Shown here in pieces: positions 1 to 64,000 of a DNA stretch of 64,000 nt. Position 1 is the first letter of the stretch. Every line of letters begins with the position of its first letter. The notes beneath the pieces were generated by a model that was given only the letters and a program-made list of their open reading frames with translations, was not told the DNA's origin and did not search any database. This DNA is from an uncultured delta proteobacterium. Lineage in GTDB: Bacteria > Desulfobacterota > Desulfomonilia > Desulfomonilales > Desulfomonilaceae. The stretch covers positions 1-64,000 of the forward strand of contig CAWJXP010000037.1 of assembly GCA_963846725.1 (NCBI GenBank). The letters run 5' to 3'. A program made the translations under genes and the position numbers.

Positions 1-485
1 GAATTCCGGTTTGCCTGTATACGCGGAATGTGGCGGCTTAATGTACCTCGCCAGAACTCATAATTGACAATTCGGCTTATCCGATGGTGGGAGTTTTTGA
101 CGTTGCGACTGTCCTGGAACGAAAACCACAGGGCCATGGATACATGACTGTTCAGGTAATCGCTCCCAATCCATTTTTTCCTGTCGGAACGGTCCTGAGC
201 GGACACGAGTTTCACTATTCATACATCTGTTCCGAAAATCCTGACGCCAACTCATACGCATTCAAGGTCACGAGGGGCCATCGAATCACGGGGGCGTTGG
301 ACGGCATTTTCAAGAACAACGCATTAGGCACATATCTGCATCTGCATGCGTTGGGAGCGCCGGAGTGGGCGAGGAGCATTCTGAAAGTGGGCGTCCAGTT
401 ATCACCAGGCTCGGATGGGAAAGAAAAACGGACAATAAAAAGCCTCGTGTTGCACGATTTCACTGATTGGAAACAACTATTTTGA
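1..485 (+). CDS. cbiA: cobyrinic acid a,c-diamide synthase (CbiA/CobB) C-terminal glutamine-amidotransferase region; 5'-truncated by the window edge and frameshifted near nt 45-65
   Basis: Frame 2 from nt 2 reads NSGLPVYAECGGLMYL (the CbiA GATase catalytic-Cys motif) and stops at 65-67. The frame-3 ORF 84-485 carries the downstream SGHEFHYS motif typical of CbiA/CobB. Confidence 0.6.
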
Positions 486-590
486 ACAAATCTCAAGAGC
501 ATTTCAGAGACAGGATCGAAGCTGTTTTAGGACCGGAAGGCGTGTTGGCCGAGGCGATCGGGATATGAATACCGGGAGCAACAGGTCGCC

Positions 591-2483
591 ATGGCTGAGG
601 AGGTGCTTTCGGCCCTGATGGCAGAAGATACGTTGGTTGTGGAAACTCCAACAGGGACGGGGAAAACACTGGCTTACCTTGTGGCGATAGGGTTGAGCGG
701 CAAAAGAGTAGCTGTATCGACCGGGACAAAGAATCTTCAGGAGCAGCTTTTTTTTAAAGACATCCCCTTTGTCAAAGAGCGTGTCTTTCCGGGGCTTCAG
801 TCTGCTCTTCTCAAGGGGCGCGGGAATTTCATCTGTCATCGACGGTTCAAGAACTTTCTTCGACAGCCTAGCTTTTACGAACAATGGGAGGAGAAAGTTC
901 TCGAAAAAATTATTGAATGGTATCAGGTGACTTGTTCCAAAGGAGACGGAGATCGGGCTGAGCTGGAAAACCTGCCGGATGACAGCCAGCTTTGGTCTGA
1001 AATATGTTCGACCACAGAAACCTGTTTGGGAAGAAACTGTTTTGATTTTGAGCGATGTTTTGTTCAGAAAATGCGATCTAAAGCGGCGGAGGTGGACCTT
1101 CTGGTTGTCAATCATAGCCTCCTCGCTTCAGACCTGGCTGTCCGGGCGACTGGCCGCGGAGAAGTGATACCTCGTTTTGACCTCATAGTCGATGAGGCTC
1201 ATGGGTTCGAAGAAGCCGTAACGCAACACTTTGGCTTCCATTCCGGATTTTATAAAATTAGAAAATACGCCAGAGACTTCAGATTCCAGCTAGCGCAAAG
1301 CAGCGTAACCGAGGAAAAATTTGAGAAGGAACTTCGAAGACTGGAAGACCAGGCCAAAAATTTATTCGGTATTTTTGACGAAATTCCCGGCCAGAAGATC
1401 AGGATAGACCCGACTAATCATAGAGTGGCAGAATCTCTAGCCCAGGTGAGCCAAACCCTTAACAGCCTTTTCTCTATGATATCCGGACTTTTGAAGTCCA
1501 ACGAAGAAATGAAGAATCTTGCCCAGAGAACCCAGGATTTACGGACTGAGTTGGAAACGATCTTTGGTTCCCTTTCCAGCGGGGATTTCGCGACATGGGC
1601 GGAAAATAAACCGTTATGGCCCACGCATGTCCAATCGAAATAGGGCGAGCCCTTCAAGTCAGGCTTTACGAGAAGATTCCTGGTGTTGTGTTCACTTCGG
1701 CCACACTGGCAACCAGTGGATCATTCTCCTATTTTAAATCCAGCGTTGGTTTGAACGGCGATTTGTCCCCGAAAGAAACGAATCTTGGATTGCCCGTTCG
1801 ATTATTCAAAACAGACTTTGTTTTACGTTCCAGAGTCCATTCCGGAACCTAATTCGGATCAGTTCGCTACTGCTTTATCCAAGGCTATTGGTGAAATTCT
1901 TTCGATTTCAAGGGGGCGGGCCTTTGCCCTATTCACATCTAACAGGAATATGGAAAAGGTTTTTCAGGATCTGAAAGGCAAACTGCCTTTTCCTCTTCTG
2001 CTTCAGGGCACAAAACCGAAAACCAAACTGCTTGAAGAATTCAGGGCAAGCGAAGGGGCGGTTCTTTTTGGCACGGCATCCTTCTGGGAAGGCGTTGACG
2101 TCCAGGGAGAAGCGCTGTCATGCGTCATCATTGATCGATTACCTTTTGCGCCTCCCGATGATCCGATTCTCGCTACGAGAGTCGAGTTGCTGAAATCAGC
2201 CGGGAAAAACGCCTTTTTCCTTTTGCAGGTCCCAATGGCCGCGATCTCACTGAAACAGGGGCTGGGAAAGCTTATTAGAACCCGGAACGATCACGGGGCT
2301 CTGTGTGTAATGGACACCAGAATCCTCTCAAAGAGCTATGGAAAGATCTTTTTTGAAAGTCTCCACAAAAGTCCCTTGACTCGGTCGTTAAAAGCTGTGA
2401 AAGCCTTCTTTGAAAAGAGTGGCCAAAAAAGTTCGAAGACGCCTCGACAAAAGCGCCAAGACGCTGCAAATCCGGAAATTTGA
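591..2483 (+). CDS. dinG: DinG/Rad3-family ATP-dependent DNA helicase, split into three ORFs by two frame changes (about 1616-1643 and 1785-1852)
   Basis: ORF 591-1643 has Walker A VETPTGTGKTLAYL, the DLLVVNHSLL motif and the DEAH box LIVDEAHGFEE. ORF 1616-1852 has FTSATL. ORF 1785-2483 has the C-terminal helicase motifs LFTSNRNM, VLFGTASFWEGVD and GALCVMDTR. Confidence 0.8.
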
Positions 2484-3634
2484 CCAATGTGATGTCCATG
2501 TTTGAAATACGGTTCAAGCAAGAGTCTTTTGATCAACTGTTTATCGAGATTACAGGGAACATCTCGGTGGATGACGCTGTGGCCGTTGATAAAGAGCTTT
2601 CGAAGATATTGGAGTCGCAACCCCTCAAAAACATAAGGCTGGATCTCGCAGGAGTGGATTACCTGGATGGCGCCGGAATAGCGGTAATGAGAAACTTTGT
2701 CCGCCGTTGCACGAAACTCCGGAACACGGTCAGCTTTTCAAATGTTCCATCCGCCGCCAGGCGATATCTGGAAGTCAATCCATCGGCAAGTGAGAATGAT
2801 CGAGATATCCTGAGAGAAATCGAAGGCTCTGACCTGGTGAGCCAGCTAGGCCAAGGGATGATCCAACTCAGGAGCAACGCTTACGATATCGTTAGCTTCG
2901 TAGGTAGTATAGTTGAAGCCTTTTGGTCGGGGTTGAGGAGACCCTTGCCCAGAAGGTGGGACGGATTGACAAAACTCTTCGAAAAGGCCGGTGTTGACGC
3001 AGTGCCGATTGTGGTCACTCTCAGCTTTCTGATGGGGGCTATCCTGGCTTTTCAAGCGGCCATTCAGCTCCGGAAATTCGGGGCCAACATTTTCGTAGCT
3101 GATCTGGTGAGCTTATCAATTTGTCTTGAAATGGGGCCTTTGATGACCGGTCTCATCATATCGGGACGTTCCGGCGCCGGATATGCCGCTCATATCGGGT
3201 CCATGCAAGTTTCTGAAGAGATAGACGCTCTGCGGGTTCTTGGGATAGATCCAATTTTTTATCTGGTTGCCCCAAGAATTCTGGCTGTAGCTCTTGCGGC
3301 CCCATGCCTGACGATTCTGGCCGATATAATCGGGATAATTGGTGGTTGTTTGGTAGCGGGGTTTTCCCTGGATGTCACTCCAGCGACCTATTTTAGCCAG
3401 GTTAAAAAAGTCCTGGAAATCAGTGATGTGATGAAGGGACTGGTCAAGAGTTGCGTCTTTGGGATAGAGATAGCGGGGATAGGCTGTCTGAGGGGATTTC
3501 AGGTCAGAGGAGGCGCTGAAGGTGTGGGATCTTCCACGACTTCAGCCGTCGTAACGTGCATATTTGTGCTGACTGTAACGAACGCGATATTTGCAGTGTT
3601 GTTTTACTATTTCCCCCGCATCTGGGTAATTTAG
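2480..3634 (+). CDS. mlaE: MlaE-family ABC permease with an N-terminal STAS (anti-sigma-antagonist-like) domain
   Basis: About 110 aa at the N-terminus have a STAS-like pattern (LAGVDYLDGAGIAVM). The remaining ~270 aa are a typical MlaE/YrbE/Ttg2B permease with multiple TM helices. It overlaps the dinG stop by 4 nt. Confidence 0.8.
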   Translation: MTNVMSMFEIRFKQESFDQLFIEITGNISVDDAVAVDKELSKILESQPLKNIRLDLAGVDYLDGAGIAVMRNFVRRCTKLRNTVSFSNVPSAARRYLEVNPSASENDRDILREIEGSDLVSQLGQGMIQLRSNAYDIVSFVGSIVEAFWSGLRRPLPRRWDGLTKLFEKAGVDAVPIVVTLSFLMGAILAFQAAIQLRKFGANIFVADLVSLSICLEMGPLMTGLIISGRSGAGYAAHIGSMQVSEEIDALRVLGIDPIFYLVAPRILAVALAAPCLTILADIIGIIGGCLVAGFSLDVTPATYFSQVKKVLEISDVMKGLVKSCVFGIEIAGIGCLRGFQVRGGAEGVGSSTTSAVVTCIFVLTVTNAIFAVLFYYFPRIWVI

Positions 3635-3679
3635 TTTTTTCAGCAACTTTTAGGGGTCGAGATAGGTCTCATACAAGTA

Positions 3680-4502
3680 TTGCGGCAAACTCAAAAAGGG
3701 GTGGAATTGACCCAAGACAGGATTTCAGCAATCTCAGTTCGAAATGTTTCTGCAGGCTACTTCGGGGAAATCGTAATTCGAGATGTCTCTCTGGAAATTG
3801 CCAGGGGAGAAATTTTTGCTGTCATGGGCCGGTCCGGATGTGGAAAGACAACCTTGTTTCGAGCGATGGTGGGTTTGCTCAAACCGATCAGCGGAGAAAT
3901 ATATTACGGCGATCAGAAGATGGATCCTATAGATGAACAGACCTCATCCGGGGATATTGCGAAAACTTGGTGTCCTGTTTCAGTCCGGGGCTCTTTTCAG
4001 TTCAATGACAGTGGCTGAAAATGTTGCGTTGCCGCTTCGTCAATTCACCTCTCTGTCCAAAAACGTTATTGAGGAAATAGTGCGTCTCAAACTGGATTTG
4101 GTAGGTTTGCTGAATTCAGCCGAAAAAACACCATCGGAACTTAGTGGAGGAATGCAAAAGAGGGCGGCCCTGGCTAGAGCCATGGCGTTGGATCCGGAAA
4201 TTCTTTTTTTTGATGAGCCTTCCGCAGGGCTGGACCCTTTGACAAGCGCCGAACTTGACGAGACCATCCTCAGTATAAATTCATCTATGGGCACGACAAT
4301 CGTGCTCGTAACCCATGAACTTAGAAGCGCGTTTAGAGTGGCTGATCGAGCCATACTTCTAGACCCGATAGAAAAAACGGTTATTGGGGAGGGGTCTCCG
4401 GAGGAACTTAGGAACAACTCGTCAGACCCTAGGATTAGAGACTTCTTCAGGGGACGTGTCTCTCAAGACAAAATGTCATCAAAGAAGGGCGTCAATGATT
4501 AA
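3680..4502 (+). CDS. mlaF: MlaF-type ABC transporter ATP-binding protein, frameshifted around 3933-4018
   Basis: Walker A GRSGCGKTTL lies in ORF 3680-4018. The Q-loop GVLFQSGALF, signature LSGGMQKRAALARA and Walker B ILFFDEPSAGLD lie in ORF 3933-4502 in a different frame. Confidence 0.8.
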
Positions 4503-4656
4503 TTGTTTCGGGAACGCAACCGATTAATGACTTTCAGATAACACTTCGCATCAATGATGCTGAAACTGAACTGATTGTGTGATAATTAGCCATTGAGCCA
4601 AACGAATTGACTTTCTTTCTGAATAACGGATCTGTCTTGATTTCTGGGAGAAGAGT

Positions 4657-5529
4657 ATGAACAAGCAGTCAACGAAATTCAAAATCGGTCTTTTTCTAAT
4701 TGGGAGTTTGTTGTTGACTGTGGCAATCTTAATCTGGTTGGGCGCTTCGAGGTATTTTGAAAATTCGCAAACGGTTGTGGCTTATTTTTCGGAGAGCGTT
4801 CAGGGCCTGGAATCCGATAGTCCCGTGAAATTCAGAGGGGTTTCTGTCGGTAGGGTAAAAAAGATTAAGATGGCTCCTGACGGAAGGTTGGTAGAGGTCG
4901 TAATGGGACTCGACCCAAATTTCAAGGTTACTGATGATCTTGGGGTTAAAATTAATCTACTGGGTTTAACCGGATTGAAATATTTGGAGATGGATTCGTT
5001 CAAACACGATCAAGACAAGGAACCCATAGAGCTGGATTTTAAACCGCGATACAGAGTTATACCGACTTACGCCTCAGACATTAAAGAAATCGGAGCCGCC
5101 CTCGAAAATGTGTTCCAGAAACTCAAAGCTCTTGATATTGAAAGAATTTCTAATCATTTACTGAGAGTTTCGGTCAAGCTGGATAAAATACTTTCCGACT
5201 CCAAAGTTGATACAATTGGAAGCGACGCCTCGGACGCCATTCGCGAGATAAAAGAAGCCGCCAAGAAAATCAATGATGATTTGTCAAAAGCTCAACTCGG
5301 AAAATCGCTGTCCAAAATGATGGAGAAAACCAATGAATTCCTTCAGGTCAGCACGGAAACGGCAAGGAACACAGACAGGATGATAAGAAGAACAGACAAC
5401 AACATCAGTTTGCTGACACAAAAATTAGATCGAAGCGCCGATAATTTGATCGACTTTACAAGGATGATAAAGAACAAACCATCCAGCATAATCTTCGGGC
5501 CTGGTGAGAAAGCAGGAGAAGGAAGATAA
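4657..5529 (+). CDS. mlaD: MlaD/MCE-domain periplasmic substrate-binding component
   Basis: N-terminal TM anchor followed by an MCE domain (VKFRGVSVGRVKKI). It sits in operon context after mlaEF. Confidence 0.8.
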   Translation: MNKQSTKFKIGLFLIGSLLLTVAILIWLGASRYFENSQTVVAYFSESVQGLESDSPVKFRGVSVGRVKKIKMAPDGRLVEVVMGLDPNFKVTDDLGVKINLLGLTGLKYLEMDSFKHDQDKEPIELDFKPRYRVIPTYASDIKEIGAALENVFQKLKALDIERISNHLLRVSVKLDKILSDSKVDTIGSDASDAIREIKEAAKKINDDLSKAQLGKSLSKMMEKTNEFLQVSTETARNTDRMIRRTDNNISLLTQKLDRSADNLIDFTRMIKNKPSSIIFGPGEKAGEGR

Positions 5530-5540
5530 TAGTATCCTGT

Positions 5541-6263
5541 TTGGGCGCTTCTCTTTATTCCAGCTTGGCTGGCTCGCAAATCATGGTTCAGAATAGGTCA
5601 GAACTCGGGAATAGTCTGCAAACATATTCATTATATTTAACAGTTCGGGAAGACTTACGAAGCCTGCTGTTGGCAGCCTCAATTGTAGTGATTTCCGGAT
5701 GCGCTTTGTGGAACACGGAAGCTGTGGTTTTCCACGCTATAAATTATCCAGCCCCCAAAGCTAACAGAGAACACCGGATTCCGGAAACAATAATGGTTTA
5801 CCGTCTTCTCATGGATTCAAAGGTCGATAGTCATTATCTCGTAATTTCGAATCTAAAGGGCAATACCAGGAGTGTGAGCGGTTACGCCTGGGTTCAGGAT
5901 CCTTCCGAGATGCTCACCGAATTGGTAACCCGGGATCTGGAATCCTCCGGATTATTCGAAAAGGCCATTGATCAGACCAGCAATCTTCCATATAGATATG
6001 GGCTGGAGGGTCAATTGAAGAAATTTGAAGGAGTGATCAACAACGGGAAAGGCGCTGGATTGATTCAGGCTGAAGTCAGGTTAATAGATTTTGAACACCA
6101 ATCAACAGGCAATAGTGAACTAATTAAGAAACTCTACATTATAGAAGTTCCGAGCGTGGATACCAAGCCTGAGTCCATAGTGAAGGCGCTGGACAAAGCA
6201 TCGATGGATTTATCCGAAAAAATTAGAAATGATGTAGGAAAGATCCTGATAAGTAAAAACTGA
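5541..6263 (+). CDS. ABC-type transport auxiliary lipoprotein (PqiC/YmbA-like, ABC_trans_aux family). The true start is probably internal, near 5650.
   Basis: Signal peptide with lipobox VVISGC. It follows an MCE gene, as in mla/pqi operons. Confidence 0.55.
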   Translation: MGASLYSSLAGSQIMVQNRSELGNSLQTYSLYLTVREDLRSLLLAASIVVISGCALWNTEAVVFHAINYPAPKANREHRIPETIMVYRLLMDSKVDSHYLVISNLKGNTRSVSGYAWVQDPSEMLTELVTRDLESSGLFEKAIDQTSNLPYRYGLEGQLKKFEGVINNGKGAGLIQAEVRLIDFEHQSTGNSELIKKLYIIEVPSVDTKPESIVKALDKASMDLSEKIRNDVGKILISKN

Positions 6264-6387
6264 ATGCCAGAAAAATTTTAGACGTGGGTTCCATAATTTC
6301 GTCAAAGTTTTGACAACCTGGAATTGCTTGGCGCTTTAGTAGATGTTATTTAAAAAGGGGTTCTCAAGTTATAGCGTGAGGCGCAAA

Positions 6388-6741
6388 ATGAAACGCATTC
6401 TTGTCGTTGACGACGAAAGACACATTTGTGAATTGTATAGGATGGAACTGGAGGAAGAAGGTTACGCTGTTTCACTTGTTCATTCGGGTAATGACGCCCT
6501 GGAGGAGGTGGATCGCAATCCGCCTGATCTGATCGTTTTGGATATACAAATGCCCGGGATGGATGGGATTGAAACGTTGGAAAAGCTTCTCGGCATGGAC
6601 AAAGGGATTCCGGTCATCCTCAACACCGCTTACAGTCATTACAAGGACGATTTCACCACTTGGGGAGCGGACGCGTATGTTGTGAAATCGTCTGATACGT
6701 CCAGACTCAAAAAAGAAATAAAAAGGTTACTCGGAGCATGA
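6388..6741 (+). CDS. single-domain response regulator (CheY-like receiver)
   Basis: MKRILVVDDE...DLIVLDIQMPGMDG...K with the conserved Asp and Lys positions and no output domain. Its stop overlaps the glgC start (ATGA at 6738-6741). Confidence 0.85.
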   Translation: MKRILVVDDERHICELYRMELEEEGYAVSLVHSGNDALEEVDRNPPDLIVLDIQMPGMDGIETLEKLLGMDKGIPVILNTAYSHYKDDFTTWGADAYVVKSSDTSRLKKEIKRLLGA

Positions 6742-7982
6742 ACCTGAGAAACGAGATGAAAAGCACTTTGTGCATACTCATGGCTGGTGGAAAAGGCGAA
6801 CGCCTCTATCCTTTGACCAAGGCCAGAGCCAAACCTTCGGTTAGATTCGGCGGCATTTACAGAATCGTTGATTTTACTCTTTCTAACTGCCTCAATTCAG
6901 ATATACGAAGGATTTATGTGTTGACGCAGTATCGATCGGTTTCGCTGGATCGCCACATCAGGCTGGGGTGGAACATTTTCAATCACGAGTTGGGAGAATT
7001 TATCGAGTGTGTGCCGCCGCAGCAAAGAAATGTGGACCGTTGGTACCGCGGAACCGCTGACAGCCTCTACCAAAACATTCACATCCTGCAAAGAGAGCGG
7101 CCCAAGAGAGTTTTGATTTTGTCCGGAGATCATGTTTACAAAATGAACTATAACGACATGTTATCGTTCCATATCGAAAAAGGGGCTGATCTTACCGTAG
7201 CCGGTGTCGAGGCGCCGAGAGAAGAAGCCAAAGCGTTCGGTGTCATAGGCTGTGACGATGACTATCGGATCGTTGACTGGGAAGAAAAGCCTTCAGATCC
7301 CAAGCATGTTCCGGGAAAACCCGATAAATCATTTGTGTCCATGGGGGTCTATATCTTTGACACGAAAGCCCTGGTCAAAAACGTTATAGATGACGCCAAA
7401 AACTCGAACTCCTCCCACGACTTTGGTAAAGACATCGTGCGCAAAATGATAGAAACGAATAAAGTTTATGTTCATAGTTTCAAAGAAGTTAACAACGAAT
7501 CAAGCGCTTACTGGAGAGATATTGGAACTCTGGACGCTTATTGGCAGGCCAATATTGACCTGTGTTCAGCAACTCCATCGTTCAACCTTTATGATCAGGA
7601 GTGGCCGATCAGGACCTACCAGGAACAAGTCCCACCGGCAAAGATTATGGCCTCACACTTTTCTGAGCCATCCAGGCCTGCTGGAGTGGAAACCGTAAAT
7701 TGCATAATTTCGGGTGGATGCTTGGTTTCCGGGGCGCGGATAGTCCAATCGGTGCTTTCTCACGGGGTTGTTGTGGGTGAAGGTAGCGTGATTGAAGACT
7801 CAGTGCTTCTTGACAAATGCCGGATTGGAAAAGACGCCAGGATCAAAAAAGCAATCATAGACCATGACGTAAATATTCCTGATGGCGCAATTGTGGGCTA
7901 CGATCCTGACGAAGACAAGAAACGGTTTACCATCTCACCTGGCGGAGTTGTTGTAGTTCCGAAGGGTATCAGCCTGGATTGA
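6738..7982 (+). CDS. glgC: glucose-1-phosphate adenylyltransferase
   Basis: LMAGGKGERLYPLT nucleotide-binding motif, FGGIYRIVDF, and a C-terminal left-handed beta-helix region. Full-length similarity to GlgC. Confidence 0.9.
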   Translation: MNLRNEMKSTLCILMAGGKGERLYPLTKARAKPSVRFGGIYRIVDFTLSNCLNSDIRRIYVLTQYRSVSLDRHIRLGWNIFNHELGEFIECVPPQQRNVDRWYRGTADSLYQNIHILQRERPKRVLILSGDHVYKMNYNDMLSFHIEKGADLTVAGVEAPREEAKAFGVIGCDDDYRIVDWEEKPSDPKHVPGKPDKSFVSMGVYIFDTKALVKNVIDDAKNSNSSHDFGKDIVRKMIETNKVYVHSFKEVNNESSAYWRDIGTLDAYWQANIDLCSATPSFNLYDQEWPIRTYQEQVPPAKIMASHFSEPSRPAGVETVNCIISGGCLVSGARIVQSVLSHGVVVGEGSVIEDSVLLDKCRIGKDARIKKAIIDHDVNIPDGAIVGYDPDEDKKRFTISPGGVVVVPKGISLD

Positions 7983-7998
7983 CGCTCTCAATTCTCTA

Positions 7999-8799
7999 TT
8001 GATTGGATTCGTTTCGGAAAGGAATAATATGCCTGACTTGATCATCGAAGGACGACGTATTGGATACGGATGCAATGTTGACGCGATTGACGCCTCCCAA
8101 ACGGTATTGTTGCTTATACACGGCAGTGGAGGAGACAGAGGGGACTGGCAATGGCAACTCGAGGGGATAAAGGCTCCCGGTGGTGTGATCGCCATTGAAC
8201 TCCCAGGTCACGGAGAATCTGACGGGCCCGGGGAATCATCGGTTCCAGTATACGCCGACTGGGTGGAAAAGTTCGTTCTCGGTCTGGGATTGCAAAGGGT
8301 AGCGCTTATGGGATGTTCGCTCGGGAGCGCTATTTCACAGTGGATAGGACTTGAGCGCAAACCCTGGATGGTGGCATTGGGATTAGTAGGCGCTGGAGCC
8401 CGTCTTCGGGTTTTGCCTTCCCTTCTCGATGGACTGATAAATGAACCCGCCCTGTCATTAAGCTCCCTGGCCGACTTCTGCCTGTCCCAGTCAGCCACGG
8501 ACTCCCTCAGGAATGAAATGAAGGCAAAATATCAAAAAGCTGATCCTTACGTTATTCATGGAGATCTGAGCGCATGTGACAAGTTTGACGTTATTGGCCG
8601 GATTCATGAAATTTCCGTCCCAACGCTGATTCTGGTCGGCGCGGAAGATTATCTAACCCCGGTCAAGTATTCGAAATTTCTGAACGACAAAATCCCCGGA
8701 TCAACAATGGTGACTATTCCCAACGCAGGACATCTGGCGATGATGGAAAAACCTGAAGAGTTCAATGCGGCTACGCAAAACTTCCTGGATAGTCTTTAA
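7999..8799 (+). CDS. alpha/beta-fold hydrolase (esterase/lipase family)
   Basis: LLLIHGSGGD oxyanion region and nucleophile elbow GCSLGS. About 266 aa. Confidence 0.7.
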   Translation: MIGFVSERNNMPDLIIEGRRIGYGCNVDAIDASQTVLLLIHGSGGDRGDWQWQLEGIKAPGGVIAIELPGHGESDGPGESSVPVYADWVEKFVLGLGLQRVALMGCSLGSAISQWIGLERKPWMVALGLVGAGARLRVLPSLLDGLINEPALSLSSLADFCLSQSATDSLRNEMKAKYQKADPYVIHGDLSACDKFDVIGRIHEISVPTLILVGAEDYLTPVKYSKFLNDKIPGSTMVTIPNAGHLAMMEKPEEFNAATQNFLDSL

Positions 8800-8884
8800 A
8801 CGACTACCTAAATCATAAGGAACTGAGGCACGGACCCGTTCAGGCAAATGCAGGGAATGCCCCGCCTTTTTGATAAGCTGAATT

Positions 8885-9808
8885 TTAGAATTCGCCGCTA
8901 AATTCGACCCGATTCCGCCCCAGGTTTTTGGCCCTATACAATGACTCGTCCGCGGCTTTGACGACTGAGTCAGTATTTAGACGATTCTTTCCCTTGATCA
9001 CAACTGCGCCAAGACTGAGACGCACGTGAAGAGTTCCTTCAGGGCTGACGATGGGGTTTTCGTCGAACAACGCCCTCAATCGCTCGGCGACAATCAAGGC
9101 GTCTGTGGTATCGCATCCCGGCATGACCACAAGGAATTCCTCTCCGCCATATCTACCGACCGCGTCATAGGGCCTGAGCGCTGAAGTTATTCTGCCGGCG
9201 GTCCGGCGCAAAGCCTCGTCACCAGCCAGGTGCCCGTAGGTGTCATTAATGCTTTTGAAATGATCGATGTCCATCATGACAATTGCGAGTGGGGAGCTTT
9301 CTCTGTGGGATCGCGCCAGTTCTCTGTCCAGAATTCCGAGTATTGCGTACCTATTCCACAGGCCTGTGAGCGAATCATGGGTAGCTTGAAATTCAGACGT
9401 TTTTAATGCCTCCAGCAAATCTTCCTGGAGTTCGATGATTCTGGTGGCCGCCCTAATTCGGACGCGTAGTTCCTGGGGATCGAAAGGCTTGGTAATATAG
9501 TCATCAGCTCCAGCTTCGAGCCCTTCAACAATGTCTTCTTTTCGGCTCTTGGCTGTAAGCAATATGATGTAGGTATAAGGTCTTGAATCCAGTTTCCGTA
9601 TTTCTCTGCTTACTGTGAGGCCATCCATCTCGGGCATCATCCAGTCCAGAACCGCCAGCTTTGGGGCGTCTTCGGAGTTCAACTCCTTCCATGCCTGGGC
9701 CCCATCCGAACAGACGACAAGCTCATTTCCCCAATCCTTGAGTTGCGCCTCCAGAATTCGACGGGTTATCGGATCGTCTTCAGCCAACAGAATTCTCACT
9801 AGCGGCAA
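8885..9808 (-). CDS. response regulator with GGDEF output domain (PleD/WspR-like diguanylate cyclase)
   Basis: N-terminal receiver (ILLAEDD...LDWMMPEMDG) and C-terminal GGDEF domain with an intact GGEEF active site (RYGGEEFLVV). Confidence 0.9.
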   Translation of the reverse strand: MPLVRILLAEDDPITRRILEAQLKDWGNELVVCSDGAQAWKELNSEDAPKLAVLDWMMPEMDGLTVSREIRKLDSRPYTYIILLTAKSRKEDIVEGLEAGADDYITKPFDPQELRVRIRAATRIIELQEDLLEALKTSEFQATHDSLTGLWNRYAILGILDRELARSHRESSPLAIVMMDIDHFKSINDTYGHLAGDEALRRTAGRITSALRPYDAVGRYGGEEFLVVMPGCDTTDALIVAERLRALFDENPIVSPEGTLHVRLSLGAVVIKGKNRLNTDSVVKAADESLYRAKNLGRNRVEFSGEF

Positions 9809-10192
9809 TTCCTGTGTTTATAGAAACGGAAATTTAATTCTACCTTGTAGCGGGATGATAAATTAAAATTCAAAGATTGGAAAGGGTGTTAAAAATATCT
9901 TCGTTTGTTGAAATATTCACGAATTCCTGGACCCGATGATCTTTATATTGATTTAACCAGTCTCCATGCAACGGATTTTCAAAGAGATTGTAGTTGGTCA
10001 TGAAAAGATACGCCGTTCCTGGAGTGGTCATTGTAGTGACGCCCGCTCTCTTTGGTCTGGAACAAGACCGTAAAAGGCTCTTGGTCAACAAGACATGTAA
10101 TTTTATAGCAACATATTTCTTTTAACATGGATTCATATTGATTACTCTTTGACAGGTGGATCAATTCAATCGATTTCAGAACGCGGAGATAG

Positions 10193-10651
10193 GTGACGAT
10201 GAACTCCCTGGAAGTTGAAAAAAGAGCGAAAGAGCTTTTCGATTCAGGTTTCTATTGTGCGGAAAGTGTTTTGCAGGCTGTCGCCGAGCACGCGGCAATT
10301 CATTCTCCGCTTATCCCCAAAATATCGACTGGCTTCTGTGGCGGGATATCACGCTCCAAAGGGATGTGTGGCGCAGTCACTGGAGGTGTCATGGCCCTAG
10401 GAATGATATTGGGGAGAACCAGCGCAGATATGCCCCCAGATGACACATACCTGAAAGTGCGGGAATTGCTGACCACTTTTGAAACTCAATTTGGCTCAAG
10501 CAACTGTTTTAACCTTACTGGTTGCGACTTCAACGACGCGATGGACCGCCAAAGATGGAAAGAATCCGGAATGTCAAACAAATGCAAGGAGTTCACTGGC
10601 GCAGCGGCACGCATTGTCACCGAAATATTAGATCGTGAGCGATCCAGCTAA
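10193..10651 (+). CDS. C_GCAxxG_C_C family putative redox-active protein
   Basis: Conserved-Cys pattern YCAESV...FCGG...GMCGAVTGG...C...C in a protein of about 150 aa. Confidence 0.55.
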   Translation: MTMNSLEVEKRAKELFDSGFYCAESVLQAVAEHAAIHSPLIPKISTGFCGGISRSKGMCGAVTGGVMALGMILGRTSADMPPDDTYLKVRELLTTFETQFGSSNCFNLTGCDFNDAMDRQRWKESGMSNKCKEFTGAAARIVTEILDRERSS

Positions 10652-10791
10652 GGCGTAACCTGCAGGAAAGCCGGAATACGTTCTCGTAGCTATCAGCTTC
10701 ATCCTTCTTATACGCCTATGAGATGTTGGACAACTCGACAATCCAGATAAATAATGCACCGAGCTAATGTCTGACGCAGAGGGACAAGACT

Positions 10792-11400
10792 ATGATGGAA
10801 ATGGGTAAGCTTATTTTGGCTTTTGCTCCGTGGCTCGCGTTCTGGTTCATCTCAGGCCCTTCTATCCTTCGGCTCTATATTGCGCTTTTTGTAGCAGCGG
10901 CTTTGGTCATTATCATGGCCATCACCAAACTTCACAAGGGAGCAATCCTGTGGGCCGGCTATGTATTCTTTTCTTTTGCGCTGGTCACCGTTGTCTGGCT
11001 CAAGAACATGTGGGTCATCCATCATCTTGGTGTCCTAGCCTCTGGCACTCTCTTTCTGGCCACTCAACTTTCGATGCTCTTTGGACGGCCGTTTACAGAA
11101 AATTACGCAAGAGAACACGTTCCCAAAGAATTGTGGAATTCTTCTTCCTTTATCCGGAGTTGCATTGTAACCACATCGGCATGGTCATTTGTTTTTTTGG
11201 CAAATACTGTGGTCAATGTTGTCCGTCTCAACTACCCTAACGTGACCGAATGGCCTTTCAGGGCGTCGGAATATTTGTTTGTAGCCATGGGCATTATCTT
11301 TACCAGTGTCTACTCGCAGCACGTTAGACGGAAACGTGTAGAAGAGTCGACGACAATGGATGATAGACAAATTACCGACAACTCAACTACAGCCAACTAA
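10792..11400 (+). CDS. hypothetical polytopic membrane protein
   Basis: Five or six predicted hydrophobic helices. No recognisable motif. Confidence 0.5.
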   Translation: MMEMGKLILAFAPWLAFWFISGPSILRLYIALFVAAALVIIMAITKLHKGAILWAGYVFFSFALVTVVWLKNMWVIHHLGVLASGTLFLATQLSMLFGRPFTENYAREHVPKELWNSSSFIRSCIVTTSAWSFVFLANTVVNVVRLNYPNVTEWPFRASEYLFVAMGIIFTSVYSQHVRRKRVEESTTMDDRQITDNSTTAN

Positions 11401-11496
11401 ATTTGTCTCCTGCAAATGAAAATGGGCATCACGACGAAACGAGTTTCGATCATTGGCGTAACGTCGGTGGCTCATTGCGCCATTTTTTGAAACGAC

Positions 11497-12774
11497 CTAG
11501 TCCACACTTCCTAGAATGAGATGGTACCCGATACCAAGTATGGCGCTACATCCTATGGTTTTGATGACGCTCAACTTGAAGCGGAAAATGGCCAACACGG
11601 CAAAGACGGCTATGAATATCGACGGAATGTTGATCGAACTCCAAACAGGAATCTGCAAATGGACCCCAGGAATATGAACATCCCGCAGAGAAGCAAAGAC
11701 AGTATGCAGTGCGAACCACACAGCCAGGTTGAGAACTACTCCAACTATGGCTGCCGTTATAGAAGACATTGCAGCGTGTAGAGATTTGTTGCCCCTCAGT
11801 GTCTCAACGTAAGGTCCTCCCACGAGGACCCAGAGGTAACAGGGAACAAATGTAGCCCATGTGGTAATTGTGGCTCCGAGGGCCCCTGCAATCATTGGAT
11901 GCAGCTCGCCAGGGTTCCGGAAGGCTGCAAGGAATCCTACAAACGGCAACACCAGAATGAGGGGTCCGGGGGTAGTCTCCGCAAGTCCAAGCCCATCCAG
12001 CATCTCTCCAGGCGTGAGCCAGCCATAGTTTTCTACGGCTTGCTGGGCAACGTAGGCGAGAACGGCGTACGCCCCGCCGAAGGTTACTACAGCAGCTTTG
12101 CTGAAGAATATAGCCTGCTCAAAATAAACGCTTTTAGATCCCAGGAATATCAGAATGGCGGCTATGGGGCTGAACCATAAAATCGTCCAGACAAGAGCCA
12201 CGGTGAAAGTCCTTGACGCCGAAGGTATCATATGTTCCGACGGTTGTCGCTCGAGAACTGAATCCAGGAGTGGAGAATCACAGGGATCCGGGTTCGTTGC
12301 ATGCCCCTGATTTGCAGAGAATAAATCCGGCCTAACGCGACCTCCCACGTATCCTATGATGGCCGCTGAGACAACAATTAATGGGAACGGAGCGTCAAAA
12401 AGGAAGATTCCGACAAAGGACAGCCCCGCCAGCATTACTGTGAGTCGGTTTTTTAACACCCTTTTTCCTATGCGCACGACAGCCTCTATTACAACTGCCA
12501 GAACAGCCGGTTTTAGGCCGAAGAAAAGCCATTGCACGACGCTCAGGTCTTGATACCCTGCATACAGGACGCTTAAGATCAAGATGGAAATGAACCCTGG
12601 GATGATAAAGAGCGTTCCGGCTACGATTCCACCTGGAATTCTATGCAGGAGCCAGCCAATGTATATGGCTAGCTGCTGCGCCTCAGGGCCGGGAAGGAGC
12701 ATGCAGTAATTCAGGGCATGGAGAAAACGGCTCTCACTTATCCAGCGTTTCTCTTCAACCAGATATCTGTGCAT
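11497..12774 (-). CDS. chrA: chromate ion transporter (long-form ChrA, duplicated CHR domains)
   Basis: HALNYCMLLPGPEAQQLAIYIGW and a second repeat half (ETTPGPLILVLPFVGF). Multi-TM protein of about 425 aa. Confidence 0.8.
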   Translation of the reverse strand: MHRYLVEEKRWISESRFLHALNYCMLLPGPEAQQLAIYIGWLLHRIPGGIVAGTLFIIPGFISILILSVLYAGYQDLSVVQWLFFGLKPAVLAVVIEAVVRIGKRVLKNRLTVMLAGLSFVGIFLFDAPFPLIVVSAAIIGYVGGRVRPDLFSANQGHATNPDPCDSPLLDSVLERQPSEHMIPSASRTFTVALVWTILWFSPIAAILIFLGSKSVYFEQAIFFSKAAVVTFGGAYAVLAYVAQQAVENYGWLTPGEMLDGLGLAETTPGPLILVLPFVGFLAAFRNPGELHPMIAGALGATITTWATFVPCYLWVLVGGPYVETLRGNKSLHAAMSSITAAIVGVVLNLAVWFALHTVFASLRDVHIPGVHLQIPVWSSINIPSIFIAVFAVLAIFRFKLSVIKTIGCSAILGIGYHLILGSVD

Positions 12775-13133
12775 AACCGCTATCTGGCCGACAGGACCAC
12801 CAAAACTGTTAAAAGCGACGTTGACCCATACCCGGAACGCTTCCCTAAAAGAAGGAGCGATCCTTGGCGTGCCTTCACAGACGTTCTCTTCATCTACATC
12901 CGGGGCGCTATGTCGTTTGTGTCAATCCACACCTTCCGTTTCGTGTAGCGTGCAGGATAGTCTCCGACTAAGTCTTTGGCTCCTGCGATTCGTGCCAGGC
13001 CAGACAGAATTCCAGAAAACTCATAAAGGCCTTGAGGACCTCTGTTGGCATGAGGTTTCTACGTGACAATCATATTAATTTATGATCCAATTCATTACAT
13101 AAAGATATCCAGTCAGGCAAGTGGAGTCGACCA

Positions 13134-13736
13134 ATGGACACGTGGTGGGAGGGAATCTCTACCCTGAACAAGGTTTTCGTGTGCTCCGCTGTTGTATTTT
13201 CCCTTCTTTTTATATGGCAGTTAATAATGACGCTTTGGGGTGTGGATTCTCATGGCGCCGACCATATAGGGGGCGCCGGCTTAAGCGTTGGGGTGGAAGC
13301 TCCGGGCCACCCTGGAACGCACGATTTTAGCGGAGACGCTTTTACATTAATTTCCACCCGATCCATCCTGGCGTTCGGCACGCTTTTCAGTTGGGCCGGC
13401 GCAATCTACCTGGCTGGTGGAACCCCGATTTTACTCACACTGTTATATAGCTTTGCCTGGGGGGCTATAGCGATGCTTGGGGTCTCACTGATTCTCTATT
13501 TTCTTTTGAGGATGCAGGAACAGGGGAATGTTTCAGTTTCCTGGGCGCTCGGTGAGAAAGGGACGGTTTATATCAACATTCCCGAGAACGGGACCGGTAA
13601 AATTCGAGTGATGACAAGGGGCGTTATGAGCGTCATAAATGCGCGAAGCTCTGATGGATCCCCTATAATGGCGGGAGCAAGAGTAAAGGTCATCAATGTT
13701 GTGAACCAGAACACTGTAGAGGTCATCGAACAATAG
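13134..13736 (+). CDS. NfeD-like membrane protein (short form with C-terminal OB-fold)
   Basis: N-terminal TM helices plus a C-terminal GKIRV...G..V.V..V beta-barrel motif. It lies immediately upstream of an SPFH/flotillin gene, the canonical nfeD-floT pair. Confidence 0.7.
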   Translation: MDTWWEGISTLNKVFVCSAVVFSLLFIWQLIMTLWGVDSHGADHIGGAGLSVGVEAPGHPGTHDFSGDAFTLISTRSILAFGTLFSWAGAIYLAGGTPILLTLLYSFAWGAIAMLGVSLILYFLLRMQEQGNVSVSWALGEKGTVYINIPENGTGKIRVMTRGVMSVINARSSDGSPIMAGARVKVINVVNQNTVEVIEQ

Positions 13737-13755
13737 AATCCGGAGGTAGAGTAAA

Positions 13756-15264
13756 ATGAGCGCTGCAATAATTATTACCACAATTCTGTTTGTTGTCTTT
13801 ATATCCGTTTTATGGGCATTGAGTTCACGATACCAGCGCTGTCCCGCCAACCGTATTCTGGTCATTTTCGGGAAAACCGGCCAAGGCGCAGCCAAGTGTA
13901 TTCATGGCGGAGCGGCTTTTGTATGGCCATTGTTTCAGGATTACGCCTGGTTGGATCTAGAGCCGTTCGTTGTTCCTATTGATTTGAACAATGCGCTCTC
14001 ACAGGAAAATATCCGGGTTTCGGTTCCAACTTCGGTAACCGTGGCAATAAGCACAGAAGAAGGCATCATGCAAAACGCCTCAATCAGATTACTCGGCCAG
14101 GGTATAGAGGAAGTGAAGGCGCAGGCGCAAAGCGTTATATTAGGTCAAATGCGTCAGGTGATGGCCACCATGAGGATAGAAGAAATCAATCGGGATCGCC
14201 AGGCGTTCATGACGAAAGTAAATGAATCCTTGTCGGTAGAACTTGAAAAGATAGGGCTTTCCGTAATCAACGTTAACATCAAGGATATTGAAGACGACAG
14301 CGGATACATAAAGGCTCTTGGACGAAAAGCCGCGGCTGAAGCTGTTAATCAGGCGCTGGTTGACGTCGCGGAGCAGGAAAAAAATGGCACTATTGGGGTG
14401 GCGGAGAGGCAACGTGATCAGAAACGAGCGGTGGCCGCTGCGAATGCCGCTGCTGCCGTAGGTGAGGCTGAAGCGGAAAGAGACCGCCGAAAAGCTCTTG
14501 CGGCCGCTGACGCCGAGGCTTCCGTAGGCGAGGCTGAAGCCAGCCGTAATCGCAGACAGAAGGTTTCTCTGCTGGAAGCTGAGGCTGTAAACGTCGAAGC
14601 TCAGGCCAGCGCTTCCGTAGCGAATTTTCAAGCTACCCGGAAGGTCGCCGAAGAGGAAGCCAGATCCAAAGGTCAAAGCGCATCCGTTCAGGCGGATGGC
14701 GCGATCCGGGTTGCTGAACAGGATGCGCAGCGGCAGGCTGAAGAAGCCCGGGCAAGGCGTGAACAGGCACGTCTGAACGCTGAAATTGTAGTTTTTGCCG
14801 AAGCTGAAAAACAGAAAGCAATATTGGAGGCCGAAGCTTTACGGCAGAAAAGCGTGTTAATTGCAAAAGGGGAAGCCGAAGGCACGATAGCTCGCATGCA
14901 GGCTGAAGCGCAAGGCGTCAAATCTCAACTCGATTCAAAGGCCGAAGGTTATAAGGCCCTGGTCGAGGCATGCAGCGCCGACCCGCAATTAACAGCGTCT
15001 CTGCTTCTCATAGAGAAGCTGACTGAACTTATGCAAATTCAGGCGAATGCAATTAAAAACCTGCCAATTGAGAAGGTCATGGTCTGGGATGGTGGTGGTG
15101 AAGGCGGACTGAGTGATCTTGGCAAGCGTTTCATGGGAGTTCTTCCTCCAATACATGAATTAGCCCGGATTGCGGGATTGGAACTGCCGGAGTTCCTTGG
15201 CAAGGCAACCCGGAAACCGGCGGATGAATCCTCAGAAAAAGAAATTGTCGATCGACACTTATAG
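13756..15264 (+). CDS. flotillin-like SPFH/band-7 protein (FloA/YqiK-like)
   Basis: N-terminal TM segment, SPFH domain, a long Ala/Glu-rich coiled-coil with an internal ~60-nt tandem repeat (AAVGEAEAERDRR / AEASVGEAEASRNRR), and a C-terminal flotillin tail. Confidence 0.8.
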   Translation: MSAAIIITTILFVVFISVLWALSSRYQRCPANRILVIFGKTGQGAAKCIHGGAAFVWPLFQDYAWLDLEPFVVPIDLNNALSQENIRVSVPTSVTVAISTEEGIMQNASIRLLGQGIEEVKAQAQSVILGQMRQVMATMRIEEINRDRQAFMTKVNESLSVELEKIGLSVINVNIKDIEDDSGYIKALGRKAAAEAVNQALVDVAEQEKNGTIGVAERQRDQKRAVAAANAAAAVGEAEAERDRRKALAAADAEASVGEAEASRNRRQKVSLLEAEAVNVEAQASASVANFQATRKVAEEEARSKGQSASVQADGAIRVAEQDAQRQAEEARARREQARLNAEIVVFAEAEKQKAILEAEALRQKSVLIAKGEAEGTIARMQAEAQGVKSQLDSKAEGYKALVEACSADPQLTASLLLIEKLTELMQIQANAIKNLPIEKVMVWDGGGEGGLSDLGKRFMGVLPPIHELARIAGLELPEFLGKATRKPADESSEKEIVDRHL

Positions 15265-15673
15265 ACAAACCACCTCACTTCGAGATTTTGTAGAGCAGCG
15301 ATTCTTTGTTGTTCGAAAATTGTCGCCGGCTTCTTTTTGGACCGGTTTCTTTCATGAAACAGGTCCATCACTAAAGCTACTGCAATCACTCTATAAAATT
15401 TATTGACGCAATACATAAAGACTTGACATGGTTTTTATATAAGTGGTATTCGTACGTTGCCTTATGTCAGAAGGGACATAAGCGCCTTGATAGAAGAGGC
15501 CGCAGGCAAATCCGGTTCATAAAAGAACACGGGTATTAGTCACTTAACTAAGCATCAACCGGAATATTGTCGGTAAAGAATAGTTCTGGCGATAAAAAAG
15601 CGGGAGTTAACATTTCTATGGTTGAAGACGCGCTCATGAGCGTGTCGCAAGTCGACTGAAAGGGATAACAAAC

Positions 15674-17650
15674 ATGAGATACGCAGAGACCGGATTTAAT
15701 CTGGAAATAGATCTGGCCCGAGGAAGCATAGAGAGGGTGGCGACGGACCCAAAATTGACGGAACTTCATCTCGGGGGTTTGGGTACCAGCGTCAAGATGC
15801 ACTGGGATAGAGTTCCCCCTGAGACTAAAGCGTTTGATCCTGAAAATTTACTGATAATAAGCTCTGGTCTTCTCAACGGCACCCCGGCTTTTAGCGCTAA
15901 CCGTACCCTGGTTACTTTCGTTTCCCCGCAGTCGGATTTTCTGGCGTACCCCATGATGGGTGGATTCTTTGGCGCGGAATTGAAATATGCCGGTTATGAC
16001 AAAGTGGTCTTTCGCAATAAGTCCCCCAAGTTGGTCTATATATGGATAAAAAATGACAAAGTAGAAATCCGTGACGCCTCTCATTTGAAGGGCAAGGGGG
16101 CTCTTGAAACTCAAGATCTTATAAGGGAGGAACTGAACGAGCCGAGAGCCCAGGTGGCCGCTATTGGACTGGCGGGTGAAAATCGGGTTTTCACGGCTTC
16201 CATCGAGCAAAGCAGGTCTAGCGCCAGCAGACTTGGCGGAGGCGCAGTGATGGGCGACAAAAACATAAAGGCCGTCGCTGTTCGTGGAACCAAAGACCTT
16301 TATCTTGCCCGAGGCGACGAATTCATGGACCATATGGCTAAGGTGACGGAATATATAAATTTCCGAAACACAAACCCGATTCCGGACGTTATGACTATTT
16401 TGTCAGGGATTGGGTCGCCACAGGAAATGAAACATACCGATGAGAAGTGGCATACTGAAAACTTCATGTGGGGTAATGCACGCACCAGGAGAAGAGACTT
16501 CTGGAGCAAGCCGAATGAAGAGAATTGGACTACAACTCAATTAACCGCCATCCAACGCTTGATAAGCTGTTTCAACTGTCCACAACAGTGCGGAGCCCTG
16601 GTGTCATCCGAGGTGGCCGGCGGCAGGAAATTCATGATGAAATGCTTTGGAAAACTCACATATTCCATGGCAGCCTATGTGGACGATCTTCGCTTCAACT
16701 TTAAAATCCTTGAACGCGCCACTGAATATGGGGTGGACTCATTTTCCACTCCGCAGATCCTGGCATTCGCTGTTGAACTCTATGAAGCGGGGATTCTGAC
16801 TGACAAGGACTTCAAAGGATGTCCCTCTGATAAGGAGGGGAGATTTTTCTGGTTACTTGACCGGGTAGCCCGACGGGAAGGAATCGGAGATATTCTGGCT
16901 GACGGCGTTTATTTCGCGGCTCGAAAAATTGGCAACGGGGCGGAAAAATTTGATCATAATACGATCAAGAAACACGAGCAACTTCCCCTCAAGCTGGGAA
17001 TGTTGGATCCCATCTATTTCCTTATGTATTCCACGAACGAGAAGATAAGCATTACCCAAATTGAAGGGAATTTTCCACAGGCGGCTTTTCCCACGAGAGA
17101 ACAGAGAGAATCGTTTGTAAGGGATTGGCCCCAGGTTCCAAACGAAAAATTTAAACAATACGTTATGGATTGGGAACCAAGGGGAGACAACGCGATCCCG
17201 TATTTTCCAACTCCAGATATGTGCTGTGAAATTGTGGATTGGATGGAGATGCTGCACAATATTGATGACGCCCTGGGATTGTGCGCCGGGATGGCGTCAT
17301 TTTGTCTGAAGCCTCCATATCATATACACAACTACCCATTACTTATCTCGGCAGCGACGGGGATGGACCTGGATGAAGCTGGATTAAAAAAGATCGTCAA
17401 CAGGAGTCGGAACCTCCACCGTGCTTTCAACAACAAAAGAGGCATGAGGAGAGCTGATGAAAAGCCCCCTGAAGACCACTGGAAAAGAAGATTCCCTGAA
17501 CTTGAAGAACAACTTTTGTCTACATATTACAAATTTAAGGGATGGAATATGGACGGCATACCTACAAGAGAAAGATTGATGGAACTGGACCTGGGGTATG
17601 TAGCGGAAGAACTGGAAAAAAGGGGGATCTTGAAAGTTGGCCAAAATTAA
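15674..17650 (+). CDS. aor: aldehyde:ferredoxin oxidoreductase family (tungstopterin-dependent AOR), catalytic subunit
   Basis: The N-terminal AOR_N domain (LARGSIERV...GGLGTS) and the central and C-terminal AOR domains are recognisable. About 658 aa. Confidence 0.8.
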   Translation: MRYAETGFNLEIDLARGSIERVATDPKLTELHLGGLGTSVKMHWDRVPPETKAFDPENLLIISSGLLNGTPAFSANRTLVTFVSPQSDFLAYPMMGGFFGAELKYAGYDKVVFRNKSPKLVYIWIKNDKVEIRDASHLKGKGALETQDLIREELNEPRAQVAAIGLAGENRVFTASIEQSRSSASRLGGGAVMGDKNIKAVAVRGTKDLYLARGDEFMDHMAKVTEYINFRNTNPIPDVMTILSGIGSPQEMKHTDEKWHTENFMWGNARTRRRDFWSKPNEENWTTTQLTAIQRLISCFNCPQQCGALVSSEVAGGRKFMMKCFGKLTYSMAAYVDDLRFNFKILERATEYGVDSFSTPQILAFAVELYEAGILTDKDFKGCPSDKEGRFFWLLDRVARREGIGDILADGVYFAARKIGNGAEKFDHNTIKKHEQLPLKLGMLDPIYFLMYSTNEKISITQIEGNFPQAAFPTREQRESFVRDWPQVPNEKFKQYVMDWEPRGDNAIPYFPTPDMCCEIVDWMEMLHNIDDALGLCAGMASFCLKPPYHIHNYPLLISAATGMDLDEAGLKKIVNRSRNLHRAFNNKRGMRRADEKPPEDHWKRRFPELEEQLLSTYYKFKGWNMDGIPTRERLMELDLGYVAEELEKRGILKVGQN

Positions 17651-18182
17651 GAAGATAGTCAAGACAATCAAGATAGAAGCTGATAAATGCAACGGCTGTC
17701 GGGCGTGTGAGATCATCTGCTCAACGTATCATGCTACGCCCCAATACAGCAGCGTCAATCCGGCAAGGTCACGTATTCATGTGATCAGTCGTCGGCTGAA
17801 AAACATCTGGCTTCCGGTATTCGCTGGTGAGTATGCGCCGGCCGAATGTATGGGCAGAGACAAATACGTGATTGACGGAAAGGAATACGACGAGTGTTCC
17901 TTTTGCAGGGCTTCATGCCCATCCAGGGACCTTTTCAAGGAACCGGATTCGGGTCTTCCTCTCAAATGCGATATGTGTCAAAGCGATCCACCACTATCGA
18001 AACCGAAATGTGTTGAGAAGTGTCTCAACAATGTGCTGATCTATGAAGAAAGGGAAGAAGAAGTAGAGGAAGAGGTAAAGCTGGAGGACGTGGAGATAGG
18101 ACTGGAATCCATGATCGACAAGTATGGCATGCAGAAGATCGTTGATACCTTTTCCAGGATGACGGCGTCAAAAAGGGGCTAA
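17637..18182 (+). CDS. 4Fe-4S cluster electron-transfer subunit associated with AOR (AorA-like)
   Basis: Several Cys clusters (CNGCRACEIIC, CSFCRASCP, CDMCQ...C..KC). Overlaps the AOR stop by 14 nt. Confidence 0.7.
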   Translation: MAKIKKIVKTIKIEADKCNGCRACEIICSTYHATPQYSSVNPARSRIHVISRRLKNIWLPVFAGEYAPAECMGRDKYVIDGKEYDECSFCRASCPSRDLFKEPDSGLPLKCDMCQSDPPLSKPKCVEKCLNNVLIYEEREEEVEEEVKLEDVEIGLESMIDKYGMQKIVDTFSRMTASKRG

Positions 18183-18222
18183 CACGGTTCGCAGTTTCAC
18201 GTTTGTTCGAAAAGGGGTAGGA

Positions 18223-18915
18223 GTGAGCGTAAGAATCAGAAATAATTTATGGCAAGTCGGCGGAACAGGGCTCACTGATCCCTCGGACGCCGCCTCTTAC
18301 CTACTAAGGTTTGGCGACAAAGCAGTTCTCATAGATGCCGGAAGTGGGCGAGGTCAAGCGCAATTGATAAAAAACATTGCCGAATGCCTGGAACCCGACG
18401 CTCAACTCGAATACCTACTATTGACTCACTGTCACTTCGATCACACCGGTGGAGCCAACGCAGTGAGAGAGGAATACGGATGCCGAATCGTGGCTCATGA
18501 GTTGGATGCGACCTATCTCGAATCAGGCGACAACCGTGTGACTGCGGCAGCGCTCTATGGAGCCCGCCTCCGGCCATTTTCCATTGATATCAAATTACAG
18601 GGTCAAGAATCGAAACTCGCTATTGGAGACGGCGCCGTGACAGCCATTCACTGCCCGGGCCACTCTCCTGGTTCGGTCGTGTATACTACAGACATTGACG
18701 GTCAACTTGTTCTTTTTGGGCAAGACGCGCACGGTCCGATCCATTCGGAATTCCTTTCTGATGAAAAACAGTATCTGGATTCGTTGGCAAGACTTCTAAG
18801 CCTGGAGGCCGATCTTCTTCTCGAAGGCCATTTTGGCGTCATCGAAACAAAACAAGAGGTTCGAGAATTTATTGAGTCTTGCATAACCCCATCTCCGCAA
18901 CCATGTCGGTGCTAG
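18223..18915 (+). CDS. MBL-fold metallo-hydrolase, copy 1 (GTG start)
   Basis: HCHFDHTGG metal-binding motif, downstream His/Asp (HCPGHSPGS, EGHFG), and a C-terminal CITPSPQPCRC tail. Confidence 0.75.
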   Translation: MSVRIRNNLWQVGGTGLTDPSDAASYLLRFGDKAVLIDAGSGRGQAQLIKNIAECLEPDAQLEYLLLTHCHFDHTGGANAVREEYGCRIVAHELDATYLESGDNRVTAAALYGARLRPFSIDIKLQGQESKLAIGDGAVTAIHCPGHSPGSVVYTTDIDGQLVLFGQDAHGPIHSEFLSDEKQYLDSLARLLSLEADLLLEGHFGVIETKQEVREFIESCITPSPQPCRC

Positions 18916-19069
18916 TAACAAATCAGGTCGGCTAAAGGAACGGTTTGGCGTTTGTGGGACCGTCAGTGAACGTTCCGGATGATGGCATGTTAATGGGTAA
19001 GCCTTTGGTGTTGGTATTATCTCCGGTGAACTGAACAATATGATTGCGCCGAACAAATAGGAGTTCGGA

Positions 19070-19853
19070 GTGAGTGTAAGAATCAGGAACAATCTATGGC
19101 ACGTGGGCGGGAACGGCCTGACTGATCCATCTGACGCAGACATCTACCTTGTAAGGTTCGGCGACAAAGCTGCTCTCATAGACGCCGGAAGTGGTAGAGG
19201 TCACGCCCGATTGATAAAAAACATTGCCGAATGCCTGGAACCGAGCGTGCAACTCGAATACCTACTACTGACTCACTGTCACTTCGATCACACCGGTGGC
19301 GCCAAGGCAGTGAGAGACGAATACGGCTGCCGAATCGTGGCGCATGAGTTGGATGCGATCTATCTCGAATCAGGCGACAACCGTGTGATTGGAGCCTCCT
19401 GGTATGGGGCCCAACTCGAACCCTTCACCATAGACATCAAATTGCAGGGTCAGGAATCGAAACTTGACGTCGGCAGACGGCGCCGTGACAGCCATTCACT
19501 GCCCGGGCCACTCCCCTGGTTCGCTCGTGTTTACTACATGCGTTGACGGTGAACTCATTCTTTTCGGTCAGGACATCCACGGCCCGCTCCATTCGGAATT
19601 TCTGTCTGATGAAAAACAGTATCTGGATTCTTTGACAAGACTTATAAACCTGGATGCCGATCTTCTTCTCGAAGGCCATTTTGGCGTTATCGAGCCAAAA
19701 CACGAGGTTCGTCAATTTATCGAGTATTGGAGATCTCCGCTGGGAGTTTCTCATTACGCTATTTTGTACGCTCCGGATGGTTGGGTGGAAAGCAAAAAAA
19801 ATGAAACCACTTCCGGTCGTCAAGTGTCTGACACGCCAGAGGAAATTAAGTGA
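19070..19853 (+). CDS. MBL-fold metallo-hydrolase, copy 2. Tandem paralogue of copy 1 with a 1-nt insertion near 19466.
   Basis: Over most of its length it is an ~85-90% nucleotide-identical paralogue of 18223-18915. The reading frame breaks where copy 1 has ggagacggcgcc and copy 2 has ggcagacggcgcc. The C-terminal tail differs. Confidence 0.7.
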
Positions 19854-19976
19854 CATTCCAATTGTTGGTGGAAACGTTTCGGAAATTGGACTGCGCCAAT
19901 GGGCCAGGCTCTAGCCTTGCGGAATAGGCGACCCGGTATGAGCGCCGGCTATCACGGCGCTTATTGTTGAGGTTCT

Positions 19977-22900
19977 TGTGAGCAAATTAACAGAGACTAC
20001 CGGGGTTGAGCGACAGCGCCGGGCGTTGTGCGGTATCTGCCCGGCCGGATGCTGGGTCAAAGTGACCTATGATTCGGCAGGGAAAATGCTGTAAGGCAGA
20101 GCCCGACGAGGACTCGGAACTGGGTATGATCTGCGATCTGGGCCGGCAGTCGCCCCAGATAGTCTATTCGCCCGATCGGCTGCGTCATCCGTTGCTAAGG
20201 ACCGGTCCAAAGGGTGGTTATGAGTTTACACGCATTACGTGGGACGAGGCTTTTGACATCATCGTCTCCAGGCTCAACTCCATTAAGGAAACTTATGGGC
20301 CGGAAGCCGCCGCCATATACACGGGGAGAGGAAGTTTCGAGCAGTCTGAGTGCGATGTGTTCCAGCCTCAGGGAGTAGCGGTATCTTCGGCTTCGAGTGT
20401 CCTGTTCCCCTTTGGATCGCCCAATACCCTGGGCGTCGGCGCCCTTTGCTACGTATCTTTTGCGATGATCGCTCCGCACGTAACCGCGGGCGGAATGATG
20501 ATTAATATGTTCTCGGATCTGGAGAACGCCGATCTCATTGTGGTGTGGGGAGCTAATCCTGCTACCGACTGCCCACCTTTGGATTTTGCCCGCATCATGA
20601 AGGCCCGGCAGCGTGGCGCCGAGAGTTGTAGTTATCGATCCTCGTCGTACCGGAACGGCAATCGCGACCGACGCCGAGTGGATCCCAATTAGGCCGGGCA
20701 CAGACGGGGCCCTTGCGCTCGGCATGTGTCAGGTTCTCATCGAAGAGGAACTCTACGACGAGCGCTTTGTTAAGGACTGGACCCATGGTTTCGACGAATT
20801 CGCGAGGTACTGTCAGCACTTTCGCCCCGAGGTCGTGGAGACGATCACTAGCGTTCCTGCCGACACGATCCGGAGGTTAGCCAGGCGCATGGGCTCTGCA
20901 AGGGGAGCCTCTCCTGTCATGTACAGCGGGCTGGAATACAGTGACAGCGGAGTTCAGGCAATCAGGGCCGCAATGACGCTCTGGGCGCTGGCCGGTCAGA
21001 TTGACGTTCCGGGCGGTCGTTGTTTTACCATGCGGGAGAACCAATTCCCCATGAACAGGGAGGGGCATCTGCCCAACCCGGACGTGAGAAAGGCCCTCGG
21101 CCGAGATCGCTTTCCTGTATACAGCGCATACCGCGGGGAATCGCATGCCATTTGCCTTCCGGACGCGGTGTTGCACGGGAAACCTTATCCGATCAAATCA
21201 CTCATTATCGAAGGCGGTTCCATAATTACCGCCTGGCCCCAACCTCATATCTGGCGCGAGACACTGGCCGCGCTGGACTTTCTTGTATGCATAGATCGGT
21301 TTTTCACCGCCGATGCTGCGTATGCCGACCTCGTGCTTCCGGCGACGACATATTATGAAATTGAATCATACATGGTGTACGGCCCACTTTTCAGGATCAG
21401 GGAACGCGTCGTCGAGCCTGAGGGTGAAGCGCGCCACGGCTTCTTCATTCTTGCCGAATTGGCTAAGCGCCTGGGTTATGGGCATCTGTATCCTCAGACT
21501 GAGGAAGCGCTGCTGAGACATGCGCTGAAGCCCTCCGGGTTCACCCTGGAACAGGTAAGGGCAGCCGATGGCCTTGCGCGGGTTCCCACGGTGATGATGG
21601 AATACCGTAAGTGGGAAAAGGGCAGGCTGCGAGCCGATGGCCGACCCGGCTTCGAAACTCCTACAGGTAAGTTTGAGATTGCTTCGACAATCCTGGAGGA
21701 ACATGGCTACGACCCACTTCCGGTGTACACCGATCCTAAAGAGGGCCCCATGGCGCAACCAGCCCTTACGGAACAGTTTCCGCTGGTGTTTAGTTCCGGA
21801 TCCAGGGTCACCACTGATTTTCGTTCCCAATTCCACAATGTTCCCAATCTGGTGAAGGCACGACCGGAACCGACGGTCACCATGAATTCCCGGGATGCTC
21901 TGGACCGTAACATTGCCACCGGCGACCTCGTCGAGGTGGTCAGTCCACGGGGCAGCGTCAGGTTCAGGGCATACGTTACCGACAACATTATGCGGGGTGT
22001 CGTTGACGCGAGCATGGGTGGAGGCGGGCCTGTAGGACCGCAAGCCTGGCAAGACTGTAATGTCAACGATCTGACCGATTTAAAGCGATATGATCCTATC
22101 TCCGGGTTTCCAGTATACAAGGCTCTGCTGTGTGAAGCGCTCAAGATTGACGAAACTCGGCCGATAGCGGTCGGCGGTGGTTCCGAAGAACATCAGTCGT
22201 GGGCGGCGATGAAAAGTAGATCGCGAAGGGCTGCACGAAGCGAACGCATCTATCTGGACCATAACGCGACAACCCCTCTGGACCCGGAAGTCGCTAAAAC
22301 GGTCGCCGAATGCGCTGATCTATGTTTCGGTAACCCTTCCAGCATTCATGGATTCGGCGGCGAAGCCAGATTCATCGTTGAATCCGCGCGGCGGCAGGTA
22401 GCTCAATTGCTCAACTGCACAGCGAGAAGAATAGTTTTCACGGGTGGAGGTTCCGAATCCGACAACCTGGCGATCAAAGGAGTCGCCTTTGCTCGCCGCG
22501 GGATAGGTAACCACATTATTACAACCGCTATAGAGCATCCTGCTGTCCTGGAAGCATGCAAGTGGCTGGAAGGGCAGGGTTTTAGGGTAACGAGGCTTCC
22601 GGTGAGCATGGGAAGGATTAATCGATCCAGGTGATTTGGAAGCAGCGTTGACTGAGGACACTACATTGGTAAGCGTTATGACCGCAAACAATGAGACCGG
22701 AGCTGTTCAACCCATAGCCGAACTTACGCGGCTTGCCCGAAGACGTGGCGCCCTTTTCCACACAGACGCAGTGCAGGCGGTCGGTAAGATTCCCATCGAT
22801 GTTCAGGCATCTGGATGTAGACCTCCTTACGCTGTCGGGTCATAAAATCCACGGGCCCAAAGGCGTCGGCGCCCTGTATGTTCGTAATGGGGTCACGCTT

Positions 22901-23402
22901 GATCCACTGGTTCATGGTGGCAAACAAGAGCACGGACTACGAGCGGGAACGGAAAACACGCCAGGTATCGCAGGGCTGGGCAAGGCTGCTGAGCTTGCGA
23001 TTCAAAGATTCCCTGAAATGGATAGAATACGGAGCTCTAAGGGACCGGCTAGAGGAGGGGATCAGGGGAATAGTTCCGGGCGCCATACGTAACGGGCCAC
23101 TGGAGCAGCGGCTTCCTAATACGGTTAATCTCACATTACCCGGAATGCGCGGCGAGTCGGTTGTTCTGGCCCTGGATCATCTAGGCGTGGCTCTTTCTTC
23201 GGGGTCCGCCTGTAGGGCGGGCGCTCCGGAACCATCACACGCCCTGCTTGCCATGGGACTTTCTCCAGAGGAAGCCCATTGCGCTCTCAGATTTTCGCTG
23301 GGCCGGAACAACGCTAAAGATGAGATCGACCATACGATCAGCCTCATGGGAGAGATTGTTAGGGATACTGCCACTGGCGTTCGCTTCGTTCCTTGTCGCT
23401 AG
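19977..23402 (+). CDS. metallopterin (Mo/W bis-PGD)-dependent ergothioneine synthase-like fusion: N-terminal acetylene-hydratase-like molybdopterin oxidoreductase module fused in frame to a C-terminal NifS/IscS-type cysteine desulfurase. Disrupted by about 5 frame changes in this sequence.
   Basis: GTG start at 19977 gives [25 protein letters not shown] (Cx2Cx3C cluster, no Tat signal). MopB core pieces lie at 20069-20692 and 20613-22200 (VVIDPRRTG..., alignable with acetylene hydratase). The same frame reads without a stop into [16 protein letters not shown]...[11 protein letters not shown]...[17 protein letters not shown]...SSGSAC, a class-V aminotransferase cysteine desulfurase, spread over ORFs 22636, 22733 and 22878. 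Confidence 0.7.
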
Positions 23403-23461
23403 TCAATTCAGATAGTAATGAAGCGTTGAAAGACCAGGCACAGACTTCGTGATAGTGACTG

Positions 23462-24479
23462 TTGAAAAGGAGTGTATCCGTTATGCGCGCATCTTCTGCT
23501 TTAATGGGACTCACTGCCCCGAACCGGTTCGAGGAAGACGCAACCAACACAATGGCTGACGAAGTTCTGGCGGGTCTGAAAGCCCAACAGAAACGCATAC
23601 CTAGTAAGTATTTCTACGATGCCCGTGGATCGAAGCTCTTTGAACTTATATGCAATCTTCCTGAATATTATCCGACAAGAATTGAACTGACGGTTGCTCT
23701 GCGATCACGCAAAGGAAATCGTACGAGGGATAGGGCACGGCGATCTCGTAGAATTGGGATCCGGAGCAAACTGGAAAATCCGGACATTGCTCGATGCCCT
23801 GGGTCGCCAGCGCAGAACCAATGTCCGATATATGCCGGTGGATATGTGCGCTTCAGCTTTGACGAAAGCCACTGCCGAGCTGATAACCGTTTATCCTGAA
23901 CTAAATGTCAATGGAATCGTGGCGGATTTCACTTGCGACCTGCATTGCGTTCAATCCGACCGCCCCAAGCTTGTTCTGTTCTTCGGTAGCACCATCGGCA
24001 ACCTGAACAAACGGGAAGCGTCGTCTTTTCTGAAAAGTGTGGCAGCGACTCTCAATCCTGGCGATCGTTTTTTACTTGGGCTGGACATGGTTAAACCTAT
24101 CGACATCATTGAGGCTGCTTACAACGATTCGCAAAGCCTCACAGCCGAATTCAACAAGAATATATTGCTCGTCATCAATCGTGAGTTGCGGGCCAATTTT
24201 AACCCGGATTCCTTTGACCATGTCGCATTCTTTAATAGTGAAGAGGAACGCGTGGAAATGCATCTTCGAGCCAACAGGGACATTTGGGTCGAAGTCAAAG
24301 CAATTGCCGCGTCCTTCGTCCTGGAAAAAGGGGAAACTATTCGGACGGAGATTTGCTGCAAATTCACCCGGGATGGCGCAGAAAAGATGATTCGGGAGGC
24401 GGGGATGAAAGTGAGTCGTTGGTACTCTGATTCCAGTGGTTGGTTTTCACTGCTCGAAGCTGTCCCCAACCGGCCATGA
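23462..24479 (+). CDS. egtD: EgtD/EanA-type L-histidine N-alpha-methyltransferase (hercynine synthase). Frameshifted near 23694-23720.
   Basis: Near end-to-end similarity to EgtD: KYFYDARGSKLFELICNLPEYYPTR, VELGSGANWKIRTLLDAL, LFFGSTIGNL, LLGLDMVK, CCKFTRDG. The likely true start is the Met of MADEVLAGL, around 23552. Confidence 0.85.
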
Positions 24480-24768
24480 CTTCGCCGATTGGACAGTGTC
24501 TAATTAGGTCTGAGAGGATTAACCCCAGCCGTCATTAGCGCTGCAAACCAAAGTTATCCCGTCCAGGGAATAGCGGAAATAGACACATGCCCAAAAGGCT
24601 AAAAACGATATTATCTCAAATGTTTGCTATGTAATATTAGTTTGACTAGCCTATTTGTATATACCATTCAGTTAAATTAACTGGAGTATATTGTTTAAAA
24701 AAGCTTGACAACATCTCAATGGCATGTTTGTTTATGCGCCGAGATAATAACCCCTAATCCTTACTTTA

Positions 24769-24795
24769 GCCCGTTACGCAACGGGCATTTTTTTT
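24769..24795 (+). terminator. rho-independent terminator (GCCCGTT-acgc-AACGGGC followed by T8)
   Basis: A perfect 7-bp GC-rich stem with a 4-nt loop, followed by ATTTTTTTT, seen directly in the sequence. Confidence 0.6.
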
Positions 24796-24849
24796 GCGAT
24801 GAGATTCTCCATTACCGATTTGAAGAGACCAAAGCCTCAAAACTAACTC

Positions 24850-25245
24850 TTAATTATTTGGGTAGAAAAAAGATAATGAAACAAGAGTAGCCTCTTCATC
24901 ATTTTCTCGATACAGCCACATTCCATTATCACACCAATCATCGGCGGCCGATTTATAAACATTTTGTCTGTGAAAGTGGCATTCATTTCTTGACGGGTGA
25001 TAGTAAATACAATTTTTACATTCCAGGTCGTCGACATCATTTACAAAACCAACAGGCGCCAATTCCAAACAGATTTGACGGAAATTAATGACGTCTCCCT
25101 TAAACAACCAGTCTCCTTCACTACATTTATTATCTTTTCCAACCGGAATATCCGGCAATTCCTTGCGACACAGCCCTTCATTGAAAGAAACACAATTTTC
25201 ACAGATGACATCAGAGAAAATTTCTACGGATTTTAATGTTTTCAA
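24850..25245 (-). CDS. hypothetical small Cys-rich protein (9 Cys, paired CxxC-like motifs). An ORFan in an AT-rich island.
   Basis: 131-aa ORF with CENC...C and CKNC.....C.H motifs. Flanked by low-GC intergenic DNA. No family recognised. Confidence 0.4.
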   Translation of the reverse strand: MKTLKSVEIFSDVICENCVSFNEGLCRKELPDIPVGKDNKCSEGDWLFKGDVINFRQICLELAPVGFVNDVDDLECKNCIYYHPSRNECHFHRQNVYKSAADDWCDNGMWLYRENDEEATLVSLSFFYPNN

Positions 25246-25349
25246 AATGTTGCGACTCCATTTATAAGGTAACTGGTCTTAAAAAATAGGACAATGACGC
25301 CGGGGAGCATGCTGATCAAAACTGCATGAGATCAAGGGGCGCCTCAATT

Positions 25350-27195
25350 TTAAGGCTTTGGCGCCGACGGCCTGGTTGAATCAGTCTCTTCAAAATATTC
25401 CCTGATCCGTTGGACGTCCCTCGAAGTAATACTTGGCAGGCCTAGAAGTTGGTCATCCGTCGCCTCTAACACTCCCTTAAGGCTTCCAAATGTTTTCAGC
25501 AAAATAATTCGTTTTTTTTCTCCAATTCCCGCAACGCTATCAAGACCTGAACGAAGGACTGTTTTATCCCTTCTTTTTGTGTGAAAAGAATGGGCGTATC
25601 GATGCGCTTCATCACGGATTTTCATTATCATCAAGAGACAGGAATCCCCTCTGGGGAATGTTAGAGGATTTTTTCTATTAGGCGCGAATATTTTATCTAT
25701 GTCCTCGGCTTCTCTAGCCTTGGCGATCGATATCAGCGCCGGTCGGCTTTCCTGGGGCAGAATTTGCAAGCCGGCCACCGCTGCGTTAAGTTGCGATTTT
25801 CCTCCATCGATGACCAGTAAATCTCCCAAGGGATCATCATCCTTGTGGCTTACTCGTCTTGAGATGACTTGATTGATCATGCCCGGATCATCCTGATTTT
25901 CAAAATTACGTATCTTGAACTTCCTATACGCCGATTTTAGAGGCTTGCCATCCAGAAAAGCGACCTTAACGCCTACAGGCTCAGATCCACTAATATTTGA
26001 AATATCATAGCATTCGATCAACCTGAGAGGCTCCGATATCTTTAGCTTGACAGCTAATCGATCCATGGCGTTTTCGGCTGATTTCTTTTGCTTGTCTCTT
26101 TCCAGGGCCATCCTCGCGTTTTTCAGGGCCAGTTCCACGAGCCGGGCCGCAGCTCCCCGTTGTCCCACCCTGATCTTCACTTTTGAGCCCCTTAAATCCG
26201 TTAGCCAGGACTCTATTATCTCCTGGCGCTCCAGCCTGGTTGGAACAATTATTTCTCCGGGTATCGCCGCTGAGTCGTGGTAAAACTGTTTAATTGAAGA
26301 GGTCAAGACTTCATGTTGTTCCAGAGTCGAACTTCTCACTATGTAAGATTCTTCCGAAATGAGATTCCCTTTTCTGAATGACAGAATCTCAACCACAAAG
26401 GTATTGGGCGGTTCTTCCAAAACAACCGCAACGTCTTCGTCCTTAAAATGGAAAAAAGAGACATTCTGTCTTTGTAGGGTTCGATCTACAGCGTATAAAC
26501 GGTCCCTGATTCTTGCCGCCTCTTCGAATTTCAAATTTTCAGAGGCCTCTTCCATTTCTCTTCTGAGCGCCTTTATCACTTCCTCATTTTTGCCTTCCAG
26601 CAGCAGGGTAATGTTTTCTACCATTCTCCGATATTCTTCAGGATCAACTTTTCCCATGCAGGGGCACAGGCATCTATTCATCTGACAATTTAGACATGGT
26701 CTCTTGGCTGTCGCGATCTGACGATCAGAACACTGCCTCAAGGGAAAAATCTTACGGATGAGGTGAAGGGTGATACGGGCGTCTCTGGCTGACGAAGTAC
26801 GGGCCAAAATATTTTTCGCCATCGGCTTTGATTTTCTGTGTTCTGATCAAGGTAAGCCTTGGATATTTGTGAGAAATATTTAGCCGCAATGAAAAAAAAG
26901 ACTTGTCATCCCTGAGATTAACATTGTATTTTGGTCGGTGTTCCTTGATAAGGTTGTTTTCGAGTAAAAGGGCTTCCTTTTCTGTATTAGTAAGAATAGT
27001 TCTTATATTAGTAATATGTTGAACCAGGAACCTTACCTTGGGTCTTTCGTCCCCACTCTTTGAGAAATAGTTGCGAACCCTGTTTCGAAGATTTGCGGCT
27101 TTACCCACATAAATAACCTTGCCGTTTCGGTCCTCCATCAGGTATACGCCCGGACTGGTGGGAAGATTCTTCAAAAAAGACTCGTCTATAGTCAT
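25350..27195 (-). CDS. uvrC: excinuclease ABC subunit C, split by a frame change near 26752-26822
   Basis: The N-terminal GIY-YIG domain ([25 protein letters not shown]) is in ORF 26752-27195. The Cys-rich linker, UvrBC-interaction region, RNaseH-like endonuclease domain and C-terminal HhH2 are in ORF 25350-26822. Confidence 0.85.
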
Positions 27196-27327
27196 GAAAG
27201 GCCTTTTATTTTATTAAGGTGGACCCAGGAAATCTGAATTATTAAATTGATCATGTGACGTATTTTTTGATAATAATTAAAATTTGGCAAACCTAATGAC
27301 GGTTAAGCAAAGGCCACTGAGACCCAT

Positions 27328-27732
27328 ATGAAAAAGAATCAGGATCGAAAAAACGCCGAAAGAAATTTTCTCAAGGACCGGGGAAGAATTACAAACAAAG
27401 AAATGGCAAAGAAAATGGGGGTGCATCCGGCGACTATCGCCAGATGGAAAAAAGCCGACGAATGGGATCTCAAATTGATCCAGACAATATCTGATGAAAA
27501 CGTTGTGGAAGCGGGTGAGGAAGATTTTTTCAAAGTTGATTTGAGACATTTGAATCTCTTGAATGAGCGAATAGAAGTTCATCTTCAGAAAAAGGATCTG
27601 TTGAGTTCTGAAATACTCGACCTCTCACAGGCGAAACTTAATATAATAAGTTGTGTTGAAATCCTCAATGAACAGATAAAATCTTTTAATTTCAGAGAAG
27701 CGAGACTTAGAGATGACCCGGACTTTGACTAA
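27328..27732 (+). CDS. putative HTH DNA-binding protein (gpP/terminase-small-subunit-like or DUF1323-type helix-turn-helix), a possible regulator upstream of por
   Basis: RGRITNKEMAKKMGVHPATIARWKKADEWD matches the HTH signature of the Terminase_5/YfeC-like family. 134 aa, ending 13 nt before porG. Confidence 0.4.
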   Translation: MKKNQDRKNAERNFLKDRGRITNKEMAKKMGVHPATIARWKKADEWDLKLIQTISDENVVEAGEEDFFKVDLRHLNLLNERIEVHLQKKDLLSSEILDLSQAKLNIISCVEILNEQIKSFNFREARLRDDPDFD

Positions 27733-27744
27733 GAAGGAGACAAT

Positions 27745-28296
27745 ATGATTGAGATGAGATTCCATGGCAGAGGGGGGCAGGGCGCTGTGACGTCCGCCGA
27801 ATTGGTTGCCCAGGCTGCTATTAACACAGGAAAATTCGCTACGGCTTTCCCGAGTTTCGGTCCTGAGCGGCGAGGAGCGCCCGTGGTGGCGTTCGCTCGA
27901 GTTGATGACAAGCCGGTCAGATTAAGGTCCAAGGTTTATAATCCTGACGTAGTAATTGTTCTCGACCCATCCTTGTTAGAAATTGCCAATCCGACGGAAG
28001 GTCTCAGTAAAGAAGGGATTCTGATAATCAATTCTTCGGAGAGTCCTGAGAACATTCGGAAACAGATTTCTTTTAAAGGAAGGCTGGCTGTAACGGATGC
28101 TACCAAAATAGCAAAAGAGGTAATCGGGCTGCCAATAACCAATACTACGATGGTCGGGGCTCTGGTCAAAGCGGCGAAGGTCCTGAGTGTAGATTCATTA
28201 ATCGAACCCTTTAACAAACGATTCGGTAAAATCGCGGCCAGAAATATTCAGGCCATGAAAAGGGCTTTCGAAGAGACGGAAATTTACGAAAAATAA
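27745..28296 (+). CDS. porG: pyruvate:ferredoxin oxidoreductase gamma subunit
   Basis: MRFHGRGGQGAVTSAELLA...FPSFGPERRGAP is typical of PorG/2-oxoacid:ferredoxin oxidoreductase gamma. Confidence 0.85.
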   Translation: MIEMRFHGRGGQGAVTSAELVAQAAINTGKFATAFPSFGPERRGAPVVAFARVDDKPVRLRSKVYNPDVVIVLDPSLLEIANPTEGLSKEGILIINSSESPENIRKQISFKGRLAVTDATKIAKEVIGLPITNTTMVGALVKAAKVLSVDSLIEPFNKRFGKIAARNIQAMKRAFEETEIYEK

Positions 28297-28335
28297 TGGA
28301 CGCCGGACTGAACCAATTGAAAATGAATCGCATAA

Positions 28336-28650
28336 ATGCGTCTGTTAATGGAGGCGACTGTGACTAAACCAATGGAACAAATGAGCTGGCTTGATATAGA
28401 AGCCGGTGGTGTCATAACTGAACCTGGAAACGCGTCCTGCTACCATACGGGAACATGGCGTTCACAAAAACCTAATTACGACGAGAACATATGTATTCGA
28501 TGCTGGAGATGTTTTGTTATGTGCCCGGACGCTGCAATCTCCCCCGATTTTGATAAGAACGTATTTGTCTGGAATTATGATTACTGCAAGGGATGTGGGA
28601 TTTGCGCCAACGAATGTCCGGTAAACGCCATAACGATGGAGGAGGATTAG
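28336..28650 (+). CDS. porD: pyruvate:ferredoxin oxidoreductase delta subunit (2x[4Fe-4S] ferredoxin)
   Basis: CIRCWRCFVMCP and CKGCGICANECP motifs in a protein of about 104 aa. Confidence 0.85.
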   Translation: MRLLMEATVTKPMEQMSWLDIEAGGVITEPGNASCYHTGTWRSQKPNYDENICIRCWRCFVMCPDAAISPDFDKNVFVWNYDYCKGCGICANECPVNAITMEED

Positions 28651-28652
28651 AG

Positions 28653-29816
28653 ATGGGCCGTAAAGTAGGTGTCGAAGTTTCAATCGCTGCTGCGGACGCC
28701 GTTGGCCTTTGTGATGTCGACGTTGTGGCGGCTTATCCTATAACCCCGCAAACCCACGTGGTGGAACATTTGTCTGAGTTATGCGCTTCCGGAGAGCTTG
28801 ACGCGGAATTCGTTCCTGTGGAGTCTGAACACTCGGCAATGAGCGTCTGTTGTGGATCATCAGCCGCGGGCGCAAGAACCTTCACATCGACGTCGGCGCA
28901 AGGATTGGCGCTAATGTCGGAAATAGTGTTCATAGCGTCCTCTATGAGGTTTCCTATAGTGATGCTCCTTGCAAATCGCGCATTGAGCGCCCCTTTGTCG
29001 ATTTGGAATGATCATTCCGACACGATGATGGTTCGTGACTCGGGCTGGATTCAGATTTTCTGCGAAAACGGACAAGAGGTTTATGACGCCATTTTTCATT
29101 CGTTTAGAGTGGCGGAAGATCCACGGGTCTCTTTGCCGATAATGATTAACGTAGATGGCTTTAACCTTACCCACGTTATAGAGCCGATCGAATTCTGGAG
29201 TAAGGAAATGGTCGGGAAATACCTTCCCCCATTCAAGCCGTTGAACACTCTTCATCCCAGTAAAGTCGTGTCCATGGGCGCATTTGGGATGCCGGAGATA
29301 TACACTGAGGCAAGAAAGGCGCAGGACGAGGCTTTATGGAATTCATACCCGGTGATCAAACAAGGCTGGGATGAATTGGCGGAATTGACCGGGAGAAAAT
29401 ATTCCCCGGTTGAATGTTACAAAACAGAAGGCGCTGATACCATCATTTTGGCAATGGGGTCTATCTGCGAGACAGCTTCTCTTGCAGTTGATAAAATGAG
29501 AGAAGAAGGCAAGAAAGTAGGGCTTGTGAAGTTGAGATTGTGGCGCCCCTTACCTGTCGATGATATTAAAAAAGCCCTAAAAGGGGCCAAGGATGTGCTT
29601 GTGCTGGATCGGGCAGTGTCATTTGGAGCCGCAAACGCTCCGGTGACCTCTGAAATCAGATCCATCATGTATCACGAACCTGATCGACCCAATGTTCACA
29701 ACATAATAGCAGGGTTAGGCGGGAGAGACGTCACGCCAGACCACGTAATCAAAATGGTCGAGTCGGCTCTGGTAGACACAAACTACGGATACAACATTTT
29801 CGGTGTGCGAAGTTAG
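28653..29816 (+). CDS. porA: pyruvate:ferredoxin oxidoreductase alpha subunit
   Basis: MGRKVGVEVSIAAADAVGLCDVDVVAAYPITPQT... A GGAGGA RBS precedes the ATG at 28653. The longer tracked ORF from 28593 overlaps porD and is unlikely to be the real start. Confidence 0.85.
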   Translation: MGRKVGVEVSIAAADAVGLCDVDVVAAYPITPQTHVVEHLSELCASGELDAEFVPVESEHSAMSVCCGSSAAGARTFTSTSAQGLALMSEIVFIASSMRFPIVMLLANRALSAPLSIWNDHSDTMMVRDSGWIQIFCENGQEVYDAIFHSFRVAEDPRVSLPIMINVDGFNLTHVIEPIEFWSKEMVGKYLPPFKPLNTLHPSKVVSMGAFGMPEIYTEARKAQDEALWNSYPVIKQGWDELAELTGRKYSPVECYKTEGADTIILAMGSICETASLAVDKMREEGKKVGLVKLRLWRPLPVDDIKKALKGAKDVLVLDRAVSFGAANAPVTSEIRSIMYHEPDRPNVHNIIAGLGGRDVTPDHVIKMVESALVDTNYGYNIFGVRS

Positions 29817-29838
29817 CGCCGCCTGATGGGAGAGCAAT

Positions 29839-30790
29839 ATGGCTGAGACTGAAAAAAAGAAGGTCATTAAACCAATTAAAAATTTCTCTTTAGAAGAATA
29901 TATTAGCTCCGGTCATCGCGCTTGCCAGGGTTGCGCGGAAGTTCTCGCCGTGAGGCATGTGTTGAAGGCGATAGGGCCGGACATGATACTGGCCATGGCA
30001 ACCGGATGCATGGAGATAATCTCTTCTCCCTACCCTCTGACTTCCTGGAATGTGCCATGGATTCACGTCGCGTTTGAAAACGCGGCTGCAGTCGCTTCCG
30101 GTGTTGAGTCAGGACTAAAAGCGCTCCGACGCAAAGGGACGGGTTCCCGACAAAGACATAACAATTGTGGCCATGGCAGGCGACGGCGGTACCACCGACA
30201 TAGGTTTCCAAGCGTTGTCAGGAATGATGGAGCGTGGTCATAAGGTCATATATGTTTGTGTGGATAATGAAGCCTATATGAACACCGGTATTCAGAGGTC
30301 ATCGTCGACTCCGTTCGGGGCAACCACCACAACATCGCCAGCAGGGAAAAACGCCCCCGCCGGCCAAATGACGTGGAAAAAAGACATGGTAGCCATAGCG
30401 GCGGCTCATGGAATCCCTTACACGGCAACAGCGTGCCCTTCCTTTTTCACTGATCTTCAAAAAAAGATTCAAAAGGCCAAGGAAACCCAAGGTCCTTCTT
30501 ATATCCACATTTTGTCTGTTTGCCCGACCGGATGGCGAATTCAGCCTAACAAGGCTATTGAATACGGGCAACTGGCTGTAGATTCAGGCGTTTTTCCACT
30601 TTACGAAGTTGAACAAGGAGTGTGGAAACTGAACCGCAAACCCAAAGAACTCAAACCAGTGTCTGAATACTTCAAGGGACAGGGACGGTATCGTCACCTG
30701 GATGAAAGCCTGACCATGGAGATTCAGGAGAAGATTAATAGTAGATGGACCAAGCTTCTTGATCAGTGCGGCGAGAAGACAGAGAAATAA
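29839..30790 (+). CDS. porB: pyruvate:ferredoxin oxidoreductase beta subunit (TPP-binding), frameshifted near 30130-30170
   Basis: ORF 29839-30243 carries HRACQGCAEVLAVRHVL...ATGCMEI. ORF 30167-30790 carries GDGGTTDIGFQALSGMMERGHKVIYVCVDNEAYMNTG (the TPP-binding fold). Confidence 0.85.
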
Positions 30791-30806
30791 TTTTTAAGGT
30801 CCGGAA

Positions 30807-30845
30807 ACAAAAAAAGGTCGGCTCATTTTGAACCGACCTTTTTCA
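30807..30845. terminator. bidirectional rho-independent terminator between convergent porB and the hdrD-like gene
   Basis: A7 run, then GGTCGGCTC-atttt-GAACCGACC hairpin, then T5 run. Confidence 0.6.
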
Positions 30846-30859
30846 ATTTCTAACGAGGC

Positions 30860-32473
30860 CTAATCGTCGTCATCCTCATCCCCTGGCCATTCGAGGAAAG
30901 GCTTCTCCTGGTCGACCATTGCGTTGACCATCAATTCCACCATGCCAGTGTACCAGATTCCGGTTTTTTCAAAAACTTCATAGCTTTCGAGCATGTCTCG
31001 AATCTGACCTTTACAGTTAGAACATGGAGCGCAAACCATCTTTCTGATCGACGGGTCCATTTCTCCCTGAAACGCGTTAAGAATTTGACTCAATTTCTTA
31101 CGGCCGGAGACAAGGCGTTTCCAATCAGAGAAGTTTCCGGAACTCATGATGGCAAAACCGGAACCGCCTCCACAGCAATAGTTTTCTACTCCGTGTGGCT
31201 CCATTTCTCTGAATCGTCCTGGAGGCAGTATAGCGTTCAGAACTTCTCTTTGAGGCTTCACGATGCCCATCAATCTAACGACATTACAAGGATCGTGTAA
31301 TGTCACAGGGAAGTCATTCTTGGACGGGTCGAACTTGATCTTTCCTGATTTGACTATTTCATTAAGGAGCGTGTAGGAGCTTTCACGAGGTATCATTTGC
31401 GCGCCGGGCAGAAGCCTGTCGGCAATAACCGAGAGGGCCTTGTGGGCGTGCCCGCATTCTCCGATAACAATCTTCTTTACCCCAAGGTCACGAGCGATTT
31501 CCAGGTGCTTTAAGGCGACACGGGCAAACTGGACATCATCATACCAAAGCCCGTAATTGACAGCGTCATAGCCCGCCAATTCTGTGGACAGAGTATAATC
31601 TATGCCGGCGGCGTCAAAAAGTATGGCGAAGGCCATGGGATTCTCCGGCCATGCCATGAATTCACCGGCGTTGTGAATCAGAAGAATCTCAGCTCCCTTT
31701 TTGTTTAAAGGAATCTTGATTTTCTTACCGGTTTTTTCTTCAATATCGTCCTCGAGGTACTCGATGATGTCAGCGACAGCCGCTGTAGTCATTCCCGTGC
31801 TGGATCCAAACTTAAGATGTTTTACAGATCCCTTTTCATGAATCTCGGGTCCTGCAATTCCCATTTCCTGGCTGAAAATCTTTCGCAGCTCATGATTCAT
31901 CAGACCGTTGTCAACACCAACCGGACACACGGACGCGCAGCGTCTGCAGAGCGTGCATCTATAAGATAATTCCGCAAGCCTGGCTACGGTATCCCAGTTC
32001 AGATCTATGTCGTGGCCTCTGAAATGGGCCAGGATATTTCCACCTTTGCTCAAATATTTCTTTGCTATCTTACGCACAACATCAGCCCGGAAAGTCGGTC
32101 TGTATATGTCTTTTCGCCCACTCATTTCAAAGGCGGGGCAAGCGTCTGCGCATGTTTGGCACTTGGCGCAGTATTCCATTGACAGCATGAGAGGCTGAAG
32201 GAAGGTCCAGTTATTCTCCTTGGTCATCAGCTTTTCCAAGCCGCTCAAAAAAGCTTTTACAAGACGCTCTTCCTCTTCCGGGGTTTCAGGTTTGGGAAGA
32301 GTCAAAGCGCTTACGCCATCCAGGGAATGTTCCCATTTCTTTGCCTGCTCTTCCTTTAAAGGAGTTATCGGGGTCTCTTCATAATTTTCATATGGATAGG
32401 GCAGGGGAGCCAGGTCCTCAGTCTTTATAGTGACAAGTTGCTCTGTTTTCTTGGATATTTCTTCGGGTCTCAT
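30860..32473 (-). CDS. HdrD/DsrK/GlpC-like iron-sulfur oxidoreductase (two 4Fe-4S ferredoxin motifs plus two CCG cysteine-rich domains)
   Basis: CAKCQTCADACP and CTLCRRCASVCP ferredoxin motifs. CCG-domain cysteines: HDPCNVVR, ENYCCGGGSG, CAPCSNCKGQ. 537 aa. Confidence 0.75.
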   Translation of the reverse strand: MRPEEISKKTEQLVTIKTEDLAPLPYPYENYEETPITPLKEEQAKKWEHSLDGVSALTLPKPETPEEEERLVKAFLSGLEKLMTKENNWTFLQPLMLSMEYCAKCQTCADACPAFEMSGRKDIYRPTFRADVVRKIAKKYLSKGGNILAHFRGHDIDLNWDTVARLAELSYRCTLCRRCASVCPVGVDNGLMNHELRKIFSQEMGIAGPEIHEKGSVKHLKFGSSTGMTTAAVADIIEYLEDDIEEKTGKKIKIPLNKKGAEILLIHNAGEFMAWPENPMAFAILFDAAGIDYTLSTELAGYDAVNYGLWYDDVQFARVALKHLEIARDLGVKKIVIGECGHAHKALSVIADRLLPGAQMIPRESSYTLLNEIVKSGKIKFDPSKNDFPVTLHDPCNVVRLMGIVKPQREVLNAILPPGRFREMEPHGVENYCCGGGSGFAIMSSGNFSDWKRLVSGRKKLSQILNAFQGEMDPSIRKMVCAPCSNCKGQIRDMLESYEVFEKTGIWYTGMVELMVNAMVDQEKPFLEWPGDEDDDD

Positions 32474-32487
32474 ATTGGATCCTCCAA

Positions 32488-33417
32488 TTATTTCTGGTCT
32501 TTGTTTTCCCAGGGATTGCTGGTGGCAACGTCAGCCCAATTCTTTTTGCCTCCCTCAGCCCCAACATGCGCCGCAGCCCAGGTAACGGGGTAGGCAAGAT
32601 ATTTCTTTATTTTGGAATCCATACCGGCGTCACCTTTGTTGGGATCATCATCCCACTTGACTTTGTCCCACATGAAATATTTTGAAACCATGTGTGTCAT
32701 GTGGGTAAACGGAAAGTAAGCCCAGAAACCGATGAACAGTAACAAATTCACAACATGAATCGCTCCCATGGGTTCGGTCATCGGGCCAAACGTTATTAGG
32801 CTTTGAAAGAAAGCTCTTGAGACTAGGAACCCTGGATCCTGGAGCCATACGATGAAACCCGTAACGAATAATAATCCAAGCCAAATTAGGTTCATGAAAT
32901 CAATTCCGGCCGACACATCAGCCAGGCCTGAGTCTGTCATGCGTTTCACTGTGAGTCCAACAACTCCTATTGTTCCTAGAATGTAACCTGGAACAGCGAA
33001 AACGGTTGTCAGTGATTGAAGTAAGCTTGCCAACGCTGAGTTTTCAGGCGCCATTCCGAAAATTTGGACAAACGCTCCCAGCCCGAGAAAAGCTAGTCCG
33101 CCAATGCAGAGATACAGTCCCATATGGAAAGGGAAGGACCAATACCACAGTGATCTGTTATCTTCGTGCAAAGCCCTGATGAAAAGTATTTCCGGGACCA
33201 TAAATCTGTACTGAGCCATGTGGTCTATGTGGCGAGTCTTCTTCCAATGGTCTATTTCTTCATAAAATGACCCACCCCATTCCTTGCCTTCATGGGGTAT
33301 TGGATATAGTTCCCACCGCACATGCATCGGCATCGTCGCATATTTCAACAGTTTTGCGGCGAATCCGATCACGAAAACCAGGCCACTCAAATAAGTCAAG
33401 ATCTGCAAAAAGCCCAT
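32488..33417 (-). CDS. NarI/HdrE/DsrM-like membrane-bound b-type cytochrome subunit, partner of the upstream CCG protein
   Basis: Polytopic membrane protein with conserved His in TM helices. Characteristic NarI-like N-terminus. 15-nt spacing to the hdrD-like gene. Confidence 0.65.
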   Translation of the reverse strand: MGFLQILTYLSGLVFVIGFAAKLLKYATMPMHVRWELYPIPHEGKEWGGSFYEEIDHWKKTRHIDHMAQYRFMVPEILFIRALHEDNRSLWYWSFPFHMGLYLCIGGLAFLGLGAFVQIFGMAPENSALASLLQSLTTVFAVPGYILGTIGVVGLTVKRMTDSGLADVSAGIDFMNLIWLGLLFVTGFIVWLQDPGFLVSRAFFQSLITFGPMTEPMGAIHVVNLLLFIGFWAYFPFTHMTHMVSKYFMWDKVKWDDDPNKGDAGMDSKIKKYLAYPVTWAAAHVGAEGGKKNWADVATSNPWENKDQK

Positions 33418-33691
33418 CTCAGCGCTCCTCTTTATGATGATGATTTAATCTTTGCCGGGTGTCGGTTTAGAAAGATATCGAACTTACTGATTAACATGTT
33501 CTTTATAATTCTGCTAGATGTTTCGTGTTAAAGTGTACAATTTTTCGGCGTAGAAATCTAGGGCGGATCATCTCCCAATGTCCCACGCTGTGTTGTCTAG
33601 CAGAATCTGGAATTGAATCAGGTCAAATGCGTGGATCTGCGAAGCAAGGCCCTCATGTGAACTCTTTCAAAGCCGTTCCCGAGGGCGACTG

Positions 33692-34900
33692 CTACTGATC
33701 CGTCCCTTCCATTCCAGAATCGTAAGTTCCTTGTTCCTGGTCCTCCACATTTTTGAAATCAATCTCAGGAAGTGGTTCGTCGGCGAAATCAGCCCTGAAA
33801 AATTTTGATACCCAATCACGACCCCATGGGTCTTCCTCAAGAAAGGATCTCAAGTCTCCCACGCCCGCGAGATTGCGAAGTTCAGCCCAGCCATCATTTT
33901 CAAGCATTAGAGTCAATTCTTCAGGCGCGTTATCAGACCAGTCCACAAAATAGGGCGAATGGGAACTCATAAGTATTTGCTTGTTAGGATTATCTTTAGC
34001 GTAGCGATGGATTAAACCATAGAGAACCCTGAGACGGTTCGGATTGAGGAATGTTTCCGGTTCCTCGATGAAGAAAATTCTAGGTTGATCCGGCAAATGA
34101 AAGAGCGTGCAAAGCGCCAGAAAAACAAGAAATCCATCTGACAATTGGGGCCCAACAAAATAGCCTGTTTTGCTTTCTTCTTCGACACCGATGCCGACCT
34201 GACCAGGATCCCCGAGGTGTGGAGTGAAAATTCTCTTGATTCCCGGAACCGCTCGTTTGACTTCCTGCATGGTCTTATGGAAGTTTTCCGGATAATTTTT
34301 TTCAAGATAATAAATCACGGCCGCAAGATTTTCGCCCGTATGATCCAAGAGATAGGAATCCTGAACCGGGGAGGGTTTTTTGATTAAGTCTGGGACAAAG
34401 CGATATCTTTTTATTTTTGACAGGTATTGGGCTACGGATCTAATTCTTTTTTCAGCGTCGTTCCAGGCGTGACCCTTCCTCATCTGGGCCATCTTTGATT
34501 CTCTGGCTTTCACATCATTAATTGTAAAAAGTATTTCACCTTGAACTTCCTGAAGTGTTTCTTCCTTGATCAAATATTCATTTCTTCTTATTTCGGAAAA
34601 AACTAGGTGATAGGTGTAATTTATACCTTCTACTTCCAGTGTTATCTCAAAGTTGAGATCGATGTCTTGATTGTCTACCGTATCTCTTGGTTTTCGACTC
34701 AAAGTCTGACGAAAGGTAAAAGGACCAGGACCAAATGCGCTGCTGAAAGGACCTGAAGAAAGAAAACTCAACATGAGCAGGAAATTGCCCAAATTAGACT
34801 TGCCAGTTCCGTTCGGGCCAATAAATATGTTCAGGGGCTTTACTTCAAATTCGGCCTCTTTGAAGTTTTTAAAATTCCTGATTCGAATACTCTTGATCAT
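33692..34900 (-). CDS. stand-alone AAA/ABC-type ATPase (AAA_21/SMC-RecF-like head, COG4637-type predicted ATPase)
   Basis: Walker A FIGPNGTGKSN, Walker B/D-loop IFFIEEPETFLNP, H-loop SSHSP, and an acidic C-terminal tail. No partner gene within about 300 bp on either side. Confidence 0.7.
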   Translation of the reverse strand: MIKSIRIRNFKNFKEAEFEVKPLNIFIGPNGTGKSNLGNFLLMLSFLSSGPFSSAFGPGPFTFRQTLSRKPRDTVDNQDIDLNFEITLEVEGINYTYHLVFSEIRRNEYLIKEETLQEVQGEILFTINDVKARESKMAQMRKGHAWNDAEKRIRSVAQYLSKIKRYRFVPDLIKKPSPVQDSYLLDHTGENLAAVIYYLEKNYPENFHKTMQEVKRAVPGIKRIFTPHLGDPGQVGIGVEEESKTGYFVGPQLSDGFLVFLALCTLFHLPDQPRIFFIEEPETFLNPNRLRVLYGLIHRYAKDNPNKQILMSSHSPYFVDWSDNAPEELTLMLENDGWAELRNLAGVGDLRSFLEEDPWGRDWVSKFFRADFADEPLPEIDFKNVEDQEQGTYDSGMEGTDQ

Positions 34901-35198
34901 AACTGGAAAGAGCCTTTCTAGAAAAAGTTTTAGTATCTGCGTCGAAGCACTTGAACCTCCATAAATTCACACGGTCAGACACGTCACAATAAATTCAACA
35001 CGCCTCTATGAGAGGCATAAATCGTCATACAAGACGATTTGTCGCTACGCCGATTCCTGACCCTAAATGAAGTCAGGCGTCACGAGTCTTATGATAATTT
35101 GGTCTTTTGAAATCCTGAGTTCTAAAATGGCAGGGATTCATCGACTGTCCCTGCCTCGCGCTAAACAATTGAGCCTGACGACAGGCGCCTCTACGGCG

Positions 35199-36206
35199 TC
35201 ATTTTTCTTCTAAGCCGGACGAGATCCAACTCATCATTGACCTCAGTTCGCCGCCTACTTTCTCAATCGGATGTTCTTCTCCCAGTTTTTCTTTAGCTCT
35301 AAAAACAGGCCTGCCTGCGGCATTCTCGAGAATCCACTCTTTAGCGAATTCGCCCGACCGGATCTCATCCAAAATCTTTTTCATTTCCTGTCGTGTTTGG
35401 TCTGTAACAATTCTTGGGCCTCTTGTCAAATCCCCGTATTCGGCCGTATTACTAACTGAATAACGCATCCTCCCAATTCCGCCCTCATATATTAAGTCTA
35501 CGATTAGCTTCAATTCATGCAGACACTCAAAATACGCTATTTCAGGCTGGTAGCCCGCCTGGGTCAACGTCTCGAAACCCGCCTGAATCAGAGCCGTCAC
35601 GCCTCCGCACAACACGGCCTGTTCTCCAAACAAATCCGTCTCGGTTTCTTCACCAAAGCTTGTTTCTATGAGCCCGGCTCTCGTGGCCCCAATGGCCCTG
35701 GCGTAAGCCATACCTACTTCTCTACATTTTCCGGTGGCGTCTTGATATACCGCAAGCAAAGCCGGCACACCGAAACCAGTCTTGTACATTCTGCGGACCA
35801 AATGCCCGGGTCCTTTGGGGGCGACCATAAAAACATCCACATCAGCCGGAGGTTCTATCTGGCCGAAATGAATATTGAATCCGTGAGCGAAAACCAGAGC
35901 CTTCCCTTTGCCTAAATTCGGCTGGATTTTTTCCCGATAAACAGCGGCCTGGAGTTCGTCAGGAACCAGAATCATTATAATGTCGGCCTGTTTTGTGGCG
36001 TTATCGACTTCCATCACTTCCAGACCGTCTTGATTTACTTTATCCCATCTACGGCTCGATCTGTGCAGCCCTACAATAACTTTAACGCCGGAATCGGACA
36101 GATTGAGCGCATGAGCGTGTCCCTGGCTGCCATAGCCGATAATAGCTACTGTTTTACCCTGTAAAAAAGAGGGATCAGCGTCCTGATCATAATAAATTTT
36201 TGCCAA
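35199..36206 (-). CDS. ilvC: ketol-acid reductoisomerase
   Basis: [20 protein letters not shown] Rossmann motif and full-length IlvC similarity. Confidence 0.95.
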
Positions 36207-36348
36207 AATTCTTCTCCATTATACTAAACAATCTAATTCAAACTTAACTTATTGATTCTAACTTATTCATTCTAACAAAAACATCATTGGTCATCAATAC
36301 TTGAAAAAATTTTCTAACTGACGATTCTGACGTGAGCCCGGGAATGGT

Positions 36349-37668
36349 TCATTTATCTCTTTCAGCCTTAAAAATGTGTGTGGGCGGCTCTATTAGGACC
36401 GTCGTGTCCGGAGGCACAGAAGAGGTAAGCCAGACATTTCCGCCTATTACCGACCGAGCGCCAATGACAGTCTCTCCTCCCAATATGGTCGCCTGGGCGT
36501 ATATCGTCACGTCATCTTCTATCGTAGGGTGCCGTTTATGGCCTCTCAACGCGTTTCCGCCCTCAGATCCCCTGGGAACAGACAATGCCCCGAGGGTTAC
36601 CCCCTGGTAGATTCGCACTCGGTCTCCTATGTTGGTAGTTTCTCCAATAACTACTCCGGTGCCGTGGTCAATGAAGAATTCTTTCCCTATATCGGCTCCT
36701 GGATTGATATCTATTCCCGTTAATGAATGAGCGTGTTCCGTCATGATTCTGGGCATCAGGGGAATATTTTTCAAAAAAAATTCGTGAGCCATCCTGTAGA
36801 CAAAGATAGCGTACAGACCTGGATATGAAAAAACAATTTCATCGAGGCTTTTTGCGGCCGGATCTCCGTCAAAATGAGCCTTTACATCAAGAGACAGAGC
36901 CCATCTCAAGTCGGGAAGTTTTTCCAAGAACAGGACAGCCTCTTCACGCCCTTTCTGAATGCATTTTACGCAAAGACTGTCAGTCCTCCGACACTCGTGT
37001 CTGATGCTCCTCGACAATTGAGCGGACAGCGCCTCATAAAGTTGTGTCAACTCATTGCCGAGGTGGTATTCAAGAGTCGAAGGGCTTAGCTCCTGCCTTC
37101 CGAAAAACCCCGGAAACAGCACATCCTGAAGAATTCCAAGGATGCGAATGATCTCGTCCTTGGAAGGAATTAGCGCGGCTCCGACGTGATCCACGGTCTT
37201 GTCATCATTGCACGATTTTACCATGGCCTCGATTACGTTCCGTATCCGCTTTTCCTGCCCCGGGATCAAATGATCCTCCTGAAATTCACAAATATTGTCG
37301 GGATCTTCTCTGTTAAAAATGGCGCCGGACATATTAAACTGCCTTTCTGAAATGAGGTCGGTAGAAGTTGAATTTTTGCTTACTGGTTCTGGTATGTGAT
37401 GATTTTTCCTGGAAAGCTTTTCAGGATAACAATATACTGGTGGCTGGATGGCTTCGGAACGGCACACGGGGCATCGGCCCGGCGTTGTGTGCCTGTCTCT
37501 TTTTTTGAAAATGAATCCACAGTCCAGGCAGCGCGCTGGATTACCGATCACGCTTCGGCCGGTATGTAATGATTTCTCGATATGAGGTAAATGTAGATAG
37601 ACCTCTTTCTCCGGAATCCCCAAAAACCGGGAAATGTCCTTGGCTGTTATAGGCCCCTGCCGTAGCAA
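36349..37668 (-). CDS. cysE: serine O-acetyltransferase with an unusual ~120-aa N-terminal winged-helix/Zn-ribbon extension
   Basis: The C-terminal half has the SATase alpha-helical domain and hexapeptide repeats (FIDHGTGVVIGETTNIGDRVRIYQGVTLG). The N-terminus has an HTH-like segment plus CLDCG...CPVCRS zinc ribbon. Confidence 0.75.
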   Translation of the reverse strand: MLRQGPITAKDISRFLGIPEKEVYLHLPHIEKSLHTGRSVIGNPARCLDCGFIFKKRDRHTTPGRCPVCRSEAIQPPVYCYPEKLSRKNHHIPEPVSKNSTSTDLISERQFNMSGAIFNREDPDNICEFQEDHLIPGQEKRIRNVIEAMVKSCNDDKTVDHVGAALIPSKDEIIRILGILQDVLFPGFFGRQELSPSTLEYHLGNELTQLYEALSAQLSRSIRHECRRTDSLCVKCIQKGREEAVLFLEKLPDLRWALSLDVKAHFDGDPAAKSLDEIVFSYPGLYAIFVYRMAHEFFLKNIPLMPRIMTEHAHSLTGIDINPGADIGKEFFIDHGTGVVIGETTNIGDRVRIYQGVTLGALSVPRGSEGGNALRGHKRHPTIEDDVTIYAQATILGGETVIGARSVIGGNVWLTSSVPPDTTVLIEPPTHIFKAERDK

Positions 37669-37833
37669 ATCTATGATTCGGCGCCTGATAGTCAGTCTGT
37701 TCCTCCTTGTCGAGTTTTATTAGGCCTTTAAACTTGACAAGTATACGCTATTTCATAGAGGATAACCTTTCCGGAGAGCATACGGCAATTTTTTTCCTGT
37801 ACTTTTATAATTACGAACAGGGAGGAGACGATT

Positions 37834-38316
37834 ATGGCCCAGAGGTCTCTAAACAAAGCTCTTCTTCTGGGAAATGTTGGCAAGGACCCTGAGGTTAGAT
37901 ACACCGGGGCCGGAAGAGCGGTAGCGACTTTTTCGCTTGCCACTTCACAGAGATGGAAAGATCAAGAAGGAAATGACCAGGAGAAAACAGAGTGGCATAG
38001 AATAGTCGCCTGGGGACGCCTTGGAGAAATCTGTGGAGAATTTCTGAGCAAAGGCAAACAGGTATATGTCGAGGGACGCATACAGAGCAGAGAATGGGAA
38101 GATCAGGACGGCAAAAAGAGAGTCACTGTCGAAATCGTGGCCAATGACATTATCTTGCTTGGAGGCAACGCTCCTGGACCCTCCAGGACATCCGAAGACG
38201 CGGGCAGGAAAAGCCATTCATCCGGCGGCCCAACGTCTGGCGGAGGCGCAAAGCAGAAGACAGATGACAAGTCAGGTTATTACCCTTCCGCTCCTGAGGA
38301 TGACATTCCCTTCTAG
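37834..38316 (+). CDS. ssb: single-stranded DNA-binding protein
   Basis: OB-fold (LGNVGKDPEVRYT...WHRIVAWG), Gly/Ser-rich linker and a C-terminal DDIPF acidic tip. Confidence 0.95.
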   Translation: MAQRSLNKALLLGNVGKDPEVRYTGAGRAVATFSLATSQRWKDQEGNDQEKTEWHRIVAWGRLGEICGEFLSKGKQVYVEGRIQSREWEDQDGKKRVTVEIVANDIILLGGNAPGPSRTSEDAGRKSHSSGGPTSGGGAKQKTDDKSGYYPSAPEDDIPF

Positions 38317-38370
38317 GGATAAGGCGCCGCAATAAGTTTTTCGGAGCCTGGAAGATAAGGAGGACGGTTT

Positions 38371-40300
38371 ATGCCGGAGTGGTTTTTCCGAAAAAATTTG
38401 ACCGGAATACTGCCCTTCATTTTATGCGGTTTTTTCTTGGTATTTGTTTCAAGCGCAGGAGCTTTCAATGAGGCTCCCGGTCTTTCGAAGGAAGTAAAAA
38501 CCGGAACTCTGCCGCCGATTGAGGAACGACTTCCTCCTGAACCCGTAGTAGTGATTCCTTTTGATAGAATAGGCCATTACGGGGGAGTATGGCGTCGCGC
38601 CTACACTGGCCTTTCCGATTTGGTCGGGGTCCGTAGAATTTTATATGAACCACTAGTCAGATGGAACCCTGAATTTAAAGTCTCTCCGAATTTGGCCCAA
38701 AGGTGGGAGGTAGACGAAGAGGGCAAAAAATACACATTTTATCTTGTGAAGGGGGTTAAATGGTCTGATGGAGAACCTTTCACAGCAGACGATATCCTCT
38801 TCTATTTTGAAGATATTCTGTTTAACAAAGAACTGACGTCCTCAATTCCCACATGGTTGTCGCCCGATGGAAGCGCTCCTAAAGTCACCAAAATAGACGA
38901 CTATACCTTCAGTATAGAATTCTCCAAGCCGTACAGCATCTTTTTGCAGCAACTGGCCTGTCCTTACGGCATGGAACTGGTAACCAAACCGAAACACTAC
39001 CTGAAAAGCTTTCACAAGAAATACGCTGACCCAGAGAAGCTTAATCAATTGATTAAAGAGCGACGTGAAAGCAGTTGGGTCAAACTTTTCCACGATGTTT
39101 CGAACCTCAGGCACGCTATGTTCGTAAGCAAGAAATACCCCTCACTCTGTGCATGGATCACAAAAATTCCTGCTCCCGCCAAACGGTTTGTAATGGAAAG
39201 GAACCCATATTACTGGAAAGTGGATCCTGATGGGAATCAATTGCCCTACATAGACAAGGTGGTTCACGATCTGGTAGCTGAAGCCAAAACGATCGTGCTC
39301 AAAGCCATAGCGGGTGAGATCGACATGCAGGGACGCCATCTTGGAAGCATGCAGAACACGGTTCTGTTGCTTGCCAGTGTAGGTAACGGCAATTTCAGAC
39401 TTGTTCCCAAAACGCTGTCAGCGTCGGTTGGTATTTTGTTGGCTCCGAATATAAATCATAAGGACCCTGTCATGAGAAGCGTTTTTTCTGACAGGAGATT
39501 CAGAATCGCTGTTTCTCACGCCGTCAATCGAACAGAAATCAATAAAATCGTCTGTCGGGGAAAGGGGATTCCCAGGCAAGCAGCGCCCGTTGAAGGAGTC
39601 AGAATTCTATAATGAGTCTTATGAGAACGCTTATCTGGATTTTAATCCTGACAAGGCCAACGAGCTATTGGATGAAATGGGACTCAAAAAAAACAGGGAA
39701 GGAAAGCGACTCCGATCTGATGGCTTACCTCTGCAAATTTCCCTGGACGTTGTCACCACAATGCCGGGCTGGGTGGACAGCGCAGAAATAGTAGCGTCCA
39801 ATCTCAAGAAAGTTGGGATCGACACCGAAGTCAAGGCTGAAACCATGGAATTATTCAGGCAGCGAACACAAAACGCTGTTCACGACATTGCTCTATGGCC
39901 TGGAGATGGTGGACTGGAATGTCTGCTTGACCCCAGATGGTACTTTCCATACAGTTCGGAAAGTCTCAACGCTCCCTTGTATGGCCAGTGGTTTCAAAGT
40001 GACGGCGCCAAAGGCGAAGCCCCTCCAGAAGATATAAAAGAACTTGCGGGCATATATGATGAAATTCTCAGGACCGTTTCGAAAGATAAGCAAAAAGAAT
40101 TATTCGAAAAGATAATAGCTGCCGACGAAAAAAATCTGTGGGTGATTGGCCTTGTTCAGGATCCGCAGGATTATTACGTGGTTTCAAAAAGAATGTTCAA
40201 TTTGCCTGAAAGAGATCTGCAAAGCTGGATATATCCAAATCCGGGGCCGATTCATCCGGAACAGTTTTCCTTTGAACTGAAGAAGTCCGGCGCTAGATGA
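38371..40300 (+). CDS. ABC peptide-transporter substrate-binding protein (family 5, OppA/DppA-like), frameshifted near 39590-39612
   Basis: Signal peptide and SBP_bac_5 architecture across ORFs 38371-39612 and 39590-40300. It precedes the oppBCDF-like genes. Confidence 0.8.
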
Positions 40301-40369
40301 AGTAGTGATTGAAAAAGACGCTGAAGCTTGCGCTGAGACGTTTGGAAAAGATGACGAAGGGGAAATATT

Positions 40370-41368
40370 GTGTTTGCATACATAATTCGGCGCATCCTTA
40401 TAATGATTCCTACCCTGATTGCAATATCAATAATCTCGTTTGTGATAATCCAGTTGCCCCCGGGCGATTTTCTTACGACCTATGTGTCGCAACTGAGCGC
40501 CAGTGGCGAAACAGTTGACCAGGCCGAACTTGAGTCTTTGAAAACCCGTTTCGGACTGGATCAGCCAATGTACATGCAATATCTCAAATGGGCCTGGAAC
40601 TTTCTTCACGGTGATTTTGGACACTCGTACGAATGGAACAAGCCAGTCTCAGAGTTAATTGGTGAAAGGCTCAGCCTGACAATCATAATATCTACGTGCA
40701 CACTTTTGTTCACTTGGGCTGTGTCTGTTCCAATAGGAATTTATTCCGCTGTTCGTCAATATTCATGGCTGGATTACGCCCTAACTGTCTTCGGTTTTAT
40801 AGGGCTGGCGACCCCCAATTTTCTATTGGCTCTGGTTCTCTTGTGGGTTTCTTACGCATATCTGGGATTAAGCATAGGGGGACTGTTTTCTCCGGATTTC
40901 GCTGAGGCGCCATGGAGCGTCGCAAAATTTCTGGACTTGATGAAGCATCTCTGGGTTCCGGTCGTAATTGTGGGGTTGGCGCACACTGCCAAGTTCATCA
41001 GGATAATTCGTGGAAACCTCCTTGATGAGTTACGGAAACCATATGTGGTTACGGCTCGCGCCAAGGGTCTTTCAGAGATTCGTCTGATTCTCAAATACCC
41101 TGTCCGGGTCGCCATCAACCCGTTGGTAAGCACAATCGGCTGGACAATTCCTGAACTGGTGTCAGGCATCGCCATCACAGCGGTGGTGTTGAATTTGCCT
41201 ACCACGGGTCCGCTTCTCTTGAGCGCTTTAATGAGTCAGGACATGCAGTTGGCTGGGACATTTATAATGATGCTGAGCAGTCTGACGGTCGTGGGGACTC
41301 TGATTTCGGACATCCTCCTGGCATGGGTTGATCCCAGAATACGGTTCGGAGCGCGCGAGGGACTATGA
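40370..41368 (+). CDS. ABC peptide-transporter permease (OppB/DppB-like)
   Basis: Six TM helices, BPD_transp_1 signature around AKGLSEIRLILKYPVRVA. Confidence 0.85.
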   Translation: MFAYIIRRILIMIPTLIAISIISFVIIQLPPGDFLTTYVSQLSASGETVDQAELESLKTRFGLDQPMYMQYLKWAWNFLHGDFGHSYEWNKPVSELIGERLSLTIIISTCTLLFTWAVSVPIGIYSAVRQYSWLDYALTVFGFIGLATPNFLLALVLLWVSYAYLGLSIGGLFSPDFAEAPWSVAKFLDLMKHLWVPVVIVGLAHTAKFIRIIRGNLLDELRKPYVVTARAKGLSEIRLILKYPVRVAINPLVSTIGWTIPELVSGIAITAVVLNLPTTGPLLLSALMSQDMQLAGTFIMMLSSLTVVGTLISDILLAWVDPRIRFGAREGL

Positions 41369-42477
41369 AACAGGATCCTATAAGCGCGAGGCAGCAAAAG
41401 TATCTCAACGCTTCGGCAAGACAACTTATCTGGTGGCGTTACAAGAAGCACACTCTTGCCATGATAGGACTGGTCTCAATCTGCGGCATGTATTTCACCG
41501 CATTTTTCTGTGAGTTTCTGGCGCCGTATAACAAGGATACAAGACATTTAGAAGCCATCTACGCTCCTATAACGAAAATTCATCTGTTCGAGGAAAACGG
41601 CGCCTTATGTTGGCCGTTTGTGCGCCAATCGTATCTGGAACTGGATATGGTTAAAAACCAGGCGTTCGTAAGAGATGTTCCGGGAACTCATTTTCCAATA
41701 AAATTTTTTGTGAAAGGTGATCCATACCATTTCTGGGGTCAATGGGAGTGGGACAGGCATCTGTTTGGAGTAGACCATCCCGGGACACTATTTTTGTTCG
41801 GCGCCGATAGAATGGGTAGAGATGTTTTCTCCCGCTGTCTGTATGGAACCAGGATTTCACTGTCAATAGGCATGATAGGCGTTATGTTCAGCCTCTTCCT
41901 CGGAGTGACCCTCGGGGGCGTGTCAGGGTATTTCGGGGGTTGGTCGGACGGAATAATTCAGAGAATTATAGAGGTGATCCGCTGTTTCCCAAGTATACCT
42001 CTATGGATGGGGCTGTCCGCATCGATGCCGCCACATTGGCCTGCCCTCAAAGTATATTTCGCCATAACCATTATACTGTCGCTTGTTGGTTGGACCGATC
42101 TGGCCCGAATGGTACGTGGGAAGCTCATGGCCCTGCGAGAAGAAGAATTCGTCTTGGCCGCCAAATTCATTGGGGCTTCAGACGCCAGGATAATTTTCAA
42201 ACATTTGCTGCCTTCATTTACGAGCCATATCATAGTTTCCGTGACACTGGCCATTCCAGGGATGATACTGGCGGAAACAGCGCTGTCCTTCCTCGGGATC
42301 GGACTCAGACCCCCGATCACCAGTCTGGGCGTGCTGCTTAAAGAGGCTCAGAATGTCACTACCGTGGCTCTATACCCCTGGCTGCTGATACCAGTCCTTT
42401 TCGTGATAATCATCGTGCTTTCATTCAACTTTGTTGGAGACGGGCTGCGTGACGCTGTTGATCCGTATTCGAGGTAA
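41365..42477 (+). CDS. ABC peptide-transporter permease (OppC/DppC-like)
   Basis: N-terminal OppC_N-like segment plus a permease core. Overlaps the upstream gene by 4 nt. Confidence 0.85.
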   Translation: MKQDPISARQQKYLNASARQLIWWRYKKHTLAMIGLVSICGMYFTAFFCEFLAPYNKDTRHLEAIYAPITKIHLFEENGALCWPFVRQSYLELDMVKNQAFVRDVPGTHFPIKFFVKGDPYHFWGQWEWDRHLFGVDHPGTLFLFGADRMGRDVFSRCLYGTRISLSIGMIGVMFSLFLGVTLGGVSGYFGGWSDGIIQRIIEVIRCFPSIPLWMGLSASMPPHWPALKVYFAITIILSLVGWTDLARMVRGKLMALREEEFVLAAKFIGASDARIIFKHLLPSFTSHIIVSVTLAIPGMILAETALSFLGIGLRPPITSLGVLLKEAQNVTTVALYPWLLIPVLFVIIIVLSFNFVGDGLRDAVDPYSR

Positions 42478-42483
42478 TTTGTA

Positions 42484-43497
42484 ATGGGACCTATTTTGGA
42501 AGTAGAGGATCTGAAGGTTCATTTTTTCCTCGACGAAGGAGTGGCCCGAGCGGTTGATGGCGTAAGTTTCGCCCTGGAACCACGAAAAACGCTGGGAATT
42601 GTGGGTGAGTCGGGTAGCGGAAAAAGTGTTATGGGCCTTTCAATTTTAAGAATTATTCCTCCTCCTGGTCGTATTGTAGACGGAAAAATCTGGCTGGACA
42701 TGGATGGAGGGGATGGACAGGAAAACAGACTGGATCTTGTGACGCTTGATCCAGGGGGGTCCGCCGCTCGAAGTATACGTGGAAAAGACATTACAATGAT
42801 TTTTCAGGAGCCCATGAATTCTTTCAGCCCGGTGCACACTGTTGGTTCTCAAATCATGGAGGCTTTGACGCTGCACGAGGATGTATCTCACAATGAAGCC
42901 CGTAACAGGGCCGTAGAAATGCTCAGCAGGGTAGGGATTCCACAGCCTGAAAAGCGGATCGACGCATACCCCCATCAGTTATCCGGTGGTATGAGACAAC
43001 GGGCGATGATTGCCATGGCTTTAATGTGCAATCCTCGTATCCTCATAGCGGATGAGCCGACCACAGCACTGGACGTGACCATTCAGGCGCAGATTCTGGC
43101 CCTTTTGAAAGACTTGCAGGAAGAATTTGGCATGGCCATCCTGTTCATTTCTCACAATCTTGGTGTGATAGCCGACATAAGTGATGATGTGCTGATCGTC
43201 TATGCGGGCAGGGTCATGGAACAGGCGCCGGTAGATGTTATTTTCAAGGACCCTCTTCATCCATATACAAAAGCGCTTCTCAGGTCAGTACCGGGAATTG
43301 ATACACCGGTAGGAACTGAACTAGCCACAATCGAAGGATCTTTGCCTGACCCGATGTCCACAATTCTCGGCTGTCCGTTTTGGGGCCGATGCCAGGAGTG
43401 TGGTGGATCAACGGTTTGTCGTGACAATCCTTATGACTTGAACCAGGTAGGAGATAGACACTTTGTCGCTTGCCCACGAATGTGTCTCAGCATGTGA
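42484..43497 (+). CDS. ABC peptide-transporter ATP-binding protein (OppD/DppD-like)
   Basis: Walker A GESGSGKS, signature LSGGMRQR, Walker [13 protein letters not shown], and C-terminal oligopeptide-ABC Cys motifs. Confidence 0.9.
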
Positions 43498-43506
43498 GGT
43501 GTTTGT

Positions 43507-44541
43507 TTGACTGAAACGGGGCCTTTACTGGAAGTCAAGAATCTGAAGAAACACTTTCCGATTCATAAAGGAGTGTTTCGAAAAATATCAGGGCACGTCA
43601 AGGCCGTTGATGGAGTAAGCTTCACGGTAGAGCCTGGCGAAACTCTTGGTCTGGTTGGAGAATCCGGATGTGGAAAAACCACAGTAGGGCGAATGATCAT
43701 GGGAGCTTATCGGCCTACTGGTGGTGAAATCTGGTTTCAGCCTCCCAATGGATCTCCAAGAGTAGACCTCGCGTCTTTGACCCCAAATCAAATGAAGCCA
43801 TATCGACCCTTTGTCCAGATGGTTTTTCAGGATCCTTTCGCATCTCTGAATCCAAGGATGACGGTCCGGGAAATTCTCGGCGAACCGCTGGTTGTAAACA
43901 ATGTAGCCAAAGGGGCTGAGCTGGAAGGGCGTGTTCGGGAAATGGTCGAGATGGTTGGCTTAAAAGTTCAGTATTTGAACAGATACCCTCACGCTTTTTC
44001 TGGAGGTCAGCGGCAGAGAATAAGTTTCGCCAGAGCCTTGGCCCTTTATCCCCGCCTGCTCGTCGCTGATGAACCGACATCAGCCCTCGATGTGTCTGTC
44101 CAGGCCCAAATAGTGAACCTGGCCCTGGATATCCAGAGGCAAATGGGGATCGCATACCTGTTTATTTCGCACGACCTGGGACTCATAAGGCATTTTAGTA
44201 AGAAAATATTGCTCATGTATGTTGGACGAGTAGTAGAATACGCTCCCGCCAATGCTCTTTTTGGTAGGCCGCGCCATCCATATACCGAGGCTCTAATGTC
44301 CAACGTCCCCAGCACTCGACCTGAATTGGTTGGGCGAAAGATAATTCTGAAAGGAGATCCGGCTGATCCGATTAACCCACCTTCAGGTTGTTCATTCCAT
44401 CCAAGGTGCCTTTACGCTCAAAAAATCTGTTCAGACGAAGAGCCGGAACTTCGGGAAATTGGTATGAATCATTTTGCCGCTTGTCATTTTGCTGAATCGC
44501 TTGATTTGCGGGGTTGCGATGCATTGGGTTGTGTGATCTAA
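43507..44541 (+). CDS. ABC peptide-transporter ATP-binding protein (OppF/DppF-like)
   Basis: Walker [10 protein letters not shown], signature FSGGQRQR, Walker [13 protein letters not shown]. Confidence 0.9.
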
Positions 44542-44611
44542 TCGGAGAACCAAACTAAAGCCTTGAACACCAATCCACAAAGTATATTAGGATAAAGTTT
44601 TCAATTTAATT

Positions 44612-45848
44612 ATGAAACGTCGTATCAAAAGAATTCTTGTCTACACTCACAATTCGATAGGCGTCGGCCACGCGTTCAGGACTTCAGCCGTAATAACCGG
44701 CATAAAAAAATGGCGTCCTGATATTGATTTTCTTGTAATATCAGGAACATCTGTCCCCCAAGTTTTCTTTCGGGAATGCATTGAAGTAATCAAATTACCC
44801 TCGGTGAAGCTGGACATAGATCGAAAAGACAGTCCCATGTGTTCCAGGTACCTTTCAGGCTTCGAACTCGAGAACATCTTTGATTTCCGTCAACGTCTGA
44901 TACTGGCGAGTTTCGATTTCCTGCAACCGGACGCACTCATAATCGAGCACAATATGACCGGCCAAATGAGTGAACTCATACCTCTGCTCATGAAAAAATG
45001 GATGAGAAAAGGAGGTCCGGTTGATTTTGCAGTGGCTCACATTTGCAGGGGCATAATGAAATGGGTTCCTTTGCTTAGGATTCCTTACCAGAATCCCAGA
45101 CATCGCTCAGAATCCATAAACATAGGGTCATTATACGATTTCATGTATGTGCTTGAAGACAGGGATGTTATTGATATAAACAAGGAATTTCTGGGAAGCG
45201 ATCCGGAGCTTGATAAAAAGATTCATTATCTCGGAAAGATAACAAATAGAACTTCGGAAGAACTTCCCGGCAGGGAAAAGTCGCTCGAAAGATTCGGACT
45301 CCCTGACAGGCCGCTGATAGTAATATCTCTGGGCCGTAATTCGAAAGCGATGGCCGTTACCCTGCGTATCCTGGATTTTATCGACAGGTTCAACCTTAAA
45401 TCCGCATATCAAATCGTGGTGGTTCTGAGATACTTATCTTGATCCGGAATCGAGTTCCACAATACTCTCTCATCCTCTAGGTAGTGGAGTCCGTTTCCTG
45501 GGGTTTACACTGGATCTCGTGGATCTGTTCAATCATGCCGAGCTTGTAATTTCCCGGGCTGGTTACAATACAGTCAATGAGATCCTTTTGACTGGAGTAA
45601 AAGCGGTTATAATCCCTGAAAGCCATGGATCCGGAGAGCAAGAACAACGAGCCCGGAGCGCTCTGGCGGACAACCTTGTCATAATGAATGAAGATGAGGT
45701 TCTTGAATCGGAATTCGGGCCCAGGATAATCAATTTTCTCGAGACCGGCTCACGAGCCGCTCCTTGTAAATTTGACAAATACGCCATAGGTAAACGTATC
45801 ATCAAAGATCTGGAAGCCTGGACGACCACTCCATTAGAGTCGCTGTGA
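44612..45848 (+). CDS. GT1/GT28-type (MurG-like fold) glycosyltransferase, frameshifted between 45442 and 45519
   Basis: N-terminal RILVYTHNSIGVGHAFRTSAV (GT-B N-domain glycine-rich motif) in ORF 44612-45442. The C-terminal donor-binding motif ELVISRAGYNTVNEIL..GV.AVIIP is in ORF 45519-45848. Confidence 0.6.
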
Positions 45849-45877
45849 GCCTCGCTATCATTCCCTGATCAACTCCG

Positions 45878-47209
45878 TTAAGGGTAGATCCCCCTGATCA
45901 ATATGGCGTCTGATATCCTCTGAATTGCAAGGATTTGGGCCGCCTCCCTATTGGAAACGTTAAATCGCTTCGAAGCCTCGATCACGCTTTCGAAGGCCTT
46001 GGTCATCAAATACTGAAGTTTTAAGTTAATTTCTTCTACCGGCCAGAAAAACGACTGGAGATCCTGAACCCATTCCAGGTAGCTCACGGTAACTCCGCCT
46101 GCGTTACACAACACATCCGGTATCACAAACACCCCGTTACCGTTGATAATTTCATCGGCCTCCGGCGTAGTCGGTCCATTGGCGCCTTCTGCCAGTATTT
46201 TCGCTTTTATTTTTGAGGCGTTATGCGAGGTGATCTGGTTCTCGATCGCCGCCGCAATCAAGATATCGCAATCCAGAGTGAGCAAATCCTCATTTGAAAT
46301 AAAATCCTGCTCCGAATAACTCGCTACAGACCCACCTTCTTCAATGTGTCGCGAGACTTCTGAAGGATCGATACCGTTCGATCTGCAAATCCCACCCTTC
46401 GATGAACTGATTGCGATGACTTTCATTCCCAGATCGTGCGCCATACGAGCCGCCACTGATCCGACGTTTCCAAACCCTTGAATAGCCACAGTAGCTTTTT
46501 CAGGACTTATTCCCCTGAGCTTCAGAGCTTCAAGTATGCAAAAACCTACACCACGACCGGTCGCTTCCGTCCTTCCCAGCGATCCGCCTATTTCTACGGG
46601 TTTACCCGTGACAACCGCAGGGATCGAGAAACCGCGATGCATGGAATACGTATCCATTATCCATGCCATAACCTGAGGATTAGTTCCTACATCAGGCGCA
46701 GGAATGTCGCTTTCCGGCCCCATCAGGACACTGATTTCAGTGGCGTATCTACGTGTGAGGCGTTCCAGTTCGCGCTGGGACAACTGCTTGGGATCGACGA
46801 TTACCCCGCCCTTGGCTCCGCCATAGGGGAGATTCATCAAAGCGCATTTCCACGTCATCCACATCGCTAGCGCTCGAACCTCATCCAGTGTCACACCTGG
46901 AGCGTACCTGATTCCGCCTTTGGTCGGTCCCCTAACCACAGAGTGGTGTACCCGGTAGCCTCTAAAAATGTTTATATGCCCATTGTCCATCATAACGGGG
47001 AAATTCACGGACAACTCACGCTTCGGACATCGAAGCATATCAATGACTCCCCGTTTCAGATTCAGATGTGATACAGCCTTGTCAAATTGCGTTAACGCGT
47101 TCACATACGGATTTTCTTCGCCTGTTTTCCTAGGCAAAGTTCCGGAATTGTTAATTGCGCAAGGTGAGCCAGGATTTTCGGACGCTTCCGGATTAGAGCT
47201 TCGGTCCAT
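45878..47209 (-). CDS. gdhA: glutamate dehydrogenase (Glu/Leu/Phe/Val dehydrogenase family)
   Basis: Catalytic Lys motif NLPYGGAKGGV and NAD(P) Rossmann motif IQGFGNVG. Confidence 0.9.
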   Translation of the reverse strand: MDRSSNPEASENPGSPCAINNSGTLPRKTGEENPYVNALTQFDKAVSHLNLKRGVIDMLRCPKRELSVNFPVMMDNGHINIFRGYRVHHSVVRGPTKGGIRYAPGVTLDEVRALAMWMTWKCALMNLPYGGAKGGVIVDPKQLSQRELERLTRRYATEISVLMGPESDIPAPDVGTNPQVMAWIMDTYSMHRGFSIPAVVTGKPVEIGGSLGRTEATGRGVGFCILEALKLRGISPEKATVAIQGFGNVGSVAARMAHDLGMKVIAISSSKGGICRSNGIDPSEVSRHIEEGGSVASYSEQDFISNEDLLTLDCDILIAAAIENQITSHNASKIKAKILAEGANGPTTPEADEIINGNGVFVIPDVLCNAGGVTVSYLEWVQDLQSFFWPVEEINLKLQYLMTKAFESVIEASKRFNVSNREAAQILAIQRISDAILIRGIYP

Positions 47210-47294
47210 TCTTGATTACCCTCGTAATGCCATGCATGAACACAGAACAAACTTCGGACGTTCAGATTATATATTCAGATTCCTGCGTGATTGG

Positions 47295-48317
47295 CTAACA
47301 AATTCTTGGCAGAAGTTCGCCCGAAGGTTCCGCAAGAATTCTCCATCCCCCGATTCTTGTTTTCATGACAACTCTCGGTTTTGTCTCCGAAGTTATCGTC
47401 CCTATGGCGCAGGCTTGAGACGCTTGAGGACAGTCTTTCAGGGCGTCAAACGCCTGTTCTGCGTAGCGCCCGTCAATCACCGCTACGATTTTTCCCTCAT
47501 TGGCGGCTTCAAGAGGATTGATACCAAGGATTTCAGCAGCGGCTGAAACCTGTGGAGACACGGGAATCAATGTTTCATCCACGGAAACAGTCAAATTCGT
47601 CATTGTGGCAATTTCGTTGAGAGTGGCGCTGAGTCCTCCCCTTGTGGGGTCACGCAAGAATTTCAACGCCCCTCCAAGATCGAGCAATCTTTCTACAATC
47701 GGCCAGACACCCGCTGAATCGGATTTTACGTCGAAGTCGAAAGAAAACTCCGCGCGACTTAGCATCACGGCCATGCCATGATCCCCAACCTGGCCACTAA
47801 CAATGATGATGTCACCGGGCTCAATACGGCTGGGAGTTAACTCAACGGGAGAAACGACATTTCCAATCCCCGCTGTGTTTATGAATATGCGATCGGTGGC
47901 TCCTTTTGGCGTCACCTTTGTGTCGCCGGTCACTATTTCCACACCGCATGTGTCAGCGGCGGATGACATGGAGTCGAGGATTCTTGTGAGGTCATCCATG
48001 GGGAACCCTTCCTCGAGGATCAAACCCACGGACAAAAATGTCGGTCTTGCCCCTGAACACGCCAGATCGTTACAGGTTCCGTGCACCGATAGAGATCCTA
48101 TGTCCCCGCCCGGAAAAAAGATCGGCGATACCACGAAAGAGTCTGTCGTAAATGCAATTTTGTCCGCAAGATCCGACAACACTACCGAATCCGGCAGGGC
48201 TGCCAGTTTCCCGCGATTGAGCCTGGGGAGGACGAGGTCGCGAATGAGTCTCCCAGACATTTTTCCGCCGCCTCCGTGGGCGAGGGCAATGGATTTACCG
48301 CTAGATCTAGGAATCAA
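47295..48317 (-). CDS. hypE: hydrogenase maturation protein HypE
   Basis: LAHGGGG motif, AIR-synthase-related fold, C-terminal PRIC. The likely TTG start at 48317 is preceded by GGAGGGG. The tracked ORF runs to 48479 but overlaps hypD. Confidence 0.85.
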   Translation of the reverse strand: MIPRSSGKSIALAHGGGGKMSGRLIRDLVLPRLNRGKLAALPDSVVLSDLADKIAFTTDSFVVSPIFFPGGDIGSLSVHGTCNDLACSGARPTFLSVGLILEEGFPMDDLTRILDSMSSAADTCGVEIVTGDTKVTPKGATDRIFINTAGIGNVVSPVELTPSRIEPGDIIIVSGQVGDHGMAVMLSRAEFSFDFDVKSDSAGVWPIVERLLDLGGALKFLRDPTRGGLSATLNEIATMTNLTVSVDETLIPVSPQVSAAAEILGINPLEAANEGKIVAVIDGRYAEQAFDALKDCPQASQACAIGTITSETKPRVVMKTRIGGWRILAEPSGELLPRIC

Positions 48318-49398
48318 TGGAAACCCCTCCGTACTTATAATAAGCAGCGCACGTCCCTTCGGATGAAACCATGCAAGGACCAACCGGATCTTCGGGAACG
48401 CATTCCCTACCAAACAGCCCGCACTGATTTGGGGTAAGTTCTCCCGTGAGAATCCTGGCGCACTTGCAGCGCGGGTCATCCGGCTCTTCCCGAACCTCGA
48501 CGCTGAACCGTTTCAAGGCGTCAAATTCTTCATACGGGGGTTTGAAGGCAAGACCGCTGCCAGGAATCAACCCCAGGCCCCTCCACGAAGCGTCGGAGGG
48601 TTCAAAGACCTCATCTATTAAAGTCCGGGCAAAAACGTTGCCGTCCTCGCGAACCACGGTTCTGTAGTTGTTCTGGATCTCAGGTTTCTTATTAATGGCC
48701 ATTCGGACCAGGCTTCTAAGAGCCAGAAGTATATCCAGTCCGTCGAATCCCGCGACAACGCCGGGTTTTCCGTATTCCGAAGCGAGGTATTTATAGGAAT
48801 TGGCCCCAATTATGGCTGAAACATGACCGGGTAACAGGAATCCGGTCAGATCTTTCTGGGAGGCCAGCATTTTCAGAGGTTGGTGGATAGTCTTGAAAGC
48901 CGGCAATATAAAAAGGTTTCGTACGTTTCTCGCCCGGGCGGTTTTCACGGTCGCCGCCACAGTAGGAATGGTTGTTTCGAACCCTACGCCGAGAAAAACA
49001 GCAGGCTTAGGCGCAACCTGAACTGCAATGTCTATTGCGTCCATAGGAGAGTAGACCACTTTGACCATCCCGCCCTGGGATCGGAGGTCAGCCAAAGAGC
49101 CTGAAGATCCGGGTACCCTGATCAAATCTCCAAAGGTCACAAGGCATACGCCTAGCTCCTTTCCCAGGAAGACGGACTGATCAATAAAAAGTTTTTCCGT
49201 CACACAGACGGGACATCCAGGACCTGAAACCAGGCCAAGCCGTTTTGTGAACAGGCTTTTTATACCGGATGAATGAATCGCCATGGTATGGGTGCCACAA
49301 ACTTCCATAAATTTCATGGACCCAGAGTATCCGGACAACATGGAGTTAATATCAGCGGCAAGTTTTTTCGCCGCGTGTTTTTCTGTTTCGACTTTCAA
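48307..49398 (-). CDS. hypD: hydrogenase maturation protein HypD
   Basis: CGTHT, GPGCPVC and FETT motifs. Full-length HypD similarity. Confidence 0.9.
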   Translation of the reverse strand: MKVETEKHAAKKLAADINSMLSGYSGSMKFMEVCGTHTMAIHSSGIKSLFTKRLGLVSGPGCPVCVTEKLFIDQSVFLGKELGVCLVTFGDLIRVPGSSGSLADLRSQGGMVKVVYSPMDAIDIAVQVAPKPAVFLGVGFETTIPTVAATVKTARARNVRNLFILPAFKTIHQPLKMLASQKDLTGFLLPGHVSAIIGANSYKYLASEYGKPGVVAGFDGLDILLALRSLVRMAINKKPEIQNNYRTVVREDGNVFARTLIDEVFEPSDASWRGLGLIPGSGLAFKPPYEEFDALKRFSVEVREEPDDPRCKCARILTGELTPNQCGLFGRECVPEDPVGPCMVSSEGTCAAYYKYGGVSIDS

Positions 49399-49634
49399 TC
49401 TACAGCCTCATTTTTCGTGGCTTCCGCAAGCTCTCTGAACAGATCCAACCGTATTGCGGCCTCTTCATGGTCAAGCACCTCAATGGCGAATCCTGCGTGT
49501 ATAATGAGGTAATCTCCAATCTGCGCATGCGGAGCCATAGTAAGGCTCACGTCGGTTTTTACGCCTCCGGCGTCCACTTTTCCAACGCCAGGACCGGATA
49601 TTTCAACAAGTCTCATTGGTATGGCCAAACACAT
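49395..49634 (-). CDS. hypC: hydrogenase maturation protein HypC
   Basis: N-terminal MCLAIP with a Cys at position 2. About 79 aa. Confidence 0.9.
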   Translation of the reverse strand: MCLAIPMRLVEISGPGVGKVDAGGVKTDVSLTMAPHAQIGDYLIIHAGFAIEVLDHEEAAIRLDLFRELAEATKNEAVD

Positions 49635-49662
49635 TAATCACATCCTCACAGGACCGGAACTG

Positions 49663-52021
49663 TTAAATTTTGAGTGTATTTCCGTTTTGTCCAAATTTCT
49701 TTTGATTTTCTCTCAACCATGTTTCCATGCCGACCACAGCCTGGCCGATCGCTATACCGCCATCATTGACAGGGACATCACCGTGGCATAAAACGTCAAA
49801 GCCGTCCTTTTCAAGCCTGGCGGCTACCGTTTGAGCCAGTCGCTTGTTTTGAAAGCAGCCTCCAGTCAATCCCACTTTTCTATCAGGAATCTGATATTCT
49901 AATCTTCGAACCGTTTCCGCTATTAATTCCACGACTGAGTTGTGAAATCGCGCTGCCAGCTTTGAAGCCTCCACGCCGGCCAGCTTATCTTCAGCCAGAC
50001 GACGCGTCAATGAAGCCACGTCAGGCTCCAACAATTCCGAGTCGTTGAATCCTGTTTCGTAAAAATAGTTCTCATTTTCGTCGGCTATAGATTCAAGCCA
50101 CATCGCCGCCTGGCCCTCAAAAGTCACAGTGCGACTAAATCCCGAAATCGCCGCGGCCGCATCGAACAACCTGCCTGCGGACGATGTTAACGGGGTGTTT
50201 ATTCCCTTTTTCCAGGCTTCTAACCATAAACCAGTCTTAACCGAAGTGGCGCCGAACAGCTTGAGGGCCTCGGCCGGGATTGTCCCCCCATTGGATAGGG
50301 CGAGCAAACCGGCGGCGATTCTCAATGGCTCCCGAATCGCCATCTCGGCCCCGATCAGAGGGAATAGCCCAAGACGCGCGACACGTTGAAAGGATGATCT
50401 GTCCGCCAGTAAAAATTCCCCACCCCATATCGTTCCATCCTCTCCATAGCCAGTCCCATCAAAAACCACAAAAAGAGCCGGACCTTCCAGCCCGCTTTCG
50501 ACCATCAAGCTAACCGCATGAGCATGATGATGATAGACCGGAATTGACTGTTTGTCATGCTGTTGAGCCAACCGTGAACTGAAATAACCTGGATGGGGGT
50601 CGAAGGCTATTACCGATGGGGTCACCTCGAGATAATTTGTCAGTATATCAATTGATCGGGTGAAATGGTCCTGAGCTTCAGGCGATTCAAGATCTCCCAC
50701 GTGTGGACCTGGTGTTATCAAGCCACGGCTAACAATCGCGGGGGCGTTTTTCAGATCCGCTCCTACGCCAAGGATTGCCGGCATCTCCACGCCATCGCCA
50801 CCTGAAAACCTTGCGGATTCCTGAACCCTAAAACTCATAGGGACATAGCCCCTGGATCTTCTGAAAACAGAAGGCTTCCCTCTGATGACTCTTACAATTG
50901 AATCATCCGCTCTCAAGACGATTTGACGATCGTGGATGAGGAAGACGTCAGCGATTGAACCGAGTCGATCAAGGGCGTCGTCGTTTTCCGCAGCAATGGG
51001 TTCATCCGAATGGTTTCCTGACGTCATTACCAATGCCGAGAGGCAGTCACTTCCATTGAAGTCAGGGTGTTTGAACAACAAGTGATGAACTGGCGAATAT
51101 GGCAGCATTACGCCCAAAGAACCTACAAAAGGAGCCACTCCGGGCGCCACTCCAGCGCCATTGGACCTGAGCAGAACTATCGGGGCCATTGCGGAAGTGA
51201 GGGCATGTTCTTCATCTACGTCAATTTCACAGAGTTTTCGCGCTTCTTGAAGATCTCTCGTCATGATGGCGAAAGGCTTTTCAGGGCGGTTTTTAAGCTC
51301 TCTCAGCCTATTAACGGCTTTGTTGTTATACGCGTCAACCGCCAGATGAAAACCGCCAATTCCTTTTATAGCGGCGATCTTGCCTTGCTTCAGAATCTTT
51401 ATCGTTTCTGTGACCGGATCATTATCGATTACGTTTCCCTCTCTACCAATCAGTTCCATCCGAGGACCGCAAACAGGACATGAGTTAGTTTGTGAATGAA
51501 ACCGGCGATCAAGGGGATTTTCGTATTCTTTGCGGCACTCGTCGCACATGACGAAATCCGCCATGCTGGTTTCTGTCTCTATCGTACGGGAATGATCTGA
51601 CTACGGTAAACCGGGGACCACATAGCGTGCACGTGATAAAAGGAAACAGGTATCTTCTGTCTTGAGGGTCAAGAAGTTCGGAAACGCAGGCCGGGCAGGT
51701 AGCCACATCGGGCGGGATAGGTGTAATATCCCGCTGGGTTTTCAAGCTATCCTGAATCATGAAAGATGTTACGCCTGTCGCCGATATTTCAAACACTCGA
51801 TATTCGTCTATTCGGCCAGGAAAAGGTACGGACAGTGGCAACTCATCAACAAATCTTTCACATCGATCCTGATTTCCTTCCACCTCTACGTGAACTGTCC
51901 CTGTTGTGTTTACAACCCAACCCGACAACCCATGTTTGACGGCGAGTCTGTAGACGGTAGGTCTGAAACCTATTCCCTGCAGGATTCCCTTGAGGATGAT
52001 TTGCTTTCGAATGATTGGCAT
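49663..52021 (-). CDS. hypF: carbamoyltransferase HypF, frameshifted near 51509-51564
   Basis: ORF 51509-52021 has the acylphosphatase domain and first Zn finger (CPACVSE...CTLCGPRFT). ORF 49663-51564 has the second Zn finger (CDECRKEY...CPVCGP), the YrdC-like domain and the Kae1/HypF carbamoyltransferase domain. Confidence 0.85.
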
Positions 52022-52159
52022 GAAATAATGTGAAACCTGACAGCCCTTCCTACCAAGCGGAGACGGGAAGGCAATTGTTTTACCGCTCTCGAACCAAGTT
52101 AACCTTTTTCGTTGATGAATGGAAGAGATCCCATTTCATGCGATTTGATCAAAAAGCTA

Positions 52160-52189
52160 TTGACATGATACGCATTTTTTTGAGATATA
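52160..52189 (+). promoter_or_regulatory. candidate sigma70-type promoter of rpsT (TTGACA, 17-18 nt spacer, GATATA)
   Basis: TTGACA at 52160-52165 and an AT-rich -10-like hexamer at about 52183-52189. A leader hairpin follows (AGCGATGAA...TTTCGTCGCT, about 52204-52236). Confidence 0.3.
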
Positions 52190-52289
52190 GAAGAATTGAT
52201 CGCGAGCGATGAACAAGCGCGTTTCGTCGCTTATGAATTCGCTGGAACGAAATACCGGCGAAAGGGCGAAAAACAAAAGGAGCTATTAA

Positions 52290-52543
52290 TGGCCAATCAT
52301 CCGTCAGCACTTAAGAGAATGCGCCAGAACGAGAAGAAGCGCCTGAGAAACATATCCTACAAGTCCAAAGTTAAAACGGCCGTCAAAAAATATCTCAAAG
52401 CAATTGAAGAAAAAACTCCCGAAGCGTCAAGTCTTCTTAACTCTACCATGTCTCTGTTAAGTAAGGGTGTGACCAAGGGAATTTTTCACAGGAATACGGC
52501 ATCGAGAACAATATCCAGGCTATCCAAAAAACTGGCCGCTTAA
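52290..52543 (+). CDS. rpsT: 30S ribosomal protein S20
   Basis: MANHPSALKRMRQNEKKRLRN is the canonical S20 N-terminus. An AGGAG RBS lies 8 nt upstream. The tracked ORF start at 52196 is an upstream in-frame extension. Confidence 0.9.
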
Positions 52544-52635
52544 TAGACTTCCTGGCCGGTTAGCGTTAGCCGTACCCGCGTTTCCGCCTGTACAACGCGC
52601 AGATCGATTCGCTACCAGCCACCCCCTCCCGATTC

Positions 52636-54628
52636 TTATCTCTCCGGGTCTCCGAGAAGGATCCAACCCGACCAGGATGGCGGCTTACCGTTAAAAGAAG
52701 AATCCATACCGCTCGGCAGTTCCCTCGGGGCGTCAGCCAGCGCCTGAATGGGCGTTTCTTTGGCCGCTACTTTCTTGAGGACAGTTGTCAGGAATGGTTG
52801 TTCTGATCCCCAGTTTGGGTCAGAATAGTTGATCAGGCTGATTCTCGACCCTGAGTAAAGCAGGGCCAGACACGTCAGCAACGGGCCATCACCATTTGAG
52901 TTTTCAGGATCCCGAATTTCAAACCACGCGATAGGCAAAACAGTCATTCCGGAATACATCGGCATAGAAAAAAGTTTTTTTATCAGGAAACGCCTTTCGC
53001 CTGTCTTGTCCGGGGAGAAGAAGAAGCAAGGCTGTTTTTCGTCCATGACTAAATCCTGGATTTCCAGTGGGACAGCAAGGATGGAGACTTTTTCGGAACG
53101 AGGCTTAACACTCAGAAATCTGTCAACAGTCGCTGTCGGACCAACGAACACCTCAAAATTCTTAAATATTTTCTGGACCCCCACAACTACGTCCGATGGC
53201 CTCGGATAAACACTGTTTGACAAAATCAACCTTTCTATCTTTTCTCCTTCTGTGATCTTAACCGCTGTCTTCTTTTGAGGCTTGTCCGATGGGGAGTTCT
53301 CCTTGAGGCTGTCTTCAGAAACCCAGGGGATGGATTCAAAGACAAGAAGATCGTTCTTGGCAGTTGATTTGGATTTGTTATTTTCCCTGACTCTCATGGT
53401 CTTCAGGATGTCGGCCGATGGGACAAAGCATATCAGTCTGTCTTGACCAAAAGGGCGATCCTCGGAATCCAGCATGAGCGAGAAGGGGGTATACCATAAT
53501 GATCTGTCAGGAATGACCAATATGGTCGTTTTCTCTTTGGAGATTGGCGGCAGTTTGCCTATCAGGTGTCTATAAACCCTACGACAAGGCTCCTTCCATG
53601 CGTGCCCCATAAAGGTGGACTGGTCACCGGTCGAGTAATCCCTCAGTTTTTCCTGAAGATTGGAGATCGCCTTATCCAGTTCGGCTCTGTGAATGGCAGT
53701 CTGGGTATAAATCGCTTTTTCCCTGGATATCAATCCCACGACCATTCGATCTGAAAGAAGATTGAAATCCATAATGAGTTCATGCGGGCCCAGTGTTTCG
53801 TTTTGTATTTCCGCCAGAGTCACCGGGGAGCCTTTTTGGAACAAGGTCCAGGTAGGAGAATCCTTTTGAATTTTCCGTCTTAATTCTACAATCTGGTTCC
53901 TGAGTTCATCCTCGGTTGGTTCCGATGGATGAATAATTTTTTTCCCCTTTGTCTGGACAAGCTGGTTCAATGTTTCGCTCTCAAGTTTCATCAAGCGAAG
54001 CCGGAACATCAAACGGCTCTATCAACCCAGCCTTTTTCATCGCCAGGTTGCGACGGGCGAGTCTTCTTTTTTCCATAAGATGGAATATCCGGGGAGAATT
54101 CTGTTCCTGGACATCGGATGTTATAGGCCCCAGAATTTTTGTGGCCACTTCTTCAAAAAGAGAGAATCTCTGTTCAAGATCTTTCAACAGAGGATGGGCC
54201 GGCGGGGTATCGTCGAGCAAATATTCAAACTGATCAATAGCGTTTCTGTATTTCAGGATGGAGTTTTCGATTTCTCCAGCAAGATACAGCTTTCTCGCCT
54301 CCCGAACTTCCCGGTCAAGCTTTTCGAGCAGTTTTGCATTGTCGTAATCCACATCCGTTTGCGAAGACTGTGGTTCCTTAAACAGCCACTGATATTTGGG
54401 TTTGGGCTCCTGGGTGGTCTTGAGCAGGTGCCCGGACGAGTTCGAGAACTGTTTGAGAGCGTCTCCAGCGCCGGAAGCTCCCGCTACAATTCCCGGCCAC
54501 TCGTCGGGGTCTACGGTCATGGCATGTGACCGCAGGGGGAGCGAAATCATAATGGCTGCGCCGAAAATTATCAGAAACACCATTGGTCTTGATATTAAAA
54601 TGGGAATCCTAATCATTAGGGCTGTCAC
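52636..54628 (-). CDS. secreted TPR-like / CHAT-like domain protein, split by a frame change near 53981-54012
   Basis: ORF 53981-54628 has a signal peptide and helical TPR-like repeats. ORF 52636-54012 has a CHAT-like core pattern (TTILVIPDRSLWYTPFSLML, PSADIL). The CHAT catalytic His/Cys dyad is not clearly identifiable. Confidence 0.45.
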
Positions 54629-54684
54629 TTTTGAACCACCTTCAAACCGTTTTTGATCCTGATCACAACGATTGGGAATTCAGC

Positions 54685-55284
54685 CTACTTTTCGCTCTGT
54701 TCGGGTTTGACAGCGTGTATCCACCACTCGTCATCTTTTTCCTTGAACCACCATGCTGAAAAATCAGTATTCATTATGCTACGGGCCAGTTGTTTACCTT
54801 CTTCGGTCCGGAGCCTCTTGGTCGCCGTCAGGATCCAGTCCCGCGAATATGGGTTACCAAGATCTCCGAGTTCTTTAAGCTGAAGTATCATCTCAATCTG
54901 GTCGGCGTCATTGGCAAGATGCGATTCAAACGATGTCCTTGAATTGAATTCTTCGGTTAATGACCTTATTTCGTCGCCAAATGGCAAGTTGGCCGTCATG
55001 TCTTTGACCGCTGACTTTTCATCCGCAATCACGTATCTTTTATTGACATAATTGAGGTCTCCGGTCCGGGCTTCTACAAGATCATGAAACAAACACATCA
55101 GGACTACTCTGGATGTGTCGGATTTATCGGACATCCGGGAGAGGGTGTAACCAATCACCGCGCAGCGAAGACTATGCTCCGCAACCGTTTCCTTTCCAGT
55201 TCCAAGGAATTGAAAACCAGATCGGGGAGTTCTTTTGAGCATCCCGACCTCAAACAGGAAATCAGCAATAGCTTTAAGCTCCAA
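54685..55284 (-). CDS. HD-domain phosphohydrolase (YfbR-like 5'-deoxynucleotidase)
   Basis: HSLRCAVIGY...LFHDLVEARTGD metal-binding His/Asp pattern. Confidence 0.75.
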   Translation of the reverse strand: MELKAIADFLFEVGMLKRTPRSGFQFLGTGKETVAEHSLRCAVIGYTLSRMSDKSDTSRVVLMCLFHDLVEARTGDLNYVNKRYVIADEKSAVKDMTANLPFGDEIRSLTEEFNSRTSFESHLANDADQIEMILQLKELGDLGNPYSRDWILTATKRLRTEEGKQLARSIMNTDFSAWWFKEKDDEWWIHAVKPEQSEK

Positions 55285-55446
55285 GCATAAGCTCCTAATA
55301 ACTTATTAATATATAATTGCCTGACATTTATCACGACTCATCAAAGTAATCAAGGTGATACCGGTGAAAACAAGTGATAATATATTGATAACTCATTCAA
55401 ACTAAAATATTTTGACAAGAATACCACTTGTTGGCGATAAGCGATC

Positions 55447-56313
55447 ATGGGTCCATGTCAATCAACATGTCAAATTGAGGAAAAGGTTCAGACAATCTGT
55501 GACTTGTGTGGGGCGGATAATTACGGCGTTCTATTTGAAAAAGAAGGTTTTCGGCATGTTCGTTGCCGTGACTGCGGCCTTGTTTTTGTAAATCCACGCC
55601 TAAAATTCCACGAACAATACCAGAGAGTTTCAGGAACCGGCGCAATGGGAGAGGATGAACTTTCAACCCGCCAGATAAATAGAATTTGTCGGGAACTGGC
55701 GATATTTGGAAATTACCGGAAGCTAAACCATATACTGGAAATAGGGCCCGGCAAGGGCTGGTTCCTGAGCACGGCGGGACTACTGGGATGGGAGACCTGG
55801 GCAGTAGAGATCAACAATGAGGCTATCGCTAATCTCGCTAATAAGGGCATCAGGAGAATAATCACATCGGGGGCGGAAAAATTCGAAGCGACCGAAGGAT
55901 CATTCGACGCAATAAGACTTTGGGACGTGATTGAGCATCTGGGATCTCCAAGAGCCTGTCTGCTCAGAGCATATTCAAGTTTGAGACCAGGGGGCCTGTT
56001 GCGTCTTTCAACGACAAATTTCAACTCCCTGTCCAGAATGATTAATGGCCCTGAGTGGGTTTATCTGAACGGCTCTGACCATATAGTTCTTTTTGATCCA
56101 GTCACAATTGTAAAAATGCTGGAGTCGGTTGGATTCCGAAAAATCCAGGTAAGAACCAGATCCTTTAACCTGAGAAAGAAGCTGTACCACCCTGAACAGG
56201 AACTAAAAACAGCGTTTCATCCTCTACAACCATTCAGGAAATTGATTGATGAGACAATTCGATTTACCAATTTGGGGCATCAAATGATTGTTAACGCCGT
56301 GAAAGACTCGTGA
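55447..56313 (+). CDS. class I SAM-dependent methyltransferase with an N-terminal C4 zinc ribbon
   Basis: CDLCG...CRDCG ribbon followed by motif I ILEIGPGKGW and the rest of a Methyltransf_11/12 fold. Confidence 0.7.
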   Translation: MGPCQSTCQIEEKVQTICDLCGADNYGVLFEKEGFRHVRCRDCGLVFVNPRLKFHEQYQRVSGTGAMGEDELSTRQINRICRELAIFGNYRKLNHILEIGPGKGWFLSTAGLLGWETWAVEINNEAIANLANKGIRRIITSGAEKFEATEGSFDAIRLWDVIEHLGSPRACLLRAYSSLRPGGLLRLSTTNFNSLSRMINGPEWVYLNGSDHIVLFDPVTIVKMLESVGFRKIQVRTRSFNLRKKLYHPEQELKTAFHPLQPFRKLIDETIRFTNLGHQMIVNAVKDS

Positions 56314-56483
56314 AAACAAATAATTTTCCTTAACGAATTTTGGAAGTTCATGTTAAAATAGAAATTTTAGCGCGTATTTTGGCGCGTGGGAGCCTAGGCC
56401 GATTCGATATTTGTGGGCTGGGCCATTAAGCGAGAGATTCCAAATGACCAAAGACAAGACATCCACAACCTGTTTCTCCGGAG

Positions 56484-57353
56484 ATGAGAGCCGGCATACT
56501 CGCTGAAGCTCTCCCATATATCAGGAAGTTTCGGGGCAAACGAATCCTCATAAAATATGGCGGCAGCGCCATGACGAACAACGACCTGAAACGGGATTTC
56601 GCTGAGGATGTAGCGCTTCTCAGTTTCATCGGGGTTAAACCCGTCATAGTTCACGGTGGGGGCCCTCAAATAGGAGCGCTGTTAAAGAAACTGGGTAAAG
56701 AGAGCAAATTTATCAAAGGACTTCGCGTCACGGACGAAGAAACCATGGATGTTGTCGAGATGGTCCTTGTGGCGAAGGTAAACAAGGACGTAGTCTCACT
56801 GATCAATTCGTACGGTGGGCGGGCTGTTGGCATATCAGGCCGCGATGGTCGGCTCATCCGCGCAAAAAAAGCCAGGCCTGCGCGATTGGCCGGTATCGAT
56901 GAGGACCTCGGACTGGTCGGAGAAGTTGAAAGGATTAATCCTGATTTGGTAGCTGCACTGGAAGACCGGGGGTTTGTGCCCGTTATAGCGCCGGTAGGCG
57001 CAGGTCCGCAGGAAAAACCTTACAACATAAACGCGGACACGGCCGCCGGGGCTATGGCGGCGGCGTTGGACGCCGAAAAGTTACTGTTACTCACTGATGT
57101 GCCGGGTGTCCTGGATTCGCAGAATAATCTTGTTTCAAGCCTTTCAGAAGAAGAGGCGGAACTGTTGATCAAGACCGAAGGTATATCCGGCGGAATGATA
57201 CCAAAAATTAAAAGCTGTCTTTCGGCTATCAGAGGCGGAGTGCCTAAAGCCCACATTATTGATGGCAGAGTGCCTCACGCTCTATTGCTGGAACTTCTGA
57301 CAGATGAGGGTATAGGCACAGAAATTGTTCGCGAAAAAGCGCCGGGCCTTTAA
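56484..57353 (+). CDS. argB: acetylglutamate kinase
   Basis: ILIKYGGSAM, IVHGGGPQIG, and full-length ArgB similarity. Confidence 0.95.
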   Translation: MRAGILAEALPYIRKFRGKRILIKYGGSAMTNNDLKRDFAEDVALLSFIGVKPVIVHGGGPQIGALLKKLGKESKFIKGLRVTDEETMDVVEMVLVAKVNKDVVSLINSYGGRAVGISGRDGRLIRAKKARPARLAGIDEDLGLVGEVERINPDLVAALEDRGFVPVIAPVGAGPQEKPYNINADTAAGAMAAALDAEKLLLLTDVPGVLDSQNNLVSSLSEEEAELLIKTEGISGGMIPKIKSCLSAIRGGVPKAHIIDGRVPHALLLELLTDEGIGTEIVREKAPGL

Positions 57354-57418
57354 GCCTTTTAGAGCGCATTCTGAACCGGATCCTGGTTCAGCTTTTATCA
57401 ATTATCACCAGATGGGTT

Positions 57419-58651
57419 TTGACGCTCGTCGCCAAAGAGAGACGTAAAATGGCAAAGGAATCTTCAGACTTTATTTCCGCCAACAATGAATATGTTTTCA
57501 ACACTTACGGCCGGACTCCAATTATGTTGGTTGAAGGTAAAGGAGTCCGAGTCAAGGACAGCGAAGGGAAAGAATATCTGGATTTTGTGCAGGGTATTGC
57601 GGCCTGTCCCCTCGGACACGCTCATCCTGTCCTTGTGGACGCGATTTCCAGGCAGGCGGCGAAACTTATTCACGTCTCCAATATTTTCCATATAGAACCT
57701 CAAATAGAGCTAGCGCGTCTACTCACTGAGAATTCATTCGCTGACAAGGCTTTCTTTTGCAACTCGGGCGCCGAGGCCAACGAGGGGGCTATAAAGCTTG
57801 CGCGAAAGTTTTTTAACGATAGTGGCGCCAAGGACAGATACCATATAATCACCATGGAGAATTCCTTTCACGGAAGGACACTGGCGACACTGGCCGCTAC
57901 AGGGCAGACGAAGTACCGTCAGGGGTTCGAACCCCATACGCCTGGATTCTCTCATGTCCCATTTGGAGATTTCGAGGCGCTGGAGAGAGCTGTTTCGGAC
58001 AATACCGCAGCCGTAATGATCGAACCGATTCAGGGTGAAGGGGGAGTGCGAATTCCCCCGCCGGATTTCCTCCCGAAAGTCCGGGAACTTTGCGATGATA
58101 GGGCCGTATTACTGATCTTCGATGAAGTTCAGACCGGGATGGGCAGAACCGGCAAGTTGTTCGCTTACGAAAACTTTGGTGTGGCTCCCGACATAATGAC
58201 CCTGGCGAAGGGATTGGCCGGAGGGGTTCCCATAGGAGCGCTGCTTGCTACCAACAGGGTGGCGGGAGCTTTCAAGCCGGGGAACCACGCTACCACCTTT
58301 GGCGGGAACCCATTATCATCCGCCGCCGGTGTGGCGGTAGTCAGAGAGATTCTATCACCCGGCTTTCTGGATCGTGTCCGGATAATGGGGGGATATTTGA
58401 GATCCCGGCTCGAAGACATAGCCGCCAAATATAGAGTGGTCAAAGAAGTTCGGGGCATGGGCCTGATGCAGGCAATGGATCTGAAGATAGCCGGAGCCGA
58501 CCTCGTTACAATAATGAGAGAAAATGGGCTTCTGGTTAATTGCACTTCTGATACCGTTCTTCGATTCCTCCCGCCTTTGATTGTTTCGGGCGACGAAATC
58601 GATGAAATGATAATCATTCTGGAAGCGTCCTTATCTAGAATCACGGATTAG
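57419..58651 (+). CDS. argD: acetylornithine aminotransferase
   Basis: Class-III PLP aminotransferase (FFCNSGAEANEGAIKLARK, LIFDEVQTGMGRTGK). Confidence 0.95.
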   Translation: MTLVAKERRKMAKESSDFISANNEYVFNTYGRTPIMLVEGKGVRVKDSEGKEYLDFVQGIAACPLGHAHPVLVDAISRQAAKLIHVSNIFHIEPQIELARLLTENSFADKAFFCNSGAEANEGAIKLARKFFNDSGAKDRYHIITMENSFHGRTLATLAATGQTKYRQGFEPHTPGFSHVPFGDFEALERAVSDNTAAVMIEPIQGEGGVRIPPPDFLPKVRELCDDRAVLLIFDEVQTGMGRTGKLFAYENFGVAPDIMTLAKGLAGGVPIGALLATNRVAGAFKPGNHATTFGGNPLSSAAGVAVVREILSPGFLDRVRIMGGYLRSRLEDIAAKYRVVKEVRGMGLMQAMDLKIAGADLVTIMRENGLLVNCTSDTVLRFLPPLIVSGDEIDEMIIILEASLSRITD

Positions 58652-58655
58652 CGCC

Positions 58656-59555
58656 ATGAAAAAAGCTCGACATTTCCTGAGTCTTGCCGATTGCTCCAAG
58701 GAACAGATTCTTGGATGGATCCACCGCGCCCGAGCCATGAAAAGAGGCGAACCCGGTAAAGGCCCCGATTTACCATTGGAGGGCAAGAGTGTTGGACTGC
58801 TTTTTGACAAGCCCTCCACAAGGACCAGAGTATCCTTTGACGTGGGTGTGTATCAGTTGGGTGGTCATCCCATCTTTCTGAATTCGCGTGACATTCAGCT
58901 TGGTCGGGGTGAACCGATCAGGGACACGGCCCGAGTCCTCTCAAGATACCTCGACGCAATTGTAATAAGGACTTTCGGCCAGGAAATAGTCGAGGAATTC
59001 GCAAAATGGTCCACCATACCGGTGATAAACGCCCTGACCGATTTGTCCCACCCCTGCCAGATTCTCGGTGATCTCTTGACCCTTCAGGAGTCCGGACTGG
59101 ATATTTTAAAAATGAAGGCGGCATGGATCGGTGACGGAAACAACGTAGCGAACTCATGGATATACGCCGCGCAGAAACTTGGATTTCACTTTGTTTTGGC
59201 TTGTCCTGAAGGATACGACCCGGCGGTAAAGGTCAATCTCAAGAACGTGAAGCTGACCCGCAGCCCATTGGAAGCGGCTAAAGGAGCCAATGCGATATCA
59301 ACCGATGTCTGGGCTTCCATGGGGCAGGAACAAGAGGCCATGATCCGTCAAGAGGTCTTTCAGGGATATCAGGTGAACGAGGCCATACTTAAACACGCCG
59401 GCGATCCTGTTTATGTGCTGCATTGTCTGCCGGCGCACCGTGGGGAAGAGATTTCGGAAGACATCATGGAGTCGGATCGCTCTCTGATATGGGATCAGGC
59501 TGAAAACAGGCTACATGTTCAGAAGGCGCTGCTAGAGGATTTACTTAGCAATTGA
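58656..59555 (+). CDS. argF: ornithine carbamoyltransferase
   Basis: STRTR carbamoyl-phosphate motif and HCLP ornithine-binding motif. Confidence 0.95.
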
Positions 59556-59556
59556 A

Positions 59557-60819
59557 ATGAGTATAGGCCACTATCGTGGCTTGCTGACGACAGTTGGAGG
59601 AACATTGAAACAGAAGGACATAAAAAAAATAGTTCTGGCCTATTCCGGCGGGTTGGACACTTCGGTAATCCTGAGGTGGCTGGTCGAAACCTATGAATGT
59701 CCGGTTGTGGCCTTTGCGGCTGATCTCGGTCAGGGTGAAGAACTGGACACTCTGGATGACAAGGCTGAAGCCTCTGGGGCTGAATCCATATACGTGATTG
59801 ATCTCAAAGAAGATTTTGTAAAGTATTTCGTTTTCCCAATGTTTCGGGCGAACGCAGTGTATGAGGGGACATATCTTCTTGGAACATCAATAGCCAGGCC
59901 ATGTATCGCTCAGGCCCAAATGGAAATAGTCGCAAAGGAAAACGCGGACGCTGTTAGTCATGGCGCCACGGGGAAGGGCAACGATCAGGTTCGATTTGAG
60001 CTGACATACTACTCGATCAACCCGGAGATTAAAGTTATCGCTCCCTGGCGGACATGGTCGTTCAAGTCCCGCTCGGAACTTATCGACTACGCGAAGAAAT
60101 ACGGGATTCCAGTAACATCCACCGCTGAAAAGCCTTACAGTATGGACAGAAACCTGCTTCATCTGAGTTTTGAAGGAGGGATACTGGAAGATCCATGGGC
60201 TGAACCGCCTTCAGACATGTTTGTGCTTACGGTTGACCCCAGGAACGCCCCTGACAAGGCTGAGGAGATTGTTCTGACTTTTGAGCAAGGCGATCCGGTG
60301 GCGGTCAATGGGGTAACGATGACTCCCGCTGTTTTGCTGGATCATCTGAACAGGCTGGCGGGAACTCATGGCGTAGGCCGTGTGGACATGGTCGAAAACA
60401 GGTACGTGGGCATGAAAAGCCGAGGCGTTTATGAGACTCCGGGCGGCACGGTCATCCATTCGGCCAGAAGGGCCCTGGAATCCATAACACTGGACCGGGA
60501 AGTCCTAAAACTCAAGGATGAATGGATACCTCGCTATGCGGGGCTGGTATATAACGGATACTGGTTTTCCCCGGAGAGAAAAATTCTTCAGTCCGCGATA
60601 GATATGGCGTCTTCCGTAGTATCCGGCGACGTAAGGCTGCGAGTTTACAAGGGTAGTGTTACGGTTACAGGCAGAAGATCGGATAACTCGCTGTACGATG
60701 AGAGGTTTGCGACCTTTGAACAGGATCAGGTCTATTCGCAATCCGACGCTGAGGGGTTCATCCGTCTTAACGCCTTGAGATTAAGAATCGGATCCCTTAT
60801 GGCCAAAAAAAGGAAATAG
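59557..60819 (+). CDS. argG: argininosuccinate synthase. The TTG at 59605 after a GGAGGA site is the more likely start.
   Basis: [11 protein letters not shown]-loop motif, with the rest of ArgG conserved. Confidence 0.9.
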
Positions 60820-60841
60820 GCTGGAATTTAAATCTGAAAAA

Positions 60842-62251
60842 ATGGGCTCGAAAAAGAGTATGAATATCCCGGGTAAAACTGACGGCTCTTCCGGTATCAG
60901 AAAGGGCCGATTCAAAGAAGGCATGGATCCGCTTTTTGCGGAATTCAACGCCTCAATCTCGTTCGATCGACGTCTATTCAGGGAGGATGTGCATGGCAGT
61001 GTCGCTCACGTGCGTATGCTGGGCGCTCAGGGCATAATTCCCCTGGATGAAGCGAAACGCATTGAAGAGGGGCTCAATGAAGTCCTTGATGATTTTGAGC
61101 ATGGCCGGTTCGAATTTCAGGAAGATCTGGAAGACGTTCATATAAACATCGAAGAAGCGCTGAAAGCTAAAATCGGGGATCTGGCCGGGAAGCTTCATAC
61201 GGCTCGTAGCAGAAACGATCAGATAGCGCTGGATATAAGGTTATTCCTGAGAAATCAGTCCGCTTTGATAAAGGAAGCGCTTCTCGGTATTGACAAGTGT
61301 TTGATGGAAAAGGCGGAACAGAATCTTGACCTGATTTTTCCGGGTTATACTCATTTGCAAAGGGCCCAGCCGGTAAGATTGTCTCACCATCTGATGGCTT
61401 ATTTTCAGATGTTTCGTAGGGATTGGGAACGGTTTACTGATACTGACAAAAGAATCGACGAAATGCCTCTGGGGTCGGCCGCCCTCGCTGGGACAACCTT
61501 TGCCATCAACCGTCGGATGACCGCCGATTACCTGAAGTTTTCCAAATTGAGCCGAAATTCTATGGATGCGGTTTCTGACAGGGACTTTGCCGCTGAGTTC
61601 GTTTTCAATTGCTGCTTGGTGATGACACATCTGTCCCGTTTTTCGGAAGAGCTTATCATGTGGTCGTCGTCTGAATTCGGTTTTGTGGAACTTCCAGACG
61701 CTTTTTGCTCGGGTTCGAGCATCATGCCCCAGAAAAAAAACCCTGACGCGTGTGAACTGGTCAGAGGGAAAACCGGCCGAGTCTACGGAGACATGGTTGC
61801 GCTTCTCACCATCCTTAAGGGATTGCCGCTGACTTACAACAAGGATCTTCAGGAAGACAAAGAGCCAGTGTTTGACGCCATCGACACGACGATCAACAGC
61901 CTTAAGGTCATGACGGGTGTGATAAAAGGGATCAGGTTCAGGGATGACGTTATGCTCGAAGCAGCGTCGGAGCCCTATCTTGCAGCGACCGACGTGGCCG
62001 ATTCTCTCGCCCGTCAGGGAATGACTTTTCGGGAGGCGCACGCTCACGTCGGCGCGATTATTCGTGGAAAAACATCCGAAGCCGGCTTTATTCCTCCAAC
62101 GCCGGAAGAAATGGTCGAATCAAGATGTCAGGAGGGCGCTACCGGAAAACAGAGTGTTACGCGCCAGTTGGAAGAAGGGCTGGAGTTCCTGCGGCAAGCC
62201 GGGCGCGATCCTCAGGCCAATGGGAAAAAGGGAAAAATCAACCCCGATTGA
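60842..62251 (+). CDS. argH: argininosuccinate lyase
   Basis: Fumarate-lyase signature GSSIMPQKKNPD and full-length ArgH similarity. Confidence 0.95.
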   Translation: MGSKKSMNIPGKTDGSSGIRKGRFKEGMDPLFAEFNASISFDRRLFREDVHGSVAHVRMLGAQGIIPLDEAKRIEEGLNEVLDDFEHGRFEFQEDLEDVHINIEEALKAKIGDLAGKLHTARSRNDQIALDIRLFLRNQSALIKEALLGIDKCLMEKAEQNLDLIFPGYTHLQRAQPVRLSHHLMAYFQMFRRDWERFTDTDKRIDEMPLGSAALAGTTFAINRRMTADYLKFSKLSRNSMDAVSDRDFAAEFVFNCCLVMTHLSRFSEELIMWSSSEFGFVELPDAFCSGSSIMPQKKNPDACELVRGKTGRVYGDMVALLTILKGLPLTYNKDLQEDKEPVFDAIDTTINSLKVMTGVIKGIRFRDDVMLEAASEPYLAATDVADSLARQGMTFREAHAHVGAIIRGKTSEAGFIPPTPEEMVESRCQEGATGKQSVTRQLEEGLEFLRQAGRDPQANGKKGKINPD

Positions 62252-63288
62252 AGAAGTTCTCTTTACCGGTGATTTTTCTCATATTCGTGGGCTCGCTCTG
62301 GTCTTGTGGCTACAAGACTAACCCGAGGCCAACAGCGACCAGGCTCCCCGCGGAAATCAAGACTGTCGACGTCAAAGCGGACCCAAACGGGATAAAACTG
62401 AAATGGACTGTCCCTGGTTTGAATTCAGACGGTTCCAAGTTGACGGATTTGTCTGGATTCAAGGTATACCGGGGATCGAGAGGCGTTGATGAAGACTGCG
62501 TTGATTGTCAGGAAAAGCGGGAGTTGTTAGCCAACATAGATTTTCAATCGCCCTCCAACGCGGAAATAAAAGACAATGAGGTGGTCTTTAGGGACAAAGA
62601 TGTTTCTCTGGGCAAGATTTACACTTACTCAGTAGCCGCATACAACATGCGAGGCCGGGAAAGTCGAATCGGAAACCCTGTGGATGTTTATTACGAAGCT
62701 CCGCCGGCCGCGCCGACAAATCTGACGGCCCAGTCTGAAGAAGGCCACATCAGGCTCCAGTGGACAGCGCCGAGCGACGAAAAGATAGACAGGTACGAAT
62801 TGTTTAGAGGAACCGTCAACGACATAGCGAAGATGAAACCAATCGGAACAGCTCCTTACCGTGAACCGTGGTTCGTGGACAAAGACCTGGAAAAAAACAC
62901 AAAGTATTATTACGCTATCCGGTCCGTGAAATCGAACAAGGGAACGCTCTTCGAATCCAACCCGTCCTCTGTCGTGGAAGCTACTGCGCCAGGAGTCTAC
63001 TGGGGCGCCCCGGAAGATGTGAATGTGGCGATGACCCGCCAGGGAATAAGGGTGTACTGGAACCCGGTCAAGATAGAAAACGAGGAAACCCGCTACAACG
63101 TTTATCGTTCGGAGGGCGGTGGAGTATTTCAGAAAGTGAATCCTGAACCTATGAAAGCCCCCTGGTTGCTCGACAGCCGCGTTACCAGGGGAAGAACTTA
63201 CCGCTACGCTGTTACCGCCTTTCCCAATGGGAAGCCTGATGAGGAATCAGCGCGAACAGCGTCGGAATCGCTGAGATATAACTACTGA
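62247..63288 (+). CDS. lipoprotein with three fibronectin type III-like repeats. Probable TTG start overlapping the argH stop.
   Basis: KKFSLPVIFLIFVGSLWSCG signal peptide with lipobox. Repeated ~90-aa units (LKWTVPG, LQWTAPS, VYWNPV), each with YRYAV/YYYAI-type FN3 strands. Confidence 0.65.
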
Positions 63289-63303
63289 TTTACGGGAAAT
63301 CCA

Positions 63304-64000
63304 ATGCATCATTTCAGTTACCAGGACAACGAACTTTATTGCGAACGGGCCCCAGTTAGCCGAATAGTTGCAGAATTCGGAACCCCTCTTTTCATCTACA
63401 GCCGCAGGACACTGGAAAGGCATTTCAGGACTTTCGAAGCCCCTTTCCTTGATGTCCCTCACGTGATCTGTTTTTCAATGAAAGCCTGTTCAAACCTTGC
63501 GATCCTGAAGATCTTCGGGAATTTGGGCGGTGGAGTTGACATCGTATCGGGCGGCGAGCTTTTCAGAGCGCTTAGAGCGGGAGTTCCTCCTTCCAAGATT
63601 GTTTACTCCGGTGTCGGTAAAAAAGCGTATGAGATAGATGAAGCGCTTCATGCTGATATATTGATGTTCAACGTGGAATCTGAAGAGGAACTCGGTCTGC
63701 TCAATCAGAGAGCCACTGCCATGGGCACGCGAGCCAGGGTAGCGCTGCGTGTCAATCCTGATGTAGATCCGTTGACTCACCCTTATATTTCTACTGGTTT
63801 GAAATCCAACAAATTCGGTGTTCAGATTGAACAGGCCAGAGAGATTTATCAAAAGGCAAAACGATACGGCGCTATAGACCCCATAGGGGTTGACTGCCAC
63901 ATCGGAAGCCAGTTGACTGAGTTGGCTCCTTTCCTGGAAGCGGTTTCAATACTCAGAAACACTTTTAGAGAACTTGAGGGCTGATGGAATTGACATCAAG
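63304..64000 (+). CDS. lysA: diaminopimelate decarboxylase, 3'-truncated by the window edge
   Basis: GTPLFIYS, the PLP-binding Lys region CFSMKAC, and HIGSQ are typical of LysA. Confidence 0.9.

Follow-up and report, generated by a model that had tools for sequence, protein, structure and literature searches.

A 64,000-nt stretch of DNA (the window) very likely carries an ergothioneine operon of two genes, from an uncultured Desulfomonilaceae-like anaerobe, with reading-frame breaks that are mixed-strain consensus artefacts and not biological; this reading comes from sequence comparison. The first gene encodes a metallopterin-dependent ergothioneine synthase (MES) and the second EgtD, the L-histidine N-alpha-methyltransferase. 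The match of either gene is not due to chance, because the E-values are effectively zero. As an example of the already known anaerobic pathway the locus is ordinary, and its lineage had been listed when the MES family was published in 2022 (Beliaeva & Seebeck 2022, PMC9516567); Desulfomonile tiedjei stands in the Table S1 genome list of that work.

As given in the window, the MES frame is not intact but carries five +1 insertions, so that its segments lie in frames 1, 2, 3, 1, 2 and 3. By tblastn, six ORF segments join end to end to cover intact homologues from residue 1 to 1139, and deletion of five single bases yields a stop-free protein with 91.6% identity to protein P0001. Translation would begin at a GTG codon with GAGG 7 nt upstream. 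Pfam matches to Molybdopterin (PF00384), Molydop_binding (PF01568) and Aminotran_5 (PF00266) lie in register over the segments. The initial annotation had seen a MopB domain and a cysteine desulfurase fused in one frame, and this was borne out both by the full-length tiling and by ORF 20613-22634, in which the MopB module continues into the desulfurase without a stop. The interdomain linker contained neither a stop nor a start signal when inspected. Coordinates are collected in Table 1.

Table 1. Features of the MES-EgtD locus and its flanks, in window coordinates.
Feature	Position	Strand	Remarks
Aldehyde:ferredoxin oxidoreductase (AOR, 658 aa) and overlapping 4Fe-4S ferredoxin-like gene	15674..18182	+	
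First MBL-fold paralogue	18223..18915	+	230 aa, intact; clade-specific context
Second MBL-fold paralogue (MBL2)	19070..19853	+	directly upstream of MES; 260 aa in relatives
MES gene	19978..23402	+	1139 aa after removal of 5 extra bases
MES N-terminal bis-MGD (Mo/W) module	19978..22145	+	aa 1-722
MES Fe4S4 cysteines C18, C21, C25, C52	codons 20029, 20038, 20050, 20132	+	
MES extra base 1	20091	+	window CTGT, lineage A CTT, lineage B TGT
MES metal-ligand Cys157	codon 20447-20449	+	
MES extra base 2	20623	+	window GA, lineage A A, lineage B G
MES interdomain linker	22146..22226	+	about aa 723-749; variable, in frame
MES C-terminal PLP cysteine desulfurase module	22227..23402	+	
MES extra base 3	22606	+	window GCAT, lineage A CAT, lineage B GCA
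MES extra base 4	22808	+	window GGCAT, lineage A GGAT
MES PLP Lys955	22844-22846	+	
MES extra base 5	23034	+	window GC, lineage A C, lineage B G
MES persulfide Cys1077	23211-23213	+	
MES Cys1100	23280-23282	+	
MES C-terminal Cys1138	23394-23396	+	
EgtD	23483..24479	+	331 aa after removal of one extra base; PF10017
EgtD extra base	23690	+	window AC; L163 A; L165, L166 C
Terminator-like hairpin, then T-run	24769..24795	+	first strong one past EgtD

We compared the repaired MES with the enzyme of Caldithrix abyssi (CaMES), whose reference sequence was recovered from L033 with numbering that agrees with PMC9516567. The two proteins are alike in length (1139 vs 1136 aa), two-module architecture and co-encoded EgtD. 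Identity is 67% over the full length, 72% in the N-module and 63% in the C-module, but roughly 18% in the divergent linker. All nine residues named in PMC9516567 are conserved (CaMES Cys14/17/21/48, Cys153, Lys952, Cys1074, Cys1097 and Cys1135), so that the two enzymes share the Fe4S4 cysteines, the metal-ligand Cys, the PLP Lys and three conserved C-terminal cysteines. C18, C21, C25, C52 and C157 were invariant in alignment A1, and the metal-ligating Cys and PLP Lys that the initial annotation had wanted checked are present as Cys157 and Lys955. Unlike CaMES, the window protein comes from a Desulfomonilaceae-like host in non-vent metagenomes, has clade-specific AOR, ferredoxin and two MBL-fold genes upstream, and is encoded in a copy broken, artefact-like, by six single-base insertions.

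Among solved structures the N-module scores best against acetylene hydratase (2e7z; 222.5 bits, E = 9e-65, residues 14-661), ahead of thiosulfate reductase (2vpw, 208 bits) and FdhF (186 and 177 bits). As initially proposed, then, the module appears by these scores to be related to acetylene hydratase and DMSO reductase and not to be nested within the formate dehydrogenases. Like acetylene hydratase, it has an N-terminal Fe4S4 motif and a Cys as metal ligand, but the match is remote compared with that to MES; acetylene hydratase and the bis-MGD enzymes of the DMSO-reductase family lack a fused desulfurase and catalyze hydration or oxo-transfer rather than the formation of a C-S bond. Over its whole length the C-module aligns with class V desulfurases of the IscS/NifS type (1p3w, 3lvj, 5wt2; E about 1e-104), IscS being its best solved relative, and shares their PLP Lys and persulfide Cys. 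It falls under the equivalog cut-offs for both NifS (491.7 vs 530.75) and IscS (394.5 vs 643.2). IscS/NifS proteins stand alone and serve Fe-S, thio-cofactor and tRNA pathways, whereas the extra C-terminal Cys (in -PCR) is specific to MES.

The EgtD gene begins 80 nt past MES on the same strand, behind an AAGGAG ribosome-binding site. Once repaired, it scores 356.3 bits to TIGR03438, above the NCBI equivalog cut-off of 290.9, which together with the CaMES comparison upholds the original reading of the pair as the MES pathway. Against Mycobacterium EgtD (4pim, 7scf) it scores 250 bits to 4pim and keeps nine checked substrate-site residues (Y39, F47, Y56, T163, N166, Y206, T213, M252 and E282). 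In the histidine site Tyr56, Tyr206 and Ser284 contact the carboxylate and Asn166 the alpha-amino group, with Thr213 and Glu282 also taking part; unlike in the Mycobacterium enzyme, Ser284 is replaced by Cys, as in 47 of 90 EgtD matches from the fetched MES loci. The partner of EgtD is here MES, not EgtB or EanB. A survey of co-occurrence, called for at the outset, found the MES-EgtD pairing in most of 80 genome loci (EgtD lying inside the fetched MES flank), recurring across phyla. Scans of the whole 64-kb window for tRNAs and Rfam families gave no matches.

Homology, residue conservation and gene pairing are documented here, and the reaction mechanism is carried over to the window protein from the CaMES experiments. 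EgtD would trimethylate histidine to hercynine (TMH), and MES would perform the sulfur chemistry within one polypeptide. Its C-terminal PLP desulfurase would transfer cysteine sulfur to Cys1077 as a persulfide; from there the sulfur would reach the Mo/W bis-MGD centre, which Cys157 ligates, by way of the C-terminal Cys1138. A metal-sulfido species would then sulfurise the TMH imidazole at C2, yielding ergothioneine.

The frame breaks were examined by comparison with near-identical strains (L082, L165, L163 and L166; 97.4-98.6% nt), located by exact-protein look-ups of the intact neighbours AOR, POR-gamma and HypD. Exact look-ups of a 131-aa ORF and of MlaE gave no match, and a metagenome scan with the C-terminal 290 aa of MES found no match above 83% identity. 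MES is uninterrupted in L165 and L163 (full-length 1139 aa) and over the covered part in L082 and L166. EgtD is intact in L165 and L166 but split by an indel of its own in L163, and MBL2, UvrC and POR-beta are intact in the near-identical strains where covered. Five breaks in MES had been counted correctly at the start but placed at ORF boundaries rather than at the true sites, and the EgtD frame had been taken as unbroken, the +1 insertion within it having been missed. MBL2 too is broken in the window, by an extra base at 19474, and further extra bases lie beyond EgtD at 26795 and 30139.

Relative to these strains there are 15 single-nucleotide insertions and one single-nucleotide deletion specific to the window, and every window-specific coding frameshift seen is +1. 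None of the events lies in a homopolymer run, so a homopolymer-error model was discarded. At all nine coding insertion sites a one-base deletion gives the lineage-A allele, and at six of them deletion of a neighbouring base instead gives the allele of another sampled strain. The flanks of 23034 turn from B-like to A-like at that point. Between 19 and 21 kb, 84 window alleles match lineage A and 63 match lineage B; they fall into 77 runs, where independent draws would give 73, and private substitutions number only 4. We infer from these patterns, rather than from observation in reads, that reads of two strains occurring together were merged into a single consensus, which would have written both alleles of some SNPs in tandem as single-base insertions and so broken MES, EgtD, MBL2, uvrC and POR-beta. 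The breaks in MES are thus very probably assembly artefacts. Fine-scale recombination was rejected because the sites, at a median spacing of 7 nt, are unlinked. An independent third lineage, which would also interleave alleles, was rejected because 4 private changes stand against 63 on the A side in the same 2 kb. An intergenic bias of indels at 13-19 kb, considered as evidence of accurate sequence and real frameshifts, was dropped given the A/B mosaic and the tandem alleles.

Two observations count against the artefact model. Seven of the nine coding insertions fall in MBL2-MES-EgtD, which makes up roughly a quarter of the coding sequence compared; this significant concentration is also what relaxed selection on the operon predicts. 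Intergenic insertions (6 of 15) exceed a uniform error model, and at least one insertion, at 18186, is real, because it is common to lineage B.

The initial annotation had left the choice between a pseudogene and sequence errors, and the evidence points strongly to the latter. A true strain-specific pseudogene, with ergothioneine synthesis lost and frameshifts accumulating in MBL2, MES and EgtD under relaxed selection, would account for 7 frameshifts within 5.4 kb in the region densest in window-specific differences; since the genes are intact in sister strains, the loss would be a population polymorphism. We consider this improbable. Repaired frames give dN/dS of 0.07-0.23 (against L165, 0.128 for MES, 0.074 for EgtD and 0.083 for uvrC), with about 1,730 codons free of in-frame stops. 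Bacterial indels are in general deletion-biased, whereas all events here are insertions of one base, and the added base is mostly the alternative strain allele. The 'extra' substitutions are likewise nearly all lineage-B alleles (63 vs 4 private), and similar insertions break uvrC, POR-beta, an mlaF-like ABC ATPase gene, a glycosyltransferase and a CHAT protein. The raw frame breaks by themselves could also suggest that MopB and NifS are separate genes, or that programmed +1 ribosomal frameshifting decodes the frame changes, both hardly credible: the module junction lies inside a single open frame, and more than 100 homologues, near-identical strains included, are each one protein of about 1139 aa. 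Programmed frameshifting was rejected because the six break sites have no common motif and are absent from sister strains.

It is also conceivable, if highly unlikely, that the fusion joins a MopB enzyme to a dedicated desulfurase for some other job, such as sulfurising another heterocycle or maturing a cofactor, with EgtD a mere neighbour. The authors of PMC9516567 speculated on a role of related Mo enzymes in sulfurising other heterocycles, and the four homologues assayed there differed about 1000-fold in yield. Against this, the window enzyme keeps every mutationally tested residue of a full-length relative proven to make ergothioneine, and its EgtD neighbour is an equivalog-level match whose pairing with MES extends across phyla.

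The biological value of the locus is modest, since it extends the anaerobic MES route by a single further case. Public labels for MES proteins read "IscS/NifS cysteine desulfurase" or "anaerobic dehydrogenase". The expectation that generic pipelines would miss the pathway proved right: the source records name the proteins 'IscS subfamily cysteine desulfurase' or 'cysteine desulfurase NifS', and a model for MES is absent from NCBIfam. A genome scan confirmed relatives in at least 591 species representatives of GTDB, whereas the 2022 tally (PMC9516567) stood at 55 genomes. Because the proteins are mislabelled, lack a model and are so much more numerous than that tally, anaerobic ergothioneine capacity is widely under-reported. 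The apparent pseudogene also warns of mixed-strain consensus assemblies, in which SNPs written in tandem give rise to clustered +1 frameshifts resembling gene decay.

Upstream of MES, the AOR and ferredoxin-like genes were found in the closest clade only. The AOR had been read as a sign that the organism can supply a W/Mo-pterin, but it says nothing specific about bis-MGD supply. A functional tie of the AOR, ferredoxin and MBL genes to MES was not retained, its sole support being clade-level synteny. That the Desulfomonilaceae MES-EgtD pair is part of a larger conserved unit, with the tungsten-type AOR, the ferredoxin and two tandem MBL-fold hydrolases, is very doubtful; in such a unit the MBL-fold proteins or the ferredoxin could act in the chemistry of ergothioneine or of persulfides, for instance on an intermediate that carries a thiol or persulfide, or as electron donors for the MES Fe4S4 cluster.

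The fusion of the molybdopterin (MopB) and NifS modules is genuine, its junction lying within a single uninterrupted ORF. Pfam searches of the ORF listing placed PF00384, PF01568 and the first 122 positions of PF00266 in order in one frame of ORF 20613–22634, bearing out the fusion proposed in the initial annotation; PF00384 occurs as consecutive parts in ORFs 20069–20692 and 20613–22634, and later parts of PF00266 fall in three further ORFs (Table). In tblastn with 1139-aa queries, residues 1–1139 of intact homologues tiled onto 19978–23402 in frames 1, 2, 3, 1, 2, 3. The breaks, put earlier at about five, number five, each a single surplus base relative to the syntenic relative L001. Deleting these bases gave a 1139-aa metallopterin-dependent ergothioneine synthase (MES) without a stop codon, 91.6% identical to the database homologue P0001.

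We recovered the characterised MES of Caldithrix abyssi (CaMES, 1136 aa) from a MAG of that species (L033:34–3444); its Cys14, Cys17 and Cys21 match the numbering in Beliaeva & Seebeck 2022 (PMC9516567) exactly. Window MES is 67% identical to CaMES overall, 72% in the N-module, 63% in the C-module and 18% in the linker. All nine residues compared are kept: the Fe4S4 ligands Cys14/17/21/48 as C18, C21, C25 and C52, the metal ligand Cys153 as C157, the PLP lysine Lys952 as K955, and Cys1074, Cys1097 and Cys1135 as C1077, C1100 and C1138. In CaMES, C153, K952, C1074 and C1135 are essential by mutation, and sulfur transfer is intramolecular (PMC9516567). Among solved structures, the N-module best matched acetylene hydratase (2e7z, 9e-65), with thiosulfate reductase and formate dehydrogenases behind, and the C-module matched IscS (~1e-104).

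The gene 3' of MES is EgtD (PF10017), likewise split across two frames in the ORF listing. Without surplus base 23690 it spans 23483–24479 (331 aa) and scores 356 bits on TIGR03438, above the cut-off of 290.9. Mycobacterial EgtD residues Y39, F47, Y56, T163, N166, Y206, T213, M252 and E282 are kept, but Ser284 is Cys. The fetched loci contain 90 EgtD matches, of which 47 share this change. A strong terminator-like hairpin lies 3' of EgtD (24769–24795); the same scan found none between MES and EgtD. Judged by sequence, from full-length CaMES homology, the conserved residues and the adjoining EgtD, the initial annotation was correct in both its observation and its reading as an MES plus EgtD pathway. 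The mechanism is carried over from CaMES, the window proteins themselves displaying the sequence prerequisites alone. EgtD would produce hercynine (TMH), and the desulfurase module would form a persulfide on Cys1077, its sulfur being relayed via Cys1138 to a Mo/W centre ligated by Cys157. TMH would attack the metal(VI)=S species through C2 of its imidazole; ergothioneine release would leave metal(IV), which the next persulfide would re-sulfurise.

Near-identical strains were retrieved by exact-protein look-up of intact neighbouring genes. MES is intact at 1139 aa in L165 and L163 and uninterrupted over the covered part in L082 (330 aa) and L166 (760 aa). EgtD is intact at 331 aa in L165 and L166, and split in L163 by that strain's own indel. 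The 260-aa MBL2 (the MBL-fold gene directly 5' of MES), 614-aa UvrC and 316-aa POR-beta are intact in sister strains where covered. Multiple alignment of the window with these strains revealed 15 window-specific 1-nt insertions versus one such deletion (19014), with 0 of the 15 insertions in a homopolymer context. Alleles were compared in local alignments with further relatives added. The window has CTGT at 20091, where lineage A (L165, L163, L082) has CTT and lineage B (L164, L167, L168) has TGT; L166 also belongs to lineage A. Similarly, the window has GA versus A and G at 20623, GCAT versus CAT and GCA at 22606, AAG versus AG and AA at 26795, and AC at 23690, with A in L163 and C in L165 and L166. 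At 23034 it has GC versus C and G, and the flanks change from B-like to A-like. The alignments thus present the insertions as two alleles of one strain polymorphism set in tandem. Those in uvrC and POR-beta are of the same type as those in MES, and both core genes are split.

At sites differing between lineages the window switches site by site. For 19–21 kb, 84 sites carry the A-allele and 63 the B-allele; these form 77 runs, where independent draws would give 73 (z = 0.7), and informative sites lie a median of 7 nt apart; for 21–24.5 kb, 249 A-alleles and 38 B-alleles fell in 71 runs versus 66.9 expected. The mosaic covers 17700–38300, is strongest at 18500–24500, and nearly lacks private substitutions. 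A window-specific 10-nt insertion, AGGATTAACC (24515–24524, intergenic 3' of EgtD), sits beside a short lineage-B allele run. Were the window a real third lineage, its private branch should approach the 63 A-side changes, and just 4 were seen in 19–21 kb; recombination between lineages predicts tracts of linked alleles, and the window alternates per site. Per-position consensus of mixed reads would explain mosaic and tandem alleles together, suggesting that the contig merges co-occurring strains into one chimeric consensus.

The initial annotation had left the choice between pseudogene and sequence errors. Breaks are concentrated in MBL2-MES-EgtD, in step with the local B-allele fraction; this concentration is also the one feature that a true pseudogene would predict, and it leaves that reading some weight. 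After frame repair there were no in-frame stops in MES, EgtD, MBL2, uvrC or POR-beta, and dN/dS relative to L165 was 0.128, 0.074, 0.227, 0.083 and 0, respectively. Tandem alleles, mosaic and dN/dS together indicate that the MES breaks are very probably sequence error; a pseudogene we regard as unlikely. Since the contig is apparently chimeric, any further "pseudogenes" called in this assembly deserve distrust. Among relatives, public MAGs with long contigs have indels of their own, so frameshifted MES and EgtD calls are common in databases. EgtD is also split in L001/L002 (about 14203) and L163 (about 5752–6748), and in L163 insertions and deletions cluster densely in its HdrD-like and NarI-like genes, in the stretch matching window 31.1–32.7 kb.

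Features, window-specific insertions and sister-strain coverage, in window coordinates
Feature	Position	Remarks
PF00266 positions 132–192	ORF 22636–22845	Pfam
PF00266 positions 187–269	ORF 22733–23092	Pfam
PF00266 positions 283–369	ORF 22878–23402	Pfam
MBL-fold paralogues	18223–18915, 19070–19853	~84% nt identity to each other; HCHFDH motif; also in L002–L014
1-nt insertions, intergenic	15272, 15550, 18186, 18937, 18972, 24584	
1-nt insertion, MBL2	19474	
1-nt insertions, MES	20091, 20623, 22606, 22808, 23034	
1-nt insertion, EgtD	23690	
1-nt insertion, uvrC	26795	gene 25350–27195, minus strand
1-nt insertion, POR-beta	30139	gene 29839–30790
Strain L082	13054–20945	97.5% nt identity
Strain L165	roughly 17.7–38.3 kb	98.6% nt identity
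Strain L163	roughly 17.7 kb to near 36.3 kb	98.2% nt identity
Strain L166	21115 to roughly 38.3 kb	97.4% nt identity
mlaF-like ABC ATPase	3680–4502	+1 break; Walker A frame 2, remainder frame 3
Glyco_tran_28_C glycosyltransferase	extra base 45427	+1 break; 411 aa in strain L169
CHAT-domain protein	extra base 53993	+1 break; 663 aa in L169
hypF	49663–52021	minus strand; split between first and second zinc-finger motifs

MES has more than 6,000 matches among database proteins; the top 120 (P0001–P0120), on which composition was judged, are nearly all fusions of ~1100–1140 aa. As had been anticipated, generic annotation misses the pathway: source names among the listed matches include "IscS subfamily cysteine desulfurase", "cysteine desulfurase NifS" and "anaerobic selenocysteine-containing dehydrogenase", and NCBIfam has no MES model, its sole model above cut-off being the generic IscS subfamily. 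A genome scan confirmed relatives in at least 591 GTDB species representatives, among them Desulfomonilaceae, anammox Planctomycetota, Nitrospirota, Chloroflexota, and methanogenic and other archaea. In most of the 80 loci retained, EgtD falls inside the flank fetched around MES. The system was first described in 2022 (PMC9516567), with Desulfomonile tiedjei already listed in Table S1 of that paper; the window locus is a further member.

The aldehyde:ferredoxin oxidoreductase (AOR), ferredoxin and tandem MBL-fold pair 5' of MES are an arrangement limited to the closest clade: of the 80 loci, 10 have the MBL pair directly 5' and 7–8 have AOR-ferredoxin farther 5'. This synteny is shared ancestry and no evidence of functional coupling. 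Neither MBL paralogue reached a curated NCBIfam cut-off. MES has GC 0.56 and GC3 0.58 (N-module 0.62), versus GC3 of about 0.47–0.55 in flanking genes, a mild offset that could reflect older horizontal acquisition.

No tRNA, tmRNA or Rfam family was found at threshold across 1–64000. The window-specific coding frameshifts found were +1 in every case. At hypF, L169 shows no net indel and its gene call likewise lacks the N-terminus; the split may hence be common to both, through either a genuine frameshift or the same error in each. The hypC, hypD and hypE genes that follow are intact.
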